Notes under the pieces: generated by a model
Told to the model about the DNA's origin: nothing
The model's database searches: none
Seen by the model: the letters and a program-made list of their open reading frames with translations, nothing else
Translations under genes and position numbers: made by a program
Shown: piece by piece, positions 1 through 64,000 of the stretch
Position numbering within the stretch: the stretch's first letter is position 1
How the letters are laid out: the number at the start of each line of letters is the position of its first letter
From: Eubacteriales bacterium
GTDB taxonomy: Bacteria; Bacillota; Clostridia; Oscillospirales; SIG627
DNA length: 64,000 nt
Direction: 5' to 3'
Assembly: GCA_045543495.1 (NCBI GenBank)
Contig: JAZQMO010000019.1
Location: 17,056-81,055 of the forward strand

Positions 1-373
<373 letters not shown>

Positions 374-386
374 TTATTTGTTCGGC

Positions 387-944
387 TCAGCCGGAAACCT
401 TTACCATAGCGTGGCGGATCACCTTATCCCCCACGGCGTAGCCCTTTTGCAGGACCTCGGTGACGGTGTTTTCCTCCACACCCTCCTTTTCCTCACGGAA
501 AACGGCCTCGTGGAAGACGGGATCAAAGGCATCGCCCTCGGCGGCTACGCTCTTGACCTCCATAGCATCCAAAATCTGGAAAAACTGGGCAATGATCATA
601 TCCACGCCCTTGCGGTAGTCCTCCGCCTCGGAAAACTTCTGTGCCCGATCAAAATTGTCAAATACGGGAAGGAGCTTTTTGATCACATCTGCCTTGGAGG
701 CAAAGTAGATCTCATCCTTCTCACGGGCGGTACGCTTTTTGAAATTATCGTATTCCGCCAAAATGCGGAGGTATTTATCCTCGGATTCCGCCAAGGCCTT
801 TTTGGCCTCATCCAATTCCTTCAAGGTCTCGGCTAAGGCGATCTCTTCTGCCCGAGTATCCTTTTTCGCTTCTTTTTTTTCTTTTACCTTGCTCTTTGCT
901 TCGGTGCTTTCCGTTTCCACGGCTTCTTCCTTCTTCTTTGCCAT
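387..944 (-). CDS. grpE: Nucleotide exchange factor GrpE
   Basis: ORF 387..968. The internal ATG at 944 has an AAGGAAGGA Shine-Dalgarno and sits 1 nt after the hrcA stop. K/E-rich N-terminus, then a DKYLRILAEYDNFKKRTAREKD GrpE-type block. Confidence 0.9.
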   Translation of the reverse strand: MAKKKEEAVETESTEAKSKVKEKKEAKKDTRAEEIALAETLKELDEAKKALAESEDKYLRILAEYDNFKKRTAREKDEIYFASKADVIKKLLPVFDNFDRAQKFSEAEDYRKGVDMIIAQFFQILDAMEVKSVAAEGDAFDPVFHEAVFREEKEGVEENTVTEVLQKGYAVGDKVIRHAMVKVSG

Positions 945-945
945 G

Positions 946-1998
946 CTATCCTTCCTTTGTCTGTTCAATCAGCGGCAGGCTGGGCTCAAAGCCGCTGACC
1001 GCATTTATTTTTTTGGCAAGATATTCAAGCCTTGCCATGGCCTTGGTGTAATTCATTCGCTTGGGGCCGATGATGCAGACCGTTCCCTCGGGCCCGTGTC
1101 CCAATCGGAAGGGGCAGATCACGTAGCTTGCGCCTGCGATCCCGTCCTCCTCTGAGGCAATGTGAACCCGAAGCCCCGTGGCCCAGTCCTGACGGAAGCG
1201 ATCCAAAAGGCCCCGTTGATCCTCCAATTCCCGAACCAGTCTCACAGCGGCATCTCCCTCGGAAAACTCGGGGTATTCCAAAAGATTGCTCATCCCCTTG
1301 ACGGCGATCTCCTCCTTGCCCGTGCGGGCGACCACCTCGTAAATGCTTTGGAGCAGAACCGCCGCAATGCTGCGGTAGGAGCCAAGCTCCTTTTCCATGG
1401 CCAAAAGCCGCTCCAGCGTAAGCCCGCCCAATTCCTTTTTGGCCAAATGGTCATTTAAGGTGTCGACCACAAAGGAAACAGCCTTGGGGCTCAGGGGCAG
1501 ATCCACCTGCAGGGTCTTGGTAATGGCCTTGCCCTCGGAGGTGATGAGAACCAAAAGAAAGCTTTTGGGGTTGATGTAAACCCCCTCAAAGCGCTCCACG
1601 GTGCCGCATCGCTCGGTGGCAAAGGCCACCACGGCGTAGCCGGTCATTTTGGAAAGAATACTTGCCATATCCTCCATCACCTGTCCCGTTTCCCGTCCCG
1701 CGGAGGAGAGCAGGGAATTGAGGATCAGGGTCTCCTCAAAGGAGAGGTGGTATTCCTCCATGAGGGAATTGACATAGATCCGATACCCGCGGGAGGTGGG
1801 AACCCGCCCTGCGGAGGTGTGGGGCTGCTCCAAAAAGCCCATTTTTTCCAAATCGTTCATTTCGTTTCGGATGGTGGCGCTGGAGCAGGGGGGATGGATG
1901 CGATCCAAAATCGCCTTGGAGCCCACGGGCTCCCCCGTGGCAATATAAGAGTCGATCACCTCACGGAGAACGGCCTTTTTACGCTCGGTCAGTTCCAA
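946..1998 (-). CDS. hrcA: Heat-inducible transcription repressor HrcA
   Basis: ORF 946..2031. N-terminal winged-helix block VIDSYIATGEPVGSKAI plus a long HrcA C-domain. Start trimmed to TTG 1998 (MELTERKKAVLREV) because the ORF-track start lies inside the CIRCE operator. Confidence 0.88.
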   Translation of the reverse strand: MELTERKKAVLREVIDSYIATGEPVGSKAILDRIHPPCSSATIRNEMNDLEKMGFLEQPHTSAGRVPTSRGYRIYVNSLMEEYHLSFEETLILNSLLSSAGRETGQVMEDMASILSKMTGYAVVAFATERCGTVERFEGVYINPKSFLLVLITSEGKAITKTLQVDLPLSPKAVSFVVDTLNDHLAKKELGGLTLERLLAMEKELGSYRSIAAVLLQSIYEVVARTGKEEIAVKGMSNLLEYPEFSEGDAAVRLVRELEDQRGLLDRFRQDWATGLRVHIASEEDGIAGASYVICPFRLGHGPEGTVCIIGPKRMNYTKAMARLEYLAKKINAVSGFEPSLPLIEQTKEG

Positions 1999-2020
1999 TC
2001 CAATCACCGCCTTTCGGATT

Positions 2021-2047
2021 TTGGCACTCAAAGGGCGAGAGTGCTAA
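2021..2047 (-). promoter_or_regulatory. CIRCE operator (HrcA binding site)
   Basis: TTGGCACTC-N9-GAGTGCTAA inverted repeat. One mismatch to consensus TTAGCACTC-N9-GAGTGCTAA. Located between the predicted promoter and hrcA. Confidence 0.9.
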
Positions 2048-2060
2048 TTCCCTTGAACAT

Positions 2061-2089
2061 ACTTTATCACGAATGGAAATAAAAGTCAA
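2061..2089 (-). promoter_or_regulatory. Sigma-A type promoter of the hrcA-grpE-dnaK operon
   Basis: Minus strand reads TTGACT (2089-2084), 17-nt spacer, TAAAGT (2066-2061), placed just upstream of CIRCE. Confidence 0.55.
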
Positions 2090-2379
2090 GCATATCACAA
2101 AAAATTCACATTTTTTCCCTTTCCGTCCCGTTTTTGATTCTTCCCGAGGATGCCCCGTTTTAACGGTTTTTTTCGAAAAAGTGAAGATCTGTTTTTTTCC
2201 GTTTTCCCCAAAAACGGGTCTTTTTTGTTGAAAATTAACAAAAAAACTTGAAAAAAATCGAAAATTTCTACCTCCTTTTGGGGAATTTTTATGCTATAAT
2301 ATAGATAATGAAAGAATCGGAGATCGGAAAGTCCGATCCTTCGCCACCGACCTATGAGTATGTCACAAGGAGCAAGATC

Positions 2380-2886
2380 ATGTTCGAAAAAGGAGAGCTG
2401 GTTCGTTACGGCGGATCCGGTGTCTGCAGGATCGAAGAGAAAACTACCCTGGAAATGGCAGGATCAACGCAGGAGTATTTCGTATTGTCCCCTCTGTTTA
2501 AGAGCGGCGTTTTGTACGTACCGTGCGCCAATGAGGAATTGGTGGGGCGTATCCTGCCTCTTTTGACTCCGGAGGAGATCGAAAAGGTGATTTTACAGGT
2601 CAGCGAAAGGCAAACGGATTGGATCCGTGATTTTCGCCGCCGCAGTGAAAGTGCCAAGAAGGCCCTTCAATCCGGCGACAGGGCCGATGCCCTCTATTTG
2701 ATCAAAAGCTTTTGGGCCAGAAGGATCGAGCAAAACGGGGAAGGCAAAAGGATCCACACCACCGACGATTATTTTCTGCGGGATGCCCAAAGCCTCATTT
2801 TCAGTGAATTTTCCTATGTATTGGGAAAAAGCGTGGAAGAGGTGGAAAAAGAGATCCGAGAGCGCTTCGGCATGAAGGAAGCATAA
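2380..2886 (+). CDS. CarD/CdnL-family RNA-polymerase-binding transcription regulator
   Basis: ORF 2308..2886. ATG 2380 has an AAGGAG SD 7 nt upstream. The N-terminus MFEKGELVRYGGSGVCRIEE...EYFVL resembles a CarD_CdnL_TRCF Tudor-like domain. Confidence 0.7.
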   Translation: MFEKGELVRYGGSGVCRIEEKTTLEMAGSTQEYFVLSPLFKSGVLYVPCANEELVGRILPLLTPEEIEKVILQVSERQTDWIRDFRRRSESAKKALQSGDRADALYLIKSFWARRIEQNGEGKRIHTTDDYFLRDAQSLIFSEFSYVLGKSVEEVEKEIRERFGMKEA

Positions 2887-2894
2887 GAATCGAT

Positions 2895-2930
2895 AAAAAA
2901 ACGGAGACACCGTCGTGTCTCCGTTTTTTG
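2895..2930. terminator. Bidirectional rho-independent terminator between carD-like and dpaB
   Basis: 10-bp stem ACGGAGACAC(2901-2910)/GTGTCTCCGT(2915-2924), with an A-tract before and a T-tract after. Confidence 0.75.
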
Positions 2931-2932
2931 CA

Positions 2933-3499
2933 TTATAAAAACAGGGGCTGAAGCTGGCGGTCCTCCCGTGCGGCACGGATGGCCTCGGGAAGAAGGGACA
3001 GATCACAGGAGAGAGAATAGGGCTTCTCCTCGGGAGCATCCTGCCGCATGGGGACAAAATAAAAGCCCTTTTTTTCAAGTAGTGTACCAAGACTCTTCAC
3101 CGAGCCCGAGAGGGCATCGTTGGTGGAGAGGGCGCAAAGCACCCGCCCGCCTCTGCGGCGGTGGGATTTGACTGCCATGGTCACACAGCCGTCGGTGATC
3201 CCCAGTGCCATTTTGGAAAGGGTGTTTCCCGTACAGGGGCACACCACCATCAGATCCAAGAGTCCCTTGGGGCCGATGGGCTCCGCCTCGGGAATGGTGA
3301 GAATGGGGCGCTCGCCCGTAATGGACTCCACCTTTGCCAGCACCTCCTCTTTTTTGAAAAAGCGGGTATCGGTTCCCGCTACATGCTCGGATACAATGGG
3401 GATGATACGGTAATCGTCCTTCAGACGCTTCATCCATTCAAAGGCCTTCTCCAGGGTGCAAAAGGAGCCCGTGAGAGCAAAGCCGATTGTTGGTTTCAA
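2933..3499 (-). CDS. dpaB: Dipicolinate synthase subunit B (SpoVFB, flavoprotein-like)
   Basis: 188 aa. MKPTIGFALTGSFCT...VCPCTGNTLSKMALGITD is typical of DpaB. Lies immediately downstream of dpaA. Confidence 0.85.
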   Translation of the reverse strand: MKPTIGFALTGSFCTLEKAFEWMKRLKDDYRIIPIVSEHVAGTDTRFFKKEEVLAKVESITGERPILTIPEAEPIGPKGLLDLMVVCPCTGNTLSKMALGITDGCVTMAVKSHRRRGGRVLCALSTNDALSGSVKSLGTLLEKKGFYFVPMRQDAPEEKPYSLSCDLSLLPEAIRAAREDRQLQPLFL

Positions 3500-3520
3500 G
3501 TGTTTCCCTCGCTTTCTTTG

Positions 3521-4270
3521 TTATGTGAGAAACCGCTCCATGAGAGAAAAAATGGTCTCGGCCTCCGTTTCGGGAGCAAAGCGGCCGGGAAGAGAGGGGA
3601 GGGGGACCCATTGGATCCCTTGCTTGGCCAAGGCCTCGGGATCGGCTCCCGAAAGACCCGAGGCCACCTGAAAGAGCTTGGTGCCCTGTCGCATCCCACG
3701 GCAAAACGCCTCGGTGAGAAGGGGAGCGGGAACGGTGTTGATCACAAGGTCAAACATTCCCATCCGATCCCCCGGTGCGTGGTAGAGGTTGAAGCCGTCC
3801 TCCTTCGCTCGCTTCATGGAGCCCTCGTGGGAGAAGATCCAAACCTCGCTTCCGCACAGCCAAAAAAGCCTTGCCAGAGCTCGGCCGCAGTGGCCGTAGC
3901 CGCAGATGAGAATACAGGCCTCAGAAAGAAGCCTGTCGGTGCTTCTGATCACCTCGGAGAGAGTGCCCTCAGCGGTGGCGGAGCTGTTTTTTTCCAAATA
4001 CAGCTCCTCCTCCAGCAGGCAAAAAAGGGAGAGTCCCATTTCCTTCAGGGCAGTTTTCGTTTTTTCCGAGGCTCGCCCCGCAAACAGAACACTGCCCCGT
4101 TTTGCTTTCCTTGCGATCTGCAGGATCTCCTCGTCCCTTGCCCCCAAGGGGAGCAAATAGAGACCCCTCTTTTCCCTCGGCTCGCGGTGGCAGGTAAGCC
4201 CTCTTTCACGGCAAAGCCGCTCAATGGCGGAGAATCGCCCGTCGGTTCCCAAAATATAAACCTCGTCCAT
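3521..4270 (-). CDS. dpaA: Dipicolinate synthase subunit A (SpoVFA)
   Basis: 249 aa. Rossmann-type loop ILICGYGHCGRALA. Adjacent and upstream of dpaB, as in spoVFA-spoVFB. Confidence 0.8.
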   Translation of the reverse strand: MDEVYILGTDGRFSAIERLCRERGLTCHREPREKRGLYLLPLGARDEEILQIARKAKRGSVLFAGRASEKTKTALKEMGLSLFCLLEEELYLEKNSSATAEGTLSEVIRSTDRLLSEACILICGYGHCGRALARLFWLCGSEVWIFSHEGSMKRAKEDGFNLYHAPGDRMGMFDLVINTVPAPLLTEAFCRGMRQGTKLFQVASGLSGADPEALAKQGIQWVPLPSLPGRFAPETEAETIFSLMERFLT

Positions 4271-4450
4271 AAAAAGCCCTCCTTTACGGTTCCCTTTTAG
4301 AATATGATTTCAGGCAGCGCTTTGACACGGCACCTCCGATTTCTGACCGCTTTTTTTCTTTTGAAAACGAGAGCGATCAAAAGAGAAAAAAAGAAAAGTT
4401 TTTTGTGCAAAACGCATTAAAAAACATGGCTTTTTTGTGCAAATTGGCTC

Positions 4451-4480
4451 TTGCTTTCTCTTTCTGTGAAACGATACAAT
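4451..4480 (+). promoter_or_regulatory. Sigma-A type promoter of array unit 1
   Basis: TTGCTT (4451-4456), 18-nt spacer, TACAAT (4475-4480). Confidence 0.4.
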
Positions 4481-4536
4481 AAAGGTAAATCAAACTCCGA
4501 TTTTTCTTTCCGAAAATCGGCAAAAGGAGAATGACA

Positions 4537-5781
4537 ATGTTAAAAGATACCTTAAAGGAAAAAGGCTATATTCTTCCCGAAGGATTTTCCGTAGGCTTTG
4601 CCTCTGCGGTGGTCAATCCCCCCAACGGCGTCAGTATGGCAGGCTACGGCGTGGCCAATGCCAAGGTGAGACTGACCACGGAGAATTGGGAGGATCTGAA
4701 GGTTCTCTGCGCCGCTTGGTCCGACGGAGAAAATCTTACTATGACCTGTACCTTTGATACCTGTCAGATCGCCGAGAGCGTGGCAAGACCCGTGCTTCGT
4801 ATGATGGAGGAGGAGATCGGCATCCCCGAGGAAAATGTGATCTTCAACGTGATCCATACCCACGCCGCTCCCACCATGTATACCACCTCTGCCGATTGGC
4901 CCGGCGTTCCGGAGTATCAGAAAAACGTGTTTTACCCCGCCCTGCTTCAGGCCGCCAAGGAGGCGGTGAAGGATCTTGCTCCCGCTACCCTTTCTCTGGG
5001 CCGCGGCAAGACCGAGGGGCTTTCCTATGTGCGCCGCTATCTGCTCAGCGATGGCACCTACAAGACCAATCCCCGCGGAGACGATGTGCCCGTTGCACAC
5101 GAAACGAGCCACGATGAGACCATGCAGGTGGTTCGCATTCACCGTGAGGGCGCAAAGGATCTTGTTATCATCAACTGGCAGTGCCATCCCACCAGCGCAG
5201 GCGGTGCCGGTCATACCAATACCAGCCCCGACTGGGTGGGAATCCTGCGTGACCGTGTGGAGGCAGAGCTTGATGTGCACTGTATGTTCCATCAGGGCGC
5301 CGCAGGCAATATCGTAGGAAGCGGCAAGCTTCCCGGAGAAGAGGTGTTCGGCCGTGACCGCTATGTGGAGCACGGAGAAAAAATTGCCCGGGTGGCTCTG
5401 AAGATCCTCTCCTCTCCCATGGCTCCTCTTGCCACGGGTAAGGTGCAGGCCACCAAGAAAATGCTCCCCTTGCCTCGGAAGGAGGATGAGAGCACGACCC
5501 GCGATATTCCCATTTCCGCTCTGTCTATGGGTCAGCTTTCCTTTGCCACTGCGCCCTATGAAATGTTCTCTGCCAACGGAGAATGGATCAAGGCCAATAC
5601 CCCCTTTGATGTGACCTTCGTTTGTGAAAACACCAACGGGAACTACAACTACGTTCCCTCCAAGGAAAGCTATCCTCACGGAAGCTATGAGGTTCGCATC
5701 TGTCCCTTTGCCATGGGTGCCGCTGAGACCGTGGCCGAGGAGCTGGTTTCCATGCTCAAGGCTCAAAGCCAAAACGCTTAA
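4537..5781 (+). CDS. Neutral-ceramidase-like metallo-amidohydrolase, paralog 1 of 12 (cytoplasmic form, most divergent copy)
   Basis: ORF 4531..5781. ATG 4537 is better spaced from the AAAGGAGA SD. Motifs LPEGFSVGFA, NVIHTHAAP, LSYVRRY, INWQCHPTS, HQGAAGN, APYEMF, GSYEV. No signal peptide. CDS is certain; the family call rests on motif order only. Confidence 0.75.
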   Translation: MLKDTLKEKGYILPEGFSVGFASAVVNPPNGVSMAGYGVANAKVRLTTENWEDLKVLCAAWSDGENLTMTCTFDTCQIAESVARPVLRMMEEEIGIPEENVIFNVIHTHAAPTMYTTSADWPGVPEYQKNVFYPALLQAAKEAVKDLAPATLSLGRGKTEGLSYVRRYLLSDGTYKTNPRGDDVPVAHETSHDETMQVVRIHREGAKDLVIINWQCHPTSAGGAGHTNTSPDWVGILRDRVEAELDVHCMFHQGAAGNIVGSGKLPGEEVFGRDRYVEHGEKIARVALKILSSPMAPLATGKVQATKKMLPLPRKEDESTTRDIPISALSMGQLSFATAPYEMFSANGEWIKANTPFDVTFVCENTNGNYNYVPSKESYPHGSYEVRICPFAMGAAETVAEELVSMLKAQSQNA

Positions 5782-5798
5782 TCTGCAAAATCAGGATA

Positions 5799-5840
5799 AA
5801 ACACCCAAGGGTTCCCTAAAAGCCCTTGGGTGTTTTTTTG
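5799..5840 (+). terminator. Rho-independent terminator after paralog 1
   Basis: Stem ACACCCAAGGG(5801-5811)/CCCTTGGGTGT(5823-5833) followed by a T-run. Confidence 0.75.
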
Positions 5841-5934
5841 CAAAAGGAAATAATGTTCATAAAATTGCAAAAAAATAATAATTATTTTATGTAAAATCTA
5901 AGAAAAAGTGCAAATAATTCATCAAATCTGCATC

Positions 5935-5963
5935 TTGCCACAATATTTCGGGTGGGATATAAT
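5935..5963 (+). promoter_or_regulatory. Sigma-A type promoter of array unit 2
   Basis: TTGCCA (5935-5940), 17-nt spacer, TATAAT (5958-5963). Confidence 0.55.
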
Positions 5964-6004
5964 GAAGAAAAGCGGGGCTTGTTCCCGAGAAAGGACCCGA
6001 TGAA

Positions 6005-7375
6005 ATGAAACGTACTTTATCTTTGATCTTATGTCTTTGTATTCTTTGCTCTCTCGTTTCCTGCGCTTCCTCCTTGCCTGTGGAGGAAACGGTGGAGAAA
6101 ACAGAGGAAACAAAAGAAATCACTGCCGAGAAAACCGAGGAAGAAAAGGATCTCGGCCCCATCACCTTGCCCCAAGGCTTCTCGGTAGGCTGGGCAAGAA
6201 GCGATGTGACCCCCGCCAACGGCACGGCCTTGGCAGGCTACGGTGCCGCCAGCAACACCAAGAGACTCAGCAGCAGAGTGCTGGATCCCCTTCTTCTCAC
6301 CTGTACCGCCGTGTCCGACGGAGAAAATGTAGCCCTCCTCTTTTCCACCGATAATCTTTATGTCGGTCAGGCGATCTTTGAGCAGGCAGTAAAGCTGGTG
6401 GGGAAGATCTATGATATCTCTCAAAGCAATATCATTATGAATGCCACTCATACCCACTCTGCCGCTCCGCTTCATTACAGCGGCTTTGCGGGAGAGGGCG
6501 CTTATCTGAAAAAGTATTACGCCGCCGTCAAGGAGAGTGCCGAGGGTGCTCTGCGGGATCTGGAGGAGGCTGAAATCTACATTGGTTCCGCCAATACCGA
6601 AAACTTAAACTATGTTCGCAGATACGTGAATTTAGAGGACGGCTCCTATGCGGGAAAGAATCTGAACAATGCCGATCCTGCCAAAATCGGCCACGAAACC
6701 GAGGCGGATACTCTGATGCAGATCGTAAAATTTGACCGCAAGACCAAACAGGATGTGGTGCTTTGTAACTGGCAGTGCCACGTAACCGGCCCCGGCTCCG
6801 AGAGCGGGGGAGAGGTTTCCGCCGACTGGGTGGGCACCTTCCGCAAGAACATAGAGGAAAAAGCGAGCGTGCTTTTCTCTTATCATCAGGGTGCGGCAGG
6901 CAACCTTGCCGCAAACAGCGGAATTTCGGATGAGCCCAGCAATAAGGATTATTTTGAGCACGGGAAAAAGCTTTGCGCTGTCGCTATGTCTGCCATGGAG
7001 AATATGAAAAAGGTGAATTCCGGTAAGGTGCAGGCCATTATGCAGAACCATACCGCCACCTACAACACCGATTATAAGCCCGAGGGAGGCACCTTTGATT
7101 TCCTCATCAGCGGCATTTCCATCGGCGATGTTGCCTTTGCCGCCGCTCCTTACGAGATGCACGATACCAACGGAATGGAATTGAAAGCCGCTTCCCCCTT
7201 TGAGATGACCTTCGTCTGCGCTTATTCCAACGGAGTCTGGGGCTATATGGCATCCTCCGCCGCCTTTGAAAACGGCGGCTACGAGGTGGATTCCACCCGT
7301 TTCGTGAAGGGCACGGGAGAGAATGTCATTCGGGATCTGACCGGAATTCTGAATACCCTTTACCAAACCAAATAA
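6005..7375 (+). CDS. Neutral-ceramidase-like amidohydrolase, paralog 2 (lipoprotein form)
   Basis: 456 aa. Signal peptide MKRTLSLILCLCILCSLVSC with lipobox LVSC. 34-aa T/E/K-rich linker. Motifs LPQGFSVGWA, NATHTHSAP, LNYVRRY, CNWQCH, HQGAAGN, APYEMHD, GGYEV. Confidence 0.8.
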   Translation: MKRTLSLILCLCILCSLVSCASSLPVEETVEKTEETKEITAEKTEEEKDLGPITLPQGFSVGWARSDVTPANGTALAGYGAASNTKRLSSRVLDPLLLTCTAVSDGENVALLFSTDNLYVGQAIFEQAVKLVGKIYDISQSNIIMNATHTHSAAPLHYSGFAGEGAYLKKYYAAVKESAEGALRDLEEAEIYIGSANTENLNYVRRYVNLEDGSYAGKNLNNADPAKIGHETEADTLMQIVKFDRKTKQDVVLCNWQCHVTGPGSESGGEVSADWVGTFRKNIEEKASVLFSYHQGAAGNLAANSGISDEPSNKDYFEHGKKLCAVAMSAMENMKKVNSGKVQAIMQNHTATYNTDYKPEGGTFDFLISGISIGDVAFAAAPYEMHDTNGMELKAASPFEMTFVCAYSNGVWGYMASSAAFENGGYEVDSTRFVKGTGENVIRDLTGILNTLYQTK

Positions 7376-7399
7376 TCCTAAGCAAAAAGAAAAAAAGCA

Positions 7400-7432
7400 A
7401 AAAATCCGTTGCTCGGCGACGGATTTTTTTGC
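7400..7432 (+). terminator. Rho-independent terminator after paralog 2
   Basis: ATCCGT(7404-7409)...ACGGAT(7419-7424) stem followed by TTTTTTT. Confidence 0.65.
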
Positions 7433-7589
7433 TTTTTGGCTTATGAACGGAGAAAAATATTTTCCATAACAACTTTTCATTGGAATTTGTGCTTTTTTGA
7501 CTATCTTTTACAGGTAATGTGTGGTATTCTATTTTTACAGAGATCCTTGGATCCAACCGTTTTACCAAAAACAGAATTTGGGAGGAATT

Positions 7590-8984
7590 ATGAAAAAAAT
7601 CGTATCCTTAATTTTGAGCTTCGTTCTGATGCTTTCCCTCGTCTCCTGCGCTTCTTCCCTTGGGGTGGAAAGCACCGAGGAAACGAAGGGGGCCGTCGGG
7701 GAGACCGCTACGGGAGAGGAACCCGAAAAGGAAACGGGAGTGAGGAAGGACTTTACCCTGCCCGAGGGCTTTTGTGCAGGCTTTGCCAAAGAGGTGGTCA
7801 ACCCTGAAGAAGGCGTGTTTCTCGGGGGCTTTTCCGGCGTGAGCCACCGTGTCAACGAAACCACGGCAGATGATATCTATCTTTCCTGCCTTGCCGTCTC
7901 CGACGGAGAAAACGTATTCTTTTACTTTTCCATGGATTCCACTCAGATGGGCGCCACCATTGCCGAGCGGGTGGCCTCCATTGCCGAGCAGAGCTTCGGA
8001 ATTCCTGCCGATCACGTGATCATCAATGCCACCCATACCCACTCGGGCCCCGGTATGTATTCCACGGGCAGCGCAGGTATGGTGCCTTACGTGAGGGATG
8101 TTTTTTATCCCGCCGCCCGGCGCCTTATGGGAAATGCCCTGGAGGATCTTTCCGAAGCTACCCTCAAGTACGGTACCTCTGAGGCCAAGGGGATGAATTA
8201 TGTTCGCCGCTATGTTTCTCTGGAAACGGGCGCTTTTTTGGGCAAGAATCTCTCCTCGGGTCAGGATCCCGCCAAGGTGGCTCACGAAACCGAGGCCGAT
8301 TCCGTAATGCGGGTGCTCCGCTTTGTCCGTGAGGGCAAGGAGGACGTTGTCCTTTGCAACTGGCAGTGCCACCCCTGCACGGCAGGCATCGGCTCCGCCA
8401 AGGCTACCATTCTTTCCTCCGACTGGATCTCCACCCTTCGCAAGACCGTGGAGGAGACCGAGAAGGTTCAATTCATCTATATGCAGGGTGCCGCAGGCAA
8501 CCTTTCCAATAACGGCCGCATCAAGGGAGAAAAGGTGAATTCCGATTACCGCAAATTCGGCACGGAATTGGCTTCCTTCGTGTCTCTTGCCATGGAAAAC
8601 GGAAAGGAAGTTGCCACGGGCAACATTCAGGTTAAGCGTGAGAAAGTGACGGTGAATTACAGCAAGGAGTATCAGACGAATAATAATTCCTCCAAATCCC
8701 ACGCCATGTCCCTTTGGGCCATTTCCTTCGGCGGGGTCGGCATTGCCACCCTCCCCGGTGAGCTTCACGATTCTCTGGGTGTTTCTCTCAGAGAAAAATC
8801 CCCCTACGACGTGACCCTCTTCTCCGGCTATACCAACGGAACCCATGGCTACTTTGCCGCCGATTTTGCCTATGAAAACGGCGGCTACGAGGTGGATTCC
8901 TCCCGCCACGTGAGAGGCACCTCCGAAGAGATGGTGGAGAAGCTTGTGGGAATGCTTCAGGAATTGCATCAGACCAATTCCTGA
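7590..8984 (+). CDS. Neutral-ceramidase-like amidohydrolase, paralog 3 (lipoprotein form)
   Basis: ORF 7521..8984. ATG 7590 follows a GGGAGGA SD. MKKIVSLILSFVLMLSLVSC lipobox. 36-aa acidic linker. NATHTHSGP, MNYVRRY, CNWQCHPCT, MQGAAGN, GGYEV. Confidence 0.8.
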   Translation: MKKIVSLILSFVLMLSLVSCASSLGVESTEETKGAVGETATGEEPEKETGVRKDFTLPEGFCAGFAKEVVNPEEGVFLGGFSGVSHRVNETTADDIYLSCLAVSDGENVFFYFSMDSTQMGATIAERVASIAEQSFGIPADHVIINATHTHSGPGMYSTGSAGMVPYVRDVFYPAARRLMGNALEDLSEATLKYGTSEAKGMNYVRRYVSLETGAFLGKNLSSGQDPAKVAHETEADSVMRVLRFVREGKEDVVLCNWQCHPCTAGIGSAKATILSSDWISTLRKTVEETEKVQFIYMQGAAGNLSNNGRIKGEKVNSDYRKFGTELASFVSLAMENGKEVATGNIQVKREKVTVNYSKEYQTNNNSSKSHAMSLWAISFGGVGIATLPGELHDSLGVSLREKSPYDVTLFSGYTNGTHGYFAADFAYENGGYEVDSSRHVRGTSEEMVEKLVGMLQELHQTNS

Positions 8985-9039
8985 TTCCATTGACTTTGAC
9001 AAAGGGTGACCCCTATGAATCCTAATGACAGGAGATAAT

Positions 9040-10287
9040 ATGAAACAGAGCTTTTTGCTTCCTGAGGGTTTTTCGGCGGGCTTTTCCCGCAGGATCGTAA
9101 CCCCTGAAACGGGCACCAGTCTGGGGGGCTTTCCCGGTGCCAACAAGCGCCTTTCCGACACTGTAATAGACGATCTGACTCTCTCCTGTCTGGCTCTTTC
9201 CGATGGGGAAGAGGTGATCCTTCTCTTTTCCTCCGACTCCATCCATGTGGGCAAGCCCATTGCGGATGCGGTGGCAAACATTGCCCTTGAGGAGTATGGG
9301 ATCCCCGAGGAACACGTTTTGATGAACGCCACCCACACCCACTCAGGCCCCTCCCTTTACAGCGGCCGTGGGGTGGGAATTGAAAAATACACCTCCGAGA
9401 TCTATTATCCCGCCGCCAAGGCTCTGATGGGTGAGGCCCTTCGTGATCTTGCCCCTGCCCGTGTTCGGGTGGGCAGAGTGGATACCACGGGCCGCAATTA
9501 TGTGCGCCGCTATATGAATCAGGTCACGGGGGAGTATGCGGGGAAGAATATTCCCTTTCATTCCGATCCTGCCGTCTTTGAGCACGAGACCGAGGCCGAC
9601 CATGAAATGCAGGCGGTCTCCTTTGACCGAGGAGATAAAAAGGAAATCCTTCTGTGTAATTGGCAGTGCCACGCCACTCACGTGGGCAAATCCAAGGAAA
9701 CCAAGGTCTCCTCCGACTTTGTGGGAGCCTTTCGCACCGCCGCCGAGGAAAAGGGAGACATTCATTTCTTCTATTTGCAGGGTGCCGCAGGGAACGTAAC
9801 TCCCTCAGGCCGTCTGGAGGGGGACAATCGCAATGCCGACCACATCGGGCAAGGAGAAAAGCTTGCCGAGCTTTTGTATGCCGCCCGTGAGAGGGCAAAG
9901 CCCGTGGCCACGGGGAAAATAAAGCTTTGCCGCCTGACCCTTTCCGTTCCCTTCAGCCATCGCTACTGTCTGGAGGAGCATAAGCTCTTCGGCACCGCCA
10001 CCGAGCTGTATCTGTTTGCCGTTTCCCTCGGGGATCTTTGCATCGGCACCGTTCCCGGAGAATGGCACGATGTGTTGGGAATGGAGCTGAAGAAGAAAAG
10101 CCCCTATGCCGTCACTCTGGTGGGGGCGTATACCAACGGCTGCAACGGGTATTTCCCCGCCTCCTTCGCCTTTGACCACGGCGGATACGAGGTGAAGGCA
10201 TGCCGCCACGAGAGGGGTACCTCCGAAATGTTTTTGGAAACGCTGTTATCGCTTTTGAAGGAAATGTACCCGAGCCGTATGGACTGA
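9040..10287 (+). CDS. Neutral-ceramidase-like amidohydrolase, paralog 4 (cytoplasmic form)
   Basis: ORF 9025..10287. ATG 9040 follows an AGGAGA SD. Starts MKQSFLLPEGFSAGFS, with no signal peptide. NATHTHSGP, RNYVRRY, CNWQCH, LQGAAGN, GGYEV. Confidence 0.8.
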   Translation: MKQSFLLPEGFSAGFSRRIVTPETGTSLGGFPGANKRLSDTVIDDLTLSCLALSDGEEVILLFSSDSIHVGKPIADAVANIALEEYGIPEEHVLMNATHTHSGPSLYSGRGVGIEKYTSEIYYPAAKALMGEALRDLAPARVRVGRVDTTGRNYVRRYMNQVTGEYAGKNIPFHSDPAVFEHETEADHEMQAVSFDRGDKKEILLCNWQCHATHVGKSKETKVSSDFVGAFRTAAEEKGDIHFFYLQGAAGNVTPSGRLEGDNRNADHIGQGEKLAELLYAARERAKPVATGKIKLCRLTLSVPFSHRYCLEEHKLFGTATELYLFAVSLGDLCIGTVPGEWHDVLGMELKKKSPYAVTLVGAYTNGCNGYFPASFAFDHGGYEVKACRHERGTSEMFLETLLSLLKEMYPSRMD

Positions 10288-10308
10288 TCTTTCCCTGCAG
10301 CGCTTTTT

Positions 10309-10337
10309 GGGATGGGCTTTTTGCCCGTCCCTTTTTA
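10309..10337 (+). terminator. Rho-independent terminator after paralog 4
   Basis: GGGATGGGC(10309-10317)/GCCCGTCCC(10323-10331, one G-U pair) followed by TTTTT. Confidence 0.6.
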
Positions 10338-10386
10338 TATGTTCTGTGACTTTTTTTGTGTGATGGGGGATTTTTTTCTTTTTTTC

Positions 10387-10415
10387 TTGCGAAAAGGCCC
10401 GAACTGAATTATAAT
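10387..10415 (+). promoter_or_regulatory. Sigma-A type promoter of array unit 4
   Basis: TTGCGA (10387-10392), 17-nt spacer, TATAAT (10410-10415). Confidence 0.55.
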
Positions 10416-10443
10416 GGGGGTAATCTATAAGCAGGAGGCTATT

Positions 10444-11823
10444 ATGAAAAAAATAGTGAGTATCTTACTCCTTCTTTGTATTCTTCTGACCCTTTGCTCT
10501 TGCTCCTCCTCTTTGGCGGCAGAAACGGCAGGGAAAACGGAGGAAACGAAAGACAAAATCGCAACGGGAGAGAAGGGCACCGAGGAAAAGGAGCGGGAGG
10601 AAGTGACCATTCCTCAGGGCTTTTCTGTCGGCTATGCCAAGGGAGAGGTCAATCCTGCGGTGGGCACGGGGCTCGGCGGCTACGGAACGCAGAATGACCG
10701 TGTCAGCGGAAGGATCATAGACGATCTGTATCTGACCTGCACCGCCATTTCCGACGGAGAAAACACCGTTCTCATCTTCTCCGGTGACTCCATTCACGTG
10801 GCAGGCTCCACCGCCGCCAAGGTGGGAAGCATTGCAGAAAAGAACTTTGGAATTCCCGCAGGGAATATTATCATCAACGCCACCCATACCCACGCAGGCC
10901 CCGCCATTCCCAATTCCAACGCCCCCGGCATTGCTTCTTACCTGAAAAAGTATTACGCCGTGGCAGAGGAAATGATCTATCAGGCGCTTTTGGATCTGGA
11001 GAATGCCACCGTCTATGCGGGCAGCACCGTTGCCGAGGGGATGAATTATGTTCGCCGCTATGTGAATATTCAGACCGGAGAATATGCGGGGAAAAACCTG
11101 CCTGACGGCTTGGATCCCGCCGTGTACGGTCACGAAACGGTGGCAGATCCCGAAATGCAGATCCTCCGCTTTGACCGTGCCACCAAGAAAGATGTGATCC
11201 TTTGCAACTGGCAGTGCCATCCCACTACAACGGGTAGCTCTACCGGCAGCACCGTTTCCGCAGACTTTATTGCCTACTTCCGCTCTGCCGTGGAGGAAGC
11301 GGGCCATCTCTTCTCCTATCATCAGGGGGCAGGCGGAAATCTGGTTGCAGGCAGCCGTATTGCAGGGAATCAATCAAACAGCGATTATATAAAATACGGA
11401 AAGGATCTTGCCGCAATCGCTCTCGGTGCTCTGGAAAAGCTCCCTCAGGTGGAATCGGGTAAGGTGCAGGCGAAAAAATACACCTTCACCGGCACACATT
11501 CGGAGGAATACAGAAAAAAGAATAAGATCGAAGCCACCACGGAAACCTTTTCTCTTTCGGTTCTTTCCATCGGAGATGTGGCCTTTGCCACCGCTCCCTG
11601 TGAGCTGCACGATACCCTCGGTGTGGAGATCAAGACAAAGTCTCCCTTCAAGTTGACCTTTGTCTGCGGCTATACCAACGGTACCGTAGGCTATATGCCT
11701 GCCTCCTTTGCCTTTGCAAACGGCGGCTACGAGGTGGAGAGCACCCATTTTGTTCAGGGCACGGGAGAGGCGATCGTAGCCGATCTTCTTGGCAATCTGA
11801 ACGAAATTTATACAACCAAATAA
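10444..11823 (+). CDS. Neutral-ceramidase-like amidohydrolase, paralog 5 (lipoprotein form)
   Basis: ORF 10414..11823. ATG 10444 follows an AGGAGG SD. MKKIVSILLLLCILLTLCSC signal/lipobox. 35-aa linker. NATHTHAGP, MNYVRRY, CNWQCHPTT, HQGAGGN, GGYEV. Confidence 0.8.
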   Translation: MKKIVSILLLLCILLTLCSCSSSLAAETAGKTEETKDKIATGEKGTEEKEREEVTIPQGFSVGYAKGEVNPAVGTGLGGYGTQNDRVSGRIIDDLYLTCTAISDGENTVLIFSGDSIHVAGSTAAKVGSIAEKNFGIPAGNIIINATHTHAGPAIPNSNAPGIASYLKKYYAVAEEMIYQALLDLENATVYAGSTVAEGMNYVRRYVNIQTGEYAGKNLPDGLDPAVYGHETVADPEMQILRFDRATKKDVILCNWQCHPTTTGSSTGSTVSADFIAYFRSAVEEAGHLFSYHQGAGGNLVAGSRIAGNQSNSDYIKYGKDLAAIALGALEKLPQVESGKVQAKKYTFTGTHSEEYRKKNKIEATTETFSLSVLSIGDVAFATAPCELHDTLGVEIKTKSPFKLTFVCGYTNGTVGYMPASFAFANGGYEVESTHFVQGTGEAIVADLLGNLNEIYTTK

Positions 11824-11927
11824 CGGAAGCAAAGCCGCCTTTTTCAAAAGGCGGCTTCGTTACAATTTGGACTTGTTTTTTGTGCAAAAGATTGTATTTT
11901 TCTTCTGTTTTTTGTGCTTTTCACACC

Positions 11928-11956
11928 TTGCTTGATCCTTTGTTTTTGTTTATAAT
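11928..11956 (+). promoter_or_regulatory. Sigma-A type promoter of array unit 5
   Basis: TTGCTT (11928-11933), 17-nt spacer, TATAAT (11951-11956). Confidence 0.55.
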
Positions 11957-11990
11957 AGAAATATACAGGAAATCTCAACGGAGGCTTATT

Positions 11991-13367
11991 ATGAAACGAA
12001 TTCTTGCTTTGCTTTTGTGCTTATCTTTGCTGTTTTCCGTCTCCTGTGCCGCCTCTCTCCCGAATCAAACCATAGGGAAAACCGAGGAAACGAAAACCCT
12101 CCCCGCAGTGGAAAGCACCACCGAGGAGGAGAGGGAAACAGGCCCCATCCAATTGCCCCAAGGCTTTTCCGCAGGCTGGGCAAGAGAGGTGGTCAATCCC
12201 GATCAGGGTACCAGCCTGGGCGGCTGGCCCACGGCGGAAAAGAGACTCAGCGGTGCCATTGTGGACGATATTAAATTGACCCTGACCGCCCTTTCCGACG
12301 GGGAAAAGGTGTTTTTCCTCTTTTCTACCGATGCTGTGGCGGTCTCCGAAAACCTCTTTGATCAATTTGCCGCTTTGGCAGAAAAAAATCACGGGGTGCC
12401 AAAGGAGCACGTCATCGTCAACGCCACCCATTGCCATTCGGCGCCCGCTTCCTATATTTCTGCCTTGCCCGGTGTTGCAAAGTATAACAGAAAGCTCTAT
12501 TCCGTGGTGGAAAAGCTGATGGATCAGGCCCTGCGGGATCTTGCTCCCGCCACCGTTTTGGTGGGCAGAAGCAAAACGGAAAATCTCAATTACGTTCGGC
12601 GCTATGTGACCCCCGACGGCAAAACCTATCTGGGCGGCACCGCCATGGCAACCGCCTCCTCCCAATACGCTCGCCACGAGACCGAGGCGGATAACGAAAT
12701 GCAGGTGATCCGCTTTGTGCGGGAGGAGAAAAAGGATATCGTTCTCTGCAACTGGCAGTGCCATCCCACCACAATGAGCTCCGAATTCGGCACCACCGTG
12801 TCTGCGGATTGGGTCGGCCCCTTCCGTGATGCCGTGGAGCAGGATGAGGACATCGTTTTTTCCTACCATCAGGGAGCGGCGGGCAATGTTGTTCCCTCCA
12901 CCCGTATTCAGGAGGAAAAGGGAAATGGGGACTATAACCTCCACGGCAAGGCTCTGGCCGAGGTGGCAAGAGCGGCGCTTCGTGATGCCGTTCCGGTGAA
13001 AACAGGCCCCTTTTCTGCCGTGCGGGAGGGCTTTGTGGCCACCCATTCCGATGCCTACAAGAAAAAATCGGGCACCCGATCCAATACCGATACCTTAAAT
13101 CTCACCGTGCTTTCCATCGGGGATGTGGCCTTTGTCACCAACCCCTGTGAAATGCACGATACCAACGGGCAGGAGGTCAAGGCCGCATCGCCTTATGAAA
13201 TGACCTTCGTCTGCGCCTACTCCAATGGCTCCAAAAGCTACATTCCCTCTTCTCTTGCCTTCCAAAACGGGGGGTATGAGGTCAATTCCTGTCACTTCGT
13301 TGCGGGAACGGGGGAGGCCATAGTGCAAAAGCTTTTGGAAATGCTGAACAATCAACACAACGGATAA
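11991..13367 (+). CDS. Neutral-ceramidase-like amidohydrolase, paralog 6 (lipoprotein form)
   Basis: ORF 11880..13367. ATG 11991 follows a GGAGG SD. MKRILALLLCLSLLFSVSC lipobox. 35-aa linker. NATHCHSAP, LNYVRRY, CNWQCHPTT, HQGAAGN, GGYEV. Confidence 0.8.
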   Translation: MKRILALLLCLSLLFSVSCAASLPNQTIGKTEETKTLPAVESTTEEERETGPIQLPQGFSAGWAREVVNPDQGTSLGGWPTAEKRLSGAIVDDIKLTLTALSDGEKVFFLFSTDAVAVSENLFDQFAALAEKNHGVPKEHVIVNATHCHSAPASYISALPGVAKYNRKLYSVVEKLMDQALRDLAPATVLVGRSKTENLNYVRRYVTPDGKTYLGGTAMATASSQYARHETEADNEMQVIRFVREEKKDIVLCNWQCHPTTMSSEFGTTVSADWVGPFRDAVEQDEDIVFSYHQGAAGNVVPSTRIQEEKGNGDYNLHGKALAEVARAALRDAVPVKTGPFSAVREGFVATHSDAYKKKSGTRSNTDTLNLTVLSIGDVAFVTNPCEMHDTNGQEVKAASPYEMTFVCAYSNGSKSYIPSSLAFQNGGYEVNSCHFVAGTGEAIVQKLLEMLNNQHNG

Positions 13368-13380
13368 AAGGAGAATTTCG

Positions 13381-14760
13381 ATGAGGCGAATCGTAGCTCT
13401 GGTGATGGCAATTTGGCTCCTCCTGTCCCTTGTCTCCTGCGCTTCTTCCCTTGCCGTTTCCGAAACGGCGCAGGATACAACACAAAAAGGGGAGAAAACG
13501 GAAGAAAAAACCGAAGAAACAGAGGCAGAAAAGGGCCCCATCATACTTCCCGAGGGCTTTTCCGTGGGCTTTGCAAGAAAGGTCATCAATCCCGAATCGG
13601 GGACGGGGCTTGGGGGCTTTGCCAACGGCTACAGCCGCCTTTCCACCGTGGTACAGGATGATCTGATGCTCACCTGCACCGCCTTTTCCGATGGGGAACA
13701 GGTCTTTCTGTTTTATTGCTATGATATTTCCTATGTAACGAACACCTTGGTGGATTCGGTCACGGCAAGGCTTGAAGGGCTCTTTGACGGCATCACCATC
13801 CCCCCTGAAAACGTGATGATCAATACCACCCATACTCACGCCGCTCCCGCTCTTTCGGATTCCAATACCCCCGGCATCGGGATCTACTTGAAAAAGCTTT
13901 ATCCCGCCTTCTATCAGGTGGCAGAGGATGCCCTTCGGGATCTTTCCCCCGCCACGGCCGAAATGGGCGTGACCCATACAAAGAACTTAAATTACGTCAG
14001 AAGATACGTGACCCCCGACGGCAAGACCTATCTCGGCAACTGGCCCGATTTTATGGACTCTACCGAGGGGCGCCACGAAACCGAGCCTGACAACACGATG
14101 CAGCTGCTTCGCTTCCGAAGAGAAGCGGGGAAGGATGTGGTACTGTGTAACTGGCAGTGCCACCCCTGCTCCCCCGGCATCGGAACGGCAAACGGCACCA
14201 AGGTCTCCTCTGACTGGATCGGCCCCATGAGAAAGCAGGTGGAAAAGACCGAGGACGTGCACTTTGCCTTTTTCCAAGGGGCCGCAGGCAATCTTGCCTC
14301 CAATACCCGTATTCAAGGGGAACAGGACAATAAGGACTATGTGGCCAAGGGCAGAAAGCTTGCCGAGGCAGTCAGCGGCGGCCTTGGGAATATGAAACAG
14401 GTGGAAACGGGAAGGCTTGCGGCAAAGCGGATCGAATATCCTCTCACCCGCCGTCCCGATAAGGGCGGCACCACGGATACCTTCTATCTTTCCGCCTTTT
14501 CTCTGGGGGAGATCGCCTTTGCCACCGCCCCTTACGAGATGCACGATACCAACGGCGTGCAGGTGAAGGAAGATTCCCCCTTTGAAATGACCTTTCTGTG
14601 CGCTTATACCAGCGGTATGTTCAGCTACATTCCCGCTTCCTTTGCCTTTGAAATGGGCGGGTATGAGGTGGAGAAATGCTATTACGAGAAAGGAACCGGT
14701 GAGATTCTGGCAAACAGGCTCATCACGCTGTTGGAGGAAATAGATGCTTCGCAAAAATAA
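13381..14760 (+). CDS. Neutral-ceramidase-like amidohydrolase, paralog 7 (lipoprotein form)
   Basis: 459 aa. MRRIVALVMAIWLLLSLVSC lipobox. 35-aa linker. NTTHTHAAP, LNYVRRY, CNWQCHPCS, FQGAAGN, GGYEV. Starts 13 nt after paralog 6. Confidence 0.8.
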   Translation: MRRIVALVMAIWLLLSLVSCASSLAVSETAQDTTQKGEKTEEKTEETEAEKGPIILPEGFSVGFARKVINPESGTGLGGFANGYSRLSTVVQDDLMLTCTAFSDGEQVFLFYCYDISYVTNTLVDSVTARLEGLFDGITIPPENVMINTTHTHAAPALSDSNTPGIGIYLKKLYPAFYQVAEDALRDLSPATAEMGVTHTKNLNYVRRYVTPDGKTYLGNWPDFMDSTEGRHETEPDNTMQLLRFRREAGKDVVLCNWQCHPCSPGIGTANGTKVSSDWIGPMRKQVEKTEDVHFAFFQGAAGNLASNTRIQGEQDNKDYVAKGRKLAEAVSGGLGNMKQVETGRLAAKRIEYPLTRRPDKGGTTDTFYLSAFSLGEIAFATAPYEMHDTNGVQVKEDSPFEMTFLCAYTSGMFSYIPASFAFEMGGYEVEKCYYEKGTGEILANRLITLLEEIDASQK

Positions 14761-16135
14761 GATGAAACGAATCGTGTCAATCATTCTTGTTCTTTTGATG
14801 ACTCTGTCCCTTGTCTCCTGCTCCTCTTCTCTCATCGCTCCCGACACGGCGCATAAAAAAACGCAGGAAGAGGAGAAAACGGAAGAAAAAACGGTGGAAA
14901 CAGAGGCAGAAAAGGGCCCCGTGGTGCTCCCCGAGGGCTTTTCCGTGGGCTATGCCAAAAGGGCGGCCAATCCCCAAGCGGGGGTGGGAATGGGAGGCTA
15001 TTCCAGTGTGGATTCCCGCCTTTCCGAGGTGAATTTGGATGATATTATGGTCACCTGCACCGCTCTTTCCGACGGAGAAAATGTGTTTCTTCTCTTTTGC
15101 TCCGATACCCTCTATGTGGGCGAGGATATTGTGGATGCGGCGACAAAGCGGCTGGAAAAACGCTATGAGGGCATTACCATCCCTGCCGAAAACATCTTTT
15201 TCAATGCGACCCACACCCATTCCGCTCCTGCGGTGCATCTTGAGAACGCCCCCGGAATCGGGCGGTATATGAAGGTGTATTATCCCGCTCTGTACGCTGC
15301 GGCCGATGGGGCCATGCACAGCCTTTCTCCCGCCACGGCGGAATACAGCTCGGTGAACACCGAGAATTTGAACTATGTGAGAAGGTACGTCTCTCTTGAC
15401 GGCAAGACCTACATCGGCGGATCGGGCCTTCCCGGAAATCAGGATCCCGCTCTGGTTCGCCACGAGACCCAGCCCGATACCCAAATGCAGCTTTTGCGCT
15501 TCCGTCGTCAGGAGGGAAAGGATGTGGTGCTGTGCAACTGGCAGTGCCATCCCTGCTCCTCCAAGATCGGTGCGGAAAAAAGCATCTATATTTCCGCCGA
15601 TTGGTGCGGACAGATGAGAAAGCACGTGGAACAGAATCTGGGCGTGGAATTTGCCTATCTGCAGGGGGCGGGAGGCAATCTTGTGTCTTCCACCAAGATC
15701 CGCGGGGAAAAGACCAATTCCGATTATTTGCAAAAGGGAAAGGAATTGGCCGAGGTGGTAGAGGGAGCGCTGGAGAACACAAGGCTCCTTCATACGGGTG
15801 CCTTCCGAGCCCATCGGGAGTCCGTTCCTTATCCCCGCAATGCCAAGAACCCCTCGGGAGACGATACCATGTATCTTTCCGTTCTTACCATCGGGGATGT
15901 GGCCATTGCCACCGTTCCCTGTGAATTTCACGATACCCTGGGCGTTCAGGTGAAGAGCGAATCGCCCTTTCCCATCACGCTGATGTGTGCCTACACCAGC
16001 GGCTCCCACGGCTACATTCCCGCTTCCTTTGCCTTTGAAATGGGCGGGTACGAGGTGGAATCCACCCGCTACGAAAGAGGAACGGGAGAGAAGATGGTCG
16101 AGGATCTTTTGACCATGCTGCGAGAGATTCAATAG
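14744..16135 (+). CDS. Neutral-ceramidase-like amidohydrolase, paralog 8 (lipoprotein form)
   Basis: 463 aa. A GGAGGA SD lies 5 nt before ATG 14744, which overlaps the end of paralog 7 by 17 nt. MLRKNKMKRIVSIILVLLMTLSLVSC lipobox. 35-aa linker. NATHTHSAP, LNYVRRY, CNWQCHPCS, LQGAGGN, GGYEV. Confidence 0.8.
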   Translation: MLRKNKMKRIVSIILVLLMTLSLVSCSSSLIAPDTAHKKTQEEEKTEEKTVETEAEKGPVVLPEGFSVGYAKRAANPQAGVGMGGYSSVDSRLSEVNLDDIMVTCTALSDGENVFLLFCSDTLYVGEDIVDAATKRLEKRYEGITIPAENIFFNATHTHSAPAVHLENAPGIGRYMKVYYPALYAAADGAMHSLSPATAEYSSVNTENLNYVRRYVSLDGKTYIGGSGLPGNQDPALVRHETQPDTQMQLLRFRRQEGKDVVLCNWQCHPCSSKIGAEKSIYISADWCGQMRKHVEQNLGVEFAYLQGAGGNLVSSTKIRGEKTNSDYLQKGKELAEVVEGALENTRLLHTGAFRAHRESVPYPRNAKNPSGDDTMYLSVLTIGDVAIATVPCEFHDTLGVQVKSESPFPITLMCAYTSGSHGYIPASFAFEMGGYEVESTRYERGTGEKMVEDLLTMLREIQ

Positions 16136-16141
16136 ATCAAT

Positions 16142-16185
16142 GGGGAAAACTCCTGCTTCGGCAGGGGTTTTCCCCACTTTTTTTC
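16142..16185 (+). terminator. Rho-independent terminator after paralog 8
   Basis: 15-bp stem GGGGAAAACTCCTGC/GCAGGGGTTTTCCCC (one mismatch) with a TTCG loop, followed by CTTTTTTT. Confidence 0.8.
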
Positions 16186-16269
16186 GTTTTTGGAAAGCGA
16201 ACGCACAAGTTCGGCACGGATTTGTGCATTTTTATGCAAAATATTTCGGAATTTTGGTTAATTTTTACC

Positions 16270-16298
16270 TTGATTGCAGGGGGCTTTTCCGATATAGT
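16270..16298 (+). promoter_or_regulatory. Sigma-A type promoter of array unit 6
   Basis: TTGATT (16270-16275), 17-nt spacer, TATAGT (16293-16298). Confidence 0.5.
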
Positions 16299-16345
16299 AA
16301 AGACAAGCAAAAAAACTGTTTTTGACAGGGAAAAAGGAGTATTTT

Positions 16346-17608
16346 ATGATGGAAAAAATGGTAAATCAGGGGATCACTTTCCCCGAGGGCTTTTCCGCAG
16401 GCTTCGGCCGTGCGGTGGTCAATCCTCTGCCCGGTACGGGTATGGCAGGCTGGGGCAATGCGACCCGCCGCCTTTCCGACCAAGTCGTAGATGATCTGAT
16501 GGTCACCTGCACCGCCCTTTGCGATGGAAATGAGGTGGTTCTGATCTATTCTCAGGACAATGGCTTTTCCGACCGCGCCATTTACTGTCGCATTACCGAA
16601 AAGCTGATGGCGGATTACGGGATTCCCGCCTCCCACATCATCGTCAATGCCACCCATACCCACTGCGCCCCCGCTATGTCCGATTCTTCGGTCCCCGGTG
16701 TGGAGGAATATCTGACCCGCTATTACGAGGCCGTGTACCGCATCGCCCACGAGGCCCTTTTGGATCTTGCTCCCGCCGAGATCCTCTCGGGAAAGACCTA
16801 TACCAAAAATCTTTCCTACGTGCGCCGCTACCTCTCGAAGCGTGACGGCTCCTTCATCGGCAACTGGCCGCCCATTCAGTACCCCACCGAGGCTCGCCAC
16901 GAGACCGAGCCGGACGAGATGCTTCAGGTGCTTCGCTTTGTAAGAAAAGAAAAGAAGGATATCGTCCTTTGCAACTGGCAGTGCCATCCCTGCTCCGAGA
17001 GGCTTGCGGGAGAAATGAGAAGCGAGATCTCCTCTGACTGGATCGGTGTGGCAAGAGAAGAGGTGGAAAAGAGAGAGGATGTGCTCTTCTCCTTCCATCA
17101 GGGCGCTTGCGGCAATGTGGTCTCCACCACCCATATTGCAGGAGAAAAGAACAATATCAAATACCGCACCAAGGGAATGGAGCTTTGTATGGCCATTCAG
17201 GAAGCCTTGGGAGACACCGGAAAGGTAAATGCGGGCAAGATTCAGGCCGTTCAGAAGGAATTTTGCGCCAAGCGAAGCCGTGATTGGATGGAGCGCTTTT
17301 CCGCCAAGACCGATCACGAGAATCTGTTTTTGAACATCATCGCCATCGGTGATATTGCCTTTGCCACCGCTCCCTGTGAGTGGTACGACGGCTGCGGTCG
17401 CTTCGTTCGGGAAACCTCCCCCTTCAAAACCACCTTTGTTTGCGGCTATACCAACGGCTCTCACAGCTACATTCCCGCCTCCTTCTGTTGGGAAAACGGT
17501 GGGTATGAGATCAAAAAATGCCACTTTGAAAGAGGCACGGGCGAAAAGATCGCCTTGGAGCATATTGAAGCATTAAATGCGTTATACGCAGAAAGAGAGG
17601 AACTATAA
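16346..17608 (+). CDS. Neutral-ceramidase-like amidohydrolase, paralog 9 (cytoplasmic form)
   Basis: ORF 16322..17608. ATG 16346 follows an AAAGGAG SD. MMEKMVNQGITFPEGFSAGFG. NATHTHCAP, LSYVRRY, CNWQCHPCS, HQGACGN, FCWENGGYE. Confidence 0.8.
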   Translation: MMEKMVNQGITFPEGFSAGFGRAVVNPLPGTGMAGWGNATRRLSDQVVDDLMVTCTALCDGNEVVLIYSQDNGFSDRAIYCRITEKLMADYGIPASHIIVNATHTHCAPAMSDSSVPGVEEYLTRYYEAVYRIAHEALLDLAPAEILSGKTYTKNLSYVRRYLSKRDGSFIGNWPPIQYPTEARHETEPDEMLQVLRFVRKEKKDIVLCNWQCHPCSERLAGEMRSEISSDWIGVAREEVEKREDVLFSFHQGACGNVVSTTHIAGEKNNIKYRTKGMELCMAIQEALGDTGKVNAGKIQAVQKEFCAKRSRDWMERFSAKTDHENLFLNIIAIGDIAFATAPCEWYDGCGRFVRETSPFKTTFVCGYTNGSHSYIPASFCWENGGYEIKKCHFERGTGEKIALEHIEALNALYAEREEL

Positions 17609-18862
17609 ATGGATCAGATGAAAATGAAGCAGCAGGGAATTTCCATTCCCGAGGGCTTCTCCGTTGGCTTCGGCCGCAGAGGGATCAATCCCCCTCCCGG
17701 AACGGGTCTCGGAGGATGGGGCAACTCCGATGTGAGAGTGTCCGATCAGATCAAGGACGATCTGGTGCTCTCCTGTACTGCTATTTGTGATGGTGAGGGC
17801 TTTCTCCTGCTTTATTCTCAGGATACCACGCAGTCCGGCAAGTCTCTGCAGGAGACCTTTGCCGCCGAGATCTTTGAGCTTTACGGGATTCCCGCCGAGC
17901 GTGTGATCATCAACGCCACCCATTCTCACACCGCTCCCGATATTCTGTCCAAAAAAGCCGCCGGGCACGAGGCGTATCAAGCCCTGTACCGCACCGCCTT
18001 TTTTGAGGCTACGGCAGAGGCTCTTTCAGACCTTGCCCCCGCCGAGATTCTGGCAGGCAGAACCTATACCGAAGGGATCTCCTTCGTGCGCCGCTACCTT
18101 TCCAAAAAGGATGGTTCCTTCCTCGGCAACTGGCCGCCCTTTCAGTATCCCGAAGAGGCCTATCACGAGACCCGCCCCGATGAAATGCTTCAGGTCATTC
18201 GCTTTGTGAGAGAGGCGGGGAAGGATGTGGTGCTCTGCAACTGGCAGTGCCACCCCTGCTCCGAGCTTGCAGGCTCCAAAAAGAGCGATGTTTCCTCTGA
18301 CTGGGTAGGCGTTTGCCGCAGTCAGATCGAGGCCAGAGAGGATATTTTCTTCTCCTATCATCAGGGTGCCTGCGGCAATGTGGTTTCCGGCTCCAAGATG
18401 GCCAATGATTCTCCCTTGAGATACAAGGCAAAGGGACATAAGCTTTGCTTTTTCGTTCAGGAAGCCCTCCGTGGGGCAACGCCTGTGAAATCGGGCAAGA
18501 TCCGTGCCGAGAAGCACGATTTTTACGCTCCCCGCAGCCGTGAATGGATGGAGAAATTTGGGGCTGAGAAGGATCACGAGTATCTCAATCTTACCACCGC
18601 CTGCTTCGGAGACGTGGCCATTGCCACCGCTCCTAACGAGCTGCACGACACCTGCGGAAGATTCATCCGTGAGGGCTCTCCCTTTAAGATGACCTTCTTC
18701 TGTGGCTATACCAACGGCTCTCAGAGCTACATTCCCGCCGCCTTCTGCTGGGAAAACGGCGGCTATGAAGTAGGAAAATGCCACTTTGTCCGTGGTACGG
18801 GCGAGAAGCTGACCTATCATCACCTGGATCTCTTGAACGAATTTTACGAAACGAGGGACTGA
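17609..18862 (+). CDS. Neutral-ceramidase-like amidohydrolase, paralog 10 (cytoplasmic form)
   Basis: 417 aa. The ATG directly abuts the paralog 9 stop (TAAATG). NATHSHTAP, ISFVRRY, CNWQCHPCS, HQGACGN, FCWENGGYEV. Confidence 0.8.
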   Translation: MDQMKMKQQGISIPEGFSVGFGRRGINPPPGTGLGGWGNSDVRVSDQIKDDLVLSCTAICDGEGFLLLYSQDTTQSGKSLQETFAAEIFELYGIPAERVIINATHSHTAPDILSKKAAGHEAYQALYRTAFFEATAEALSDLAPAEILAGRTYTEGISFVRRYLSKKDGSFLGNWPPFQYPEEAYHETRPDEMLQVIRFVREAGKDVVLCNWQCHPCSELAGSKKSDVSSDWVGVCRSQIEAREDIFFSYHQGACGNVVSGSKMANDSPLRYKAKGHKLCFFVQEALRGATPVKSGKIRAEKHDFYAPRSREWMEKFGAEKDHEYLNLTTACFGDVAIATAPNELHDTCGRFIREGSPFKMTFFCGYTNGSQSYIPAAFCWENGGYEVGKCHFVRGTGEKLTYHHLDLLNEFYETRD

Positions 18863-18864
18863 AA

Positions 18865-20121
18865 ATGAATTCTCATGCATTCAAATCGGCGGGAGCCGCC
18901 CTTCCTCAAGGCTTTTCGGCGGGCTTCGGTCGCAGAACCGTGAACCCTGAGGCAGGGACCTGTCTGGCGGGCTTCGGAAATCCCAATCGCCTTTCGGAAA
19001 AGGTGGTGGATGATCTGATGATCACCTGCACCGCCCTTTGCGATTCGGAGCAGATCCTGCTGATCTATTCGCTGGATCTTTGCTCCACCCGTGAGAGTAT
19101 GGTGGAGCGCGTCGTCTCCTGTTTGGGAGAAAAATTCGGCATTCCCGCCGAAAATATCATCCTGAACGCCACCCATACCCACTGCGGCCCCGATCTTCAC
19201 GAGGTGGGTCACGCAGGAATCGAAGCCTATCGGGAGCAGTATTTTGCTTCGCTTGAGGAAGCGGGTCGGGAGGCCATCCTGGATCTTACCCCCTGCGAAA
19301 TCAAGGTGGGAAGAACCTATACCGAGGGGATCTCCTTTGTGCGCCGCTACCTGTCCAAGCACGATGGCTCCTTTATCGGCAATTGGCCCAAGCCGCAGAA
19401 AAGCGAGGATGCCTATCACGAGACCCGCCCCGATGAGATGCTTCAGGTCATTCGCTTTGTGCGAGAAGAAAAGAAGGATATCGTTCTTTGCAACTGGCAG
19501 TGCCATCCCTGCTCCGGCAGACTGGCAGGGGAAATGAGAACGGATGTTTCCTCCGACTTTATCGGCCCTATGCGTGAGGCCTTGGAGGCAGAGGAGGAGA
19601 TCCTCTTCTCCTATCAGCAGGGCGCCTGCGGAAACGTGGTATCGGGCACCAAGATCATCACCGAAATGACCCCTCTTAATTATCGGATCAAGGGAATGAT
19701 CCTGTGCGGTGCCGTGAAGGAAGCTTTGAAGGCCGCCTATCCCGTCAAGGCGGGGAAGATCCGTGCCGTGAAGGAAGAGCTTTCCTTGAAGCGGAATGCG
19801 GCCTTTATGGAAAAATGGAAGGTGACAACGGATGCGGAGACCCTGCATCTGTCCACCGTCAGCATCGGAGATGTGGCCTTTGCCACCGCTCCTTGCGAAT
19901 TGCACGACGCCTGCGGAAGATTTATCCGTGAGGGCTCTCCCTTTAAGATGACCTTCTTCTGTGGCTACACCAACGGGGGACACGGCTACATTCCTGCCTC
20001 CTTCTGCTGGGAAAACGGCGGCTATGAGGTGAACAAATGCCATTTCCACCGTGGTGCGGGAGAGAGGATCGTGCGCCATCATCTGGAACAACTTGGTAAG
20101 CTTTACGAGGAGAGAGAATAA
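18865..20121 (+). CDS. Neutral-ceramidase-like amidohydrolase, paralog 11 (cytoplasmic form)
   Basis: ORF 18778..20121. ATG 18865 lies 2 nt after the paralog 10 stop. MNSHAFKSAGAALPQGFSAGFG. NATHTHCGP, ISFVRRY, CNWQCHPCS, QQGACGN, FCWENGGYEV. Confidence 0.8.
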   Translation: MNSHAFKSAGAALPQGFSAGFGRRTVNPEAGTCLAGFGNPNRLSEKVVDDLMITCTALCDSEQILLIYSLDLCSTRESMVERVVSCLGEKFGIPAENIILNATHTHCGPDLHEVGHAGIEAYREQYFASLEEAGREAILDLTPCEIKVGRTYTEGISFVRRYLSKHDGSFIGNWPKPQKSEDAYHETRPDEMLQVIRFVREEKKDIVLCNWQCHPCSGRLAGEMRTDVSSDFIGPMREALEAEEEILFSYQQGACGNVVSGTKIITEMTPLNYRIKGMILCGAVKEALKAAYPVKAGKIRAVKEELSLKRNAAFMEKWKVTTDAETLHLSTVSIGDVAFATAPCELHDACGRFIREGSPFKMTFFCGYTNGGHGYIPASFCWENGGYEVNKCHFHRGAGERIVRHHLEQLGKLYEERE

Positions 20122-21369
20122 ATGGATCGGACCAAGCTTCGGGAATGGAAGATCGCCGTTCCCGAGGGCTTTTCGGCGGGCTGGGCCAGAGAGGTGATCA
20201 ATCCTCTCCCCGGTACCTGCCTCGGCGGGTGGGCCACCGCCTCCAAGCGCTTATGCGAGGAGATTTTAGATGATATTATGGCCACCTGTACCGCCCTTTC
20301 CGACGGAAAAAGCATTTTCCTCTTTTATTCCCACGATGCGCTCTACATCCGTGACACTATGCTGGACGAGCAGACCCGCCGAGTGTGGGAAAAATACGGG
20401 ATCCCCGCAGAAAATGTGGTGATGAATGCCACCCATTCCCATTCTGCTCCCATTCTCCATTATCCTAAAATGAGCGGGATGCCCGAGTATATGGAGCGCT
20501 TCTGGGCGGCGATGGATCGCATTACCGAGGCGGCCATTCGGGATCTTGCGGAGGCCAAGCTTTTCATCGGCACCGCTCACACCAAGAACTTAAACTTTGT
20601 CCGCCGCTATGTTTCCATAGACGGCAAGGAGTATTTGGGAGGCTCCGCTCTCCCCAAGGGGCAGGATCCCACCAAGGTTCGCCACGAGACCGAGCCCGAC
20701 ACCGAAATGCAGGTGTTCCGCTTGGAGCGGGAGGGCAAAAAGAATATCGTTATGGTGAACTGGCAGTGCCATCCCTGCTCCGCAGGGGTGGGAAAAGAGT
20801 GGGGAACAGGCGTTTCCGCCGACTGGGTGGGCCATCTTCGTATGGGGGCAGAGGAGCTTTTGGATGCGCACTTTGTATACCATCAGGGCTGTGCAGGCAA
20901 TCTTGCCAACGCCTCCAAGCTTCAGGGAGTTCAGGCCATTACCGATTATAAGGCCAAGGGCCGTGCTTTGGCAGAGTATGTAAAAGAGGCCTACGACAAC
21001 GCCGCTCCCGCCAAAACGGGCGTCTTTCAGGCAAGCCGTCAGAATTTCATCGCCACCAACAATGAGCGATACCGTGAAAAGGAAAAGGCGGGCGAGACCG
21101 CTTCCCTGTATCTGAATACGCTGTCGATCGGCGATGTGGCCTTCGTCACCGTTCCCTGTGAGTGGCACGATACCTGCGGCCGTATGGTGAAGGATGCCTC
21201 TCCCTTCAAAATGACCTTCGTCTGCGCTTATTCCAACGGTGTGTTCAGCTACATTCCCTCCGCTCTCGCTTATTCCAACGGTGGGTACGAGTCCAAAATG
21301 TGCCACTTTGTCCGTGGCACGGGAGAAAAGATCGCCGAGGCGCTCATTGATTCTCTGAAAAAGATCTGA
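20122..21369 (+). CDS. Neutral-ceramidase-like amidohydrolase, paralog 12 (cytoplasmic form)
   Basis: 415 aa. The ATG abuts the paralog 11 stop. VPEGFSAGWA, NATHSHSAP, LNFVRRY, VNWQCHPCS, HQGCAGN, GGYES. Confidence 0.8.
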   Translation: MDRTKLREWKIAVPEGFSAGWAREVINPLPGTCLGGWATASKRLCEEILDDIMATCTALSDGKSIFLFYSHDALYIRDTMLDEQTRRVWEKYGIPAENVVMNATHSHSAPILHYPKMSGMPEYMERFWAAMDRITEAAIRDLAEAKLFIGTAHTKNLNFVRRYVSIDGKEYLGGSALPKGQDPTKVRHETEPDTEMQVFRLEREGKKNIVMVNWQCHPCSAGVGKEWGTGVSADWVGHLRMGAEELLDAHFVYHQGCAGNLANASKLQGVQAITDYKAKGRALAEYVKEAYDNAAPAKTGVFQASRQNFIATNNERYREKEKAGETASLYLNTLSIGDVAFVTVPCEWHDTCGRMVKDASPFKMTFVCAYSNGVFSYIPSALAYSNGGYESKMCHFVRGTGEKIAEALIDSLKKI

Positions 21370-21370
21370 A

Positions 21371-21412
21371 AACCAAAAAAGAAAAAGTCTTTTGCGTTTT
21401 GCAAAAGACTTT
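21371..21412 (-). terminator. Rho-independent terminator oriented for minus-strand transcription
   Basis: Perfect 12-bp stem AAAGTCTTTTGC(21384-21395)/GCAAAAGACTTT(21401-21412). The T-run (TTCTTTTTTGG) is present only on the minus-strand side. Confidence 0.5.
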
Positions 21413-21432
21413 AGTCTGAAGACAAAGTCCCG

Positions 21433-21470
21433 AACGGAGACACTTCGTAAAGAAGTAGTCTCCGTTTTTC
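21433..21470 (+). terminator. Rho-independent terminator closing the paralog array
   Basis: AACGGAGAC-ACTTC / GAAGT-A-GTCTCCGTT stem with a GTAAA loop, followed by TTTTTC. Confidence 0.7.
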
Positions 21471-21483
21471 TATATAAAGGAAA

Positions 21484-21570
21484 ATGACACTTTCAAAAAA
21501 TTGAAAGTGTCATAGTGGGTTACATACTTTTAAAAAGGTAAATACTTGCCGAAAAACAATTGTTTTTCGG
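21484..21570. other. Two perfect palindromes in non-coding DNA
   Basis: 13-bp stem ATGACACTTTCAA(21484-21496)/TTGAAAGTGTCAT(21501-21513) with an AAAA loop. 22-bp perfect palindrome CCGAAAAACAATTGTTTTTCGG (21549-21570). Confidence 0.8.
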
Positions 21571-21580
21571 TGCGTAAAGA

Positions 21581-21784
21581 ATGATATATCTCTAACGAGA
21601 TATGATATACGGCTTTGCCGTATGATATATTTTCACTTCGTGAAAACATGATATAATATCCGTTCCTTAATATGCCGCAGGCATATATCATCGCTCGCAG
21701 AACGATATCATACCGAAGGTATATCACCCGTTCCGTAAAGGAACGGATATCATTGAGGCACACTTCCTTACAGAGTGTGCCTCA
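21581..21784. repeat. Heptamer/hairpin array: 4 direct ATGATAT followed by 4 inverted ATATCA(T/C), each spacer a distinct mini-palindrome
   Basis: ATGATAT starts at 21581, 21602, 21622 and 21648. The reverse complement ATATCAT starts at 21685, 21705 and 21747, and ATATCAC at 21721. Spacers are atctc-taac-gagat, acggc-ttt-gccgt, ttttcac-ttc-gtgaaaa, atgcc-gca-ggcat, cgctc-gca-gaacg, acc-gaa-ggt and ccgttcc-gtaaa-ggaacgg. A terminal 10-bp stem TGAGGCACAC/GTGTGCCTCA spans 21754-21784. Confidence 0.85.
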
Positions 21785-21800
21785 AAGGGGCTTTGTTTTT

Positions 21801-22544
21801 TTATCGCTCGATGCCAAGATCCTCTAAGCTCAGGGAGATGCCTTCGGTCTCTTCGTCATCAATTTCGGGCCCGTCCTCCGAGAGGGGGGTAGGGGGAATT
21901 TTCTTCTGCGGCTTCTCGCCTGCCGAAAGGCGAAGCCAAAGAGCAAGGGAATAGGAAAGATAATAGAGAAAAACGGAAATGACAAAGAAGCGGTAACGGA
22001 AGGAGGATAGGGTGCCGAGGGGCAGAAGCTGGGTGAAATAAAACTGCGAGAGCTTTTCATCCAGCGCAAAGGATAGGATCAAAAGAGTGCCTTCTATGAG
22101 AGCGTGGCCCAGACAAAGCTGAGCGGCAAGGCGGGAAAACAACGGATTCTTTGCCGAAAGGATCACCATAGCCCCCATCAAAAGAAGAAAAATGAGGGTG
22201 ATCAGCACCGTGCCGTGCACCTTTTTTCCTCCCGCAATGACCAAAATTTCCAGTGCTCCATAAAGGAAAAGGGGAAGGGCAGCGGGAATGGCAAAGGACA
22301 GACCCTGCGGGGAAGAGAAAAGACTTACCGCCAAGGCCAAGATCAGGCAGAAGGGAGCGGCCATCCAGCAAAGATCCGCCAGAAGAGACAGGGTACCCTG
22401 CTCGGTGGAAACGGGGATCTCAAAATAAGCATCCATTCCTCTCCCGTCGGAAAACCAGCCCCAGGCAAAAAAGGTAAAAAACAGCATCATCAGGGCCAAA
22501 AAAAGGGAAAGGCCGCAGCAGAGATAATAGCGAATTTGTTTCAT
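21801..22544 (-). CDS. Hypothetical multi-pass membrane protein with acidic C-terminal tail
   Basis: 247 aa. Several hydrophobic segments (e.g. LCCGLSLFLALMMLFFTFFAWGW, VLITLIFLLLMGAMVIL). C-terminus PEIDDEETEGISLSLEDLG. No recognisable family. Confidence 0.6.
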   Translation of the reverse strand: MKQIRYYLCCGLSLFLALMMLFFTFFAWGWFSDGRGMDAYFEIPVSTEQGTLSLLADLCWMAAPFCLILALAVSLFSSPQGLSFAIPAALPLFLYGALEILVIAGGKKVHGTVLITLIFLLLMGAMVILSAKNPLFSRLAAQLCLGHALIEGTLLILSFALDEKLSQFYFTQLLPLGTLSSFRYRFFVISVFLYYLSYSLALWLRLSAGEKPQKKIPPTPLSEDGPEIDDEETEGISLSLEDLGIER

Positions 22545-22664
22545 AGCGATCTCACTTTGTTTTGATTGCCTCTATTATAGAAAAAAATCCTCCTTCCGTC
22601 AAGACTTGGCATTGCGTGGCAGGCTCGCTGCGTGGTATGGTGTGAAAAAAAAGGAGGTTCAATC

Positions 22665-23057
22665 GTGAAGAAGTTAACAGAAAAAAAGGTAAAACGCTGT
22701 CTGGAGGAGTATTTTTCCTCCCGCCGAGTGGCAAAACGGAATTCGGAGGGGGAGATCCTTGTGGCCAAAACGGGGGAGATCCTCTTTGAGGAGCGTCCCT
22801 GCACCGTGACGGGACTTGCCCTTGCCTTGGGAATGAGCCGTCGGGAGGAGATGGATCAGATCAAGGAGAAAAAAGTAAAAGCGCTCATTGACCGAGCGCT
22901 TTTGAGAATTGAAGAGAGTGCCGAGGAAAAGCTTTTTTCCAAGGACACCGTCAACGGTGCCAAGCTGTTCCTTTCCACCAATTTTCGGCGTTGGCAGGGC
23001 ACGGTGGAGGAGGAAGCCCCCGCCAATTTGGGGGTCTGCACCCTGTGGGCCGAGTGA
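22665..23057 (+). CDS. Phage terminase small subunit-like protein (orphan)
   Basis: ORF 22632..23057. GTG 22665 follows an AGGAGG SD. The HTH-like block PCTVTGLALALGMSRRE and the C-terminal GAKLFLSTNFRRWQG resemble TerS proteins of Firmicute phages. Confidence 0.55.
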   Translation: MKKLTEKKVKRCLEEYFSSRRVAKRNSEGEILVAKTGEILFEERPCTVTGLALALGMSRREEMDQIKEKKVKALIDRALLRIEESAEEKLFSKDTVNGAKLFLSTNFRRWQGTVEEEAPANLGVCTLWAE

Positions 23058-23678
23058 TCACAGATCCAAAATCAAAAAGACCTTGCCCTGGTGAACCTGA
23101 ACCCGAGTCTCCCCTGCGATCTCATTGCTGACTCCCAAGGGAAAATCAATGGTGAGGGGAGCGTGGGACAAATTGTATTTTGCTCCCGAAACGGAAACGA
23201 TGGCCTTTTCCGTGGCGGAAAAGAGGGAAAAATAGCGGCAGGGCGCAAGGGAGATCTCTTCCCCCTGCTCCACAAGATCGATCCTGCATTTTAAATCCCG
23301 AATTTGCCCCTTGGCCCCCTTGGAGGAGAGGGTCAGAAGGGTGGAAAGGTTTGCCACGGTGTGGGAAAAGCGGTTTCCGCCCATGGCTCCGTAGAGAACG
23401 AAGCGGCGGTAGCCCAAATTCAGGCCCTCCCGCACGGCGGCGAGGGTATCGGTATCGTCCTTTACCTTGGGGAGAACAATGGATCTGACTCCTTCGGGAG
23501 AAAAGCCGAGGGAGTCCGAATCGCCAATATAAAGGTCGCAAGGGATGCCCGCCTCCCGTAAGAGGGCATAGCCTCGGTCTGCGGCGATGACAAGATCGCC
23601 CGCTTCTGTTTCAAAGACGGCGGGATCAAAATCCCCCGCTCCTACGATGCGGCAGACACCGCTTTTTCCTTCTGACAT
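23058..23678 (-). CDS. thiN: Thiamine diphosphokinase (thiamine pyrophosphokinase)
   Basis: 206 aa. IGDSDSLG and KVKDDTDTLAAV motifs typical of TPK. Downstream of thiT under a TPP riboswitch. Confidence 0.8.
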   Translation of the reverse strand: MSEGKSGVCRIVGAGDFDPAVFETEAGDLVIAADRGYALLREAGIPCDLYIGDSDSLGFSPEGVRSIVLPKVKDDTDTLAAVREGLNLGYRRFVLYGAMGGNRFSHTVANLSTLLTLSSKGAKGQIRDLKCRIDLVEQGEEISLAPCRYFSLFSATEKAIVSVSGAKYNLSHAPLTIDFPLGVSNEIAGETRVQVHQGKVFLILDL

Positions 23679-23684
23679 ATTACC

Positions 23685-24338
23685 TCAATTCTTTTTCACA
23701 AAGGGAAGTCGGGAAACGGGAATGGCGGCCACAAGGGTGATCACGGTCTCGGGAAGCATATAAAGCCCGTTGTATACCACGGAGTAAACAAGGGAAAGAG
23801 AAAAGCCCGAGAAGGTTTCCATGGCCCATTGGGAGATGGCAAAATCCTTGGCGGCGCTTTCCAAAAAGAACCATTCTGCCCAAGCCCCGTAGAAGATGGC
23901 ACCGGAGAGCACGTGGAACAGGTAGCAAAGGGCACAGCCTAAGATCGAGCCCGAAACCAGCGCCTTTGCAGGGGAGAGGTGGCGAAAGACGCCTCCGAGC
24001 CCCACCGAGGTAAAGGCGAGAATGTAATCCAGAAGCAAAATGGCAAAGGCCACTCCCACCGATCCCATATAGGAATCGGAATCGGGTAAAAACAGGCCCG
24101 AAACGGTCTTGAAGCCAATGGCCATCTGCAAGAGGGAATACACGAAGGCACTGCCAAGACCCCAGCGAACGCCATACAGATAAGAGATCAGAACAAGGGG
24201 CAAAAGGCTTGCGATGGTGACGGTGCCGCCGAAGGGGAGGTTTAAGAAGGGGATCCATTCGGATACCAGCGAAATGGCGCTGCCCAAGGCAATCAGCATT
24301 GCCGAGGTGACCAGCTTTTGTGTTTTGGTGTGATTCAT
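23685..24338 (-). CDS. thiT: Thiamine ECF-transporter S component (ThiT-like)
   Basis: 217 aa, about 6 TM segments. First gene after a TPP riboswitch and immediately upstream of thiN. Confidence 0.7.
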   Translation of the reverse strand: MNHTKTQKLVTSAMLIALGSAISLVSEWIPFLNLPFGGTVTIASLLPLVLISYLYGVRWGLGSAFVYSLLQMAIGFKTVSGLFLPDSDSYMGSVGVAFAILLLDYILAFTSVGLGGVFRHLSPAKALVSGSILGCALCYLFHVLSGAIFYGAWAEWFFLESAAKDFAISQWAMETFSGFSLSLVYSVVYNGLYMLPETVITLVAAIPVSRLPFVKKN

Positions 24339-24349
24339 ACGACACTCCT

Positions 24350-24485
24350 ATAAAAAAATTCGCACAGGACGGAAGTCCCGTGCGAACGTGAATCTGTTCT
24401 CCATAAAAACTCCCTACGCCGGTATTATCCATCTCAGGTGAAAGGGTTTGCATTTCTGCATCTCAGCCGTAGCACCCCTGTTTTT
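24350..24485 (-). promoter_or_regulatory. TPP (THI-box) riboswitch with terminator expression platform
   Basis: Minus strand reads GGGGTGCTACGGCTGAGATGCAGAAATGCAAACCCTTTCACCTGAGATGGATAATACCGGCGTAGGGA (about 24482-24410). This carries the CTGAGA and ACCTGA..GGATAATACC..GCG.AGGGA hallmarks. It is followed by hairpin CGCACGGG/CCTGTGCG (24384-24361) plus AATTTTTTTA. Confidence 0.9.
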
Positions 24486-24506
24486 TCCGCTCTTGTGCGT
24501 AGCCTT

Positions 24507-24535
24507 ATGATAACTTCTTTTTTTGGATTTGTCAA
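24507..24535 (-). promoter_or_regulatory. Sigma-A type promoter of the riboswitch-thiT-thiN unit
   Basis: Minus strand TTGACA (24535-24530), 17-nt spacer, TATCAT (24512-24507). Overlaps the 5' end of the terL ORF on the other strand. Confidence 0.5.
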
Positions 24536-24543
24536 GTAAAAAA

Positions 24544-25914
24544 ATGAATGCAACTGAAAAATTATTATCCACCCTGCACCCCTTTCCTCCGCAGGAGGCT
24601 TTTTTTCGTGCCCGTGCACGGCGCATCGCCTACGGCGGGGCGAGAGGGGGCGGGAAGAGCTTTGCCATGCGAGCAAAGCTTGTGCTCCTTGCTCTGCGCT
24701 ATCCCGGAATTCAGATCCTTCTGCTTCGGCGCACCTTTCCCGAGCTTCGGGAAAACCACATCAATCCCCTGCGCCGCTGGCTTTACGGCATTGCCACCTA
24801 TCGGGATTCCACCAAGGAATTTCTGTTCCCCGGCGGCTCCCGCATCAAGCTGGGCTACCTTTCGGAGGAGGGGGACGCCCTTCAGTATCAGGGTCAGGCC
24901 TATGAGGTCATCGGAATGGAGGAGGCCACGCAGTTTACGGAAAGTCAGTATTACGCCATGACCGAGTGCTGCCGCTTGGCGGGGCAGATGAAGGAAAAAT
25001 TTGTGCCCCGTATGTATTTTACCTGTAACCCCGGCGGGGTGGGACACGCTTGGGTCAAGCGCCTTTTCATTGATCGGGATTACCGAGCGGGGGAGGATGG
25101 GAGGGACTATGTTTTCATTCCCTCCACCGTTTATGACAACCGCTATCTCATTCAGGAAAATCCCGAGTATGTGCGAAGCCTGGAGAGCCTGCCGCCCCTG
25201 CGCCGCCGAGCTATGCTGGACGGAGATTGGGATGCCTTCGAGGGGCAGTATTTCACGGAATTTGACCGTGCCAAGCACGAAATCGCCCCCTTTGCCATTC
25301 CCTCCCATTGGCATCGCTTTGCCGCCTTGGACTACGGCCTTGATATGACCGCCTGCCTTTTATTTGCCTACCCGCCCGATCAGAGCCGCCTTGTGGTATA
25401 CGGGGAATTGTATGAGCCGGATCTTGTGCTCTCCCAAGCGGCGGAAAAGATCGTGGAAATGACCAAGGGGCAGAATCTGCGCTATGTCACTGCCTCTCCC
25501 GACCTTGCGGGGCGGCGGCAGGACGGGGGCAAATCGGGCTTTGATATTCTGCAAAAGGGCGGGGTCAAGGGCCTTGTCAGCGCCGATAACGCCCGCATCC
25601 CCGGCTGGCGCAGAGTGCGGGAATTTTTGCGGGCCGAGGGAGAGGAGGGGGCGTATCTGGGCATCTTTTCCAATTGCCGAAACCTGCTTCGCACCTTGCC
25701 CTCCCTCACCTTTGACCCCATCAAGACCGAGGATGCCGCCCTGACGCCCCACGAATATACCCACGCCCCCGATGCCCTGCGCTACGGTCTGTCCTCCCTG
25801 CCCTTTCTCCCCGGTGCCCCTTTGCCCAAAAAGGAAGAAAAATGGGATGTGGTGCAGTCCTTTTTCGGGAAGGAGCGCTCCCGCAGCGATTATCTTGGTT
25901 TTTTGAAAAAATAA
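24544..25914 (+). CDS. Phage terminase large subunit-like protein (orphan)
   Basis: ORF 24523..25914; first ATG at 24544. Walker A YGGARGGGKSF, Walker B-like EVIGMEEAT, a C-terminal RNaseH-like nuclease block (ALDYGLDMTAC...) and the terminal HAPDALRY typical of TerL. Confidence 0.8.
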   Translation: MNATEKLLSTLHPFPPQEAFFRARARRIAYGGARGGGKSFAMRAKLVLLALRYPGIQILLLRRTFPELRENHINPLRRWLYGIATYRDSTKEFLFPGGSRIKLGYLSEEGDALQYQGQAYEVIGMEEATQFTESQYYAMTECCRLAGQMKEKFVPRMYFTCNPGGVGHAWVKRLFIDRDYRAGEDGRDYVFIPSTVYDNRYLIQENPEYVRSLESLPPLRRRAMLDGDWDAFEGQYFTEFDRAKHEIAPFAIPSHWHRFAALDYGLDMTACLLFAYPPDQSRLVVYGELYEPDLVLSQAAEKIVEMTKGQNLRYVTASPDLAGRRQDGGKSGFDILQKGGVKGLVSADNARIPGWRRVREFLRAEGEEGAYLGIFSNCRNLLRTLPSLTFDPIKTEDAALTPHEYTHAPDALRYGLSSLPFLPGAPLPKKEEKWDVVQSFFGKERSRSDYLGFLKK

Positions 25915-25960
25915 TTGACATCCCCTCCATCTTTTGCTACACTTTTTTTCGGAGGGTGCT

Positions 25961-26743
25961 ATGTTGAAGGAATTTTTTGAAAGGGAAGGGATCTTCTGTT
26001 ACGGAGAGATCCGAAAAGAAGCCCTTCGTGTGATAAACGAAAGGAAAATGCTTCGGGTCGAGGAGAAGCTGGGTGGGGTCGAAAGTGCGATCCTCTTTTT
26101 GATGCCCTATTATTCGGGGCAAAAGACCACCAATCTTTCGATTTATGCCCAGCCCCGTGATTATCACCTGTTTGCCAACTCCCTTTCCCAAAGACTTTTG
26201 GAATACTGGAAGAAAAAGGGTCTTGAGGGCTCCTTTTTCCTCACGGCCGATACTTCTCCTGTTGATGAGCGAAATGCCGCCCTGAAGGCGGGCCTTGGGG
26301 TGCTGGGGAAGCACGGCCTTTTGATCCACCCTCGTTACGGCTCCTTTGTGTTCATCGGTATTGTGTTTTTATCCAAGGCCATCTGTCCCCAAAAGGAAAA
26401 AGAGATCGCTTTTTGTCCACGCTGCGGTGCTTGTGTCTCTGCCTGTCCCACCCGCTTTTTGGAGGATGGGGGGGCGTGCCTTTCTGAGCTGACACAAAAA
26501 AAGCTTCTCACCGAAGAGGAGCTTGTCTTGGTGAAGAAGGCAGATTGTAAATGGGGCTGCGATCTTTGCCAAAACGCCTGTCCCCTGAACCAAGGGGTGG
26601 AGAAAACCCCCATTCCCTTCTTTCGGGAGGATTTGCTGGAGGAGTTGACAGAAAAGACGCTGTCCTTTTCCGATGAAGACCTTGCCTCCCGTGCCTTTTT
26701 CTGGCGGGGGAGAGCTGTTTTGCGCCGAAATTTGGATCGTTAA
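25961..26743 (+). CDS. Epoxyqueuosine-reductase-like 4Fe-4S protein (QueG/DUF1730-like)
   Basis: ORF 25934..26743. ATG 25961 follows a GGAGGG SD. Two ferredoxin-type motifs, CPRCGACVSACP and CDLCQNACP. Confidence 0.5.
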   Translation: MLKEFFEREGIFCYGEIRKEALRVINERKMLRVEEKLGGVESAILFLMPYYSGQKTTNLSIYAQPRDYHLFANSLSQRLLEYWKKKGLEGSFFLTADTSPVDERNAALKAGLGVLGKHGLLIHPRYGSFVFIGIVFLSKAICPQKEKEIAFCPRCGACVSACPTRFLEDGGACLSELTQKKLLTEEELVLVKKADCKWGCDLCQNACPLNQGVEKTPIPFFREDLLEELTEKTLSFSDEDLASRAFFWRGRAVLRRNLDR

Positions 26744-26838
26744 ACGGTAGACGACTTGGAATCGTCTGCCGTTTTTTGCATTTTTCTTTCCATTTTTGGC
26801 CATTTTCCGTTTGTTTTTTCCACGGAAGGGTCTAAATC

Positions 26839-26867
26839 TTGACGAAAAAAAGCACAAATGATATAAT
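26839..26867 (+). promoter_or_regulatory. Sigma-A type promoter
   Basis: TTGACG (26839-26844), 17-nt spacer, TATAAT (26862-26867). Confidence 0.55.
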
Positions 26868-26894
26868 GTTCTTTCTCAAAAAAGGAGTAACGTG

Positions 26895-29240
26895 ATGGAA
26901 AAAAGGCTTGTGTTTTGTGAAAAAGGCCGCAAAGAGGGATCCTTTTTCCGTAAGGCTTTGGTGGGGGATGTTCTCTTTAACAGCTTTTATCACCGTGAAT
27001 TTGAAATCAATTTTGCCAAAAAGGGCAGATCCAAAACCGCAGGGATAGACCGCACCGCCGCCTTTCTTTTGGCGAAAGGTCTTTTGTCCGAGGAGGAGCT
27101 TTCCTCCTATTACGATGCCCTTTTTTCTCTTTTTACCTTGGATTCCATTCACGATTTTGACTCCTGTTCCATTGAAGAGCTGTATGCCCTTTTGACCCGA
27201 AAGAGGGAAGAAATTTTGGGCAGAGAGCGCCTTTTGCAGGGCTTTCTTTTGGCCGCTTCGGAGAGCACACCCCTTTCCTTGAAAACGGGGATTGACCAAA
27301 GGGTGCGGATCCATACGCTTTTAAGAGAAAAGGAGTATCTTTTCATCGCCCTTACCGAGCCTCGGCTTTTTGCCACGGCAAAGGAGCAGCTTTCCCCTTA
27401 TGAAACAGAAAAAAAGATCCTTTGGATCGTGTCCGACGGGGGAGAAGAAGGCCTTCCCACCAAGGAACAGATCAAAGCCCTTTTGGGCACAGAGGCGGTC
27501 ACGGCGCCCTTGAAAAAGGGAACCCTTTCCCTTGAAGGGGAGGCTTCTGCCGAAAATGCCGCTCTGCTTGTTTTTGGAGAATCGGGGCTTTTGGATTGCA
27601 GAGGGCTTCTTCTTGACAGCGGTGTATTTTGCCTGCCCCGCGGCTATTTTGCTTCGGCTTTGGCAGGGCAAACGGGGCTTTCCCGCCCCGTGGCGGTGTA
27701 TGTTCCCGCAGGGTACGATATCCTTCCCTTCGTTCCCATCACCACCCCCACCCGCCTTCATTACCTGATCCTGGCAAAGCTTCATTCCCGCTTCGGAGAT
27801 GGGGTATATGCCCTTTCCCTTGAGGAGCTTTACGGGCGCTACCCCGAATATTTTTTCAATGTATATGAAACCTCCTTGCAGGATCGCTCGGAGAAGGCTC
27901 TCCCTGCCTTTTCTCCCGAGAAAAGGGAAAAGCGCAGTCCCGAGGAGCTTTATGAGGAGAAGAAATGTGCCATCTCAGAGCATTTTGCCTCTCTTTCGGG
28001 CTGTCGCTATTTTGAGCGATTGTTCACCGAGGAGACAAGCGGCATCAAGGGGAAGATCCTGGTTCACGGCGTGGCCGTCAAATCGCAAGAGGCTCGGGTG
28101 ATCCCCTGCGGCGAAAAGACCTCTCTGCGAGAGAGGATCGCTTCCCTCGGCTTTGAGGGAACGGCCGTTTCCTCCAATTTTCTCTTCTTTTTGACTCCCA
28201 AGCTTGCCACCCTCTATAACGATCTGCGCTCCTCCCGCCCTCGGGAGAGGGCACAGGTGGATGCGGGGCACTTGGATTATCTTTTGGAATACCGTGAGGG
28301 AAAGAGGGTAGAGACCTTCCCTCTGTTTGATAAAACCTGCATCGCCCTGAAGGAAAACGGAGAATTTGCCTTCTTCCATTTCCGCTTGGGCGGCGGCAAA
28401 ATGCAGCTGGGAGAACGTGAGATCTCTTGGAAAAAAGAGGATGTGGATCCCGAGAAGCCCGCTTCCTTGCCCGTTTGCATCTTCACCCCGTACCTGTCTT
28501 TGGAGGATGAGAGGGCCGATCGGGAGCAGTACACCAAGGCAGTGGGAGAAGGCCGAGTGAATTTCGTTCTGATTCAGGATCGCATCACCTGTATCCGTGA
28601 GGGAGATGTGCTCCTTCCCGGAATGGGCGTTGTGGTGAGTCTGGAACGGGCTCGGGGGCTTTCTCTCTTAAAAGCCCTTGGCGCAAAGCCCTTGGAGGAT
28701 GGCTATTATTCCCCCGAAGGGCTCGGCTTTGATCTTTGTCTGGATCCCCCCGAGGGCATGGCAAGGCAGGATTGGGATGGCGTCAAGTGGGCCTTTGGCG
28801 GCGGCCTTTCCCTGATCCTCGATGGCGTTGGCCTTTGCGACGGCGACCATATGGAATCTTGGTTCCGCCGAGACGGATGGACTACCCCTCTCTCTCGCCA
28901 AACGCAGGAATCCACCCTCCACAGCCTCGTCAAGCACCCCCGTACCGCCGTGGGCAATACCAAAAACGGAGAGCTTGTGATTTTGGTCTTTTCCGGCAGA
29001 ACCGCCTTTTCCGACGGAGCGGATTACGGAGAAATGTGCCGCATTGCCCGTATTCTCTGTCCCGATATTCAGAATTTAATGAATGTGGACGGCGGCGGCT
29101 CCGCAATGCTTGGCCTTGCTTACAATGGGAGCTTTACGGAATTGAGCCTGCCCTCCACCTCAACGGGCAGCACCGCAGGGCAGGTCAGACCCATTCATAC
29201 AACATTATTTGTCCCCATCAAGGACGGAAAGAAGAACTGA
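26895..29240 (+). CDS. Large protein with C-terminal phosphodiester glycosidase (NAGPA/DUF2233-like) domain
   Basis: ORF 26892..29240. C-terminal block FGGGLSLILDG...HPRTAVGNTKNGELVILVFSGR...NLMNVDGGGSAMLG resembles DUF2233. The N-terminal ~500 aa are unassigned. Confidence 0.55.
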   Translation: MEKRLVFCEKGRKEGSFFRKALVGDVLFNSFYHREFEINFAKKGRSKTAGIDRTAAFLLAKGLLSEEELSSYYDALFSLFTLDSIHDFDSCSIEELYALLTRKREEILGRERLLQGFLLAASESTPLSLKTGIDQRVRIHTLLREKEYLFIALTEPRLFATAKEQLSPYETEKKILWIVSDGGEEGLPTKEQIKALLGTEAVTAPLKKGTLSLEGEASAENAALLVFGESGLLDCRGLLLDSGVFCLPRGYFASALAGQTGLSRPVAVYVPAGYDILPFVPITTPTRLHYLILAKLHSRFGDGVYALSLEELYGRYPEYFFNVYETSLQDRSEKALPAFSPEKREKRSPEELYEEKKCAISEHFASLSGCRYFERLFTEETSGIKGKILVHGVAVKSQEARVIPCGEKTSLRERIASLGFEGTAVSSNFLFFLTPKLATLYNDLRSSRPRERAQVDAGHLDYLLEYREGKRVETFPLFDKTCIALKENGEFAFFHFRLGGGKMQLGEREISWKKEDVDPEKPASLPVCIFTPYLSLEDERADREQYTKAVGEGRVNFVLIQDRITCIREGDVLLPGMGVVVSLERARGLSLLKALGAKPLEDGYYSPEGLGFDLCLDPPEGMARQDWDGVKWAFGGGLSLILDGVGLCDGDHMESWFRRDGWTTPLSRQTQESTLHSLVKHPRTAVGNTKNGELVILVFSGRTAFSDGADYGEMCRIARILCPDIQNLMNVDGGGSAMLGLAYNGSFTELSLPSTSTGSTAGQVRPIHTTLFVPIKDGKKN

Positions 29241-29241
29241 T

Positions 29242-30663
29242 ATGATCAAATTTGGAACCGGTGGCTGGAGAGCCATCATCGGAGATGAATTTACAAAAGC
29301 AAACATTCAGCTTTTTGCCAAGGCCATGGCGGAAAAAATGAAGGCCGAGGGCTGTGCCGAGCAGGGCCTTGTTTTGGGATACGACCGCCGCTTTTTATCC
29401 AAGGAGACCGTCAAGTGGATCTGCGAGGTGATGGCGGTGGAGGGGATCCATTGCTATTTTGTGTGCCGCAGTGTGCCCACCCCTCTTATTATGAACCACG
29501 TAACAAAGTATGATCTTCCCTACGGCCTTATGGTCACCGCCAGCCACAATCCCTCCCTGTATAACGGCATCAAGGTGTTCACCCGCGGCGGCCGTGATGC
29601 AGACGAGAATCAGACCCGTGATATTGAAGCCTATATTGAAAAGGTGGAAAAGTCGGGAGAAGCGATCCTGACCATGGAGTATGAAAAGGCACTGGCCGAG
29701 GGACACGTCACCGAATTTTACCCCATGAATGAGTATGTGGATGATATTATGGCCAAAATCGATACCAAGGCCATCCGCTCCGCTCAGCTGCAGATCGTTT
29801 TGGATCCCATGTACGGCGTGGGGAAGACCGCTCTGACCACCATTCTCACCTCCTGCCGCTGTGACGTGGAGGTGATCCGTGAGGAGCACGATACCCTCTT
29901 CGGCGGCAAAATGCCCGCCCCTTCCGAGGATCGCTTGAATCTGCTTAAGACCACCGTGGTGGATCACGCCTACGATATGGGCCTTGCCACCGATGGAGAT
30001 GCCGACCGCTTGGGCGTCATTGACGATGAGGGCAATTACCTCCATCCCAATGACATTCTCGTTCTTCTGTATTATTATCTTTTGGAATACAAGGGCTGGA
30101 AGGGCCCCGTGGTGCGCAATCTTGCCACCACCCACCGTCTGGATGCCTTGGCTGAAAAATACGGCGAGAAGTGCTATGAGGTGCCCGTTGGCTTCAAGCA
30201 TATTTCTGCCAAAATGGCCGAAACGGGAGCCGTCATCGGCGGTGAGTCCTCGGGAGGCCTGACCGTAACGGGTCACGTGAAGGGGAAGGACGGAGTTTAC
30301 GCCGCATCCCTCTTGGTGGAAATGGTTGCCGTAACGGGAATGAAGCTTTCTGCTCTTTTGAGAAAGATCCGTGAGGAATTTGGCGATCCCTATATGGAGG
30401 AGACCTCCTTCCGCTTCTCTGCCGAAAAGAAGGCGGAGCTGATGAAGCGCCTGTTTGAGGACAAGGAGCTTCCCGATTTCAAGTCCTATGAGATCGACCA
30501 CGTGTCGTATCTTGACGGCTGCAAGATCTTCTTTGCCTGCGGTGGCTGGGCCATCATCCGTTTTTCGGGAACCGAGCCCATTATCCGTGTGTTCTGCGAA
30601 ATGAAGCGCAAGGAGGATACCGTTAAGATCTGCCGCATCATTCAGAACCATTTTGACCTGTAA
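29242..30663 (+). CDS. Phosphoglucomutase/phosphomannomutase-family phosphohexomutase
   Basis: ORF 29209..30663; ATG 29242 (MIKFGTGGWRA). Active-site loop TASHNP, metal loop ATDGDADRLGV, sugar loop GGESSGG. Confidence 0.85.
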   Translation: MIKFGTGGWRAIIGDEFTKANIQLFAKAMAEKMKAEGCAEQGLVLGYDRRFLSKETVKWICEVMAVEGIHCYFVCRSVPTPLIMNHVTKYDLPYGLMVTASHNPSLYNGIKVFTRGGRDADENQTRDIEAYIEKVEKSGEAILTMEYEKALAEGHVTEFYPMNEYVDDIMAKIDTKAIRSAQLQIVLDPMYGVGKTALTTILTSCRCDVEVIREEHDTLFGGKMPAPSEDRLNLLKTTVVDHAYDMGLATDGDADRLGVIDDEGNYLHPNDILVLLYYYLLEYKGWKGPVVRNLATTHRLDALAEKYGEKCYEVPVGFKHISAKMAETGAVIGGESSGGLTVTGHVKGKDGVYAASLLVEMVAVTGMKLSALLRKIREEFGDPYMEETSFRFSAEKKAELMKRLFEDKELPDFKSYEIDHVSYLDGCKIFFACGGWAIIRFSGTEPIIRVFCEMKRKEDTVKICRIIQNHFDL

Positions 30664-30790
30664 AAAAGAACGCTTGGGGCATCTTCCGAAAGGAAGGTGC
30701 CCCAAGCTTTGTCGGTGGCAGCGGAAAATGCAGTTGACAGAAAATGCGGGAGCCTTTATAATGGAAGAAACCAAGAAAGGAGTTTTCATT

Positions 30791-31345
30791 ATGACAGATC
30801 AACAAATGGTGGAACAAAGAGAAAATGTATTGGCAGGAACCGTCGGTGCCATCCTGTTTTCCTTGGCAGGGGGTATTTTGTGGTTCTTATTGTATCAGGT
30901 AGGCTTTATGGCAGGACTCAGCGGCCTTGTGGGCGTGATCTGCGCCATTAAGGGCTATTCGATCTTTGCCAAAAAGGAAAGTGTAAAGGGCATTGTCATT
31001 GCCATCCTCTGTGCCGTTGCCGTAATGGTTTTGGCTTGGTACCTGTGCCTTTCTTTGGATGTATATAAGGCGCATCAGGATTGGTATGCCAACGGTGAGA
31101 TCGATTACACCATCGGCTTTGCCGAGGCTGTGAGCGGGGCTTATATGTACCTGACCGAGGCGGATATTGCTCTGGCTTATTTTAAGGATCTTGGCATCGG
31201 CCTTCTGCTTTGCGTGGTGGGTGCTTACCGCTTTGTGATCGATGCGGTTCGCCGTGTGAAGCAGGAGAAAAAACTTGCTGAGGAAAATCCCGCAGCAGAG
31301 ACTCCCGTGAATGAGATTCCCCCGCAGGACGATCCCCGAGTATGA
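30791..31345 (+). CDS. Hypothetical membrane protein
   Basis: ORF 30653..31345. ATG 30791 follows an AAGAAAGGAG SD. Four predicted TM segments. C-terminal K/E/P tail. Confidence 0.55.
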   Translation: MTDQQMVEQRENVLAGTVGAILFSLAGGILWFLLYQVGFMAGLSGLVGVICAIKGYSIFAKKESVKGIVIAILCAVAVMVLAWYLCLSLDVYKAHQDWYANGEIDYTIGFAEAVSGAYMYLTEADIALAYFKDLGIGLLLCVVGAYRFVIDAVRRVKQEKKLAEENPAAETPVNEIPPQDDPRV

Positions 31346-31485
31346 AAAAACAAAAAAGATGCAGAACGGACAAACCGAGCAAAAAGCAAGGGGAAGCCTT
31401 GCTTTTCGGTTACCCGAAGGCGTACAAGAAAACGCCGAGAGGCGAGGTTTGTTGGTAGCATCAAATCAGTATTACGGTTTTCATC

Positions 31486-31530
31486 AAAAAAGGATTCTTC
31501 GGAAGTATTGTTCCAAAGAATCCTTTTTGT
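31486..31530. terminator. Bidirectional terminator hairpin
   Basis: GGATTCTTCGGA/TCCAAAGAATCC stem (one mismatch), with an A-run before and a T-run after. Lies between convergent genes. Confidence 0.55.
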
Positions 31531-31574
31531 TTTATGATGGGAAGAAGCGGTCTGCGCTTTTTCACATCCCCTTT

Positions 31575-32837
31575 TTATGCCGTCAGGGCGCCTTCCCAAA
31601 CAACAGGTCTTGCACCGTTGCCGAGCTGGCAGGTGATGCGAACGCTGTGGTCCCCGCCTGTGAACTTGGAGAGGGATCCCACCATAATGGAGGTTCCGAG
31701 GGAAAGGGTCTTCACTCCCGAATAGGTGGCACGGCAAGCCTTGGTTTCCACGACCTCGCCCTCCTTGATGAATTCTACATAAACATCGGAAATGTAGTAA
31801 TTGGCATTGACCTTGGCCTCACAGAGCTCCTTGGCGGAAATGCTGTCTCCCTCATAGGAGAGAGTGCATTGAGTCTCCTCAATGGGATCGGTGCCGAGAA
31901 ATTCTGCAAAGGTGTAGGGAATGTAACTGGAGGAGAAGAGATGGCTGAAGGTGAATTTCTTATCGATATTGGCCTCCATTTGGGCGGTAGTGCCGTCGGA
32001 GAGCTTGCGAGGCTCCCAGGTTCCCGTCTGATCCACAATGAGAACATAGCTCTTTTCCCCGTCAATGGTTCCATCGGGCGTTCTCTCCACCACAGGCTCG
32101 CCCGAGATCATCATCACGTGGCCTGCGGAGTTGTAATACACCACAAGATCGGCAAGTTTTAGCTGAGCGTAAGACTCAAACATCACCTGATCGCCGTTAT
32201 CGTGAACGATGGAGGCGGTTTTCATCTCACCCACCTTGGTGTTGGGATCGATCTTGTAAGGGCCAACGGGAATGAAGCCGTTGGAGGGAACCATTTCCTC
32301 GGTCAGGCCGTAATTGGCGGAATTGATCACTCTTGCCCAGCCCCAATGGGAGCCCCAAGAGCAGTGGTTTCCGAAATAGCGGGGATTCTTTCCGATCTCA
32401 GCCACATCCAAAAGGCCTGTTTCGGGATCGTATACATCCATCATACGGTAAACGTTACCCGTGCCCGCCATATAGGGAAAGCCCGTGTAAATCCCGCCCT
32501 TTGTTAAGCTGCGGTTCAGGGGGCCGTTGGGCTGGCTGGGGTACTTGTGATTGACCGAAGAGACCCAAGCCCAGCTTTTGGAAAACTTGAAGAAATCCAC
32601 ACAAAGCTGACGAAGCTCCTGAATGGACATGGAAGAGTTTGCAATGGGGAAGGCGTTGATCTTCTCCCAGCTGAGGCGGTCTGCCTCGGGAACGATATAG
32701 AATTCGGTTTCTTCTGCACTGCTCTCCTGTTCCTCGGCGGTCACGCTTTCATCGGTGGCTTTCAGCTCCGAGGCGGTGCAGGCAGGCAGCGTAAGGCAAA
32801 AGAGAAGGGCAAGGAAAAAGGCAAGGCTTCTTTTCAT
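31575..32837 (-). CDS. Hypothetical lipoprotein
   Basis: 420 aa. MKRSLAFFLALLFCLTLPAC lipobox followed by an acidic linker. Contains GNHCSWGSHWGW and SAGHVMMI, a possible Cys/His hydrolase pair. Family not recognised. Confidence 0.55.
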   Translation of the reverse strand: MKRSLAFFLALLFCLTLPACTASELKATDESVTAEEQESSAEETEFYIVPEADRLSWEKINAFPIANSSMSIQELRQLCVDFFKFSKSWAWVSSVNHKYPSQPNGPLNRSLTKGGIYTGFPYMAGTGNVYRMMDVYDPETGLLDVAEIGKNPRYFGNHCSWGSHWGWARVINSANYGLTEEMVPSNGFIPVGPYKIDPNTKVGEMKTASIVHDNGDQVMFESYAQLKLADLVVYYNSAGHVMMISGEPVVERTPDGTIDGEKSYVLIVDQTGTWEPRKLSDGTTAQMEANIDKKFTFSHLFSSSYIPYTFAEFLGTDPIEETQCTLSYEGDSISAKELCEAKVNANYYISDVYVEFIKEGEVVETKACRATYSGVKTLSLGTSIMVGSLSKFTGGDHSVRITCQLGNGARPVVWEGALTA

Positions 32838-32931
32838 AGTATCCTCCGGGTGATTTTATGCTTTCAGTATAGCAGAAAGAGGCGTGCATTTCAAGAGGTT
32901 ATGTAAAACTAACAATTTTGTAACAAAAGGA

Positions 32932-33291
32932 TCAGATCGGCCGAATCCAAACGATCTTTCCGTTTTTTCTTGCAAGATCGATCATCGATTTTGTCCCTCG
33001 ACTTTTTCCGTCCCAAAAGGAAATCAAAACATCACATTCCTCGGCAAGGAGCTTGTTTCGGATGGGGCCTGCTGCTTTTCCGTATTTCTCCCATTGGGCG
33101 GGATATACCCTTATTTCAAAACCAAAATCTGCGGCGAATTGTTCTCCCAAGCGGTCTGCCCCTCGACATCCGCCGGATAAAAATACGGGATTCTCTTTCA
33201 GGTTGGCTTTTTTCAGACATTCCTTAATGAATTGTTTTGCTTCCGAATAATTCTGATAGTCTCTGCTTCCCGCTATTACAATTTTGATCAT
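32932..33291 (-). CDS. SLOG-family / DUF2493-like protein
   Basis: ORF 32932..33300. ATG 33291 follows a GAGGTG SD. MIKIVIAGSRDY...FLSGGCRGADRLGE...GPIRN...GKSRGT, typical of DUF2493/SLOG Rossmann-like proteins. Confidence 0.6.
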   Translation of the reverse strand: MIKIVIAGSRDYQNYSEAKQFIKECLKKANLKENPVFLSGGCRGADRLGEQFAADFGFEIRVYPAQWEKYGKAAGPIRNKLLAEECDVLISFWDGKSRGTKSMIDLARKNGKIVWIRPI

Positions 33292-33383
33292 AGAAATCAC
33301 CTCAAGACTATTTTACTACCAAAGGATAGTAAAATCAATACTATTGTTTGATAGTACATATACTGAATACTGAGGTGAGGTAT

Positions 33384-33608
33384 TTGTATTATCCGAGATT
33401 GAAGGATCTTCGTGAGGATCGGGATCTGGTTCAAAAAGAAATCGCGGCCCTCCTTGGCATAGATCAAAGAGTGTATAGCAATTATGAAACCGGGAAGAGG
33501 GAAATTCCCACCCGTTTTGTCATTCGGTTGGCGAGGTTTTACAATACCTCCACCGATTACATCTTGGGATTAACCAACGATTCCGTTTCAAAGAAGAAAA
33601 AAGCTTGA
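33384..33608 (+). CDS. XRE-family helix-turn-helix transcriptional regulator
   Basis: ORF 33348..33608. Likely TTG 33384 after a GAGGTGAGG SD. RLKDLREDRDLVQKEIAALLGIDQRVYSNYETGKREIP is a classical HTH_3 block. Confidence 0.7.
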   Translation: MYYPRLKDLREDRDLVQKEIAALLGIDQRVYSNYETGKREIPTRFVIRLARFYNTSTDYILGLTNDSVSKKKKA

Positions 33609-33703
33609 GCTTTGCCTGCCAACAGTGAATCCGAGGCGGCAATGACTTTGAATTTGAGAGAAAAAGCAGAACTGTTCCCCGAACAGTTCTGCTTTTTTCT
33701 TTT

Positions 33704-35524
33704 TTATTTATCGTTCCAGAGGGTGATTTCTGCAATGCGAAGGGTGGCGTCTGCCGTTTCTTCTCTTGCCCATTCCTTCCCGATGGTGGAGAGGATCTCA
33801 AGCTTTAAGTAGCGGGTCTTCACCTTGGCAAAGCGCACCGTTTCCTCCCATCCGAAGATGCGGAAGCGCCCCGAGGCAACGGGGGTAAAGGTCTCGCCGT
33901 CAGGGCTTACCGAAATGCGGTACTTGGCGGGGAAGAGCTTTAACAGGGCCTCCTCTTTGTTCTTTTCGGTATCACGGACACGGTCGATCCAGAAGGGGAA
34001 GTGGCTCAGAGCGCAAACTTCTTTTTCCTCCCCCAGATCAAAGATCAGATCGGCGGTTCCGTGCTGGGACTGCCAGGGCTCCAGAGGGGTATCGTTGATC
34101 AGCTCGGGAATTTCCTTGTCGCTGATGCGGTCCCATACACAAACCCCTTCCTTGGAAATGGGGAAAAGAGCCTTTTCCTTTTTCTTCTTTTGGAATTCTT
34201 TTCCCGTCCAAACGGGGTAGGACCAGGTCTTTCTGCCCTTTTCATCCAGCAGGCAAAGGTAGAAATAGTGAGAGTCGGGAGCGTTCAGGGTGAAATCAAA
34301 GCAGTCGCCCGTATCGTTCAGCTCCAAGATCTCACAGCCCTTGTCGGTCACGACCTTGCATTTTTTAATGTGGGTATCCATTTCACCCAAGCGGAAATAG
34401 CTCAATTCCACGTGGAAGGAGTATTCTCCCTCGTTATCCAGCGTTGTGGGAGCCACCTTCCCGTTGACGGTATAAAACAGCTTCACATTGCCTGTGGAGC
34501 TGGCGTACATACGGTTGGACAAAATGGCATCGTGGAAGGCTTCCTTGCTCTTTTCGGGTGCCAAAATGACGGTCTTGCCGGGGAATTTTTCGTAGCCCCA
34601 ACGTCCGGGCCCGTGGCCGTCGCTGGAGCAGGTGGGAGATACGTGAAAGCCCTCGTCCAGCGCCATGGAATAGACATATTCATTGAGGGTATTGCCGGAA
34701 CGGGAGGTGCCGTCTCCCATTTCCACAAAGCGGAAGAGCTTTTGAAAGCGAGGGGAGTTATTTTCTCTGTGCCTGAAATCCCACACGCCCTTGACGGAAA
34801 AGCCAATGGCCTGAGGATGGGGATAGCCGCAGAAGGCAAAGGGGCTGTGCTTTAACATTTTGAAAAACTTGTCCCAGGAACGGGCGGTAAAGGCCGTGTC
34901 GGCATTGAAGGTCAAAACCTCGCCGCCGTGCATATGCTCCAGCCCGTAGCGGTCTGTTTCAATGATGGTCACCTGTCCCTCGGAGCCGGGAAAGAAGGTG
35001 ATGTGAGGAGCAAATTCCTCGGCGTGGGAATAGCCACGGTAAAAATCCTGTGCCGTAAGACAGCTGGAATGGTCGGAAACCACGGCAAAATCAAGCCTTC
35101 CGTCCTCCTTCATTCGCTTCATATAGTGATTTCTGTGGTGAAAGGAAACATCTCGCTCGGCAAATTCCGCTCTCTTGTGCTTGGTGTAGGTGTGATCGTG
35201 CATATCCCCCACGAAATAGCAAAGCTCGGCAGAGGGCTCGGTGTGGCGCATTTGGCGAACCTCCACGGTGCAGGTGTAGGTCTTTTTGCCGTATTTGGCA
35301 AACACCTTGGCGCTTCCTGCACTGAGAAAGGTCAAAAGAACGCCGTTTGTAAATTCTCCGCCGTAGTGGTAATCCTTGGCAAAGGTGGTGATCTGAACCA
35401 CCTCTTTGTTGTCGGTGCTCCAGCGAATGGGATCCTGATTGAATTCACTCTCTCCCCCAAGAAGCATCAAGGGGAGTACATTTCCCGCATACGTGGAAAT
35501 ATGATCCTGTGATAAGTAGCGCAT
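33704..35524 (-). CDS. PHP-like metal-dependent phosphoesterase domain fused to a C-terminal discoidin (F5/8 type C)-like domain
   Basis: ORF 33704..35716; ATG 35524 (MRYLSQD). His-rich blocks GDMHDHT, VVSDHS, SSDGHG. C-terminal ~140 aa (ADLIFDLGEEKEV...RYLKLEILS) look like a galactose-binding/discoidin fold. No signal peptide. Confidence 0.45.
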   Translation of the reverse strand: MRYLSQDHISTYAGNVLPLMLLGGESEFNQDPIRWSTDNKEVVQITTFAKDYHYGGEFTNGVLLTFLSAGSAKVFAKYGKKTYTCTVEVRQMRHTEPSAELCYFVGDMHDHTYTKHKRAEFAERDVSFHHRNHYMKRMKEDGRLDFAVVSDHSSCLTAQDFYRGYSHAEEFAPHITFFPGSEGQVTIIETDRYGLEHMHGGEVLTFNADTAFTARSWDKFFKMLKHSPFAFCGYPHPQAIGFSVKGVWDFRHRENNSPRFQKLFRFVEMGDGTSRSGNTLNEYVYSMALDEGFHVSPTCSSDGHGPGRWGYEKFPGKTVILAPEKSKEAFHDAILSNRMYASSTGNVKLFYTVNGKVAPTTLDNEGEYSFHVELSYFRLGEMDTHIKKCKVVTDKGCEILELNDTGDCFDFTLNAPDSHYFYLCLLDEKGRKTWSYPVWTGKEFQKKKKEKALFPISKEGVCVWDRISDKEIPELINDTPLEPWQSQHGTADLIFDLGEEKEVCALSHFPFWIDRVRDTEKNKEEALLKLFPAKYRISVSPDGETFTPVASGRFRIFGWEETVRFAKVKTRYLKLEILSTIGKEWAREETADATLRIAEITLWNDK

Positions 35525-35890
35525 GGTATCTCTTCCTTTTGTCAGATTATTTTGTCCCTTTTCGGGAAAGGAATCAGTATTTTCCTTTGCTTTATAAATA
35601 TACCAAATTGTCTCGGTACTGTCAAGAAAAGAGGGAAAGAAAGTATCAATTGAGGCAATGGGAGAGGCGGTTGTAGAAGGAGGGCGTTTTTTTGATGAAG
35701 CAACGGGCAAGAGCAATTTTCCTTTTTAGGCGTATTTGTCATCCCTTATTAAAAGGGAAGGCGTTTTCAAATAAAGCATAAAGAATGTTTTGTTCCACCC
35801 ACCGTCTCTTGCGGTCTTCTTGCTTTTGTGCTACAATGGTGAAGCAAGTGATTATAAGGAAACTGCGTTTTCAGAAAAGAGGAGATTTGT

Positions 35891-37180
35891 TTGAAAGTGA
35901 AAGAGATTACACAGGAAAAGAAACGAATTGATTACAAGTGGGTGATTGTCGTTCTGTCTTTTTTGATGGTTATGATATGCCTTGGCTTTTGCAGTTCGCC
36001 AAAAAGCCTTTTTATCGCTCCCGTAACACAAGCCCTCGGGATTGACAGAGGACTTTTTTCCATCAACGATAGCGTGCGCTTTATTTCAACTGCGGTCATC
36101 AACATTTTCTTTGGTGCACTGATCCAGCGTTTCGGTACAAAAAAACTCATTGGTGCGGGCGTTCTTTGTTTGATCCTTTCTCAGCTCATTTACTCCTTTG
36201 CAACCAATGTTTTTGTTTTCTGCATCGGCGGTGTTTTTTTGGGGCTGGGACTTTCCTGGACTACCACCACAATGGTTGGCGCAATTATAAACAAGTGGTG
36301 TCGAGAAAGCAAGGGAACCATAATGGGAGCCGTTCTTGCGGCCAATGGCATCGGAGGTGCCCTTGCGATTCAGGTGGTAACACCGGTAATAGAAAGCGGA
36401 GTCTTTGGCTACCGCAATGCATACAGAATGATCGCCATAGCCCTTTTCGTTCTTTTTGTGCTTCTTATGATCTTCTTTAAAAACAGCCCCTCAAAGGAGG
36501 ATACGGCACCGATCCCTGTGGAAAAAAAGAAGTCTCGCAGCCACGAGTGGTCGGGCATTGAATATAGCAAGGCAGTGAAAATGCCCTATTTTTACTGTGC
36601 CCTTGTTTGCATCTTCTTAACGGGTCTTGCTTTGCAGTCCGTCAACGGTGTTGCCGCTGCCCATATGAGAGATTCCGGGCTTGATCCAACCTATGTCAGC
36701 CTTGTGCTCAGTGCCCATTCTTTGGTTCTGACCGGCTGCAAATTTTTCCTGGGCGTCTCATACGACAAATTCGGTCTCAGAGCAACGGTGAATATGTGTA
36801 CCGTTGCTGCGGTGATCGTTATGATCAGCCTTACCTTGATTACCAATTCCTTTGCAGGAAAGGTCTTCGCTATGATCTATGGCGTGCTTTCCTCTCTTGC
36901 GCTTCCCTTGGAAACCATTATGCTTCCCATCTATGCAGGCGATCTTTTTGGTCAGAAGTCATACAATAAAATTCTCGGTATCTTCGTTTCTGTAAATACT
37001 GCGGGTTATGCGGTGGGCGCACCCATGATCAATTTCATTTTTGACTTGTGCAAAAGCTATAACCCCGGTTTTATCTTCTGCGCTGTCCTTATGGTGGGAG
37101 TTATCATTGCAATGCAGTTTTTGATCAGCGCTGCCCATCGCTATCAAAAGGAATCCGAAAAAAGCCGACAAACGCTGTGA
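35891..37180 (+). CDS. MFS transporter
   Basis: 429 aa, about 12 TM segments in 6+6 organisation with a central basic loop (KKKSRSHEW). Confidence 0.7.
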   Translation: MKVKEITQEKKRIDYKWVIVVLSFLMVMICLGFCSSPKSLFIAPVTQALGIDRGLFSINDSVRFISTAVINIFFGALIQRFGTKKLIGAGVLCLILSQLIYSFATNVFVFCIGGVFLGLGLSWTTTTMVGAIINKWCRESKGTIMGAVLAANGIGGALAIQVVTPVIESGVFGYRNAYRMIAIALFVLFVLLMIFFKNSPSKEDTAPIPVEKKKSRSHEWSGIEYSKAVKMPYFYCALVCIFLTGLALQSVNGVAAAHMRDSGLDPTYVSLVLSAHSLVLTGCKFFLGVSYDKFGLRATVNMCTVAAVIVMISLTLITNSFAGKVFAMIYGVLSSLALPLETIMLPIYAGDLFGQKSYNKILGIFVSVNTAGYAVGAPMINFIFDLCKSYNPGFIFCAVLMVGVIIAMQFLISAAHRYQKESEKSRQTL

Positions 37181-37214
37181 CAAGAAAAGGGGTTCCGAAA
37201 AAACACTAAAAACA

Positions 37215-37300
37215 AAAAAGAAGGCAGTCAGTTGACTACCTTCTTTTTATTTGTAAATCAATCTTACTTGTTCAGAGCCACAGAAACGGGGTGGCTACGG
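37215..37300. repeat. Copy A of duplicated gene-3'-end plus terminator (relic)
   Basis: 34 bp AAAAAGAAGGCAGTCAGTTGACTACCTTCTTTTT (37215-37248) is identical to 38042-38075. A flanking relic reading frame on the minus strand ends ...VSVALNK-stop, against ...ISMALNK-stop for the GGGtGRT gene. Confidence 0.85.
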
Positions 37301-37537
37301 GAGCTGCCTTTTTAATTTTTCTAGACAATTGTGGCAAAGAAATAGATTTGGCTTTAATTTTAAAAGATTTTCAGGGCTTTGGCAAATAGCGCAGTGGGTG
37401 CTTTCTTTTGTCAGTGTGATTTTCTTTTCTTTCGAATCATAGTCGATGAAAAGAAAGTCGCCTTCGTTTAAGCCCATATCTTCTCGTATTTCTTTCGGGA
37501 TCCCGATCCTTCCCAAGGTATTCAGTCTCTTTTTCAT
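37295..37537 (-). CDS. AbrB/MazE/SpoVT-type DNA-binding domain fused to a CxxC...CxxC zinc ribbon
   Basis: ORF 37295..37600. ATG 37537 follows an AAGAGGAG SD. LGRIGIPKEIREDMGL is a SpoVT_AbrB swapped-hairpin motif. C-terminal CAICQ...CHNC. Confidence 0.6.
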   Translation of the reverse strand: MKKRLNTLGRIGIPKEIREDMGLNEGDFLFIDYDSKEKKITLTKESTHCAICQSPENLLKLKPNLFLCHNCLEKLKRQLP

Positions 37538-37666
37538 TGTTGCTCCTCTTTTTTTGCTTTGGTCATAGCATAGCACAAGACTTCTCAAAAGCCAACTCAA
37601 AAGAGTTAAACTTTTTAACTCAAAAAAGTTACCATTAGAAAAAAGATGATTTTTGCGGAGGAATGT

Positions 37667-37909
37667 ATGAGGGTTGGAGAGGCGGTTCGTTTGAGAATTA
37701 TGGAACTATGCGAGGAAAGAGGGCTTACCACCAATGCCCTTGCCAATCTTTGCGGTGTAACGCAATCCACCCTTGCGAATATTGTCGGCGGCAGAAATCA
37801 AAGCACCACGGTGTCTACGATCAAAAAGCTTTGTGACGGCTTGGAAATTGAAATCGGGGACTTTTTTGACTCCTCGCTCTTTTCCGATCTGGAGCAAGAG
37901 ATCCGTTGA
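37667..37909 (+). CDS. XRE-family helix-turn-helix protein
   Basis: ORF 37646..37909. ATG 37667 follows a GGAGGA SD. RLRIMELCEERGLTTNALANLCGVTQSTLANIVGGRN is an HTH_3-like block. Confidence 0.65.
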   Translation: MRVGEAVRLRIMELCEERGLTTNALANLCGVTQSTLANIVGGRNQSTTVSTIKKLCDGLEIEIGDFFDSSLFSDLEQEIR

Positions 37910-38041
37910 CTTGGAATCAAAAAAATGCTCCTTGCCTATTGTGGAAGCAGCAAGGCTTTCATTATAAAACCCTGAAGGTTTTTGGGAAGGGGATGGGAAA
38001 CACTTTTTGCCGAAAAAGGGTTTCCCGAAAAACAAAAAAAT

Positions 38042-38129
38042 AAAAAGAAGGCAGTCAGTTGACTACCTTCTTTTTCTATATAAGCTTGATCTTACTTATT
38101 GAGAGCCATGGAGATTTCTACGGCTACGG
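38042..38129. repeat. Copy B of duplicated 3'-end plus terminator (functional end of the GGGtGRT gene)
   Basis: Identical 34-bp hairpin core at 38042-38075. It folds best on the minus strand (G-U pair) and is followed there by a T-run. Overlaps the last codons of CDS 38092..39093. Confidence 0.85.
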
Positions 38130-39093
38130 CAACGGTCATACCAACCATGGGGTTGTTACCTGCGCCGATGAGGCCCATCATTTCCACGTGAGCGGGAACG
38201 GAGGAGGAGCCTGCGAACTGAGCATCGCCGTGCATACGGCCCATGGTATCGGTCATACCGTAGGAAGCGGGGCCTGCAGCCATATTATCGGGATGCAGGG
38301 TTCTGCCCGTACCGCCGCCGGAAGCAACGGAGAAGTACTTCTTGCCGTTTTCAATGGCCCACTTCTTGTAGGTACCTGCAACGGGGTGCTGGAAGCGGGT
38401 GGGGTTGGTGGAGTTACCGGTGATGGAAACGTCAACAGACTCGTGCTGCATAATGGCAACGCCTTCCAGAACATCGTTGGAGCCGTAGCAACGAACCTTG
38501 GCTCTTTCGCCGTCGGAATAAGCCTTGGACTTGATGATGTTCAGCTTGTTCTCGGTGAAATCAAACTCGGTCTGCACATAGGTGAAGCCGTTGATTCTTG
38601 AGATGATGTGAGCGGCATCCTTACCCAGACCGTTGAGGATGATCTGGAGAGGCTCTTTACGAACCTTATTTGCGGTCTTTGCAATACCGATTGCGCCCTC
38701 TGCAGCGGCGAAGGACTCGTGACCTGCCAGGAAGCAGAAGCACTTGGTCTCTTCTCTGAGCAGCATAGCAGCCAGATTACCGTGGCCCAGACCGACGTTT
38801 CTGGTCTCGGCAACGGAGCCGTGAATACAGAATGCCTGCAGGCCGATACCGATCGCCTCGGCAGCCTCAGCGGCGCTCTTAACGCCCTTCTTTACTGCAA
38901 TGGCAGCACCCAGGGTGTAAGCCCAAGCGGCGTTTTCAAATGCGATGGGCTGAACGCCCTTGACCAGAGCGTCTACATCCACGCCCAGATCCAGGCAGAT
39001 CTTCTGTGCTTCCTCGAGAGAAGCAATGCCGTATTCCTTGAGGCACTCGTTGATCTTACCAATTCTTCTTTCGTATCCTTCAAATTTAACCAT
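38092..39093 (-). CDS. GGGtGRT-family protein (function unknown)
   Basis: 333 aa. Contains the family-defining string SGGGTGRTLHPDN. Confidence 0.8.
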   Translation of the reverse strand: MVKFEGYERRIGKINECLKEYGIASLEEAQKICLDLGVDVDALVKGVQPIAFENAAWAYTLGAAIAVKKGVKSAAEAAEAIGIGLQAFCIHGSVAETRNVGLGHGNLAAMLLREETKCFCFLAGHESFAAAEGAIGIAKTANKVRKEPLQIILNGLGKDAAHIISRINGFTYVQTEFDFTENKLNIIKSKAYSDGERAKVRCYGSNDVLEGVAIMQHESVDVSITGNSTNPTRFQHPVAGTYKKWAIENGKKYFSVASGGGTGRTLHPDNMAAGPASYGMTDTMGRMHGDAQFAGSSSVPAHVEMMGLIGAGNNPMVGMTVAVAVEISMALNK

Positions 39094-39104
39094 CTTATGC
39101 CTCC

Positions 39105-39800
39105 TTATTCTTCACGGGGATCAATGTACTTGACAGCGGAATCGTATCTTCCGTAGGTCTTTACATTGGTCTCGTAAGCTTCCTTGGGATCCTTGCCGTG
39201 ACGGATCTGCTCCATCATCTTTCCAAGGTGAACGAACTTGTAGCCGATGATCTCGTTGTCCTCGTCAAGACCCAGGGAGAGAATGTAGCCCTCGGCCATT
39301 TCCAGATAACGAACGCCCTTGGCGTTGGTAGCGAAGATGGTACCAACCTGGCTTCTCAGACCCTTACCAAGGTCATCGAGGGTGGAGCCGACGGGCAGAC
39401 CGTCCTCGGAGAAAGCGGTCTGGGTGCGGCCGTAAACCAGCTGCAGGAAGATCTCTCTCATGGCCACGTTGATGGCGTCGCAAACGAGGTCGGTGTTCAG
39501 GGCTTCCAGAATGGTCTTGCCCTGGAGGATCTCAGCTGCCATAGCAGCGGAGTGGGTCATACCGGAGCAGCCGCTGGTCTCAACCAGAGCCTCTTCGATG
39601 ATACCCTTCTTAACGTTCAGGGTGAGCTTGCACATACCCTGCTGGGGAGCGCACCAGCCGATACCGTGGGAAAGACCGGAGATATCGGTTACGTCATAAG
39701 CCTTGACCCATCTGCCTTCTTCGGGAATGGGAGCGGGGCCGTGCTTGGGGCCTTTGGCCACAACACACATGTTTTCTACGTCTTCGGTAAACATTGTCAT
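39105..39800 (-). CDS. NifU/IscU-like iron-sulfur scaffold-domain protein
   Basis: 231 aa. Cys-containing blocks GWCAPQQGMC and SGCSGMTHSAAMAAE resemble the IscU/NifU N-terminal domain. Confidence 0.55.
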   Translation of the reverse strand: MTMFTEDVENMCVVAKGPKHGPAPIPEEGRWVKAYDVTDISGLSHGIGWCAPQQGMCKLTLNVKKGIIEEALVETSGCSGMTHSAAMAAEILQGKTILEALNTDLVCDAINVAMREIFLQLVYGRTQTAFSEDGLPVGSTLDDLGKGLRSQVGTIFATNAKGVRYLEMAEGYILSLGLDEDNEIIGYKFVHLGKMMEQIRHGKDPKEAYETNVKTYGRYDSAVKYIDPREE

Positions 39801-39823
39801 GATCTGTTATCCTTTCTGATTTC

Positions 39824-40411
39824 TTATTCCACCAGAGTTCCCATGGTGCCGGGAGCAGCCATGGCAGCATTGGATTCGTCGGTATCGATGTGCATAGCGG
39901 CGGCGAACTTCTCGCTGACTCTGACCACGACCTCATCGAAAATCAGGGCTCTGTCGCCCTCCACACGGATCTTTACGATCTGCTTGTCCTTCACACCGAA
40001 GGCAGCAGCATCGGCGGGGGTAAAGTGAATGTGACGCTTTGCCACGATGACACCCTCAGCCAGCTCAACGCTCTTGTCGCCAACCTGAATGGTGCAGCCG
40101 GCAGAGCCTGCCACATCACCGGATTCACGGATGGGAGCCTTCACACCCAGGCTTCTGGCATCGGTAGCGGAAACCTCTACCTGAGAAGCGGGACGGGCGG
40201 GTCCGAGAATGATTACGTTTTTGATGGTGCCTTTGGGGCCTACCAGATCCACTCTCTCCTCACAAGCGAACTGACCGGGCTGGGACAGATCCTTCTTGTG
40301 GGTCAGCTGATATCCTTTGCCGAAGAGCGCTTCGATGTGCTCCTGAGTAAGGTGAACGTGGCGGGCAGAAGTTTCAACAAGTACCTTCTTTTCCATTTTC
40401 TTCATCTCCAA
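39824..40411 (-). CDS. pduL: Phosphate acyltransferase PduL-type (phosphate propanoyl/acetyl-transferase)
   Basis: 195 aa. Duplicated PduL signature: ETSARHVHLTQEHIEALFG and AKRHIHFTPADAAAFG. Confidence 0.8.
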   Translation of the reverse strand: MEMKKMEKKVLVETSARHVHLTQEHIEALFGKGYQLTHKKDLSQPGQFACEERVDLVGPKGTIKNVIILGPARPASQVEVSATDARSLGVKAPIRESGDVAGSAGCTIQVGDKSVELAEGVIVAKRHIHFTPADAAAFGVKDKQIVKIRVEGDRALIFDEVVVRVSEKFAAAMHIDTDESNAAMAAPGTMGTLVE

Positions 40412-40496
40412 TTCTTTGTTTTTGTATTTGCTTAACCGCCCTATTATACTATAACTTTCCCTCTTTTGTAAAGAGGGAGGACGGATTTTTACGAAA

Positions 40497-41441
40497 TTAT
40501 CTGCGGGATTTTAAGGATACGGAACGAATTTTGATCAAAACGAAAAGGGTAATGGCAAGATCAATGACCAGAGTGGAGGAATCCACCAGATCCATAGAGA
40601 TCCGGTCCCCCATCACCGCAAAGAGCTGAGGCAGGCGGCCCGTCACTCCGAAGAAGGCGGTGGCAAGGGCGGAAAAGGAGTAGGAGGCGGGAGCAAACAT
40701 GGCCTTTTCGCCCAAAAGAAGCTGAGCCTGATACAGGAAAAAGATCATAGCGGATATGATGAAGAGAAACTGGCCGATGTAAAGGGTCTTGTTGACAAAG
40801 CGGGCCAGATCCCGATATTCCACCACCATTCTTACGGTGCACCACAGGGCGGGCAGCAGGGCGAAAAAGGGACGGGAGGCGGATCTCTGCGAGGAATTGC
40901 CGATTCCCGTGAAAATAAAGTAAGCGCCCGACAGCGCCGACAGAACGGAAAAGGCAAGATAATAGGCGTTCAGCTCAATTTCGGGATTGAATACGAAGGA
41001 GAGGGCATAGGCCAAAAAGCCAAAGCCGGGGAGGAAGGTGGCAAAGGCCGACAGGGTTCCCTCCCAAACGGCGCTCTTGCGGGCAAAGCCCTGCAAAAAC
41101 AGGTGAGGCAGATCCTCCTCCACCTCGTGAACCTCTTGATTTTGCATCAACAGGGTGTTGGCACCGATGCCGGGGGCAACGGTGGTGTGATCGTTTTCCG
41201 CCCTTTTCTTCTTTTTCTCACGGGTGCGAATGAATTTCTGCACGGAGAAAAACAGGCACAAAAAGAACACAAAAAAGCCCATACCGTTGTAGATCAGGCA
41301 GGCGGTGGGCTCCTTTGCGAAAAAGCCCGTGTTGATTTCCAGCTCCGTCCAGTAGGTGATCAGCCGCAAAGCAATGGCGGGCACGGCCAAAATCGCCACA
41401 AAGTAAAAAATGATGCGGAACAGCTTGCGATCGTATTTCAT
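40497..41441 (-). CDS. Hypothetical multi-pass membrane protein
   Basis: 314 aa, many TM segments, basic loop RTREKKKKRAEND. No family recognised. Confidence 0.55.
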   Translation of the reverse strand: MKYDRKLFRIIFYFVAILAVPAIALRLITYWTELEINTGFFAKEPTACLIYNGMGFFVFFLCLFFSVQKFIRTREKKKKRAENDHTTVAPGIGANTLLMQNQEVHEVEEDLPHLFLQGFARKSAVWEGTLSAFATFLPGFGFLAYALSFVFNPEIELNAYYLAFSVLSALSGAYFIFTGIGNSSQRSASRPFFALLPALWCTVRMVVEYRDLARFVNKTLYIGQFLFIISAMIFFLYQAQLLLGEKAMFAPASYSFSALATAFFGVTGRLPQLFAVMGDRISMDLVDSSTLVIDLAITLFVLIKIRSVSLKSRR

Positions 41442-41470
41442 TTCTTGCGTTACGCTCCTTTGAAAAAAGC

Positions 41471-41680
41471 TTATTTATTTTCGTTTCGGATCACGGTGAC
41501 CACGGATAAAACGGCGCTGAAAAGAGAGAGAAGCGCCACCATGCTCTTGGTGATGGAATTGTTCAAAAAGGCCATGGATTCATTGAACAGATCAATGGTA
41601 AAGAAGGTGAGAAGGGCAAGGCTTAAAATCAGGGTGATGTGCGGCAGGATCCGCCAAAAAAATCGAAGGGGTGCTTTCAC
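41471..41680 (-). CDS. Small hypothetical membrane protein
   Basis: ORF 41471..41707. GTG 41680 follows an AAGGAG SD and forms a GTGA overlap with the upstream stop. Two TM segments. Confidence 0.4.
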   Translation of the reverse strand: MKAPLRFFWRILPHITLILSLALLTFFTIDLFNESMAFLNNSITKSMVALLSLFSAVLSVVTVIRNENK

Positions 41681-42612
41681 GGTTGCTCCTTTCCCGAATA
41701 AGACCAAGTGTCGGTATACAGATAGACGATGTCGCTGATGTCACGCCCGCCCTTTTTGCTGGGGGAGGAATAAATTTCGCCCTCCAGCGTCATCACAGCG
41801 GAGTGGCCGCCGTCCAGATTATAGGCTCGCTTGCAGCCGAGAGACCGGAATAGCTCTGCCATTTGAACAAGGGTCATTCCCTTGGAATGGCTCTGCCGAC
41901 CGTCCACCGCCAAAAGAACATAGTGACCGGGCTCAAAATAGCCAATGGCAATGCGGGGATTTTCCCCTGCGATTCCCGTTTGAAATTCCCCAACGGCCCT
42001 TCCGTTCTGATCCAATAGGGCAGGGCCGAAGTCCCAAGCCTGCCAGGCACCTCCCGCAATGGCCTTTTCCACGTCAAAGGAGCCGTAGGAATAGGTCTCC
42101 ATGGTGCCGTCGTAATACAAAACGCAGACCTGATGGGCCTTGGTCTTGCGGTAGATCTGACCGTTGCGAATGACGATGCCGCGGTCCCGAATCCCGAAAT
42201 AATCTCCCGATACCCCCAAAAGGGCGTTGTTTTCACGGCTCATTTCCAAGGTGGAGGCGGCCACGCCCGTGGCAAACTCCTCCGAGGCCATGGCGGTGCG
42301 AAGGGAGGTGATACGGCGAATGTAAAAATCCGCCAGGTGATAGGTGACCCCGTCCTCCTCCACGGTCTTCACCGTGAGGTTGATCTCGGAGTCCATATAA
42401 AAGCCGTCTTTCTTGACTACGCTTCCATCCTCGGTGAAGCGGTCGGGGAATTTTTCTCCCCAATCCTCGATCTCTCCCGAGCCTGTGGCGCCGTACAGAT
42501 GGCCGATGCTGCGGGGCAGAACGTGATGAAAGAGGGCGAAGGTGCAAAGGGTGATGCCGAGAAGCAAAAGATCCAGAGAAAAAAACAGAACCAATCGGGA
42601 TTTTTTGCTCAT
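41677..42612 (-). CDS. Membrane-anchored phosphodiester glycosidase (NAGPA/DUF2233-like) protein
   Basis: 311 aa. N-terminal TM anchor. GVSGDYFG...NPRIAIGYFEPGHYVLLAVDGR...AYNLDGGHSAVM resembles DUF2233. Confidence 0.6.
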   Translation of the reverse strand: MSKKSRLVLFFSLDLLLLGITLCTFALFHHVLPRSIGHLYGATGSGEIEDWGEKFPDRFTEDGSVVKKDGFYMDSEINLTVKTVEEDGVTYHLADFYIRRITSLRTAMASEEFATGVAASTLEMSRENNALLGVSGDYFGIRDRGIVIRNGQIYRKTKAHQVCVLYYDGTMETYSYGSFDVEKAIAGGAWQAWDFGPALLDQNGRAVGEFQTGIAGENPRIAIGYFEPGHYVLLAVDGRQSHSKGMTLVQMAELFRSLGCKRAYNLDGGHSAVMTLEGEIYSSPSKKGGRDISDIVYLYTDTWSYSGKEQP

Positions 42613-43709
42613 TTTGTCTCCTTATTTTTGTTCTTCTTTTGAGGGAATACAAGGTATTTCTGAATCAAAAAGCTGATGGGGAAGCAAATGGTCTGCGCCA
42701 GAATCAGAGAGAGCACCTCGTGGAAGCCAAAATGAATGAGAAACAGGGTGTTGATCTCGTGATTGCCGAAGAAAATAGCCACCACCAAGAGAGCGTACAG
42801 GAAAAGGGTCTTGACGGGGTTTTCCGAGCTGTGAAAGACCACCTTGCGATTGATCATATAATTGGCCAAGGACGAAAGAGCCCTTGCGCACAAAAGGGAG
42901 GCGAAGGCCACCGTTTCAAGCCCCGCAAACAAATGGGGGAAGACCAAATTGAACAGGAGAGCATACCCTCCCACATCAATGCCGAAGGCCAACAGGGAGG
43001 AAAACAGGAAGGAGGCGATCTGATAGAGCTTACCGGAGGCGTTGCGGATCAGAATGCTGTAAACCCGCATGGCATCCTTCAAGGGGTTGAAATGGCTGGA
43101 TTTGTTTTCCTCGATATAGACGGTCTCGATCTCGATCTGCCGCAGCGGAAGGTGATCCCGTGCCGCATTGCAGAGGATCTGCATTTCATATTCGTACCGA
43201 TCGGCCGCAACCTCAAGCATACGGGGAATGAGGCTGCCGTGAAAGGCGCGAAGGCCCGTCTGCGTGTCATACACCATAGTGCCCATAAGAAAATAGAAAG
43301 TCCAGCGGGACACGGTATTGCCGAAGCGACTGCGGAAGGGCACGTTCCCTTGGAAGGAGCGGCCGCCGATCACCAGAGAGTCGGGGTGCGCCTCGGCCTC
43401 CTCGAGACAGCGCACAATGTCCTTGGGAAGGTGCTGACCGTCGGCATCGGCGGTGCAGATGATCTCGTTTTCTCCGCCGTTTTCCCAAAGGTAGCGAAAG
43501 GCGGTTTTCATAGCGGCGCCCTTGCCACGGTTTTCGGGGTGACAAATCAGGGTGCAGCCAAGGGCTTTGACCTGATGAAAAACCTCATCGTAGGCTGCGC
43601 CGGAGCCGTCGTTCACCACGAGAAGGGTGGCATCGGTGATCTCTTTGAGCTGCCCGATGAGACCGAGAAGCTTCTCGTCCGGTTTGTATGCGGGAATGAC
43701 GATGGTCAT
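42609..43709 (-). CDS. Family-2 glycosyltransferase fused to a GtrA-like membrane domain
   Basis: ORF 42609..43814; ATG 43709 (MTIVIPAYKPDE). GT2 DxD region VVNDGSG...TADADGQH. C-terminal 4-TM GtrA-like domain. Confidence 0.75.
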   Translation of the reverse strand: MTIVIPAYKPDEKLLGLIGQLKEITDATLLVVNDGSGAAYDEVFHQVKALGCTLICHPENRGKGAAMKTAFRYLWENGGENEIICTADADGQHLPKDIVRCLEEAEAHPDSLVIGGRSFQGNVPFRSRFGNTVSRWTFYFLMGTMVYDTQTGLRAFHGSLIPRMLEVAADRYEYEMQILCNAARDHLPLRQIEIETVYIEENKSSHFNPLKDAMRVYSILIRNASGKLYQIASFLFSSLLAFGIDVGGYALLFNLVFPHLFAGLETVAFASLLCARALSSLANYMINRKVVFHSSENPVKTLFLYALLVVAIFFGNHEINTLFLIHFGFHEVLSLILAQTICFPISFLIQKYLVFPQKKNKNKETK

Positions 43710-43870
43710 AGTGCTTCCTTTCTGCCGCCTCTCGGGAAAAAGAGGGGAGAGCGTGTTTGTTTTTACAGATAATCTATTGTACCAAAATGGATCGGATTTT
43801 GCAATACCCTCCACCCCTCAAAAGGGGAAAAACTTTTCAAATACGAACGTCGTCACCTCCTTTCGCAAAA

Positions 43871-43925
43871 TTACGAACGAAATTTCGTAAAAACCGTTGA
43901 CAATTACGAAATTTCGTGATATAAT
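43871..43925 (+). promoter_or_regulatory. Consensus extended -10 sigma-A promoter with two ACGAAATTTCGT operator palindromes
   Basis: TTGACA (43897-43902), 17-nt spacer, TGaTATAAT (43917-43925). The 12-bp palindrome ACGAAATTTCGT occurs at 43877-43888 and again at 43906-43917 inside the spacer. A third TTACGAA half-site lies at 43946-43952. Confidence 0.7.
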
Positions 43926-43965
43926 CCGATCAAGCAATGAGAAAGTTACGAAAAAAGGAGCAATT

Positions 43966-44187
43966 ATGCAGTTTCAGTATGACAAAGAAAAGGAGGAGGC
44001 CATCCTGATCGCCAAGGAAAAGGTTGCGGAAGCGGTGGATGTGCTGGAGGAAGCGCTGCCGGATACGGCAGAGGAATTGAATTGGATCCGCAGTCAGCTT
44101 TTGCAGGAGCTGATGCGTTTGCAAAACAAAATGGCCCTTCGGGCCGACGGGGAAATCCCCGCAGGAGAGTGCTATTATGACCTTTGA
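43966..44187 (+). CDS. Small hypothetical helical protein
   Basis: ORF 43897..44187. ATG 43966 follows an AAAGGAG SD. 73 aa, no family recognised. Overlaps the next gene by 11 nt. Confidence 0.45.
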   Translation: MQFQYDKEKEEAILIAKEKVAEAVDVLEEALPDTAEELNWIRSQLLQELMRLQNKMALRADGEIPAGECYYDL

Positions 44188-44725
44188 GGAATATTTGGTT
44201 CGGTTTCGGCTTTTGCAGCACGCCTTAGAAAAGGACGGGCGAACCCTTGCCCTGATGCAAAAAAATACCTACCGTCAGTTTTACTCCCGCTTTGCCGATT
44301 CGGGAGAAGAGAGTCTGTCTCGGCTGGTGATATCGGAAGGGGAGCTTCGGGAGAGAATGGAGCGAAGAGAGCGCCTGTGCCGGCGATACGCCCTGCGCCT
44401 TGCCCGTGCCATTGATCGGATCCGAGTGCCCGAGTGGAAGGAATACGCCACCTTTCACTATCTGTACGGCTTGACCCACGAGGAGATCGCAGAGTCCAGC
44501 TTTTACAGCGTGAGAACCGTGTACCGCCACGGCAAAAAGGCCAAAAAGGCCATGGAGGAGGCCATGCGTGAGGTGGGCCCCAAGATCCGAAGGATCCCGC
44601 CCAATCGCTTCCGTGCGGGAGCAAGGCTTCGGAGAAAAAGCTATGAGGCGGATCGGGTCTCCCGCAGCATCGCCACCCTGACGGCACGGCAGAAAAGCCG
44701 CCCCTATCGCCCCGTTTACGCATAA
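44177..44725 (+). CDS. Sigma-70 region-4-like HTH protein (ArpU/RinA/DUF1492-like phage late-regulator type)
   Basis: 182 aa. YLYGLTHEEIAESSFYSVRTVYRHGKKAKKAME is a region 4.2-type HTH. Basic C-terminal tail. Confidence 0.5.
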   Translation: MTFEEYLVRFRLLQHALEKDGRTLALMQKNTYRQFYSRFADSGEESLSRLVISEGELRERMERRERLCRRYALRLARAIDRIRVPEWKEYATFHYLYGLTHEEIAESSFYSVRTVYRHGKKAKKAMEEAMREVGPKIRRIPPNRFRAGARLRRKSYEADRVSRSIATLTARQKSRPYRPVYA

Positions 44726-44726
44726 A

Positions 44727-44764
44727 AAAGAAAAAAGCAACGGATAAACCGTTGCTTTTTTGAT
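44727..44764. terminator. Bidirectional terminator
   Basis: AGCAACGG(44736-44743)/CCGTTGCT(44749-44756), with an A-run before and a T-run after. Lies between convergent genes. Confidence 0.7.
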
Positions 44765-44773
44765 CCAACTAAA

Positions 44774-45052
44774 TTAGTTGTTTTCCTTCATTGCTGCGAA
44801 GCAATCGCTGCAATAAACAGGGCGATCGCTGGTGGGCTGGAAGGGAACCTTAGCTTCCTTGCCGCAGTTTGCGCAGGTCGTAGTGAAATACTCTCTTGCC
44901 TGTCTGGAAGCGTTCTTCTTTGCGTCTCTGCAGGGCTTGCATCTCTGGGGTTCGTTCTGGAAACCTTTCTCGGCGTAGAATTCCTGTTCACCTGCGGTGA
45001 ATACGAATTCGTTGCCACAATCCTTGCATACCAGTGTCTTGTCTTCGTACAT
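44774..45052 (-). CDS. Zinc-ribbon protein (zf-trcl-like, CxxC x4)
   Basis: 92 aa. CKDCGNEF...CKPCRD and CANCGKE...CSDCF. Confidence 0.65.
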   Translation of the reverse strand: MYEDKTLVCKDCGNEFVFTAGEQEFYAEKGFQNEPQRCKPCRDAKKNASRQAREYFTTTCANCGKEAKVPFQPTSDRPVYCSDCFAAMKENN

Positions 45053-45162
45053 TTGCCATACCTCTACATTTTTTTATTATTGCCCAGAACGGACTTGCAC
45101 CGTCACCCTTTTAGATCGTTGCCGATCAAAACGCTCTGCTTTAAGCTACACGGGCATATTGA

Positions 45163-45732
45163 CTAATTTTGAGCGGAATAAAGCTTCTTCCGCAAACGGT
45201 AGAGCGTGTTTTCCACGCTTTTTTTATCCTTTGCCACAAGCCTTGCGATCTCCTCACACCTCTTGCCCTGAAGCTTCAAGCCGAAAATACGGCGCTCCAT
45301 AGGGGAGAGCGTTTCTTCCACCTGCTGCATCAGGCGGGCCAATTCCTCCTTGCCCATCAGGATCCTGTCGGGACTGAGATGGTCGGGAGCGGAGACCTCC
45401 TCCTCCATTTCCTCCAGAGAGGGGAGAGGGGTGGCACTGCCGCATTTTCTGACGCCGTCCAAAACGGCGGAGCGCATACAAATGCGGGCAAAGGTGGCAA
45501 AAGAAGAAAGGGCGGGGTCAAAGAGCCTTGCGGCCTTATAAAGACCGATGAGACCCTCCTGCACAAGATCCTCCCGATCGGCATCAGACACCGTAAAGCG
45601 GGAGACCATAGCACCGAGAGCGGGCAGAAAATGCTCCGCCAAACGGGAAAAAGCCTCTTCGTCGCCGTGCCCCGCCAACAGGGCCAGCTCACAAAGATCG
45701 GTGGTGCTCTCGTTCATAGGTACCTCTTTCAT
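45163..45732 (-). CDS. RNA polymerase sigma factor, sigma-70 family
   Basis: 189 aa. Region-2-like DLVQEGLIGLYKAARLFD...FATFARICMRSAVLD and region-4 HTH CEEIARLVAKDKKSVENTLYRLRKKL. The exact start (45732 or 45717) is uncertain. Confidence 0.75.
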   Translation of the reverse strand: MKEVPMNESTTDLCELALLAGHGDEEAFSRLAEHFLPALGAMVSRFTVSDADREDLVQEGLIGLYKAARLFDPALSSFATFARICMRSAVLDGVRKCGSATPLPSLEEMEEEVSAPDHLSPDRILMGKEELARLMQQVEETLSPMERRIFGLKLQGKRCEEIARLVAKDKKSVENTLYRLRKKLYSAQN

Positions 45733-45930
45733 AGTTCTACCTAAAATGCATTATAGCATCTAATAAAAATTATGTCAAGTGTTTTAATAAAAATAAACAA
45801 AAATGAAACATTTTTTTGTAGAAATTCTTACGTTTCGTCAAAAAATACACAATCTCACACAAAACTCTGTTGCACCCGAGGGAGTGCTGTGCTACAATAA
45901 GGTACAAAAAAGAGTAAAAGGAGAATTGTT

Positions 45931-46236
45931 ATGATTCGTCACATCGTACTGTTTCGCTTCAAGGAAAGCGCCGAAGGAAGAAGCAAGGCGGAAAACGTTC
46001 GCTTGACCCGTGAAATGCTTGCCGCCCTGCCTAAAAAAATTGACCTGATCCTCCACAGCGAGACCCATATCAACGCCGAGGGCACCAATCCCGAAAATGC
46101 GGATCTGATCCTCATTTCCGATTTTGCCGATCAGGCGGCGCTGGATGCCTACATCGTTCATCCCGATCACAAGGCCGTGGGCGCCTTTATGGGGCCCCTT
46201 CGTGAGGGAAGAAGCTCCATTGACCTTATCGTATAA
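45931..46236 (+). CDS. Dabb (stress-responsive alpha/beta barrel) family protein
   Basis: 101 aa. MIRHIVLFRFKE...YIVHPDHKAV is typical of Dabb domains. Preceded by TTGCAC-17-TACAAT. Confidence 0.7.
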   Translation: MIRHIVLFRFKESAEGRSKAENVRLTREMLAALPKKIDLILHSETHINAEGTNPENADLILISDFADQAALDAYIVHPDHKAVGAFMGPLREGRSSIDLIV

Positions 46237-47659
46237 CCTTGGTTAAAACGGCGTGAACGGCAAAGCGCTGTTCCGATTCGCTTTGGTTATCCATACAGGT
46301 GGACAGGGTGATGATCTGACTGTCCTTGGTGAACTGTGCATTGGTTTGGAAAATGGAAATGAAGGCCATTTGCTGACAAAAGTCCAAAAAGTCCTCATCG
46401 GAAACAAAATCCGTTTCAAAGTAATTGTCAAAGGCGTTGGATTCGTGCACCGAGAAGGGGGTGTAAATGAAAACACCCTCGCTGGTGGCGATCTGAATGG
46501 TGGTTTTGTAGAACATGGTGGAGCTGGCAAAATCGTGAATGGAGGCAAACATACTGCCGTCGGTCATATTGTGCCCGTAAATGACGGTGTTGCGGTTTTC
46601 CGTCAGGTTGGGAGAATTTCTTTCATCAATATATATAGTGCCGCTGGAAAGCTTCTTTCCGTAGAAGTCCCGCCTGAGGTAATAATTCTTGGTGGCAGAC
46701 CATACCACGGGGTAGTTGACCACGGTGCCGTCAATGGTGATCCAGCCTGCCGTATCGGGATTGATCTTTTTCAGCTGAGCGATCTTGTTAACGAGAGTCT
46801 CCTGCTCCTCAGAGAAGGTGCCCGAAATTTCCGTTTCCTCTCCCGTTTTGCCCGCCAGAATGTCCGCAGGGGTCAAAACCTTTTGGGAAAGCTGAGCCTT
46901 TTTCAGGTATTCCTCGGCAAAGCGATCCTTTTCGCTGACCATTTCCTGCAGCCCCGAATAGATCACATAGGAGCGGTAATATTCAAAAAGCTTCCCGAAA
47001 ACGAACCAGCCCGCCAAAAGAAAGCCGAAAATGCACACGAACAGAACGCCGTAGCGCGCATAATCAGCCCCCGTCAGGGCTCTTTTCGGGGCCTTTTCGG
47101 GGTCGGTATACACCCCGTACATGCCATCGAGAGATTTCAGGATCTCGCTTTCCTTGTTTGGGAGAGCGGGGTCCTTTTCTTGTGCGGGTGTCTCCTTCTT
47201 CGGCGGGGTGTGCGCAATGTCACGCCGTGCCCGCATCGGTCTTTTCACCCTCGGCACGGGGGCTTTTTCTCCGTGGCCCTCCTGCCCTTCGGGCTTCTTT
47301 TCGGCCTCGGGGGCTTTTTGCTCTGCCCCTTTTTTCTTTGCTTCGGCAAGGGCCTTCTTTTTTTTCGCTTCTTCTATCTTTTGAAGGAATGCCTTGACCG
47401 CCTCCTGCAGCTCTTTTTTTGCTTCGGTGAGGGCGGCCTTCGCCTTTTTCAGCCGATCCTTTTTTTCTTTCGGGGGGAGGGAAGGTGCCTCATCCGAGGG
47501 CTTTTGGGGCGTTGGTGCCTTGTTTTCTGCCTTTTTTTCTTGTTTTTCGGATTTCTCTTTTCTTTCGGACTCTCGGGAGGTGCTTTTCTGTTCCATTTCG
47601 CCCAAAAAGAAATCACTGCGGTAGGAATCGTCATCGTATTCTTTTCTGTTGCCGAACAT
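46226..47659 (-). CDS. srtB: Class B sortase with long low-complexity N-terminal extension
   Basis: ORF 46226..47794. ATG 47659 follows an AAGGAGG SD. SrtB core NPDTAGWITIDGTVVNYPVV...TVIYGHNMTDGSMFA...ITLSTC...RFAVHA. Preceded by ~240 aa of K/E/A/P-rich sequence and one TM segment. Confidence 0.8.
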   Translation of the reverse strand: MFGNRKEYDDDSYRSDFFLGEMEQKSTSRESERKEKSEKQEKKAENKAPTPQKPSDEAPSLPPKEKKDRLKKAKAALTEAKKELQEAVKAFLQKIEEAKKKKALAEAKKKGAEQKAPEAEKKPEGQEGHGEKAPVPRVKRPMRARRDIAHTPPKKETPAQEKDPALPNKESEILKSLDGMYGVYTDPEKAPKRALTGADYARYGVLFVCIFGFLLAGWFVFGKLFEYYRSYVIYSGLQEMVSEKDRFAEEYLKKAQLSQKVLTPADILAGKTGEETEISGTFSEEQETLVNKIAQLKKINPDTAGWITIDGTVVNYPVVWSATKNYYLRRDFYGKKLSSGTIYIDERNSPNLTENRNTVIYGHNMTDGSMFASIHDFASSTMFYKTTIQIATSEGVFIYTPFSVHESNAFDNYFETDFVSDEDFLDFCQQMAFISIFQTNAQFTKDSQIITLSTCMDNQSESEQRFAVHAVLTKVIR

Positions 47660-47673
47660 ACAGCCTCCTTGCT

Positions 47674-49938
47674 TTATTTCCAAAATTGGGCAAGAGCCCG
47701 TTTTAAGTCTGCATCCCGTTCCAAAAGAACGGCTTCCTCCCAGCTTTCGGGGAACAGCTCCTTGATATCCTCCCCACGGTAGCGGGCATCGCACAGGAGG
47801 AGAACACCCCGATCCTCCTCGTCTCGGATCACTCGGCCCGCCGCCTGAAGCACTCGGCTCCAGCCGGGCAGGGTATAGGCAAAGCTTTTGCCGTCCATCT
47901 CCCGCTTGTAATAGGCGGCGCTTTCCGCCTCTGCCTCGGGGCTTGGCGGGGGGAAGCCCGTTCCCACCAGGATCTCGCCCAAAAGGGAGTCTCCCTTCAG
48001 GTCCACACCCTCGGAGAAGATGCCGCCCAAAACGCAGAACCCAATGAGGGTTCCTTTTTTTGTTTCTTCAAAGGTGCGCAAAAATTCCACTCGCTCTTTT
48101 TGGTTCATCACCCGCTTCTGGATCAGGACCCGATGGTCGAAGAAGCGGCGCTTGTATTCCTGTGATACCAGATTCAGGTAATCGAAGGAGGGGAGAAAGA
48201 CCATATAATGCCCTTCCTTGGCAGATACGGCGCTGTGAATGATACTGCAAAGCTGACCGGCGGTGGTGGCACGGTTGGAATAGGAAACATCCACGGGGCA
48301 AATGCCCACAAAAAGATTGTCCTTGGGAAAGGGGGAGGAGAGGGTGAGAAAATCGTCACACTCTCTGCCGCCCAGCTGTTGAAAATAGTATTCCTCCGGT
48401 TGAAGGGTGGCGGAGAAGAAGAGGGTGGAGCGGAACTGCTCCGTGGCCTCCAGGATCTTGTCTCTGGGATCCACCAGATAGATCTTCACCCCGCCCGAGG
48501 GGGGGAATACCGTGGCAAAATGATCGTCGTACAGTTTGGCCAAGGCGCAGAATTTTTTCAGCTTGGAAAAAAGCTCCTTCAGCCTCTTTTCAAAGGCCTC
48601 GTCCATTTCGCCCCAGCCGCCGTGGAGCGCAAAGCCAAGCTTTGGAGCAAGGGCCTTGGCACTCTCTGCCACCTCGGCGGGCACGGTGAGGGAAAAATAT
48701 TCTTTTTTCTCGTTTCGCTCCTTGTCAATGCGGGCAAAATGCCCCGTCAGAGCCGAAAGATGCTCCCGCAGAGCAAGGGCGGTGTGACCGTTGTCACGGA
48801 AGAGAAAATCAAGATCCGAGGGAGCAAGACACTCCGTGTAGCTCTCCCGAATACGGGTGGGCAGGTTGTGGGCCTCGTCCACCAGACAAACCGTTTCCCT
48901 GTCGGGAGAAATGACCCTGCGCTTGGGATCGAAAATGTGATTGTAATCCCCGATGATCACCTGACAGAAGTCGGCGTATTTTAAGGCCAATTCAAAGGGG
49001 CAGAGACCAAAGCTCTCGGCGGCGGCCGAAAGCTCCTTTGCGCTGACACAGGGGAAGGCCGAAAGGTAAGAAAGGGCATCGGAAAGCTTTTCGCCAAACA
49101 GCTCCCTTCGGGGGCAGTCCCGCATCAGGCACTCGGTGTTGTGAGAGGGGCACAGGCTCATTTTGGCACTGAGGATCAAAGTTCTCAGTCCTCTGACCTT
49201 TTGCAGATCCTCCACGGCGGCGGCGGCCTGAAGCTTCAGAGGGTTTTTGGGCGAGGCGTAAAAAATACGCTTGGCCTTTCCCGTTTCCAATGCCTTCAGA
49301 GCAGGGTAGAGCACCGCCAAGGTCTTGCCGATGCCCGTGGGGGCACAGGCGAACAGCTTGGATTCGGCCTTAATGGCACCCCAAGCGGCACGGATGAGAT
49401 CCTTTTGCCCGTCCCGCAGAGCCTTGTGGGGGAATTCAATGACGGACTCCGCCTTTTTCCAAAGGGGAGCCAAGGAGAGGATCTTCTGTATGTAGGGGGT
49501 CAGGGAAGCGGAAAGCGCTGCTTTTTCCATCACGGCGGTTTGGGTCTCCACTCGCCCCTGAAAGAAAAAGGAGAGACGGATCCGGATCCGATCAAGAGCC
49601 TTGGTGTTGCACAGAGCCAAGGCAAGAAATCTTGCCCGCAAAAGCCCCCGCTCCTGCCAGGCGGCGCATTCTCCCGCCGATTGGGTGAGGATCTCCTCCT
49701 CCACGGCGTAAAAGTCATGTTCGATGTGAACGGCATCGGCCACGCCCCGCAGGCGGATCTCATCCTCCCCGCTTTTCAGCGTCAGAGTAAGGGGAGTGTC
49801 GGGATAACGGGCCGCTTCCGTACCGAACAGCTCTTTTCGCTCCTCGGCCGAGGGACACTTCTTTTGCTTTTCGTCTCCCGGGGCAAAGGGCATAATAAGA
49901 TCCAGCACGTCATCCAAATTCAAGGGGTACTGTGTCAC
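47674..49938 (-). CDS. DinG/XPD(Rad3)-family ATP-dependent DNA helicase
   Basis: ORF 47674..50052. Likely GTG 49938 after a GAGGAGGA SD (alternative ATG 49893). Walker A APTGIGKT, DEAH box VDEAHNL, a four-Cys Fe-S-like insert (CPSHNTECLMRDCP...LCP), and a C-terminal QAAGRVIR motif. Confidence 0.75.
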   Translation of the reverse strand: MTQYPLNLDDVLDLIMPFAPGDEKQKKCPSAEERKELFGTEAARYPDTPLTLTLKSGEDEIRLRGVADAVHIEHDFYAVEEEILTQSAGECAAWQERGLLRARFLALALCNTKALDRIRIRLSFFFQGRVETQTAVMEKAALSASLTPYIQKILSLAPLWKKAESVIEFPHKALRDGQKDLIRAAWGAIKAESKLFACAPTGIGKTLAVLYPALKALETGKAKRIFYASPKNPLKLQAAAAVEDLQKVRGLRTLILSAKMSLCPSHNTECLMRDCPRRELFGEKLSDALSYLSAFPCVSAKELSAAAESFGLCPFELALKYADFCQVIIGDYNHIFDPKRRVISPDRETVCLVDEAHNLPTRIRESYTECLAPSDLDFLFRDNGHTALALREHLSALTGHFARIDKERNEKKEYFSLTVPAEVAESAKALAPKLGFALHGGWGEMDEAFEKRLKELFSKLKKFCALAKLYDDHFATVFPPSGGVKIYLVDPRDKILEATEQFRSTLFFSATLQPEEYYFQQLGGRECDDFLTLSSPFPKDNLFVGICPVDVSYSNRATTAGQLCSIIHSAVSAKEGHYMVFLPSFDYLNLVSQEYKRRFFDHRVLIQKRVMNQKERVEFLRTFEETKKGTLIGFCVLGGIFSEGVDLKGDSLLGEILVGTGFPPPSPEAEAESAAYYKREMDGKSFAYTLPGWSRVLQAAGRVIRDEEDRGVLLLCDARYRGEDIKELFPESWEEAVLLERDADLKRALAQFWK

Positions 49939-50386
49939 AGCCTCGTTCCTCCTCTCTGAAGATCTGCGCCAAGGACAGGGCAAAGCCCATGGCAAGGTTT
50001 TTATACAAATTGAAATTTCGGTCAAAGGGGATCCTGTTTTCAAAGGGGCCAACGACCCTTCCTCCCAGCGTGATCTCCCGCTGAAGGCAGAGCATAGCCC
50101 GCTCCTCTCCGATGCTGGAGAGGGTCACGGCATCCTCCTGCCCCATTCCGCCCGATAGAACCAGCCCCTCCTCGGGGAGGGTGCGGGGCAAAAGAAGCCC
50201 CGAGATCAGGTACAGGTCGGCGGGAGGCAACAGATGCCCCCAAAAGGGCTCCCGATCGGACAGGATCAGATCCTGCCCCGCATCCCGTGCCCTTGTGATC
50301 TGCCTCGGATCCAAGCCCTGTCGGGCAAAAAGCCCCCGCAGTCTTGACTCCATCAGAGGCAGGGATTCCCAAATGCCGATGTTCAT
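49910..50386 (-). CDS. Hypothetical protein
   Basis: ORF 49910..50437; ATG 50386 (MNIGIWESL). No family recognised. Its 3' end overlaps the predicted helicase start. Confidence 0.4.
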   Translation of the reverse strand: MNIGIWESLPLMESRLRGLFARQGLDPRQITRARDAGQDLILSDREPFWGHLLPPADLYLISGLLLPRTLPEEGLVLSGGMGQEDAVTLSSIGEERAMLCLQREITLGGRVVGPFENRIPFDRNFNLYKNLAMGFALSLAQIFREEERGCDTVPLEFG

Positions 50387-50450
50387 ACGATCCCCCCTGC
50401 GATTGTTTTCGTAGGGATAGTATGGCCCGATGGGCAAAAAGCATACGCCG

Positions 50451-51041
50451 TTATTCCTGTTCGGAAATTTCTACGGTCTTTTCAATGAGATTCCAAACGC
50501 TCTCCACTCCTTCCCCCGTCAGGGAAGAAAAGGGGAAAACGGGAGTGGGGAACATTCTCTCCTCCAGCTCCTGTAAATTCTTCTTTTGGTTGGTCTTGTT
50601 TAATTTATCCAGCTTGGTGGCCACGATCACGAAGGGAATGCCCACCTCCCGCAAAAAGGAGATCATCATTTCGTCATCCTTGCTGGGGCCCGTTTTCAGG
50701 TCTATGAGCTGAAGCACCAGCGCCAGATCCTCGTGATCCTGAAAATAGGAATCGGTGAGATTCGACCAAGCCTTCTTTTCCTTTTCACTGCGACGGGCAA
50801 AGCCGTAGCCCGGCAGATCCACCAGATAACAGCGGTTGTCCAAATGGAAAAAGTTGATGGTCACGGTCTTTCCCGGAGAGGAGGATACCCTCGCCAGGCT
50901 CTTTCTTCCCAACAGACGGTTCAGGGCGGAGCTTTTGCCCACGTTGCTTCGGCCCGAAAGGGCGATCTGGCATTTGCCGTCCCGAATGATCTGATCCCGC
51001 CTGCCTGCGGAAATGGTCAGGGTAATGTTGTTTTTGTTCAT
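50451..51041 (-). CDS. engB: Ribosome-biogenesis GTPase EngB/YsxC
   Basis: 196 aa. G1 GRSNVGKSS, G3 DLPGYG, G4 TKLDK. Overlaps the lon stop by 4 nt, matching the lon-ysxC order of Bacillus. Confidence 0.9.
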   Translation of the reverse strand: MNKNNITLTISAGRRDQIIRDGKCQIALSGRSNVGKSSALNRLLGRKSLARVSSSPGKTVTINFFHLDNRCYLVDLPGYGFARRSEKEKKAWSNLTDSYFQDHEDLALVLQLIDLKTGPSKDDEMMISFLREVGIPFVIVATKLDKLNKTNQKKNLQELEERMFPTPVFPFSSLTGEGVESVWNLIEKTVEISEQE

Positions 51042-53374
51042 TCCGACTCCAGTGCCACCCGCAAGACATCGTCAATGGTGCGGCAGGGAATAAATTCCAT
51101 GCACTCCAATGCCTTGGGATCCACTTCCTCCAAATCCTTTTTGTTGTCCTCGGGAATAAGAACGGTGCGGATTCCCGCCCGCAGAGCGGCGCCCGCCTTT
51201 TCCCGCAGACCGCCGATGGCCAATACCTTTCCGTGGAGGGTGATTTCTCCCGTCATGGCAACGTCCGAGCGAACCCTTCTGCCCGACAGAAGAGAAACCA
51301 GACAGGTCACCAAGGTCACACCTGCGCTGGGCCCGTCCTTGGGAATGGCGCCCTCGGGCAGGTGAATGTGAAGGTCGCACTCCTTATAAAACTGCGGACT
51401 TTCGATCTTGAAATCCTCGTGGCGGGCACGAAGAAGGGAGAGGGCGGCCTTGGCCGATTCCTTCATCACGTCTCCCAAAGAGCCGGTCAATTCCAATTTG
51501 CCCGTTCCCTCAAGCTTTAAGGCCTCCACCTCCAGCATTTCGCCGCCGGACATGGTCCAGGCAAGGCCGTTGACCACGCCCACTCTGCCGCCCTTTTCGA
51601 TCTTTTCGGGCAGGATCTTCTCTTTTCCGAGAAAGTCCACCGTGTTATGGACGGTGACGGAAACGGATGCTTCTCCGTCCAAGATCCTCTTGGCACTCTT
51701 TCGGCAGATGCCCGCGATCTCCCGCTCCAGCTTTCTCACGCCCTGTTCACGGGTGTAGGAGCGAATGATCTTGCGAAGGGCCCCGTCGCTGATGCGAAGC
51801 TGATCCTTTTTCAGACCGTGCTCCTTCAATTGCTTGGGGATCAGGTGGTGCTTGGCAATGTCGCACTTTTCACTTTCGGTGTAGCCGTTGATGCGGATGA
51901 TCTCCATTCGGTCCAAAAGGGCAGGGGGAATGGTGGAGGTCTCGTTGGCCGTGGCCAAAAAGACGCAGGAGGACAGATCCACGGGCAATTCGATAAAATG
52001 ATCACGGAAGGCGTGGTTCTGCGCCGAGTCCAATACCTCAAGTAGGGCGGAGGAGGGATCTCCGTGAGCATCACGGGTCAGTTTATCAATTTCATCCAAT
52101 GTGATGAGGGGATTCATGGTGCCTGCCTGCGTCAGCGCCGTAATGATGCGGCCGGGCATGGCGCCGATGTAGGTCTTTCTGTGGCCTCGGATGTCGGCCT
52201 CGTCCCGCACGCCGCCGAGGGACACACGAACGTATTTTCTTCCCAGCGCCTCGGCAATGGAGGAGGCAATGCTGGTCTTGCCCACGCCGGGGGCACCCAC
52301 CAGACACAGGATCTGTCCCTGTACCTTGCCTCGCAGAACGCCTGCGGCCAGGAATTCCAAAATTCTCTCCTTCACCTTTTCCAGCCCGTCGTGATCCCGA
52401 TCCAGGATCTCTCTTGCCTTTTGGGGATCCACCGTGTCGGCAGAATAGCGCTCCCACGGAATTTCAAGGCAGGTGTCAATATAGTTTCGCAGGAGGGCGG
52501 ATTCCGAGGAGCCAAAGGGCATCTGACGGATCTTTTTGGCCTCACGGGTCAGCCTCTCCCGAATGGCATCGGGCATTTTGGTGCGGCCTATTTTGCCCAA
52601 AAGATCGTCCTCATCGGCATCGGACTCCTCCTGAGGCATACCGGAAAGCTCCGACTGAATGGCACGGAGCTGCTCTCTTAAATACGCTTCTCTCTGCTGC
52701 TCGGTCATATGAGCCTGCACCTTCCGCTCCAAACGGCTCTCCAAAGAGGCCACCTGGATCTCACGGTTCAGGATCTCCTTGAGCTTTAAGGCCCGTTCCG
52801 CAGGATCAAACAGGGTCAGGATCTCCATTTTGTCCTCGGGACGGCGGAGAATGTTGGCCGCCACAAAGTCCGAGAGGAAGGCGGGATCGGAAATGGTCTG
52901 CAGGGCGCTTGTCACATCGGGAGAGAGCTTGGGCAAATAGGCAGACAGATCCTCCACGCTGTGAAGAATGCTTCTGCGGTAGGCATCGGCGGAAATGTCA
53001 TCCATCACGCTGATGTTCTTGCGGATCACCTCGGCGGTGACGGCGCCGGATTCCAAGCGGAAATAGTTTTGCACCTCGGCACGGTCAAGCCCCTCGGTAA
53101 TGAGGCGGAAGCTTTGATCGGGGAGGCGAATGGACTGCTTGATGCGGGAGACCACGCCCACCCGATACAGATCCTCAGGGGCAAAGCTCTCCAATGCGGC
53201 GTCCTTTTGTGCTACGAGAAAAACCAAGCCGTCTGCCTTCAGGGCCATTTCGGTGCTCTTGACGGTCTGGGGACGGGCCACCTCAAAGCTGGTATCGATC
53301 CCGGGGAAGACCACCAGGCCTCTTAAAGCAATGACGGGCAGTGCGACTCGGTCGAGTTTTTCGGTGTAAAGCAT
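51038..53374 (-). CDS. lon: ATP-dependent Lon protease (LonA)
   Basis: ORF 51038..53437; ATG 53374 (MLYTEKLDRVALPVIALRGLVVFPG). Walker A GAPGVGKTS. Protease block PKDGPSAGVT with the catalytic Ser. Confidence 0.95.
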   Translation of the reverse strand: MLYTEKLDRVALPVIALRGLVVFPGIDTSFEVARPQTVKSTEMALKADGLVFLVAQKDAALESFAPEDLYRVGVVSRIKQSIRLPDQSFRLITEGLDRAEVQNYFRLESGAVTAEVIRKNISVMDDISADAYRRSILHSVEDLSAYLPKLSPDVTSALQTISDPAFLSDFVAANILRRPEDKMEILTLFDPAERALKLKEILNREIQVASLESRLERKVQAHMTEQQREAYLREQLRAIQSELSGMPQEESDADEDDLLGKIGRTKMPDAIRERLTREAKKIRQMPFGSSESALLRNYIDTCLEIPWERYSADTVDPQKAREILDRDHDGLEKVKERILEFLAAGVLRGKVQGQILCLVGAPGVGKTSIASSIAEALGRKYVRVSLGGVRDEADIRGHRKTYIGAMPGRIITALTQAGTMNPLITLDEIDKLTRDAHGDPSSALLEVLDSAQNHAFRDHFIELPVDLSSCVFLATANETSTIPPALLDRMEIIRINGYTESEKCDIAKHHLIPKQLKEHGLKKDQLRISDGALRKIIRSYTREQGVRKLEREIAGICRKSAKRILDGEASVSVTVHNTVDFLGKEKILPEKIEKGGRVGVVNGLAWTMSGGEMLEVEALKLEGTGKLELTGSLGDVMKESAKAALSLLRARHEDFKIESPQFYKECDLHIHLPEGAIPKDGPSAGVTLVTCLVSLLSGRRVRSDVAMTGEITLHGKVLAIGGLREKAGAALRAGIRTVLIPEDNKKDLEEVDPKALECMEFIPCRTIDDVLRVALESE

Positions 53375-53547
53375 GCGGGGGTTTCCTTTCAACATAACAA
53401 TAGGGTATAAAAAACCATTATTACAATATAATAGCACACTTTTTTCAAAAAGGAAATCCCTTTTGCATATTTTCCTAAAACTTTTCGAGAGTCTTTTCTT
53501 GGAACGAAATTTGTGGTAAAATGGAGAAAACCAAAGGAGAATCGTGT

Positions 53548-54564
53548 ATGTCTGTGAAAGTTCATCCCTCTGTCAAAATGCGCTCTCGGGCCGATCTAAT
53601 CCCGTCTCCCGTAATCCTTGTGGATGACGGGGGAGAGATTTTGTATCGCAACCGTCAGGCAATGCGCCTGCTCCCCGCCGCCCCGCGGGTCAAAAAGGCT
53701 CTTTCCCGTGTTTTATTTCGGGAAGAAAGGATGCTCCGCCTGACCTTGGATCACATTTCCTACTACGCCTTTTTCCTGAAGCCCGAGGAGAAAAAGCGAG
53801 AGCGTATGGTGGTTTTGATGGAGCATTTTCTCCTGTTTCATCCCCGCTTTGATGCCTATTTCGTGCAGGAGGGAATGGAGCTTGTGCGGGAGCTTTCCCG
53901 CTTTCGGGTCTCGGGAAACGGCCCGACCTCCCGTGAAAAGGCTCTTTCCGATCGGGTGCTGGCAAGAGCGGGTCGCTTTCGGGAGGAGGGCAAGCTCCTC
54001 CAGCGCTTTTTGGAGCAGCAAAGGCCCCGTGGAGAAAGGGTGCCCTGTGAGCTGGAGGCTTTTTTCTCGGCTTTGGCAGAAAAGCTTACCGCCTTCCGTA
54101 TGGAATTGATGTTCGAGAATATGGGAGCACTGCGGGTGCTTTTCTCCCCTGAGGATCTGGTTTTCTGCCTTCTGCATCTGGTGCAGTTCGCCTCTGTTTT
54201 CGAAGGGGAAACGAAGCTTTCCTTCACGGCGCAAAGAACCTCGGGACGGGTGATCCTCACCGCCTCGGTTCGGGATCGGGAGGATCTGTTCGGGGCTTTT
54301 TCTCGGCTGATGACGGGGGAGGGAAAGGAGAAGAAGGATCTGTTTCCCGCTGCCATGGGGATCCCGCCCATTTTGTCTCTGGCCTCCTTTTTCCGTCAGG
54401 AGGGCTTGGACTTTTCCGTGGAGGTGCGGGAGGGGGTCTGCCGGATATCCCTGTCTCTGCCCCGCACCACCCGACAGGCGGCCTTCTTCTTGGGCACCGA
54501 GAAAAAGACCCGAGACAGTAAGCTGGCTTGCCTCATTCGTGAATTTTTTGGTCAGGATCTGTAA
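53548..54564 (+). CDS. Hypothetical protein with PAS-like N-terminus and degenerate histidine-kinase-ATPase-like C-terminus
   Basis: ORF 53521..54564. ATG 53548 follows an AAAGGAG SD. PVILVDDGGEILYRNRQAMRLL is PAS-like. The C-terminal region resembles an HATPase_c fold but no phospho-acceptor His box was seen. Confidence 0.35.
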   Translation: MSVKVHPSVKMRSRADLIPSPVILVDDGGEILYRNRQAMRLLPAAPRVKKALSRVLFREERMLRLTLDHISYYAFFLKPEEKKRERMVVLMEHFLLFHPRFDAYFVQEGMELVRELSRFRVSGNGPTSREKALSDRVLARAGRFREEGKLLQRFLEQQRPRGERVPCELEAFFSALAEKLTAFRMELMFENMGALRVLFSPEDLVFCLLHLVQFASVFEGETKLSFTAQRTSGRVILTASVRDREDLFGAFSRLMTGEGKEKKDLFPAAMGIPPILSLASFFRQEGLDFSVEVREGVCRISLSLPRTTRQAAFFLGTEKKTRDSKLACLIREFFGQDL

Positions 54565-54657
54565 AAAGCACATCTTTTTCTTGCAGAAGCGAAAAAAAGA
54601 GAATATAATAGAAACAGAAACAGAAGGGCTTTGCCCGCCGAAGGAGGAAGAAAAAAG

Positions 54658-55647
54658 ATGGCAACGAAGGAAAGGAAGATCAAACGAATCGGCGTTCTCA
54701 CCTCGGGAGGAGATGCTCCCGGTATGAATGCGGCCATCCGTGCCGTGGTACGCTCGGGTCTGCATTACGGCTTTCGGGTATTCGGCATCAAGCGTGGCTA
54801 CGAGGGACTTCTGGAGGGAGAAATTGCCGAAATGGACAATCACTCCGTTTCCAATGTGATCAGCCGTGGCGGCACCGTTCTTCTGACGGCAAGAAGCAAG
54901 GAATTTTCCACTCCCGAGGGGGTGGAAAAGGGCAAGGCCATGGCTGAGATCTTCCGTTTGGATGCCATTGTGGTCATTGGGGGAGACGGGTCCCTTCGGG
55001 GGGCGAGAGATCTGCACCGCTTGGGCGTTCCCGTTATCGGGATCCCTGCCACCATTGACAACGACGTGGCCTTTACGGATTACACCATCGGCTTTGATAC
55101 GGCCATGAACACCGTCAAGGAGGCCATTGACCGCATTAAGGATACCGCCTCCTCTCACGAGCGATGCAGCGTGGTGGAGGTCATGGGACGGGGCGCAGGC
55201 CACATTGCCCTTCATTGCGGCATTGCAGGAGGTGCGGAGGCCTGCATCATTCCCGAAAAAGAGCCGGATCTGGCAAAGGATGTGATCGAGCCCATTCTCA
55301 AGTGTCGCAACGCAGGAAAAAATCACTATATCATCATCAATGCCGAGGGCGTGGGCAATTCCATGTCCCTTGCCGAGAAGATCACCGAGCTGACGGGCAT
55401 TTCCACCACCACCACCATTTTGGGCCATCAGCAGCGGGGCGGCTCCCCCACCGTGCGGGACCGTGTGGCCGCAAGCCTGATGGGACTCAGAGCGGTGGAG
55501 CTTTTGGCCGAGGGAAAATTCGGCAGAGCGGTGGCCATGAAGGGAGACTGTGTGACGGATCTGGATCTGGAAGAGGCCCTTCAAATGAAAAAAGAGATGG
55601 ATGAAACCCTGATTCAGGCAGGAAAAATCCTTTCTCTCTACAATTAA
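54658..55647 (+). CDS. pfkA: ATP-dependent 6-phosphofructokinase
   Basis: ORF 54631..55647. ATG 54658 follows an AAGGAGGA SD. IGVLTSGGDAPGMNAAIRAVVR, GGDGS, PATIDND and MGR motifs. Confidence 0.92.
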   Translation: MATKERKIKRIGVLTSGGDAPGMNAAIRAVVRSGLHYGFRVFGIKRGYEGLLEGEIAEMDNHSVSNVISRGGTVLLTARSKEFSTPEGVEKGKAMAEIFRLDAIVVIGGDGSLRGARDLHRLGVPVIGIPATIDNDVAFTDYTIGFDTAMNTVKEAIDRIKDTASSHERCSVVEVMGRGAGHIALHCGIAGGAEACIIPEKEPDLAKDVIEPILKCRNAGKNHYIIINAEGVGNSMSLAEKITELTGISTTTTILGHQQRGGSPTVRDRVAASLMGLRAVELLAEGKFGRAVAMKGDCVTDLDLEEALQMKKEMDETLIQAGKILSLYN

Positions 55648-55830
55648 AAAGAGGCGAAGAACGCACCTGCGGTGCGGGAGCGTGCAAGGATGGGCACCTC
55701 CCGCACCGATTGTTTTTGAAAAAAACACTTGATTTTTTTTTGACACGGTGCTATAATTTTGTAAGGTGCTATCGTGGTATGTTTTACAGTTTGATCATTT
55801 CATCCGTAAGGAGAGTCAGAAAGGTTATCC

Positions 55831-56946
55831 ATGGCCTACGACGAATATCAAAAGATCCCTTCCATTCTGCGCCGCTTCGGCGTGGAATTTAATTCCTATA
55901 AGGTAGAGACCTTCCACAGCGGTCACATCAATTCCACCTACAAGGTGGATGTCCGCTCCGGAGGAAAGAGCGCAAGCTTCGTTCTGCAAAGGATCAATAC
56001 CTATGTATTCCCCGATCCCGTGGGAATTATGAAGAATATTGAGCTTGTGACGGGCCACATCCGAGGAAAGCTTCTTGCGGATGGGGTAGATCCTGCGGGG
56101 AGAGTGCTGGAATTCCTCCGTCGGGAGGACGGCACCAATTATTTCTTTGAGGATGCAAGCAACTTCTGGCGGGCCTACCGCTACATTCCCAACTCCATCA
56201 CCTACGATCAGGCGGAGGATCCTCAGATCCTGCGGAGCGCGGGTCACGCCTTCGGCCTCTTTCAGAAGCAGCTTTGCGATTTTCCCATGGCGGAGCTTCT
56301 GGATACCGTGCCCGATTTTCACAATACCCCCGTCAGAATGAAGAATTTTCTTTCTGCCTGCGAGCGGGATGAGGCGGGAAGGCGCTGTGAGATCGAACAG
56401 GAGATCGCTCTTCTTTCGGAGAACGAGCCTCTTTGGTCGAAATTGGAGCGGGACCGAAGAGAAGGAAGGCTTCCTCTCCGTGTCACCCATAACGATACCA
56501 AGTACAACAATGTCCTCATTGACCGTGACAGCGGCGAGGCCATTTGCGTCATTGATCTGGATACCGTGACCCCCGGCCTTTGCGCCTACGATTTCGGAGA
56601 TGCCGTTCGCTTTTCCGCCAATCTTGCCGCAGAGGACGAGCCGGATCTTCGCAAGGTGGGGCTCAATCTTGAGCTTTACCGTGCCTTTGCGGAGGGCTTC
56701 ATTTCCGTTTGCCGTGATTTTTGCGGGGAGGCGGAATTGGAAAGTCTGGCGCTCGGTGCCGTCACCATGAGCTTTGAATTGGCGGCCCGCTTTTTGGAGG
56801 ATTATCTCAATTCGGATCGGTATTTTAAGATTCATCATCCTTTGCACAATCTGGAGCGTGGCAGAAGCCAGCTTTCCTTGGCGCTGGATATGAAGGATAA
56901 ATTGGAACAAATGCAGGAGATCAACCGCAGTATCGCCAAGGCGTAG
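55831..56946 (+). CDS. Aminoglycoside-phosphotransferase-fold kinase (NahK / N-acetylhexosamine-1-kinase-like)
   Basis: 371 aa. Catalytic loop VTHNDTKYNNVLID and metal-binding VIDLDT. HSGHINSTYKV near the N-terminus. Confidence 0.55.
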   Translation: MAYDEYQKIPSILRRFGVEFNSYKVETFHSGHINSTYKVDVRSGGKSASFVLQRINTYVFPDPVGIMKNIELVTGHIRGKLLADGVDPAGRVLEFLRREDGTNYFFEDASNFWRAYRYIPNSITYDQAEDPQILRSAGHAFGLFQKQLCDFPMAELLDTVPDFHNTPVRMKNFLSACERDEAGRRCEIEQEIALLSENEPLWSKLERDRREGRLPLRVTHNDTKYNNVLIDRDSGEAICVIDLDTVTPGLCAYDFGDAVRFSANLAAEDEPDLRKVGLNLELYRAFAEGFISVCRDFCGEAELESLALGAVTMSFELAARFLEDYLNSDRYFKIHHPLHNLERGRSQLSLALDMKDKLEQMQEINRSIAKA

Positions 56947-56983
56947 AGCGCACTTCTGTTTGAGAGAAAGGACAACGAAAAAA

Positions 56984-57673
56984 GTGGAAATTTCATTGAA
57001 AAACCTCTTCGATTGGATCATGAAGAGCATTGTGTTCGTGCTGGTGATCACCCTGGTGTTCTGCTCGGGCGCATTCGTTTTGACCAAGTATTTTATGCAG
57101 CCCACCTATACCACCAGCGTAAAGTTTTACGCCAGCGGATCGGAAAACAGCCTGCAGGCTTTGCAGAGCGCACAGTCCGTTGCTCCTCAGTACATTGAAT
57201 TTTTGAATGTAAACGAGTTTTATGAGAGCGTTTCCCAGGATCTGAAGGCCGATGTGGGCGTGGAGCTTTCTCCCAAGGAGATCGCCGCCACCGTGGGCTT
57301 TTCTGCCGTGATTCAGGAGACCAGCTCCTTCTTCGTATCGGTCAGCACGGCCGATGCCAACCTGTCCTACAACATCGCCCTTTCCATTGCGGAAATGGCG
57401 CCCTTGCAGATTCAGAATTTCCAGAACGTAGGCGCACTGGAGGTATTGAGTAACCCCGTGATGCCCACCGCTCCCTCCTCGCCCAACGTGTTGACCAACA
57501 CCTTTATCGGCCTGTTTTTGGGCTTCGTTCTGGCATCGGCCATCGTGGTGCTCCGTGAGGTGCTGGACAATCGCATCAAAACCGCCGACGAGATTACAGC
57601 CCTGTTCGGTCTCCCTGTGTTCGGCGTAGTACCTGATTTCTCCGCAGGGGAGAAGAAAGGGGCGCAGAAATGA
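56984..57673 (+). CDS. Wzz/CpsC-type polysaccharide chain-length determinant (tyrosine-kinase modulator)
   Basis: ORF 56960..57673; likely GTG 56984. N- and C-terminal TM segments flank a periplasmic-type domain. Immediately upstream of the BY-kinase. Confidence 0.7.
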   Translation: MEISLKNLFDWIMKSIVFVLVITLVFCSGAFVLTKYFMQPTYTTSVKFYASGSENSLQALQSAQSVAPQYIEFLNVNEFYESVSQDLKADVGVELSPKEIAATVGFSAVIQETSSFFVSVSTADANLSYNIALSIAEMAPLQIQNFQNVGALEVLSNPVMPTAPSSPNVLTNTFIGLFLGFVLASAIVVLREVLDNRIKTADEITALFGLPVFGVVPDFSAGEKKGAQK

Positions 57674-58452
57674 AAAAGAGTCAGTACGGCTACGGCTACG
57701 GAAACGAAGCCGGCGGCACCCTTTACGCCGCAAAGGAAGCCTATCGCACCATAAGAACCAATCTGATGTTCTCCGTGGCAAATCCCGGATGTAAGACCAT
57801 CGTATTTTCCAGCTCCATTCAGGGTGAGGGCAAAACCACCTCCTCTGCCAATGTAGCCTTTTCCATTGCCAGAAGCAACAAAAAGGTGCTTTTGATGGAT
57901 CTGGACCTTCGTAACCCCCACATTCACCGCTTGGTGAAAAAGCCCAATGCCCCCGGCCTGACCAATCTTCTCAGCGGCTTTAATACTCTGGAGGATGTGG
58001 TCCACAAGGAGATCTTCCCCAATCTGGATGTGATCTGCGCCGGCACCATTTCCCCCAATCCTGCGGAAATGATCGCCAGCGAGGGAATGGCAAATCTTTT
58101 GGCTAAAATGAAGAAATCCTACGATTTCATCATTTTGGATACACCCCCCATCAATCTGGTATCCGATGCATTGAATCTGGTTCAGCATTCCGACGGTGTG
58201 GTACTGGTGGTTCGTCCCCGTTATACCGCCCGCAAGGAGGTGCAGAGTGCCATTGATCAGATCCGCTTTGTGGATGGAAAGATCCTGGGCGTGATCGCCA
58301 ACGGCGTGCAGGATGAGAAGCGTGGCTACGGCAGATACGGCCGCTATGGCCGCTACGGCAGATACGGCCGTTACGGCAGCTACGGTCAGTACGGCACCGA
58401 TGCCGCTCCCGCACCGGAAAAGAAGGAAGAAGATTCCGAAGAGGAAGAATAA
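57670..58452 (+). CDS. CpsD/CapB-type bacterial tyrosine kinase (BY-kinase)
   Basis: 260 aa. Walker A GEGKTT, Walker A' LLMDLDLRNP, Walker B IILDTPP. C-terminal Tyr cluster GYGRYGRYGRYGRYGRYGSYGQYG. Confidence 0.88.
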   Translation: MKKSQYGYGYGNEAGGTLYAAKEAYRTIRTNLMFSVANPGCKTIVFSSSIQGEGKTTSSANVAFSIARSNKKVLLMDLDLRNPHIHRLVKKPNAPGLTNLLSGFNTLEDVVHKEIFPNLDVICAGTISPNPAEMIASEGMANLLAKMKKSYDFIILDTPPINLVSDALNLVQHSDGVVLVVRPRYTARKEVQSAIDQIRFVDGKILGVIANGVQDEKRGYGRYGRYGRYGRYGRYGSYGQYGTDAAPAPEKKEEDSEEEE

Positions 58453-58455
58453 GCC

Positions 58456-59157
58456 ATGCAGACCGACATCCATTCCCACATTCTTTGCGGGATCGATGAC
58501 GGAGCCCACAAGCCTGAGGTGACCCGCAGTGCCCTTGCCGCCCTTTCCCGTGAAGGGGTGACCCATTTGGCGCTGACCCCTCACTATTATCCCTCCCGCA
58601 AGCCGATGCACCGTTTTTTGGCTCGCAGGGAAGACTCATACAGGGCTCTTCTCAAAATGCCCGAAGCAAAACAGTTTCATCTTTCTTTGGGTGCAGAGGT
58701 TTATTTCACCGAGCCCCTGTTTAATTACGATGATTTGAAGCCCCTTTGCTATACCGGCACCAATCTGATGCTGACGGAATTGGAATACGGCGATCTGTAT
58801 ACCTCCTCCACCCGCAGAAGACTGACCCGCCTTGTGGAGGATTACGGGATCACCCCCGTTTTGGCTCATATCGATCGGTATTCCTTTCTGACCCGTGATC
58901 CCGAGATCCTGTTGGAGCTGCGGGATGTAGGGTGCTTGTTTCAAACCAATCTTGTCTCTTGGTCCAAATTCTTTTTAAGAGGCCGCCTTGCCCGCCTTGC
59001 CCGTATGGGGCTTGTGGATTTCTTCGGAGAGGATGTTCACGGGGAGGTCATTTGCGGGAAGGACCGCAAGGATCTTCTTTGCCGAATCCGCCAAAAGGCG
59101 CCTGATCTGATCCCCTTGGCCAATGAAAGGGCCAAGAAAAAAATCTTTCTTACCTGA
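58456..59157 (+). CDS. CpsB/YwqE-type PHP-family protein-tyrosine phosphatase
   Basis: 233 aa. N-terminal DIHSHILCGIDDGA and later LTPHY, VLAHIDRY, EDVHG His motifs. Confidence 0.85.
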   Translation: MQTDIHSHILCGIDDGAHKPEVTRSALAALSREGVTHLALTPHYYPSRKPMHRFLARREDSYRALLKMPEAKQFHLSLGAEVYFTEPLFNYDDLKPLCYTGTNLMLTELEYGDLYTSSTRRRLTRLVEDYGITPVLAHIDRYSFLTRDPEILLELRDVGCLFQTNLVSWSKFFLRGRLARLARMGLVDFFGEDVHGEVICGKDRKDLLCRIRQKAPDLIPLANERAKKKIFLT

Positions 59158-59230
59158 ATGGTACGCCACCGGGAAAAGACGGTGTCGTTTCCAGATAAAT
59201 TTACGTAAATTTTTTTAGGAGGTACCCATC

Positions 59231-59779
59231 ATGAAAAAGCTTATGGCTCTTGTTCTTGCTCTGGTGCTCGTGGTTTCCCTGATTCCTATGAGCGTTAGCG
59301 CCAGAACCCTCACCGCTGAGGAAAAGGCATTGTTTGATGAGCTGAGAGCACACATCGCAGTAGCAGACGGCGAGTTCTATCTGCCCGCAGATGTTGTAAC
59401 TCAGGGCGAAAACTATGTTGCTTCCTTGGCAGCCGCTCTGACCCCCGCGCAGATCACCGAGATCCGTGCACAGGTTACTGCTGCTATCGCTGCCGTAAAG
59501 GCAGAGAACACCGGTGAAGTGTCCAAGTGGTCCGAAAAGACCAAGTCTGAGATCCTTGCTAAGATTGATGCCGCTGCAAAGGTTGTTGGCTGTACTGCAG
59601 TTGCCGACGCTAAGGGCGGAATCGAAGTAAAGGATGCTGCCGGTAAGACCATCGTTACCAATGATCAATTGGTAAAGAAGACCGGCTTCGGCGCCGAGAG
59701 CATGATCGTTGTTGGTCTGAGCACCATCACCGTTCTGTGCGCTGTTGCTTTCGTTTCCAAGAAGGTTGAACTTTTCTAA
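59231..59779 (+). CDS. Secreted Ala-rich protein with C-terminal cell-wall-sorting-like signal (VKKTG + TM + basic tail)
   Basis: 182 aa. Signal peptide MKKLMALVLALVLVVSLIPMSVSA. C-terminus LVKKTGFGAESMIVVGLSTITVLCAVAFVSKKVELF. The next gene is a sortase. Confidence 0.6.
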   Translation: MKKLMALVLALVLVVSLIPMSVSARTLTAEEKALFDELRAHIAVADGEFYLPADVVTQGENYVASLAAALTPAQITEIRAQVTAAIAAVKAENTGEVSKWSEKTKSEILAKIDAAAKVVGCTAVADAKGGIEVKDAAGKTIVTNDQLVKKTGFGAESMIVVGLSTITVLCAVAFVSKKVELF

Positions 59780-59791
59780 GGCCGTCAGGAA

Positions 59792-60460
59792 ATGCAAAAG
59801 CACCATAAAGTGGTAAAATCAGTGGCGGTAGCAATATCGCCACTGATTTTATCGTTAGGCGTCATTTTTTTGTTGTACCTTCTATTGGGAAACACACTTT
59901 CCCCCTTCTTTTCCGCTGTCAATTTGCTTTTGTTTGATGAAAGCACGCCTGTCAGCGAGGGGTATGAAAACGTATTTGAGGGCTATCAGGAGCGAGGCGA
60001 GAGTGGCCTTGTGGTAGACGGGAACGATATCGTGTATCCCTCCCGCGGCGACCTGTATGCCAATTTGAAGATCGAGCGGATCGGAATGGATACCAATGTG
60101 TTCTATGACGATTCGGACGAAGCCCTGTCCCGTGGTGGGGTCGGGCAGTATTACGGGAGCCGTATCCCGGGCTACGGCACCCCCATTCTCATCTGCGGCC
60201 ACAACAACGGGGTCTTTAACGCCCTGCAGCACGTGACGGTGGGGGATGTGGTGAAGATCACCACCAATTACGGCATTTATGAATACAAGGTGCGGGAAAT
60301 TGCCATTAAAAAGGCATCGGATGAAAGTGCCGTGAACCTGCAAAAAGAGGAAGAGGAACTGATCCTTTATACCTGCTACCCCTTTTATATGCTCGGCATC
60401 ACAAACGACCGCTACTTTGTATATGCAGATAAGATCTCCGGTCCGGAGGTCCTTCATTAG
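59792..60460 (+). CDS. Sortase-family transpeptidase (class undetermined)
   Basis: 222 aa. N-terminal TM. His block ILICGHNNG, Cys block LILYTCYPF, Arg block NDRYFVYA. Confidence 0.75.
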   Translation: MQKHHKVVKSVAVAISPLILSLGVIFLLYLLLGNTLSPFFSAVNLLLFDESTPVSEGYENVFEGYQERGESGLVVDGNDIVYPSRGDLYANLKIERIGMDTNVFYDDSDEALSRGGVGQYYGSRIPGYGTPILICGHNNGVFNALQHVTVGDVVKITTNYGIYEYKVREIAIKKASDESAVNLQKEEEELILYTCYPFYMLGITNDRYFVYADKISGPEVLH

Positions 60461-60469
60461 GAGCTTGTT

Positions 60470-61405
60470 ATGGTAAAAAATACGGTGCGGTGGGTCGCCA
60501 CCGCCATTCTCCTTGTTTTTTGTGCTACCTCGCTGTGCATCGTTTCTCTAATCAATAGCATCCAAAAGCCCGCCTCCCCCGAGGGGATCCTGTCGGCCTT
60601 GGAGGAAACGGGGTATCTGGAGGGAATGAAGCAAAGCCTTGGAGAGGATTGCAAGAGCCTCTGCCTGACCGGCGGAATTCCCGAGGAGCTCATTGCCGAT
60701 TTCGTGGAGGAGCAGGTGGTGGAGAGCGTGGCCTATTTTCCCATTCATCAAATGATGGGAACGGCTGAGACCAAGGCGGTGGATTACGATGCCATGAAAG
60801 CCTCCCTGACGGAGAAGATCACCTCCTTTGCCGCCTCCCTTCGGGAAAGCGGTCAAATGCCCCTTTCCGACGAGGAATGGGAGGAAATGAAAAAAGGCTT
60901 CCCCGAAACCGCCTCCTATTTCGTGGAGGAGATCCGCACCTCGGTGCAGCTCAGCGGGGTGTATTCCGTCCTCGGTTCTGCCCTCGGCCTTGTGGAGCGG
61001 GTGAGACCCTATCTTTTTTGGGGAGCCCTGTTTGTATTGGGATTTTCCCTTGTTCTTTTGATGAAAATTTGGAAGAAAAGGGTACTTTTGTGCTTCTATA
61101 CCGCTTTTGCCTCTGCAGGCTTTTTGATGCTCGTTCCCTCGTGGTGGGTGTATCGGGTGGATTTTGTTTCCCGTTTGGGTCTTGAGCCTGAGTATCTGAA
61201 ACGTCTGGTGCGCTATGAGGTCATGGAGGTTATGAGGGCGCTGATGCGCCGGGGCGGCTCTCTTCTTGCCGCAGGGCTGGTGCTTGGCGCCGTGTCGCTT
61301 GTTCTTTCCTTTTGGGAGAAAAAGAAGAGGGGTCTCCAAGGGGAAGAAAAAGCAGAAGAAAAAACGGAAGAAAGATCGGAAGAAGGAAAGGAATCGAAGG
61401 AATGA
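60470..61405 (+). CDS. Hypothetical membrane protein with K/E-rich C-terminal tail
   Basis: 311 aa. TM segments at the N-terminus and in the C-terminal third. Tail KKKRGLQGEEKAEEKTEERSEEGKESKE. Confidence 0.5.
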   Translation: MVKNTVRWVATAILLVFCATSLCIVSLINSIQKPASPEGILSALEETGYLEGMKQSLGEDCKSLCLTGGIPEELIADFVEEQVVESVAYFPIHQMMGTAETKAVDYDAMKASLTEKITSFAASLRESGQMPLSDEEWEEMKKGFPETASYFVEEIRTSVQLSGVYSVLGSALGLVERVRPYLFWGALFVLGFSLVLLMKIWKKRVLLCFYTAFASAGFLMLVPSWWVYRVDFVSRLGLEPEYLKRLVRYEVMEVMRALMRRGGSLLAAGLVLGAVSLVLSFWEKKKRGLQGEEKAEEKTEERSEEGKESKE

Positions 61406-61905
61406 TTCGGGAATATAAGGAGAAAAAGCCTGTCATTGCAGAGGATGTATTTTTGGCAGAAAACTGCGCTGTCATCGGGGATGTGATCATTGGGGAGCAG
61501 GCAAGTATTTGGTACGGCGCCGTTCTCCGTGGAGACGAGGGCCCCATTGAGATCGGAAAAGGCTCCAATGTGCAGGATAACGCCACCGTTCACACCGGCC
61601 ACGGCTTTTCCGTGAAGATCGGAGAGAATGTGACCGTGGGACACAATGCGGTGATCCACGGCTGTCAGGTGGGAGACGGCACCATTGTGGGAATGGGCGC
61701 CGTGGTGCTGGACGGAGCCAAGATCGGCAAGGGCTGTATGATCGCCGCAGGAGCGCTTGTGAAGGCGGGTGAGGTGATCCCCGACGGCTCCCTTTGCGTG
61801 GGAATTCCCGCCAAGATCGTTCGTGAAATGGACGAGGCGGCTCGGGAGGGCCTTGCGGAAAACGCCAAAATGTACGTTTCTTTAGGGAAGGATTATAAGG
61901 GATAA
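61402..61905 (+). CDS. Gamma-carbonic-anhydrase-like left-handed beta-helix protein (YrdA/PaaY family)
   Basis: ORF 61312..61905. ATG 61402 forms an ATGA overlap with the previous stop. Hexapeptide repeats IWYGAVLRGD...IGKGSNVQDNATVH...VGHNAVIHGC. Confidence 0.8.
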   Translation: MIREYKEKKPVIAEDVFLAENCAVIGDVIIGEQASIWYGAVLRGDEGPIEIGKGSNVQDNATVHTGHGFSVKIGENVTVGHNAVIHGCQVGDGTIVGMGAVVLDGAKIGKGCMIAAGALVKAGEVIPDGSLCVGIPAKIVREMDEAAREGLAENAKMYVSLGKDYKG

Positions 61906-61906
61906 T

Positions 61907-62722
61907 ATGCTCATTTGTCCGAAATGCGCCCTGCCTCTTTCCGAGGGGGAAAGAAGTGCCGCTTGCCGAGCGGGGCACAGCTTTGACCGTGCCCGTCAAG
62001 GGTATTGGAATCTCCTGATGGATTCTGCCCAAAGGGGCCACGGGGACGATGCGGCTATGCTCCGTGCCCGCCGAGTCTTTTTGGAGCGGGGGCATTATGA
62101 GCCCCTGGCTTCTCTTTTATCCCAAACCGTTGCCTCCCTTCTGCCCCACGGCGAGAGCCTGTTGGATTCGGGCTGCGGGGAAGGGTACTATACCCAAAGG
62201 GTAATGAGTCATCTTTGGGAAAGCGGCAAAGGGGCGGAGCTGTTTGCCTTTGATATTGCCAAGGATGCGGTGAAAATGACCGCAAGCCGTATGGGAGGAA
62301 AGGGGCACTTTTTCGTAGCCAGCACCTTTCATATCCCCATTGAAACAGAAAGCATCGCAGTGGCCATGAGCCTGTTCAGCCCGTACAGCGAGGCGGAATT
62401 TTTGCGGGTCCTTCGCCCCGGCGGGTATCTGATCCGTGCCGTGGCGCTGGAAAAGCACCTGTTTTCCTTAAAGGAGGCGGTGTATGAAAGCCCCACCTTA
62501 AACCAAGGAAAAGCCAAGGTGGGAGAGGGCTTTGCCATTCTGTCGGAACAGCGCCTGACCTATCCCTTGCTTCTGAAGTCGCAGGAGGAGATCCGAAGCC
62601 TTTTTGATATGACCCCCTACGCTCACAAAACAAGCCCCGAGGACAGAAAAAAGCTGGAAAAGCTGGAGAAATTGGAAACGGAAGCGGATTTTGGCCTGAT
62701 CGTGATGCAAAAGAGATCTTAA
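61907..62722 (+). CDS. rlmA: 23S rRNA (guanine-N1)-methyltransferase RlmA-like
   Basis: 271 aa. N-terminal Zn-ribbon CPKC...C..GHSFD..RQGYWNLL and SAM motif LLDSGCGEGYY, matching the RrmA layout. Confidence 0.8.
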   Translation: MLICPKCALPLSEGERSAACRAGHSFDRARQGYWNLLMDSAQRGHGDDAAMLRARRVFLERGHYEPLASLLSQTVASLLPHGESLLDSGCGEGYYTQRVMSHLWESGKGAELFAFDIAKDAVKMTASRMGGKGHFFVASTFHIPIETESIAVAMSLFSPYSEAEFLRVLRPGGYLIRAVALEKHLFSLKEAVYESPTLNQGKAKVGEGFAILSEQRLTYPLLLKSQEEIRSLFDMTPYAHKTSPEDRKKLEKLEKLETEADFGLIVMQKRS

Positions 62723-62803
62723 AGTTACGGGGAATCAAAAAAATCTCTTGCAAATCCCAAGAAATTGGGATATACTAAAAAAAGAAATGAAAAAGGAGGA
62801 AGG

Positions 62804-63736
62804 ATGATGAAGCAATCCTTGCGTGATTATGTGATCACTCTGTGTCTTGCATTGGTGATCTTTGCCGTTGTCGCCTTCTTTTTGATTCGTGCAGGCGAGG
62901 GCCTTATGGGCGATGTGGTTCACAAGATCGGCTCGGAAAAGGAAGAGGTGACCGAAACCCTGGAAACCCCGAGCACACAGGAAAGCACGCCTGCGGGCGC
63001 CACTCCTCAGCCGGAGAAGGTGCCGGATACGATGGCAACCTTCCTTCTGATGGGTCTGGATCACAGCGAAAAAAATGCCGATGCCATTTTTTTGGTTTGC
63101 ATCAACGCCACCCAAAAGCAGGCGCAGGTGGTTCTGATCCCCTCCAACACCATTGTGACCGAAGGGGCTAAGCACTATAAATTGGGCGAGCTTTACGGCA
63201 CCAAGAGCCCCAATTTCTATAAGGAATTTGTCTTTCAGCAAACGGGCGTGATGCCCGATTACTACGGGGCCATGACCATGTCGGGCCTTGCCAACCTCAT
63301 TGATTTTCTCGGTGGTATTCAGTATAAGGTTCCTCAGAATATGTATTATTTTGATCCCACCCAAAATCTAAAGATCAACCTGAAGGCAGGCACTCAGACT
63401 CTTACGGGCGATCAGGCGGTGCAGCTCGTGGCCTTCCGTGGCTATCCCAACGGAAACGCGACCCGTGAGGAAACGCAGATCGGCTTTGCCCGTGTGTTCT
63501 GTCAGAGCTTTCTGACCCCCGAAAATCTGGCCCGTGCCAAGTCCATTTTGTATAACGTGATCTATCACGTGGATACGGATTTTGAAGAGATGGATCTGAA
63601 TACCTTGGGTGAGGTGATCTTCAATTTCACGGGCTACGCACAGAATTTCAGTCGGATTCCCGGCAGCTCCACCAAGGACGGATATTATAACATCGGCTCC
63701 TCCAATGCGAAGGCCATGTTGCAGATCTATCAGTAA
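62804..63736 (+). CDS. LytR-CpsA-Psr (LCP) family cell-envelope phosphotransferase
   Basis: ORF 62765..63736. ATG 62804 follows an AAAGGAGGA SD. N-terminal TM, then TFLLMGLDHSEKNADAIFLV...IPSNT, typical of LCP proteins. Confidence 0.75.
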   Translation: MMKQSLRDYVITLCLALVIFAVVAFFLIRAGEGLMGDVVHKIGSEKEEVTETLETPSTQESTPAGATPQPEKVPDTMATFLLMGLDHSEKNADAIFLVCINATQKQAQVVLIPSNTIVTEGAKHYKLGELYGTKSPNFYKEFVFQQTGVMPDYYGAMTMSGLANLIDFLGGIQYKVPQNMYYFDPTQNLKINLKAGTQTLTGDQAVQLVAFRGYPNGNATREETQIGFARVFCQSFLTPENLARAKSILYNVIYHVDTDFEEMDLNTLGEVIFNFTGYAQNFSRIPGSSTKDGYYNIGSSNAKAMLQIYQ

Positions 63737-63739
63737 AAT

Positions 63740-63772
63740 AAAAAAAGGAGGCGAAAACCTCCTTTTTCTTTT
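63740..63772 (+). terminator. Rho-independent terminator after the LCP gene
   Basis: AAGGAGG(63745-63751)/CCTCCTT(63758-63764) followed by a T-rich run. Confidence 0.65.
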
Positions 63773-63791
63773 CAAAAGGGAAAGGAAATAT

Positions 63792-64000
63792 ATGGAAGAA
63801 AAGCTCATTTTGGAGCAGGAGGAGACCCCTTCCTGTGATTCGGAAAAAGTCCAAAAGAAAAAGATCCCCCCTGCCGTCGCCTCCCTTCTCGGGTGGCTGG
63901 AGGAAAAGCGTGAGGGCCCTTGGCCCTTGGTGCTGTCCTTTCTTTTGCCCTTTCTGATCTTCTCCCTGTGCCTTGTGTTTCAGGGGGTGTACCCCTTCGG
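63792..64000 (+). CDS. YfhO-like membrane protein, N-terminal fragment (runs off the right edge)
   Basis: Open at the edge, so absent from the ORF track. ATG 63792 gives MEEKLILEQEE...PWPLVLSFLLPFLIFSLCLVFQGVYPFG. The GVYPFG motif after the first TM is typical of YfhO-family N-termini. Confidence 0.45.
   Translation, partial: MEEKLILEQEETPSCDSEKVQKKKIPPAVASLLGWLEEKREGPWPLVLSFLLPFLIFSLCLVFQGVYPF

What the first reader, a model, noticed from the sequence alone, without database searches (positions are those of the whole stretch)
6005..16135. Half of the paralogs are lipoproteins on a constant-length acidic tether and the other half are cytoplasmic
Paralogs 2, 3, 5, 6, 7 and 8 start with a signal peptide and lipobox (LVSC, LVSC, LCSC, SVSC, LVSC, LVSC). 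A Thr/Glu/Lys-rich low-complexity linker follows, running up to the first conserved motif (L/I)P(E/Q)GF. Counted by hand, the linkers are 34, 36, 35, 35, 35 and 35 aa. Their sequences differ (for example EKTEETKEITAEKTEEEKD versus QDTTQKGEKTEEKTEETEAEK). Paralogs 1, 4, 9, 10, 11 and 12 have only 6-12 residues before that motif and no hydrophobic leader. The same catalytic core is therefore deployed on both sides of the membrane. The surface forms appear to be held at a fixed distance from the lipid anchor. This suggests a two-compartment pathway or a spacing requirement relative to the wall or membrane.
Basis: seen in the sequence. Interest (0 to 1): 0.72.

Follow-up and report, generated by a model that had tools for sequence, protein, structure and literature searches.

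The report
Ceramidase-like paralog array, lipoprotein and cytoplasmic forms
Twelve tandem copies of a small ceramidase-like zinc hydrolase in an uncultured gut Clostridium are split between six predicted membrane-anchored lipoproteins on a ~35-residue floppy acidic tether and six leaderless cytoplasmic forms; the equal tether length is real here but is not a rule in related genomes.

Summary
Twelve + strand paralogs (4531-21369) share 36-60% core identity. Six (P2, P3, P5-P8) have a leader that meets the PROSITE-type lipobox rule. Their Cys-to-(L/I)P(E/Q)GF linkers are 34, 36, 35, 35, 35 and 35 aa, with net charge -4 to -7. AlphaFold predicts this segment to be disordered. The other six have in-frame stops 12-44 codons upstream and no hydrophobic leader.

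The core is the catalytic domain of neutral ceramidase. Foldseek gives E 1e-27, and the Zn ligands and catalytic His/Tyr are invariant. The C-terminal domain is absent.

"Both sides of the membrane" is supported as a prediction. "Fixed distance" is not supported as a rule:
- Close relatives have linkers of 32-49 aa, mode 35.
- Two other tandem arrays of equal divergence span 26-33 and 29-42 aa.
- Orthologues with 78-90% identical cores differ by 3-9 aa.
- Among 115 lipoprotein representatives the range is 2-45 aa.

Acidic charge is kept better than length. The leader and tether behave as a portable N-terminal module. It was gained or lost at least four times, and short DNA tracts of it have been exchanged between neighbouring paralogs. 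This is an ordinary arrangement in an uncharacterised, strongly expanded enzyme family.

The parts
4531..5781 (+). P1, leaderless paralog (416 aa), the most divergent copy (36-41% to the others)
   Evidence: PF04734 E 1.7e-12
6005..7375 (+). P2, lipoprotein paralog. Leader 6005-6064 (Cys20); acidic linker 6065-6166 (34 aa)
7590..8984 (+). P3, lipoprotein paralog. Leader 7590-7649 (Cys20); linker 7650-7757 (36 aa)
9040..10287 (+). P4, leaderless paralog (415 aa). Its nearest relative is a lipoprotein (P0053), so the leader was lost
   Evidence: sister to a lipoprotein in 100/100 bootstraps
10444..11823 (+). P5, lipoprotein paralog. Leader 10444-10503 (Cys20); linker 10504-10608 (35 aa)
11991..13367 (+). 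P6, lipoprotein paralog. Leader 11991-12047 (Cys19); linker 12048-12152 (35 aa)
13381..14760 (+). P7, lipoprotein paralog. Leader 13381-13440 (Cys20); linker 13441-13545 (35 aa). Modelled by AlphaFold2
   Evidence: (pLDDT 93.8; blocks 21-40 at 46-47, block 41-50 at 66)
14744..16135 (+). P8, lipoprotein paralog. Leader 14744-14821 (Cys26; Cys20 if the start is 14762); linker 14822-14926 (35 aa)
16346..17608 (+). P9, leaderless paralog. First gene of a tightly packed leaderless block P9-P12 (gaps of 0-2 nt)
17609..18862 (+). P10, leaderless paralog
18865..20121 (+). P11, leaderless paralog
20122..21369 (+). P12, leaderless paralog. Nearest window relative is lipoprotein P6 (50%)
13486..13575 (+). 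Probable short gene-conversion tract in P7 (codons 36-65: second half of the linker plus LPEGFSVGF). Partner tract in P8 is at 14867-14956
   Evidence: 84-89% DNA identity including synonymous sites, against roughly 50-65% in the core further downstream
14867..14956 (+). Partner tract in P8 of the probable P7/P8 conversion
7399..7429 (+). Terminator-like hairpin after P2
10309..10331 (+). Terminator-like hairpin after P4. P3 (lipoprotein) and P4 (leaderless) may be one transcript
16141..16176 (+). Strong terminator-like hairpin (16 bp stem) after P8. It separates the lipoprotein block P5-P8 from the leaderless block P9-P12

Best explanation
The locus is a tandem array of 12 diverged paralogs. 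Each encodes a compact (about 400 aa) zinc amidohydrolase with the catalytic fold of neutral ceramidase and no C-terminal domain.

The copies differ in a portable N-terminal address. Six carry a Sec / signal-peptidase-II lipoprotein leader followed by about 30 disordered, acidic, Thr/Glu/Lys-rich residues. They are predicted to be lipid-anchored on the outer face of the cytoplasmic membrane of a spore-forming monoderm Clostridium. Six have no leader and stay in the cytoplasm.

The address was gained or lost several times in the family. In relatives it is replaced by secretory leaders with dockerin or dockerin-like modules.

The near-equal tether length in this window has three likely causes:
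1. Descent from one lipoprotein ancestor with a tether of about 35 aa.
2. Loose stabilising selection on 'long enough, flexible and negatively charged'.
3. Occasional short-tract gene conversion between neighbouring copies.
It is not a precise molecular ruler.

Shown here: gene structures, lipobox rule, predicted disorder, fold, conserved metal site, distribution of linker lengths, repeated switching, mosaic DNA identity.

Inferred: actual lipidation and localisation, amidase activity and substrates (N-acyl amide lipids or related compounds), and division of labour between outside and inside copies.
For: Gene structure and N-termini.

Fold and active site:
- The profile of the 12 copies hits human and Pseudomonas neutral ceramidase (4WGK E 6e-14, 2ZWS 1e-9).
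- HTH aligns to His194/His196, NWQCH to His303, the invariant Glu386 to Glu540, and Tyr416/Tyr428 to Tyr579/Tyr591. These residues are invariant in 12 and in 111 sequences.
- The AF2 model has pLDDT 93.8, a leader helix at residues 2-18 and low confidence over residues 21-50.
- Foldseek against the PDB finds only ceramidases, E 1e-27 to 1e-25, TM 0.69-0.71.

Monoderm context: dpaA/dpaB, hrcA and carD lie next to the array. Relatives are Oscillospiraceae/Eubacteriales MAGs.

Repeated switching:
- At least 4 state changes occur in every one of 100 bootstrap trees (median 6).
- P4 is sister to a lipoprotein in 100/100.
- Secretory-leader forms with a dockerin or dockerin-like module exist in relatives.

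Linker length is not fixed.

Charge is kept: 99% of 86 homologue linkers and 85% of 115 representative linkers are net negative.

Conversion:
- P7/P8 codons 36-65 are 84-89% identical in DNA against roughly 50-65% in the core further downstream.
- In array L009 one pair has linker DNA 88% identical against core 66% and leader 55%. Another pair has leader 87% against core 57%.
Against: - Inside this window four of the six linkers share only 9-40% gapless identity, and their DNA identity is no higher than in the core. Recent conversion therefore explains only P7/P8.
- The tight spread (SD 0.63 aa) is in the lowest 4% of comparable sextets, so some real length constraint in this lineage is not excluded.
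- In the close clade the median length difference does not grow with core distance, which fits stabilising selection.
- No dedicated signal-peptide predictor could be run, and position -1 is Ser, the least common choice.
- No substrate evidence was obtained.
Confidence: 0.7

Rival explanations
1. Molecular-ruler reading. The tether length is selected to hold the catalytic domain at a defined height above the membrane or within the wall. The optimum would be set by the envelope of each organism.
For: - The window linkers are 34-36 aa, and only 4.1% of comparable random sextets are as tight.
- The mode is 35 in the nearest clade (19 of 61), and the median difference does not grow with divergence.
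- Other arrays have their own modal lengths: 31 in L009 and 38-40 in L010. L010 is longer in 7 of 7 orthologous pairs.
Against: - Within those arrays lengths span 26-33 and 29-42 aa.
- The close clade has outliers at 45, 48, 49 and 125 aa.
- P8 and its 90%-identical orthologue differ by 3 aa.
- The family range is 2-45 aa.
- The genome-specific lengths go with genome-specific linker sequences and mosaic DNA identity. That points to conversion, so the 7 pairs are not independent.
- A disordered chain does not fix a distance; it only caps it.
Confidence: 0.15
2. Two-compartment pathway. The outside copies cleave a large or lipidic substrate, and the inside copies finish the imported products of the same pathway.
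For: - Both forms persist side by side in at least two syntenic genomes: 12 copies here, and 3 lipoprotein plus 5 leaderless copies in L055.
- Leaderless P9-P12 and lipoprotein P5-P8 form separate packed blocks divided by a strong terminator.
Against: - No transporter or accessory gene is conserved beside the arrays.
- The same one-step hydrolase on both sides is not a pathway.
- Distant family members in the fetched loci are mostly single, leaderless copies.
- Lipoprotein and leaderless copies interleave in the tree, as expected for independent relocalisation.
Confidence: 0.1
3. Annotation artefact. The leaderless copies are truncated or decaying genes, or the lipoboxes are chance matches.
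For: - The strict Gram-positive G+LPP pattern is not met.
- Pfam scores of several copies fall below the gathering cut-off.
Against: - All 12 ORFs are intact with invariant catalytic residues.
- Orthologues of the leaderless copies in other assemblies are also leaderless.
- Every one of 86 leader-bearing homologues keeps the Cys after an uncharged h-region.
- In-frame stops lie just upstream of the leaderless starts.
Confidence: 0.03

Closest known systems
Neutral ceramidase (Pseudomonas aeruginosa PaCD, PDB 2ZWS/2ZXC; human ASAH2, PDB 4WGK; Pfam PF04734)
   Same: - Same catalytic-domain fold (Foldseek E 1e-27, TM 0.7).
- Same His/His/Glu/Tyr zinc site and catalytic His/Tyr by alignment.
   Different: - About 400 aa instead of 630-690.
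- The C-terminal domain is absent.
- Sequence identity is only 14-16%.
- Most copies score below the Pfam gathering cut-off, and far below the NCBIfam equivalog cut-off.
- Substrate is unknown.
- Present as 8-14-gene tandem arrays in anaerobic gut Clostridia.
Disordered N-terminal linkers of bacterial lipoproteins (e.g. E. coli RcsF and Pal; bioRxiv 10.1101/2021.01.05.425367; PMC12826056)
   Same: A long (more than 22 residues) unstructured segment lies between the lipidated Cys and the folded domain. A minimum length and the disordered character matter more than the sequence.
   Different: Those cases concern Lol sorting or outer-membrane contacts in diderms. Here the host is a monoderm, where a tether would only give reach into the wall zone. 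No experiment exists for this family.
Ser/Thr-rich extracytoplasmic disordered regions of Firmicutes membrane proteins (PMC12041528)
   Same: Low-complexity, hydroxyl-rich disordered segment on the outside of a Gram-positive membrane protein.
   Different: Here the segment is Glu/Lys/Thr-rich and strongly acidic. Glycosylation was not tested. A GT2-GtrA gene in the window (42609-43814) is only a lead.

Membership tests
Bacterial lipoproteins (Lgt/LspA substrates) | Positively charged n-region followed by an uncharged hydrophobic h-region | tested here: met
   K/R lies within the first 7 residues. Maximum 12-residue hydropathy is 3.0-3.5 in P2, P3 and P5-P8, against 0.6-1.3 in the other six. 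AF2 predicts a helix at residues 2-18.
Bacterial lipoproteins (Lgt/LspA substrates) | Lipobox ending in an invariant Cys at position 15-35 (PROSITE PS51257-type rule) | tested here: met
   All six pass, with Cys at 19-26. The Cys is kept in 86/86 leader-bearing homologues.
Bacterial lipoproteins (Lgt/LspA substrates) | Strict Gram-positive pattern G+LPP (position -1 is Ala or Gly) | tested here: not met
   Position -1 is Ser in all six. In homologues it is Ala 50, Ser 35, Gly 1, so Ser is a family-wide alternative.
Bacterial lipoproteins (Lgt/LspA substrates) | Diacylglyceryl modification and SPase II cleavage shown experimentally; lgt/lspA present in the genome | not testable with these tools
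   No dedicated predictor or experiment was available, and only 64 kb of the genome was seen.
Neutral/alkaline ceramidase (PF04734; EC 3.5.1.23) | Catalytic-domain fold | tested here: met
   Foldseek hits to 2ZWS, 2ZXC and 4WGK at E 1.7e-27 to 3.7e-25, TMq 0.69-0.71. No other credible PDB fold was found.
Neutral/alkaline ceramidase (PF04734; EC 3.5.1.23) | Zn ligands His, His, Glu, Tyr and catalytic His/Tyr | tested here: met
   These residues align to His194/196, His303, Glu540, Tyr579 and Tyr591 of 4WGK. They are invariant in 12 and in 111 sequences.
Neutral/alkaline ceramidase (PF04734; EC 3.5.1.23) | Score above the curated family cut-offs | tested here: inconclusive
   Pfam: 4 of 10 copies exceed the gathering score of 32.1 (19.6-47.3 bits). 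NCBIfam neutral ceramidase equivalog: 21 bits against a cut-off of 1200.
Neutral/alkaline ceramidase (PF04734; EC 3.5.1.23) | C-terminal ceramidase domain | tested here: not met
   The proteins end about 400 aa after the first core motif. The Pfam match covers only profile positions 1-238 of 509, and no C-terminal domain hit was found. TM normalised to the target is only 0.50.
Neutral/alkaline ceramidase (PF04734; EC 3.5.1.23) | Hydrolysis of the N-acyl bond of ceramide | not testable with these tools
   This needs enzymology.

The most novel reading that the evidence does not exclude
Tether length is tuned per organism for a whole paralog family. The modal lengths are about 35 aa in this genome, 31 in the L009 genome and 38-40 in the L010 genome, and orthologues shift together. 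The disordered acidic tether would then act as an envelope-matched spacer, placing ceramidase-like amidases at the right depth in the Gram-positive wall. The exported and cytoplasmic copies would together harvest N-acylated lipids such as dietary, host or Bacteroidota sphingolipids.
Probability: 0.12. Interest if true: 0.6.

Novelty: new member of a known kind. Interest (0 to 1): 0.3.

Why it matters
If the predictions hold, uncultured gut and rumen Clostridia carry very large sets of small ceramidase-like amidases. This window has 12, a single array elsewhere has 14, and the loci fetched from one MAG hold at least 26. The organisms send these enzymes to the cell surface, to dockerin-type complexes or to the cytoplasm simply by swapping an N-terminal module.

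That would point to an unrecognised capacity to cleave N-acyl amide compounds in the gut. It also gives a clean natural series for asking what a lipoprotein tether needs: length, charge and disorder.

The specific claim of a constant-length ruler would be of moderate interest, but the comparative data do not support it as a rule.

Tried and rejected
- The exact-sequence lookup of P7's contig found nothing on record. Cluster look-ups gave no names or accessions.
- The genome-contig scan did not return the window's own genome. The best hit was 44% identical.
- Literature searches for bacterial or gut neutral ceramidase and for PF04734 returned only host-enzyme or unrelated papers.
- Neighbour genes in four related loci showed no conserved partner.
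- The N-terminal double 'GDLDxNG...DA..LL' modules in relatives look like dockerins but did not hit Pfam Dockerin_1. They are called dockerin-like only.
- A Brownian-motion reading of length change was examined. Root-mean-square differences roughly follow the square root of distance across the family. Within the close clade the medians saturate. Heavy tails prevent a firm choice between the two.
- A gapless DNA comparison of L010 cores was spoiled by indels and discarded.
- Gene conversion as a general explanation for this window was rejected. Only P7/P8 show a tract.
- No other lipoprotein exists in the 64 kb to serve as an internal comparison.

Full report
**What is there**

The window carries twelve + strand paralogs from 4531 to 21369. 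Start codons were chosen by Shine-Dalgarno context. Core identity between copies is 36-60%. P9-P11 form a tight group (58-60%), P7/P8 are 56% identical, and P1 is the outlier.

The array lies next to hrcA, carD and the dipicolinate synthase genes dpaB/dpaA. The host is therefore a spore-forming monoderm. The relatives found are uncultured Oscillospiraceae, Eubacteriales and Faecousia MAGs from animal and human guts. A related assembly has the same flanking genes followed by eight copies, three lipoprotein and five leaderless (L055). The array is therefore old but variable in copy number.

**Check of the observation**

- P2, P3, P5, P6, P7 and P8 begin with leaders ending in LVSC, LVSC, LCSC, SVSC, LVSC and LVSC.
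- The distance from the residue after the Cys to (L/I)P(E/Q)GF is 34, 36, 35, 35, 35 and 35 aa.
- All six meet a PROSITE PS51257-type lipobox rule. None meets the stricter G+LPP pattern, because position -1 is Ser. In 86 leader-bearing homologues that position is Ala 50, Ser 35, Gly 1, and the Cys is always present.
- The linkers are 46-59% Thr+Glu+Lys, with net charge -4 to -7.

P1, P4 and P9-P12 have 6-14 residues before the motif. They have no hydrophobic stretch, and in-frame stops lie 12-44 codons upstream. No other ORF in the 64 kb has a credible lipobox leader.

An AlphaFold2 model of P7 (pLDDT 93.8) has a leader helix at residues 2-18. Confidence is low over residues 21-50 (46-66), and the core from about residue 51 is confident. 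The truly floppy part is therefore about 30 aa. 'GPII' just before the motif belongs to the fold, as do the equivalent residues of the leaderless copies.

**What the protein is**

Pfam gives weak matches to the first half of the neutral/alkaline ceramidase N-terminal domain. Four of ten copies score above the gathering cut-off. A profile of the twelve copies hits human and Pseudomonas neutral ceramidase (E 6e-14 and 1e-9). The alignment places:
- HTH on His194/His196;
- NWQCH on His303;
- QGAAGN on the GDVSPN-type loop;
- the invariant Glu on Glu540;
- two invariant Tyr on Tyr579 and Tyr591.

These residues are invariant in all 12 copies and in a 111-sequence alignment. Foldseek against the PDB finds only neutral ceramidases (E 1e-27 to 1e-25, TM 0.69-0.71 on the query).

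The proteins lack the C-terminal domain and score far below the NCBIfam equivalog cut-off. They are best described as catalytic-domain-only, ceramidase-like zinc amidohydrolases of unknown substrate.

The wider family is large. There are 18,990 cluster representatives at E<=1e-3 and 1,870 at E<=1e-30.

**Is the tether length fixed?**

Several comparisons say no.
- Among metagenomic relatives the nearest clade (61 lipoproteins) has linkers of 32-49 aa plus one of 125, with mode 35 (19 of 61).
- Equally diverged non-window pairs differ by 3.2 aa on average, and 34% differ by 1 aa or less. Random sextets are as tight as the window in 4.1% of draws.
- Close orthologues already differ. P8 and P0005 (core distance 0.10) have 35 and 32 aa.
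- Two other tandem arrays with the same median core identity (50-51%) have linkers of 26-33 aa (L009, mode 31) and 29-42 aa (L010, mostly 38-40).
- Reciprocal-best orthologues between those two arrays have 54-87% identical cores. L010 is longer by 3-11 aa in all seven pairs.
- Among the best 150 representatives of the whole library, 115 are lipoproteins. Their linkers are 2-45 aa (plus 94, 125 and 203), with median 26 and interquartile range 14-33.

Negative net charge is kept better than length. It holds in 99% of 86 homologues and 85% of 115 representatives.

**Why the window is so uniform**

The core itself has few indels: 0.009 gap events per column per pair, or 0.33 expected per 35 aa. 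Most linker pairs keep 20-40% identity in register. Much of the uniformity is therefore plain inheritance from a lipoprotein ancestor with a tether of about 35 aa.

Within the close clade the median length difference does not rise with core distance. That fits loose stabilising selection around 33-37 aa.

Short-tract gene conversion also contributes.
- P7 and P8 are 84-89% identical in DNA over codons 36-65, synonymous sites included, against roughly 50-65% in the core further downstream. P8's linker resembles P7's in that half more than it resembles its own 90%-identical orthologue.
- In L009 one pair has linker DNA 88% identical, against core 66% and leader 55%. Another pair has leader 87% against core 57%.
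- The genome-specific lengths in L009 and L010 go with genome-specific linker sequences. This points to concerted evolution and makes the 7-of-7 shift non-independent.
- For the other window pairs, leader and linker DNA identity is no higher than in the core.

**The address is modular**

In a neighbour-joining tree of 204 cores, most of the distant members, which are mainly single-copy, are leaderless. Leaderless and exported forms interleave inside the expanded clade.

In 100 bootstrap trees of 94 taxa at least four switches are needed every time (median 6). Leaderless P4 is sister to lipoprotein P0053 in 100/100.

Relatives also carry other architectures:
- a signal-peptidase-I type leader plus an N-terminal double 'GDLDxNG...DA..LL' module, dockerin-like by eye but without a Pfam hit;
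- a true C-terminal type I dockerin (P0111, E 3.5e-11);
- long extra N-terminal domains.

**Mechanism proposed**

The exported copies are lipid-anchored at the outer membrane face. A flexible, negatively charged chain of about 30 residues gives them reach into the wall zone and keeps them off the anionic surface. The leaderless copies act in the cytoplasm. The many diverged copies probably differ in substrate.

Terminator-like hairpins after P2, P4 and P8, together with abutting reading frames, suggest separate transcripts for P5-P8 (all lipoproteins) and P9-P12 (all leaderless).

No transporter or accessory gene is conserved beside the arrays. A linked two-compartment pathway is therefore unsupported.

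**Comparison with the known, and verdict**

Disordered N-terminal linkers are a known feature of lipoproteins, for which a minimum length and disorder matter more than sequence. Ser/Thr-rich extracytoplasmic disordered regions are described in Firmicutes. Enzyme families with both exported and cytoplasmic paralogs are commonplace.

The finding is therefore a correct observation with an over-read interpretation. Dual localisation is a sound prediction. A constant-length ruler is not supported. The less ordinary aspects are the scale of the expansion of this uncharacterised ceramidase-like family and the mosaic evolution of its N-terminal module.

Noticed in passing
L009 1-21404 (JAZPZL010000136.1); also L001, L002, L007 and L012 from the same MAG: One Eubacteriales MAG has 14 tandem copies in a single 21 kb stretch. 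At least 26 family members lie across the five loci fetched. Another MAG (SVQO01, L010) has 12 in a row. The family is massively expanded in some uncultured gut Clostridia.
   Followed up: partly
L001:6003-7640 (+), L004:11392-12945 (+), L005:6191.. (+), L007:8546-10276 (-), L008:13427-15178 (-); P0111: Some relatives replace the lipobox and tether with an SPase-I type leader plus an N-terminal double EF-hand, dockerin-like module. This module has no Pfam hit. P0111 has a true C-terminal type I dockerin.
   Followed up: partly
L009 genes at 18228 and 19860; 13702 and 7074: DNA identity is mosaic between tandem paralogs. One pair has linker 88% against core 66% and leader 55%. Another has leader 87% against core 57%. 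This suggests short-tract gene conversion confined to the 5' module.
   Followed up: partly
window 13486-13575 and 14867-14956: P7 and P8 share a roughly 90-nt stretch of 84-89% DNA identity, including a 24-nt identical run in low-complexity codons. It sits in genes that are otherwise about 60% identical.
   Followed up: yes
window 4552-5772 (-), 7608-9338 (-), 14777-16177 (-), 16265-17563 (-), 18844-20091 (-): Long antisense ORFs (400-576 aa) lie opposite almost every paralog. They were taken to be a by-product of codon composition and not genes. They were not analysed further.
   Followed up: no
window 24523-25914 (+): An ORF with phage terminase large-subunit domains (Terminase_3 and Terminase_6N) lies between a thiamin pyrophosphokinase gene and a QueG-like gene. 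No other phage genes were looked for.
   Followed up: no
window 42609-43814 (-) and 46226-47794 (-): There is a GT2 glycosyltransferase fused to a GtrA/DPMS membrane domain, and a sortase-domain protein. The GT2-GtrA type makes lipid-linked sugars that are used to glycosylate Ser/Thr-rich disordered regions in streptococci (PMC12041528). This is a possible lead for the Thr-rich tethers.
   Followed up: no
L058 (GCA_052837085.1, JAZMQT010000008.1) 1-21377: In a related genome a further lipoprotein copy sits between citrate lyase / fumarate hydratase genes and the glutamate mutase / methylaspartate ammonia-lyase genes. This hints that these organisms ferment amino acids.
   Followed up: no

What the first reader, a model, noticed from the sequence alone, without database searches (positions are those of the whole stretch)
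16346..21369. Cytoplasmic sub-clade (paralogs 9-12) is translationally coupled, Cys-enriched and carries long identical DNA tracts
Stop and start codons of paralogs 9/10, 10/11 and 11/12 are separated by 0, 2 and 0 nt, so the four genes form one tight unit. Compared with the lipoprotein copies they gain cysteines at conserved positions: HTHCAP/HTHCGP, QGACGN or QGCAGN, D.CG after the P.E block, FCWENGGYE, and K.CHF. This fits a reducing compartment or an extra metal or redox site. Paralogs 10 and 11 share a 44-nt identical stretch, ATCCGTGAGGGCTCTCCCTTTAAGATGACCTTCTTCTGTGGCTA (18665-18708 and 19924-19967), and a 24-nt stretch ATGCTTCAGGTCATTCGCTTTGTG. Paralogs 7 and 8 share GAAACAGAGGCAGAAAAGGGCCCC. 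Paralogs 3 and 7 share the 22-nt lipobox-coding tract GTCTCCTGCGCTTCTTCCCTTG. These tracts point to recent duplication or ongoing gene conversion inside the array.
Basis: seen in the sequence. Interest (0 to 1): 0.55.

Follow-up and report, generated by a model that had tools for sequence, protein, structure and literature searches.

The report
Four-gene operon of cysteine-rich ceramidase-like enzymes
The last four genes of a 12-gene tandem array form one tightly packed operon of old, cytoplasmic, cysteine-rich relatives of neutral ceramidase; the shared DNA tracts are real but mostly reflect conserved motifs, not recent duplication.

Summary
The raw observations hold. The stop/start gaps are 0, 2 and 0 nt, and all four identical tracts sit at the stated coordinates. 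p09-p11 carry 13-17 Cys and p12 carries 10, against 6-9 in p01-p08.

The proteins are catalytic-domain-only relatives of neutral ceramidase. The AF2 model has pLDDT 96 and matches 4WGK/2ZWS at TM 0.77. All Zn/catalytic residues are kept, but the C-terminal Ig-like domain is missing.

p09-p12 belong to a clade without signal peptides that also occurs in other gut Oscillospiraceae/Eubacteriales MAGs. In that clade C216, C350, C381 and C344 (p11 numbering) are 71-96 % conserved, against 1-12 % elsewhere in the family. These Cys flank the metal ligands H214, E345 and Y387. The Cys signature is therefore inherited and constrained. Its role is untested because no model coordinates were available.

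Recent duplication is refuted. p09/p10/p11 are only 58-60 % identical, and silent-site identity (0.60) equals that of the most distant paralogs. The N-terminal 263 residues of a metagenomic ORF match p09 at 70 %.

The 44-nt run is unusual (p = 3.6e-4, about 0.02 after correction). It lies in a 153-nt, 89.5 %-identical patch. That suggests one short, old conversion patch and nothing stronger.

The parts
16141..16176 (+). Intrinsic terminator ending the upstream lipoprotein unit (p06-p08); it marks the 5' boundary of the p09-p12 unit
   Evidence: 16-bp stem with 9 GC pairs, followed by CTTTTTTT
16270..16298 (+). Promoter-like site (TTGATT-17-TATAGT) upstream of p09; weak consensus match only
   Evidence: 9 of 12 matches; inferred, not shown
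16333..16339 (+). Shine-Dalgarno AAAGGAG, 6 nt upstream of the p09 ATG
   Evidence: sequence read
16346..17608 (+). p09: 420 aa, cytoplasmic, 15 Cys, neutral-ceramidase-like catalytic domain only
17609..18862 (+). p10: 417 aa, 13 Cys; its ATG directly follows the p09 TAA
18865..20121 (+). p11: 418 aa, 17 Cys; it starts 2 nt after the p10 TGA. The longer ORF from 18778 is an upstream extension that overlaps p10. AF2 model pLDDT 96.4
20122..21369 (+). p12: 415 aa, 10 Cys; its ATG directly follows the p11 TAA. Separate old lineage, 73 % identical to its ortholog q7 in locus L001
21384..21412 (.). Hairpin after p12. The T-run was scored on the minus strand, so this may be a bidirectional terminator shared with the convergent gene
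18614..18766 (+). p10 copy of a 153-nt segment that is 89.5 % identical to p11 19873-20025 (gene-wide identity 66 %). It contains the 44-nt exact tract 18665-18708 and is the best candidate for a conversion patch
   Evidence: 36 of 42 silent codon matches, p = 0.012
19873..20025 (+). p11 copy of the same 153-nt segment; contains the 44-nt tract 19924-19967
18155..18208 (+). p10 copy of a 54-nt patch with 2 mismatches to p11 19408-19461; contains the 24-nt tract 18185-18208; encodes EAYHETRPDEMLQVIRFV
19408..19461 (+). p11 copy of the 54-nt patch; contains the 24-nt tract 19438-19461

Best explanation
p09-p12 are a single four-gene operon at the 3' end of a 12-gene array. They encode four old, cytoplasmic isozymes from a distinct cysteine-rich clade of 'mini' neutral-ceramidase-like metallo-amidohydrolases. 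These proteins have the catalytic domain only, with no C-terminal Ig-like domain.

Shown:
- The fold matches neutral ceramidase, and the full Zn/catalytic residue set is kept (p11 H104, H106, R160, H214, E345, Y375, Y387).
- There is no signal peptide.
- Stop and start codons abut, and each start has a Shine-Dalgarno inside the upstream gene.
- A clade-wide Cys signature (C213-H-P-C216, C344, C350, C381, C392) sits immediately beside the metal ligands in sequence.

Inferred:
- The four genes are co-transcribed and translationally coupled, which would give co-ordinated amounts of four enzymes.
- These enzymes hydrolyse amide bonds of imported N-acyl compounds. The six lipoprotein paralogs would act on related substrates at the cell surface.
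- The extra thiols are retained by selection because they tune or add to the metal site, which is tolerable in the anaerobic cytoplasm.

The identical DNA tracts are mainly the coding of the most conserved peptide motifs on a background of saturated silent sites. At most one or two short, old conversion patches (about 50-150 nt) between p10 and p11, and between p09 and p11, are superimposed on this.
For: Family and fold.
- Pfam PF04734 gives weak hits to all paralogs.
- A family profile hits only neutral ceramidases in the PDB, at E = 4.5e-19 and 1.4e-13, and the catalytic motifs align.
- The AF2 model has pLDDT 96.4 and pTM 0.94. Foldseek matches 4WGK/2ZWS at TMq 0.77 and E about 1e-26.
- The residues invariant across 96 family members are H104, H106, R160, H214, E345, Y375 and Y387.

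Operon.
- Terminator at 16141-16176, RBS before p09, gaps of 0/2/0 nt with internal SDs, and a hairpin after p12.
- The same layout occurs in L001: four Cys-rich cytoplasmic genes with gaps of 10, 11 and 20 nt at the 3' end of a syntenic array.

Cys.
- Clade versus rest-of-family frequencies are C216 0.96/0.10, C350 0.86/0.01, C381 0.86/0.06 and C344 0.71/0.12.
- The clade has 89 % bootstrap support.
- Family-wide, cytoplasmic-like members average 11.5 domain Cys and secreted-like members 6.5.

Age.
- Silent-site saturation is shown.
- A p09-like ORF is 70 % identical to p09 over its N-terminal 263 aa.

Tracts.
- The tract peptides are the clade consensus, and other paralogs use different codons there.
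- Regional silent-site identity between p10 and p11 is 0.77 in the C-terminal region, against a baseline of 0.56 (binomial p = 7e-4 on a post-hoc region). The scan statistic gives p = 0.012.
Against: - No transcript data were available. Promoter and terminator calls are consensus matches only.
- No activity or metal data exist, and the substrate is unknown. Neighbouring genes differ between genomes.
- p09-p12 score below Pfam's gathering threshold (19.6-31.9 bits against 32.1).
- Several clade Cys alternate with Ala, Ser, Thr or Gly in exported relatives. This pattern also fits passive tolerance of Cys at small residue positions.
- The conversion signal does not survive correction over all 66 pairs, and the 3SEQ-like tests are not significant.
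Confidence: 0.6

Rival explanations
1. Recent tandem duplication, or ongoing gene-wide conversion, keeps p09-p12 (especially p10 and p11) similar. The identical tracts are its footprints.
For: The 44-nt exact run is longer than all but 0.036 % of codon-shuffled nulls. p10 and p11 are sisters with 95 % bootstrap, and p09-p11 are monophyletic within this genome at 90 %. Two more paralog pairs have runs with p < 1e-3.
Against: Protein identity is only 58-60 %, and silent-site codon identity of 0.60 equals that of the most distant pairs. p09 is closer to the N-terminal 263 aa of a foreign ORF (70 %) than to its own paralogs. Silent-site identity between p10 and p11 in the N-terminal third is 0.46, below baseline. 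The overall runs test gives p = 0.05 and the 3SEQ-like tests are not significant. Only 6 of 66 pairs fall below 0.05 in the silent-site scan.
Confidence: 0.05
2. The extra cysteines have no specific function. Exported paralogs avoid Cys, as reported for aerobic Firmicutes, while cytoplasmic copies in an anaerobe freely accept Cys at small residue positions, so Cys accumulates passively.
For: Family-wide, cytoplasmic-like members have about twice the domain Cys of secreted-like members. Clade Cys columns are mostly Ala, Ser, Thr or Gly in other members. Cysteine exclusion in aerobic Firmicutes is documented (PMC2823432). Many Cys in p09-p11 are private to one paralog.
Against: Four columns are 71-96 % Cys across a clade whose members are only about 45-60 % identical, and 1-12 % Cys elsewhere. 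That level of conservation points to selection. All four lie within 1-6 residues of metal or catalytic residues. The cytoplasmic paralogs p01 and p04 are not Cys-enriched, with 7-8 Cys. The exported paralogs still keep 4-5 conserved Cys.
Confidence: 0.3
3. The clade-specific cysteines build an additional thiolate-ligated metal, Fe-S or redox-switch site next to the catalytic Zn. One candidate is the C213-x-x-C216 pair that brackets the ligand H214. This would give the cytoplasmic enzymes a different cofactor or redox control.
For: The Cys are conserved and sit next to the ligands in sequence. A CxxC motif brackets H214 in every clade member (one search lists C213 and C216 as invariant). Cys content of 3-4 % is comparable to that of the QueG-like Fe-S protein in the same window.
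Against: There is no canonical Fe-S motif. Co-occurrence of the Cys columns across the tree is loose: p10 lacks C344, p12 lacks C381, and P0013 and P0006 lack C344 and C350. All canonical Zn ligands are retained, so no ligand swap is needed. 3D clustering is untested.
Confidence: 0.22
4. The four proteins assemble into a hetero-oligomer, and the abutting stop/start codons exist to enforce subunit stoichiometry.
For: The 0-2 nt junctions with internal SDs are typical of genes for complex subunits. A block of four Cys-rich genes recurs in L001, and at least three are packed together in L059.
Against: The blocks in the two genomes are not 1:1 orthologous apart from p12/q7. Clade members occur as single genes in other genomes. 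L004 has only one such gene. The tightly packed p06-p08 encode lipoproteins of the same family, so tight spacing may simply reflect tandem duplication of compact genes.
Confidence: 0.1

Closest known systems
Neutral ceramidase (Pseudomonas aeruginosa PaCD, PDB 2ZWS/2ZXC; human ASAH2, PDB 4WGK; Pfam PF04734 plus the C-terminal domain)
   Same: It has the same catalytic-domain fold (Foldseek TMq 0.77). The motifs align: H-x-H, R, H, E, Y, Y, corresponding to human H194/H196, R257, H303, E540, Y579 and Y591. The roles of His196, Arg257, Tyr579 and Tyr591 are described in PMC6952831. The Zn-ligand assignment rests on my own knowledge of Inoue 2009 and Airola 2015, which could not be opened here. 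A Zn-dependent amide hydrolysis mechanism is therefore the likely way it works.
   Different: Identity is only 14-15 %. The proteins are about 415 aa rather than 630-690 aa. They lack the C-terminal Ig-like domain and an insert of about 70-90 residues. p09-p12 are cytoplasmic rather than secreted or membrane-anchored. They fall below Pfam's gathering score and have no NCBIfam hit. They carry a Cys signature around the ligands where the human enzyme has I302, V305, G539, S545, E585 and T596. Ceramide as the substrate is unproven.
Short bacterial 'neutral/alkaline non-lysosomal ceramidase N-terminal domain-containing' proteins (uncharacterised)
   Same: p09-p12 belong to this large group of roughly 410-500-aa proteins. 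There are 17,325 representative clusters at E <= 1e-3 and 1,372 at E <= 1e-30. One relative carries exactly this name in NCBI (P0093).
   Different: Most of the closest relatives found here are exported or lipoproteins with 5-8 Cys. The p09-p12 clade has no signal peptide and 9-17 Cys. It was found only in uncultured gut Oscillospiraceae/Eubacteriales MAGs and metagenomes. No paper on these short proteins turned up in the held library.
Concerted evolution of bacterial paralogs by gene conversion (for example tufA/tufB; my own knowledge)
   Same: The genes are adjacent and in the same orientation, with local patches of raised identity that include silent sites (153 nt at 89.5 %).
   Different: In the classic cases whole genes stay nearly identical. 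Here silent sites are saturated gene-wide, and the only candidates are patches of about 50-150 nt with borderline statistics.
Cysteine exclusion in aerobic Firmicutes (Daniels et al. 2010, PMC2823432)
   Same: Exported paralogs have about half the Cys of the cytoplasmic clade.
   Different: The exported copies still keep 4-5 conserved Cys. Two cytoplasmic paralogs (p01 and p04) are not enriched. The enriched positions are fixed and lie next to the ligands rather than being scattered.

Membership tests
Neutral ceramidase (PF04734 N-terminal domain plus C-terminal domain) | Catalytic-domain fold | tested here: met
   AF2 model pLDDT 96.4. Foldseek matches 4WGK/2ZWS at E about 1e-26 and TMq 0.77; nothing else scores below E = 7e-4.
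Neutral ceramidase (PF04734 N-terminal domain plus C-terminal domain) | Zn ligands (His, His, Glu, Tyr) and catalytic His, Arg and Tyr conserved | tested here: met
   H104, H106, R160, H214, E345, Y375 and Y387 are invariant in 96 family members. They align to the corresponding residues of 4WGK and 2ZWS and are present in all 12 paralogs.
Neutral ceramidase (PF04734 N-terminal domain plus C-terminal domain) | Score at or above the curated family threshold (Pfam GA 32.1 bits; NCBIfam NF041649 1200 bits) | tested here: not met
   p09 26.4, p10 19.6, p11 31.9 and p12 31.3 bits; only p01 passes, at 47.3. p09-p12 have no NCBIfam hit.
Neutral ceramidase (PF04734 N-terminal domain plus C-terminal domain) | C-terminal Ig-like domain | tested here: not met
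   The proteins end about 30 residues after the GGYE motif and are 415-420 aa, against chains of 646-688 residues. Foldseek TMt is only 0.49-0.52.
Neutral ceramidase (PF04734 N-terminal domain plus C-terminal domain) | Extracytoplasmic location (secreted or membrane-anchored) | tested here: not met
   p09-p12 have hydrophilic N-termini and start 14-15 residues before the first domain motif. Maximum 12-residue hydropathy is 0.6-0.9, against 3.0-3.5 in the lipoprotein paralogs.
Neutral ceramidase (PF04734 N-terminal domain plus C-terminal domain) | Hydrolysis of ceramide | not testable with these tools
   This needs an enzyme assay.
Translationally coupled operon | Stop and start codons overlapping or within a few nt, with the SD inside the upstream ORF | tested here: met
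   TAA|ATG, TGAaaATG and TAA|ATG, with GAGG-type SDs 7-9 nt upstream.
Translationally coupled operon | One transcript, with downstream translation dependent on upstream translation | not testable with these tools
   Only flanking terminator and hairpin predictions are available, plus the absence of strong internal sites.
Gene conversion / concerted evolution among paralogs | Identical runs longer than protein conservation and codon usage predict | tested here: inconclusive
   p10/p11 44 nt gives p = 3.6e-4, about 0.02 after Bonferroni over 66 pairs. The 22-nt tract gives p = 0.034.
Gene conversion / concerted evolution among paralogs | Segmental excess of silent-site identity (mosaic) | tested here: inconclusive
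   Scan statistic: p09/p11 43 of 52, p = 0.008; p10/p11 36 of 42, p = 0.012. No pair reaches p < 0.001, and 6 of 66 fall below 0.05. The 3SEQ-like tests are not significant.
Gene conversion / concerted evolution among paralogs | Paralogs within a genome more alike than orthologs between genomes | tested here: not met
   p09 is 70 % identical to the N-terminal 263 aa of the L059 ORF, against 58-59 % to p10 and p11. Orthologs p12/q7 are 73 % identical, p02/q1 68 % and p01/q8 61 %, against 58-60 % within the trio.
Accessory Cys-ligated metal / redox site | Cys conserved across the clade | tested here: met
   C213 1.00, C216 0.96, C392 0.89, C350 0.86, C381 0.86 and C344 0.71 in 28 clade members.
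Accessory Cys-ligated metal / redox site | Thiolates clustered in space, or a canonical binding motif | not testable with these tools
   The tools did not return model coordinates. By inspection there is no CX2CX2CX3C-type motif; only a CxxC around H214 is seen.

The most novel reading that the evidence does not exclude
The Cys-rich cytoplasmic clade represented by p09-p12 is a new cofactor variant of the neutral-ceramidase fold. Four to six conserved thiols around the His/His/Glu/Tyr site (C213-H-P-C216, C344, C350, C381, C392) would create a second metal or redox centre, or a thiol-gated one. The array would then encode paired extracellular (lipoprotein) and intracellular (thiol-dependent) amidases for a still unknown class of host- or diet-derived N-acyl compounds in gut Oscillospiraceae/Eubacteriales.
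Probability: 0.2. Interest if true: 0.55.

Novelty: new variant of a known kind. Interest (0 to 1): 0.35.

Why it matters
Taken one by one, the flagged features (tight operon, more Cys, shared tracts) are ordinary.

What is worth keeping is the family itself. It is an uncharacterised, catalytic-domain-only branch of the neutral-ceramidase superfamily. It is present as 12 tandem paralogs here and as many scattered copies in uncultured gut Oscillospiraceae/Eubacteriales. It splits into surface-lipoprotein copies and cytoplasmic copies, and the cytoplasmic clade has a conserved Cys constellation beside the metal ligands.

If these enzymes act on sphingolipid-like or other N-acyl compounds, they would be a previously unrecognised route for amide-lipid or amino-sugar turnover by gut anaerobes. 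The Cys signature gives concrete residues to mutate.

The analysis also shows that exact 20-44-nt repeats between 60 %-identical paralogs do not, on their own, prove recent duplication.

Tried and rejected
1. Mapping the Cys onto the structure. The AF2 model is excellent, but no coordinates are exposed, so no distances could be measured.

2. An early idea that the QGAC Cys replaces the 'GDVSPN' serine of ceramidases. The profile alignment puts it opposite an Ala of PaCD (NAGNLSPN), so the idea was dropped.

3. Reading the primary structure papers (Airola 2015, Inoue 2009). They are not held. A review was used instead.

4. Finding close relatives for ortholog-based conversion tests or copy-number comparison.
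- The genome-contig scan found nothing above 49 % identity.
- The metagenome-contig scan found one relative, at 39 % identity.
- p09-p11 are singleton 90 % clusters, and the window's own contig is not in the gene-position index.

5. Trio site-labelling first looked like a strong mosaic, with runs at p = 5e-5. At codon level, and after comparison with other species, most of this was one paralog diverging from the clade consensus.

6. L059 looked like a natural N/C-terminal recombinant. However, the switch coincides with an in-frame stop at a conserved motif, so an assembly chimera cannot be excluded.

7. Site-specific codon constraint as the cause of the 44-nt run was rejected. Other paralogs and species use other codons there, at the usual rate of about 0.6 codon identity.

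8. The first bootstrap script timed out. It was redone with a faster distance calculation.

9. Pfam, NCBIfam and literature searches gave no functional annotation for the short family.

Full report
**Layout.**
The + strand carries 12 tandem paralogs:

| Gene | Coordinates |
|---|---|
| p01 | 4531-5781 |
| p02 | 6005-7375 |
| p03 | 7590-8984 |
| p04 | 9025-10287 |
| p05 | 10444-11823 |
| p06 | 11991-13367 |
| p07 | 13381-14760 |
| p08 | 14762-16135 |
| p09 | 16346-17608 |
| p10 | 17609-18862 |
| p11 | 18865-20121 |
| p12 | 20122-21369 |

Six of them (p02, p03, p05-p08) begin with a hydrophobic signal sequence ending in a Cys, a classical lipobox (L-x-S-C) in five of them. The other six (p01, p04, p09-p12) have hydrophilic N-termini.

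**Checking the observation.**
- The junctions are as described: TAA|ATG, TGA-aa-ATG and TAA|ATG. A GAGG-type Shine-Dalgarno lies inside the last codons of each upstream gene.
- A strong terminator (16141-16176, 16-bp stem plus T-run) separates p08 from p09. AAAGGAG precedes the p09 ATG, and a hairpin follows p12. One four-gene transcription unit is therefore the natural reading, but it is inferred.
- Tight packing is not special to this block. p06/p07 are 13 nt apart and p07/p08 are 1 nt apart. Terminators split the array into units: p02 | p03-p04 | probably p05 | p06-p08 | p09-p12.
- Cys counts are 15, 13, 17 and 10 for p09-p12, against 6-9 for p01-p08. p09-p11 are 3.1-4.1 % Cys, against a median of 1.75 % in the window's other ORFs.

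**What the proteins are.**
- Pfam gives weak PF04734 (Ceramidase_alk) hits. Only p01 passes the gathering threshold, and NCBIfam gives nothing for p09-p12.
- A 96-sequence family profile hits only human and Pseudomonas neutral ceramidases in the PDB, at E = 4.5e-19 and 1.4e-13. The alignment runs through all catalytic motifs.
- The AF2 model of p11 is very confident (pLDDT 96.4, pTM 0.94). Foldseek finds only 4WGK, 2ZWS and 2ZXC, at E about 1e-26, TMq 0.77 and 14-15 % identity.
- The family-invariant residues are H104, H106, R160, H214, E345, Y375 and Y387 (p11 numbering). They align to human H194, H196, R257, H303, E540, Y579 and Y591. The roles of H196, R257, Y579 and Y591 are given in PMC6952831. 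The Zn-ligand set is from my own knowledge.
- All 12 paralogs keep these residues.
- The proteins lack the C-terminal Ig-like domain and an insert of about 70-90 residues.
- The wider short family is large: 17,325 representative clusters at E <= 1e-3. No paper on it was found in the held library.

**The clade.**
- In an NJ tree of 119 homologs, and in a bootstrapped tree of 36, p09-p12 fall in a clade without signal peptides and with 9-17 Cys. The whole clade has 89 % bootstrap support.
- Its members come from uncultured Oscillospiraceae, Eubacteriales and Clostridia MAGs and metagenomes; the labelled genome records are from sheep, cattle and rabbit guts.
- p12 is a separate old lineage. It is 43-44 % identical to p09-p11 but 73 % identical to its ortholog q7 in L001, with 100 % bootstrap.
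- L001 (GCA_052837085.1) has a syntenic array between hrcA and the thiamine/terminase/queG genes: three lipoprotein genes, then four Cys-rich cytoplasmic genes with gaps of 10, 11 and 20 nt, then a p01 ortholog.
- L004 has at least six exported-length paralogs (451-475 aa) followed by one p12-like cytoplasmic gene.
- The Cys-rich block at the 3' end is thus conserved, but its membership is not 1:1 between genomes.

**Cysteines.**
- Frequencies in 28 clade members against 221 other family members are as follows:

| Cys (p11 numbering) | Clade | Rest of family |
|---|---|---|
| C216 | 0.96 | 0.10 |
| C350 | 0.86 | 0.01 |
| C381 | 0.86 | 0.06 |
| C344 | 0.71 | 0.12 |
| C255 | 0.57 | 0.08 |
| C213 | 1.00 | 0.44 |
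| C392 | 0.89 | 0.45 |

- C107, the 'HTHC' Cys, is present in only 25 % of the clade.
- The clade markers lie 1-6 residues from H214, E345 and Y387. C213-H214-P215-C216 is a CxxC motif around a metal ligand.
- Their conservation across members that are only about 45-60 % identical argues for selection.
- In exported relatives the same columns are mostly Ala, Ser, Thr, Gly or Asn. This pattern also fits tolerance of Cys at small residue positions in a reducing compartment. Cysteine exclusion in aerobic Firmicutes is documented in PMC2823432.
- I could not measure 3D clustering because no coordinates were available. The 'extra metal/redox site' idea stays open, at about 0.2.

**Age of the duplicates.**
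- p09/p10/p11 are 58-60 % identical in protein and 64-66 % in DNA.
- Codon identity at identical residues is 0.50-0.63 for nearly all 66 pairs. It is 0.60 for p10/p11 and 0.61 for p01/p11, against 0.44 expected from pooled codon usage. Silent sites therefore carry no residual signal of relatedness.
- A metagenomic contig (L059) carries an ORF whose N-terminal 263 aa are 70 % identical to p09 but 60 % to p10 and p11.
- Window-to-L001 orthologs are 61-73 % identical.
- Recent duplication is excluded.

**Identical tracts.**
- Codons were shuffled among identical-residue columns of the same amino acid. The 44-nt run then has p = 3.6e-4. The 22-nt lipobox tract has p = 0.034.
- The tract peptides (GRFIREGSPFKMTFFCGY, HETRPDEMLQVIRFV) are the clade consensus in other species. 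p09 is simply the diverged copy there, and the same holds for the p09 = p11 run near DDLMVTCTALCD, where p10 is the diverged copy. Amino-acid-level 'mosaic' runs are therefore not evidence of conversion.
- What remains is a silent-site effect.
  - Other paralogs and species use different codons in the tract.
  - Silent-site identity between p10 and p11 is 0.77 in codons 315-395, against a baseline of 0.56 and against 0.46 in the N-terminal third.
  - The 153-nt segment 18614-18766 / 19873-20025 is 89.5 % identical.
- A silent-site scan statistic gives p = 0.012 for that segment and p = 0.008 for a p09/p11 segment (16490-16831 / 19009-19350). Over all 66 pairs only 6 fall below 0.05 and none below 0.001. 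The 3SEQ-like tests are not significant.
- My reading is that one or two short, old conversion patches are plausible but not established. There is no ongoing homogenisation.
- No close relative exists in the searched collections to settle the question or to look at copy-number variation.

**Function.**
- Gene neighbourhoods of clade members elsewhere vary.
  - A divergently oriented DHDPS-family gene recurs in L054 and L056 (Pfam-annotated), and a 297-aa ORF sits in the same position in L007.
  - One single-copy member sits near GH123, AP_endonuc_2 and Amidohydro_2 genes.
  - Another sits next to a melibiase-family gene.
- This hints at host or dietary glycoconjugate catabolism but does not define a substrate.
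- The most likely working model is a set of metal-dependent amidases. The lipoprotein copies would act outside the cell, and the p09-p12 operon would act on imported products.

**Verdict.**
Of the interpretation, the tight unit and the cytoplasmic, conserved Cys signature are supported; recent duplication is wrong; gene conversion is unproven. The locus is a new variant within the neutral-ceramidase superfamily and is of moderate interest.

Noticed in passing
window 4531-21369; L001 4321-15075; L004 1073-11284: The whole 12-gene array sits at a conserved locus. hrcA/CarD/flavoprotein lie upstream in the window and L001, and the TPK/ThiT-like/terminase/queG genes lie downstream in all three loci. 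Copy number and order vary: 12 genes here, 8 in L001 and at least 7 in L004. The p01 ortholog is first in the window's array but last in L001's.
   Followed up: partly
window 22632-25914: A small-terminase-like gene (GP3_package, 22632-23057) and a large-terminase gene (24523-25914) are separated by thiamin pyrophosphokinase and a ThiT-like gene, and are followed by a QueG-like gene. The same order recurs in L001 and L004. This looks like a conserved orphan terS/terL pair rather than a prophage.
   Followed up: no
window 21680-21755 (-): Rfam Gut-1 RNA (RF01706, 59.3 bits, gathering score 50). It lies between the end of p12 and the 3' end of the 247-aa ORF 21801-22544 (-). Its function is unknown.
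   Followed up: no
window 24394-24489 (-): TPP riboswitch (RF00059, 60.5 bits) upstream of the ThiT-like/TPK genes at 23058-24453 (-).
   Followed up: no
They are as unusual as the 44-nt run. p07/p08 also show raised silent-site identity in the 5' signal/linker part (0.67-0.86).
   Followed up: yes
window 4552-5772(-), 7608-9338(-), 14777-16177(-), 16265-17563(-), 18844-20091(-): Gene-length antisense ORFs lie over several paralogs. The one checked (over p09) is codon-aligned with the sense gene, and all are explained by the near absence of TTA, CTA and TCA codons (0-4 per gene). They are shadow ORFs, not genes.
   Followed up: yes
L059 1-1683: A metagenomic contig carries three tightly packed Cys-rich paralogs. 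The middle gene is p09-like (70 %) over its first 263 aa and P0004-like (65 %) afterwards. An in-frame stop sits exactly at the switch, so it is a pseudogene, a recombinant or an assembly chimera.
   Followed up: partly
L054 6991-9269; L056 325-2605; L007 8971-11251: Single-copy members of the Cys-rich clade are paired divergently with a DHDPS/NanA-family gene in L054 and L056, and with a 297-aa ORF in the same position in L007 (not Pfam-scanned). In L054 that gene heads an operon with an FAD oxidoreductase, an MBL-fold protein, ABM, Fe-ADH and GDPD, and L007 has ORFs of matching size and order. This may be a functional lead.
   Followed up: partly
window 16203-16227 (+): A second hairpin with a T-run lies between the p08 terminator and the p09 promoter-like site. 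Its role is unknown; it could be a tandem terminator or a leader element.
   Followed up: no

What the first reader, a model, noticed from the sequence alone, without database searches (positions are those of the whole stretch)
21371..21800. About 400 bp of wall-to-wall stem-loops with a 4 + 4 inverted heptamer array (ATGATAT / ATATCAT)
The intergenic tract after the array contains at least 12 stem-loops. It includes a 12-bp and a 13-bp perfect stem, a 22-bp perfect palindrome, and a terminal 10-bp stem. Its core (21581-21753) has ATGATAT four times in direct orientation, with starts spaced 21, 20 and 26 nt apart. The exact reverse complement ATATCAT (one copy ATATCAC) then occurs four times, with starts spaced 20, 16 and 26 nt apart. 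Every spacer is a different short palindrome closed by a C-G pair with a 3-5-nt loop. The heptamers could pair pairwise in a nested fashion (4-1', 3-2', 2-3', 1-4'). That would produce a rod of stacked four-way junctions in RNA or single-stranded DNA. Alternatively they could be about two-helical-turn-spaced protein-binding iterons. I do not recognise this as any known riboswitch, REP/BIME, attC, CRISPR or IS end. Terminator polarity (T-runs on the minus side at 21371-21383 and after the 21484-21513 stem) suggests it may be transcribed as the 3' extension of the minus-strand membrane-protein gene 21801-22544. An orphan terS gene lies about 0.9 kb away, so a relic packaging or recognition site is another possibility.
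Basis: seen in the sequence. Interest (0 to 1): 0.8.

Follow-up and report, generated by a model that had tools for sequence, protein, structure and literature searches.

The report
Gut-1 RNA with mirrored heptamer halves
The stem-loop tract is a real member of Gut-1, a gut-bacterial structured RNA family catalogued in 2010 whose function is still unknown; comparing relatives shows it is about twice as large as the catalogued motif and has a built-in alternative fold.

Summary
Eight TGATAT/ATATCA heptamers lie in 171 bp (Poisson P about 1e-14), and each is separated from the next by a short palindrome.

It is not an unknown class. Rfam's Gut-1 RNA (RF01706) matches the minus strand at 21755-21680 with 59.3 bits (threshold 50). 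The plus-strand half scores 39.3 bits.

More than 120 related loci from gut Oscillospirales genomes show that 4 + 4 is the commonest layout. All hairpins covary. A 14-16 bp long-range helix, here called P0, competes with hairpin 1, and both alternatives covary.

G·U versus A·C counts place both halves on one strand, the window's minus strand.

The complementary heptamer follows the heptamer variant across relatives: ATGATAT/ATATCAT, GTGATAT/ATATCAC, GTGAAAT/ATTTCAC.

About 43% of copies sit directly after tRNA genes. One Avd-like four-helix-bundle gene subfamily always lies just downstream of such an element. The family is nearly absent from phage collections, so a packaging site is unlikely.

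Function is still unknown. My best guess is a two-state, multivalent RNA binding platform.

The parts
21753..21785 (-). Leading 12-bp hairpin directly 5' of the first heptamer. It is the counterpart of the terminator hairpin that precedes the element in tRNA-linked relatives, but in the window no U-run follows it on the minus strand.
21680..21755 (-). Gut-1 RNA motif proper (the 5' half): heptamers CAAUGAUAU, GUGAUAU, AUGAUAU, AUGAUAU with hairpins hp1 (21728-21746), hp2 (21711-21721) and hp3 (21692-21704).
   Evidence: Rfam RF01706, 59.3 bits against a gathering score of 50, full-length match. Hairpins are 94-99% paired with double changes.
21672..21684 (-). Central hairpin AUGCC-UGC-GGCAU. 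Its sequence is conserved across subfamilies, and it is replaced by UACGC-UUC-GCGUA in L378/L379.
21738..21753 (-). 5' strand of long-range helix P0 (first heptamer plus the 5' arm of hp1). It pairs either locally to form hp1 or with 21653-21668.
21653..21668 (-). 3' strand of long-range helix P0 (AAGGAACGGAUAUUAU).
   Evidence: 14 pairs, 98.5% of cells paired, 8 pairs changed on both sides, at least 7 sequence versions.
21580..21654 (-). 3' half: four complementary heptamers AUAUCAU (plus-strand ATGATAT at 21648, 21622, 21602, 21581) separated by hairpins 21630-21646, 21609-21621 and 21588-21601.
   Evidence: Rfam sub-threshold hit on the plus strand, 39.3 bits. Hairpins are 98% paired with double changes. 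G.U 9 versus A.C 1 on the minus strand.
21549..21570 (-). 22-bp palindrome hairpin. The stem ends CCGAAAA/UUUUCGG are conserved in four close relatives and the interior varies.
21514..21548 (-). Conserved unpaired linker (AAGUAUUUACC...GUAUGUAACCCACUA), nearly invariant in L171, L225, L226 and L231. On the plus strand it also reads as a promoter-like TTGAAA-16-CATACT.
21474..21513 (-). Minus-strand intrinsic terminator (13-bp stem at 21484-21513, then UUUUCCUUUAU). It is the likely 3' end of the RNA.
21433..21466 (.). Bidirectional hairpin with an A-run on one side and a T-run on the other. It is the likely terminator of the plus-strand gene 20122-21369 and marks the end of the block conserved in relatives.
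21384..21412 (.). 12-bp perfect stem with flanking A/T runs. It is terminator-like on the minus strand, is not conserved in relatives, and is probably not part of the Gut-1 element.

Best explanation
The core, 21580-21785, is one copy of the Gut-1 structured non-coding RNA family (Rfam RF01706) in its full, bipartite form.

**Shown**
- It is read on the window's minus strand.
- From 5' to 3' it consists of: a leading hairpin; four RUGAUAU heptamers held between three short clamp hairpins; a conserved central hairpin; then four complementary AUAUCAU heptamers between three more hairpins.
- In this lineage the block continues with a further hairpin, a conserved linker and an intrinsic terminator at about 21480.
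- A long-range helix (P0, 21738-21753 with 21653-21668) and hairpin 1 use the same 5' strand. Both covary, so the RNA has two mutually exclusive folds.

**Inferred**
- The RNA is made by transcription running on from the upstream gene (21801-22544 here; usually a tRNA operon in relatives).
- The hairpins serve to juxtapose and display the heptamers as a multivalent recognition surface for a sequence-specific partner, either a protein or another nucleic acid.
- The complementary 3' half can mask the 5' heptamers in a zipper fold. Alternatively it is released when P0 closes the 5' half into a multi-helix junction. This would give a switchable sponge or scaffold.
- A candidate partner is the Avd-like four-helix-bundle protein (PF05635), whose gene is tightly linked to such elements in other loci.
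For: - **Family membership.** Gut-1 scores 59.3 bits against a gathering score of 50 over the full model. Every left half in 18 related loci scores 50-67 bits.
- **Architecture.** The 4 + 4 layout is the commonest, in 31 of 67 elements.
- **Hairpins.** All eight local hairpins are 97-99% paired, and 25 of 50 pairs show changes on both sides.
- **Two folds.** P0 has 14 pairs, 98.5% paired, with 8 pairs changed on both sides. Hairpin 1 has 7 pairs, 94.4% paired, with 6 changed on both sides. P0 exists in at least 7 sequence versions.
- **Strand.** Among unique hairpins with one transition mismatch, G.U outnumbers A.C by 15 to 2 on the family's forward strand (left half 6:1, right half 9:1). In the left-half P0 fold there are 64 G.U cells against 8 A.C cells. 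The window's own hp3 has a G.U pair on the minus strand only.
- **Transcription signals.** No terminator lies between the gene and the element, and minus-strand terminators follow it. The conserved 165-nt tail ends in a terminator in four relatives. A forward terminator also follows the element in the L123 type.
- **Complementary heptamers track the variant.** Downstream of TGATAT-type elements, ATATCA outnumbers ATTTCA 444 to 11. Downstream of TGAAAT-type elements, ATTTCA outnumbers ATATCA 24 to 1.
- **Spacers.** 78% of 298 unique spacers form a stem of at least 4 bp flush with the heptamers, against 6% when shuffled. Spacer length varies from 16 to 27 nt.
- **Selection rather than recent spread.** Copies within one genome are no more alike (0.79) than random pairs (0.78). 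Orthologues after the same tRNA are slightly more alike (0.81).
- **Energetics.** Fold energies are -86.7 kcal/mol (P0 fold), -83.4 (hairpin 1 enforced) and -77.8 (all four heptamer pairs enforced).
- **PF05635 linkage.**
Against: - No expression data could be consulted, so an RNA product is inferred, not shown.
- In tRNA-linked relatives a strong intrinsic terminator stands immediately upstream of the element. No promoter lies between them, so the RNA would exist only through terminator read-through.
- Identical heptamers in both orientations are what a double-stranded DNA-binding protein would require.
- Mutated single heptamers are not compensated, and the two halves often have unequal unit numbers. 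A fully paired zipper is therefore not strictly required.
- In the L148/L150 type the two halves are separated by a bidirectional terminator and look like two convergent genes.
- Promoter-like sites exist on the window's plus strand at 21501-21528 (conserved in relatives) and at 21630-21657 (TGATATAAT).
- The window has no PF05635 gene.
- No binding partner is known.
Confidence: 0.5

Rival explanations
1. Two convergent or antisense small RNA genes. Each half would be its own Gut-1 RNA, read on the strand where its heptamers are RUGAUAU. For the plus-strand unit, transcription would start from a promoter left of the element (window 21501-21528) or from the internal TGATATAAT (21649-21657) and end at the 21753-21791 hairpin and T-run.
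For: - Rfam gives a 39.3-bit plus-strand hit at 21579-21651.
- Plus-strand promoter-like sites are TTGAAA-16-CATACT and TTTTCA-16-TATAAT with an upstream TG, and there is a plus-strand terminator-like site at 21779-21791.
- The first promoter-like site is conserved in four relatives.
- The L148/L150/L121 type has a bidirectional terminator between the halves.
- Gut-1 units also occur in tandem arrays.
Against: - In the window's subfamily the right-half hairpins carry G.U pairs on the minus strand (9 versus 1). One U.G pair is kept in 7 orthologous loci, and it would be a C.A mismatch on the plus strand.
- P0 links the two halves on one strand, with fixed G.U pairs.
- No terminator lies between the halves in this subfamily.
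Confidence: 0.15
2. A DNA-level element. The heptamers would be binding sites for a protein on double-stranded or folded single-stranded DNA. That would make it an operator/iteron array, a recombination site working on attC-like logic, or the ends of a small non-autonomous mobile element targeted to the 3' side of tRNA genes.
For: - The same heptamer occurs in both orientations and changes in concert in both halves between subfamilies.
- The commonest spacing is 20-22 bp.
- The right end abuts a TTGAAA-17-TAnAAT promoter in about 20 of 45 aligned loci.
- 44 of 103 loci follow tRNA genes with 24 different anticodons, and the same terminator hairpin sequence recurs after different tRNAs.
- Downstream genes differ after the same tRNA.
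- The element plus the PF05635 gene behaves as a transferable block bounded by the tRNA CCA end and the gene's stop codon.
Against: - The strand-specific G.U bias is not expected for double-stranded DNA.
- Spacers covary to remain hairpins, and 47% of spacings fall outside 20-22 nt.
- No flanking direct repeats or distal att-like copy were found.
- Copies within a genome are no more similar than copies between genomes, so there has been no recent spread.
- The flanks carry housekeeping genes, with no recombinase or transposase among the neighbours scanned.
- There are no plasmid or phage records.
Confidence: 0.15
3. A relic phage packaging (pac-like) site linked to the nearby terS-like gene at 22632-23057.
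For: - GP3_package and Terminase_3 genes lie 0.9 and 2.7 kb away.
- In phage P1 the pac site has hexamer repeats on both sides of the cut (my own knowledge, not tested here).
Against: - The family pattern hits only 2 of 2.9 million viral contigs, and no phage record matches.
- Relatives sit after tRNA genes next to housekeeping genes, without terminase genes.
- The element covaries as a folded single strand.
Confidence: 0.02
4. An ordinary cluster of transcription terminators between convergent genes, with the heptamers arising by chance.
For: The tract lies between convergent genes, and five terminator-like sites are found where 0.7 are expected.
Against: - Eight heptamers in 171 bp has P of about 1e-14.
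- The array hairpins lack U-runs.
- The whole unit is conserved in more than 100 loci with covariation.
Confidence: 0.02

Closest known systems
Gut-1 RNA motif (Rfam RF01706; Weinberg et al. 2010, PMC2864571)
   Same: - Three short hairpins are separated by RUGAWAU linkers.
- It is found in gut Clostridia-type sequences.
- The stems covary.
- The window's minus-strand half matches the full model above the gathering score.
   Different: - The published model covers only 77 nt, and the paper's text says only that the motif occurs in human-gut sequences.
- The element here is about 205 nt. It adds a central hairpin, a competing long-range helix and a second half made of complementary heptamers.
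- The second half is visible but not annotated in the flanks of the original alignment.
- The published consensus heptamer is UGAAAU; here it is UGAUAU.
CsrB/RsmZ-type protein-sequestering small RNAs
   Same: Working analogy only. Many copies of one short unpaired motif are displayed between or on variable hairpins, and several paralogous genes occur per genome.
   Different: - The motif differs (RUGAWAU rather than GGA).
- No cognate protein is known.
- Those RNAs have no built-in complementary half.
- Membership is not claimed.
Integron attC sites
   Same: - Structure is conserved while sequence is not.
- Folding is strand-specific.
- Seven-base core and inverse-core sites lie in inverted orientation.
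- Variable genes lie next to the site.
   Different: - attC is a single imperfect hairpin with one pair of core sites and extrahelical bases, and it is used by an IntI integrase.
- Here there are 4 + 4 heptamers with separate hairpins.
- No integrase was found among the neighbours scanned, and there are no cassette arrays.
REP/BIME elements and REPINs
   Same: They are intergenic, lie at the 3' ends of transcription units or between convergent genes, consist of palindromic units in both orientations, and occur in several copies per genome.
   Different: - REP palindromes are conserved in sequence while the linkers vary. Here the linkers are conserved and the palindromes vary with compensation.
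- Copies within a genome are not especially similar.

Membership tests
Gut-1 RNA (RF01706) | Covariance-model score at or above the curated gathering score over the full model | tested here: met
   59.3 bits against 50, model positions 1-77, minus strand 21755-21680. The plus-strand half scores 39.3 bits, below threshold.
Gut-1 RNA (RF01706) | Three hairpins separated by conserved RUGAWAU linkers | tested here: met
   Read directly from the sequence and the Rfam alignment.
Gut-1 RNA (RF01706) | Stems supported by compensatory changes among homologues | tested here: met
   Hairpins are 94-99% paired, with 25 of 50 pairs changed on both sides. Slid-partner controls give 30-46% paired.
Gut-1 RNA (RF01706) | Occurrence in gut-associated uncultured Clostridia | tested here: met
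   More than 120 loci, almost all from Oscillospiraceae, Acutalibacteraceae or Clostridia genomes assembled from animal and human gut samples.
Gut-1 RNA (RF01706) | Expressed as a discrete non-coding RNA | not testable with these tools
   No transcript data were available. The strand is inferred from G.U/A.C asymmetry and terminators.
REP/BIME or MITE-type repeat | Many near-identical copies within a genome (recent spread) | tested here: not met
   Mean identity is 0.79 within a genome and 0.78 for random pairs. The test rests on few within-genome pairs.
REP/BIME or MITE-type repeat | Target-site duplication or flanking direct repeats | tested here: not met
   No consistent 12-mer repeats flank the elements.
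Integron attC site | Adjacent integron integrase and arrays of cassettes each ending in such a site | tested here: not met
   Most 8-kb loci hold one element. No integrase was found among the window neighbours or the four loci scanned.
Phage pac/cos site | Located in phage genomes beside terminase genes | tested here: not met
   2 hits in 2.9 million viral contigs, no match in 50,697 phage records, and relatives lie in housekeeping contexts.
Protein-sponge small RNA (CsrB/RsmZ-like, by analogy) | A cognate protein that binds the repeated motif | not testable with these tools
   The only clue is genomic linkage to an Avd-like PF05635 gene in other loci.

The most novel reading that the evidence does not exclude
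Gut-1 elements may be bistable, self-complementary RNA (or single-stranded DNA) devices. Their repeated heptamers would be read by an oligomeric Avd-like four-helix-bundle protein. Together with a promoter and that gene, they would form a block that has been placed immediately after many different tRNA genes. That would make it a previously undescribed tRNA-gene-linked RNA-protein system in gut Oscillospirales.
Probability: 0.12. Interest if true: 0.75.

Novelty: new member of a known kind. Interest (0 to 1): 0.45.

Why it matters
Gut-1 has been in Rfam since 2010 with no function, no named host and a one-sentence description.

This copy and its relatives add several things:
- Hosts: Oscillospirales.
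- A likely strand.
- A fuller architecture: two complementary heptamer halves and a covarying alternative helix.
- A preferred genomic address, directly after tRNA operons.
- A tightly linked protein gene (PF05635, Avd-like).

Together these turn an orphan motif into something that can be tested with pull-downs, structure probing and existing gut metatranscriptomes.

The finding does not reveal a new class of element.

Tried and rejected
- **Exact-protein look-up** of the neighbouring membrane protein found nothing on record.
- **Relatives of that protein** in genome contigs gave no confirmed locus and cost one scan.
The pattern was tightened with the central hairpin. This biases the sample towards elements carrying GCCTGCGGCA.
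- **The first alignment-based G.U/A.C count** mis-registered hp3 and the variable loops. It wrongly suggested opposite strands for the two halves. It was replaced by per-hairpin counts on unique sequences and by counts on alignment A2.
- **A reverse-strand small RNA driven by the conserved TGATATAAT** was considered in detail and set aside because of the G.U evidence.
- **Invertible-promoter reading of P0.** The segment is only about 75 bp, and no inverted variant occurs among 67 loci.
- **Heptamer-by-heptamer compensation** was parsed, but the heptamers are nearly invariant. The few variants (ATAACAC, ATATAAC, ATTTCAC in L148) are not compensated.
- **A search for distal att-like repeats** found none.
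- **Small ORFs starting at the AUG or GUG of the heptamers.** The reading frame is not preserved because loop lengths vary.
- **Literature searches** for Gut-1, RF01706, tRNA-downstream repeats and the heptamer returned nothing beyond the 2010 paper.
- **The metagenome scan for GTGAAAT arrays** returned mostly unrelated tandem repeats. About 12 usable Gut-1 elements remained after filtering for hairpin spacers.

Full report
**What is there**

The tract lies between convergent genes. On the plus strand, 20122-21369 is the last of four tandem ceramidase-like paralogues. On the minus strand, 21801-22544 is a hydrophobic protein with no Pfam match.

ATGATAT starts at 21581, 21602, 21622 and 21648. 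ATATCAT/C starts at 21685, 21705, 21721 and 21747. Every interval between heptamers is a short palindrome. Eight of the window's 34 TGATAT/ATATCA hexamers fall in 171 bp, where 0.07 are expected (P about 1e-14). Both strands fold much better than shuffled sequence, with z = -9.9 and -8.4.

Two corrections apply. The terminal stem is 12 bp, not 10. The spacer at 21692-21704 has an A.C mismatch on the plus strand that is a G.U pair on the minus strand.

**It belongs to a known family**

Rfam's Gut-1 RNA (RF01706) matches the minus strand at 21755-21680 over the whole model, with 59.3 bits against a gathering score of 50. The plus strand at 21579-21651 scores 39.3 bits.

Gut-1 comes from Weinberg et al. 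2010 (PMC2864571). The paper says only that the motif is found in human-gut sequences and in no sequenced organism, and classes it as a probable non-coding RNA. I found no later paper about it. The flanks printed in the original alignment already show ATATCAC arrays after some GUGAUAU arrays, for example in BAAZ01000095, but they are not annotated.

**Relatives**

Almost all hits are gut-derived Oscillospiraceae, Acutalibacteraceae or Clostridia genomes assembled from metagenomes, and several genomes contribute 3-7 copies.
- L205 is nearly identical to the window but lacks one hairpin-plus-heptamer unit.
- L171, L225, L226 and L231 share the window's flanks.
- Among 67 elements of the window's subfamily, 4 + 4 is the commonest layout (31 elements). 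Other layouts differ by deletions between heptamers.
- Rfam recognises the left half in all 18 loci tested, at 50-67 bits.

**Structure proven by comparison**

All eight local hairpins are 97-99% paired. Of 50 pairs, 25 show changes on both sides, against 30-46% pairing when the partners are slid.

A long-range helix, here called P0, joins the first heptamer plus the 5' arm of hairpin 1 to the segment just after the central hairpin (window 21738-21753 with 21653-21668). It has 14 pairs, 98.5% paired, 8 of them with changes on both sides. At least seven sequence versions exist, for example ATGATATCCGTTCC/GGAACGGATATTAT, GTTTTATTCGCC/GGCGAATAAAAT and TAAATAAATCC/GGATTTATTTA.

Hairpin 1 uses the same 5' strand and also covaries (7 pairs, 6 with changes on both sides). 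The element therefore has two mutually exclusive pairings.

**Which strand**

I counted unique hairpins that carry exactly one internal transition mismatch. G.U outnumbers A.C by 15 to 2 on the family's forward strand, which is the window's minus strand. The left half gives 6:1 and the right half 9:1. One U.G pair is kept in seven orthologous loci.

In the left-half alignment there are 64 G.U cells, fixed in whole clades, against 8 scattered A.C cells. Both halves therefore fold on the same strand. In this subfamily the right half is not an independent Gut-1 unit on the opposite strand.

In the window no terminator separates gene 21801-22544 from the element, and minus-strand terminators follow at 21513-21484 and 21412-21384. 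Four relatives conserve about 165 nt beyond the right half: the 22-bp palindrome hairpin, a nearly invariant linker and the 21484-21513 terminator. A forward terminator also follows the element in the L123 type.

No expression data could be consulted.

**Heptamers and their complements**

The two halves always carry complementary versions: ATGATAT with ATATCAT, and GTGATAT with ATATCAC. In metagenome loci found with a GTGAAAT pattern, the partner is ATTTCAC (L276, L292, L336, L352, L358, L335).

In the 250 nt downstream of TGATAT-type arrays, ATATCA outnumbers ATTTCA 444 to 11. Downstream of TGAAAT-type arrays the ratio is 1 to 24. The right half was not part of either search pattern.

This complementarity is consistent with pairing between the halves, or with one double-stranded site read in both orientations. 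Several points argue against a rigid zipper. Single deviant heptamers are not compensated. Unit numbers are often unequal, for example 3 + 4 or 4 + 2. The L148/L150 type has a bidirectional terminator between the halves.

Heptamer spacing ranges from 16 to 27 nt, with 53% at 20-22 nt. Of 298 unique spacers, 78% form a flush stem of at least 4 bp, against 6% of shuffled spacers. The constant feature is that a hairpin brings neighbouring heptamers together, not a fixed distance along the DNA.

**Genomic address**

In 44 of 103 loci with enough upstream sequence, a tRNA gene on the same strand ends about 45 nt before the first heptamer. These tRNAs have 24 different anticodons, and none lies on the opposite strand. 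The element then starts 1-4 nt after the CCA end with an A-run, a terminator hairpin and a U-run, and the same terminator hairpin sequence recurs after different tRNAs.

The window type instead follows a protein gene and has a leading hairpin without a U-run.

Copies within one genome are no more alike than random pairs (0.79 versus 0.78), while copies after the same tRNA in different genomes are slightly more alike (0.81). These are therefore old paralogues under selection, not a recently spreading repeat. No flanking direct repeats were found. The flanks carry housekeeping genes. The family is essentially absent from viral contigs, phage records and plasmid records.

**A linked protein gene**

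In about 20 of 45 aligned loci the right end (ATATCATTGAAA) runs straight into a TTGAAA-17-TAnAAT promoter. The first downstream gene is a PF05635 four-helix-bundle protein in 13 of about 95 loci.

Of 16 such genes in the 827 kb fetched, 12 lie 110-190 nt after the centre of the element on the same strand. All 17 contexts of two further members of this protein subfamily carry the element upstream wherever the contig reaches far enough. Homology between loci stops at the gene's stop codon, which often overlaps the next gene's start as ATGA.

PF05635 resembles Avd, the accessory protein of diversity-generating retroelements (PMC10053308). That Avd binds nucleic acid and forms a pentamer is my own knowledge, not tested here. 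The window itself has no such gene.

**How it most likely works**

Shown: family membership, the hairpins, the P0/hairpin 1 alternative, the common strand, and the matched heptamer halves.

Inferred: an RNA made by transcription running on from the upstream unit, with clamp hairpins that display eight heptamers as a multivalent surface. The 3' half can mask the 5' heptamers, or it is freed when P0 closes the 5' half into a multi-helix junction. This resembles a switchable sponge or scaffold. The Avd-like protein is a candidate partner.

I put about 0.95 on family membership, about 0.7 on a minus-strand single-stranded form, and about 0.3 on the specific mechanism.

Rivals are two convergent or antisense RNAs (0.15), a DNA-level protein-binding or recombination element (0.15), a relic packaging site (0.02), and a plain terminator cluster (0.02).

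**Verdict**

The added value is the extended architecture, the hosts, the strand, the tRNA address and the linked protein gene.

Noticed in passing
window 22632-25914: A terS-like gene (GP3_package, 22632-23057, plus strand) and a terL-like gene (Terminase_3, 24523-25914, plus strand) are separated by two minus-strand genes. These are a thiamin pyrophosphokinase (23058-23678) and an unassigned gene (23680-24453) that is preceded by a TPP riboswitch (24489-24394, minus strand, 60.5 bits).
   Followed up: no
window 16322-21369: Four tandem plus-strand paralogues (415-447 aa) each match the neutral/alkaline ceramidase N-terminal domain just below Pfam's cut-off (19.6-31.6 bits against a cut-off of 32.1).
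   Followed up: no
L137 about 3035-3110; L147; L175; L335: An optional conserved module of about 75 nt (...GGTACCCGCTCGAAATCTTTGATTTCG[TC]CAGCGGG...) is inserted exactly between the P0 3' strand and the first complementary heptamer. It occurs in both TGATAT-type and TGAAAT-type elements. No Rfam family matches it.
   Followed up: partly
L145 2032-2382, L229 2214-2564, L237 6600-6950, L363-L379 and others: One highly conserved subfamily of PF05635 (Avd-like four-helix-bundle) genes always lies just downstream of a Gut-1 element and its promoter. The gene's stop codon often overlaps the start codon of an unrelated next gene (ATGA).
   Followed up: partly
window 21581-21753 and all relatives: Every heptamer RUGAWAU contains a start codon (AUG or GUG) overlapping a UGA stop codon. 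No conserved reading frame results, because loop lengths vary.
   Followed up: partly
L188, L230, L220 (CAATTCATG arrays); L219 (GTTGTAT/GTTGTTT arrays); L127 7900-8000: The same genomes carry other arrays of short hairpins separated by different conserved linkers. L127 ends in a pure tandem array of the 18-nt unit GTGATATTGCCTGCGGCA. This suggests a wider superfamily of linker-plus-hairpin arrays.
   Followed up: no
L148 about 4270-4560; L150 about 30-260; L121: In this variant the left and right heptamer arrays are separated by a bidirectional intrinsic terminator, so they look like two convergent Gut-1 genes rather than one transcript.
   Followed up: partly
window 21501-21528 and 21630-21657 (plus strand): There are promoter-like sites on the strand opposite to the inferred RNA. 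TTGAAA-16-CATACT is conserved in L171, L225, L226 and L231. An extended -10 TGATATAAT is formed by the junction of the P0 3' strand and the first complementary heptamer. Antisense transcription is possible.
   Followed up: partly
L123 2222-2320: A bacterial small SRP RNA gene lies divergently about 140 nt upstream of a Gut-1 element.
   Followed up: no
L134, L153, L156, L159, L162, L168, L187, L191, L195, L203, L214 (right flank): One paralogue lineage shares a conserved flank of about 70 nt after the element (TTTTGTGAGAGTTCGAATTCATACGCAAAA...TTTTTTGTAGCCCATAGACAAAAAA). It contains a sequence resembling a tRNA T-arm. Its nature is unknown.
   Followed up: no
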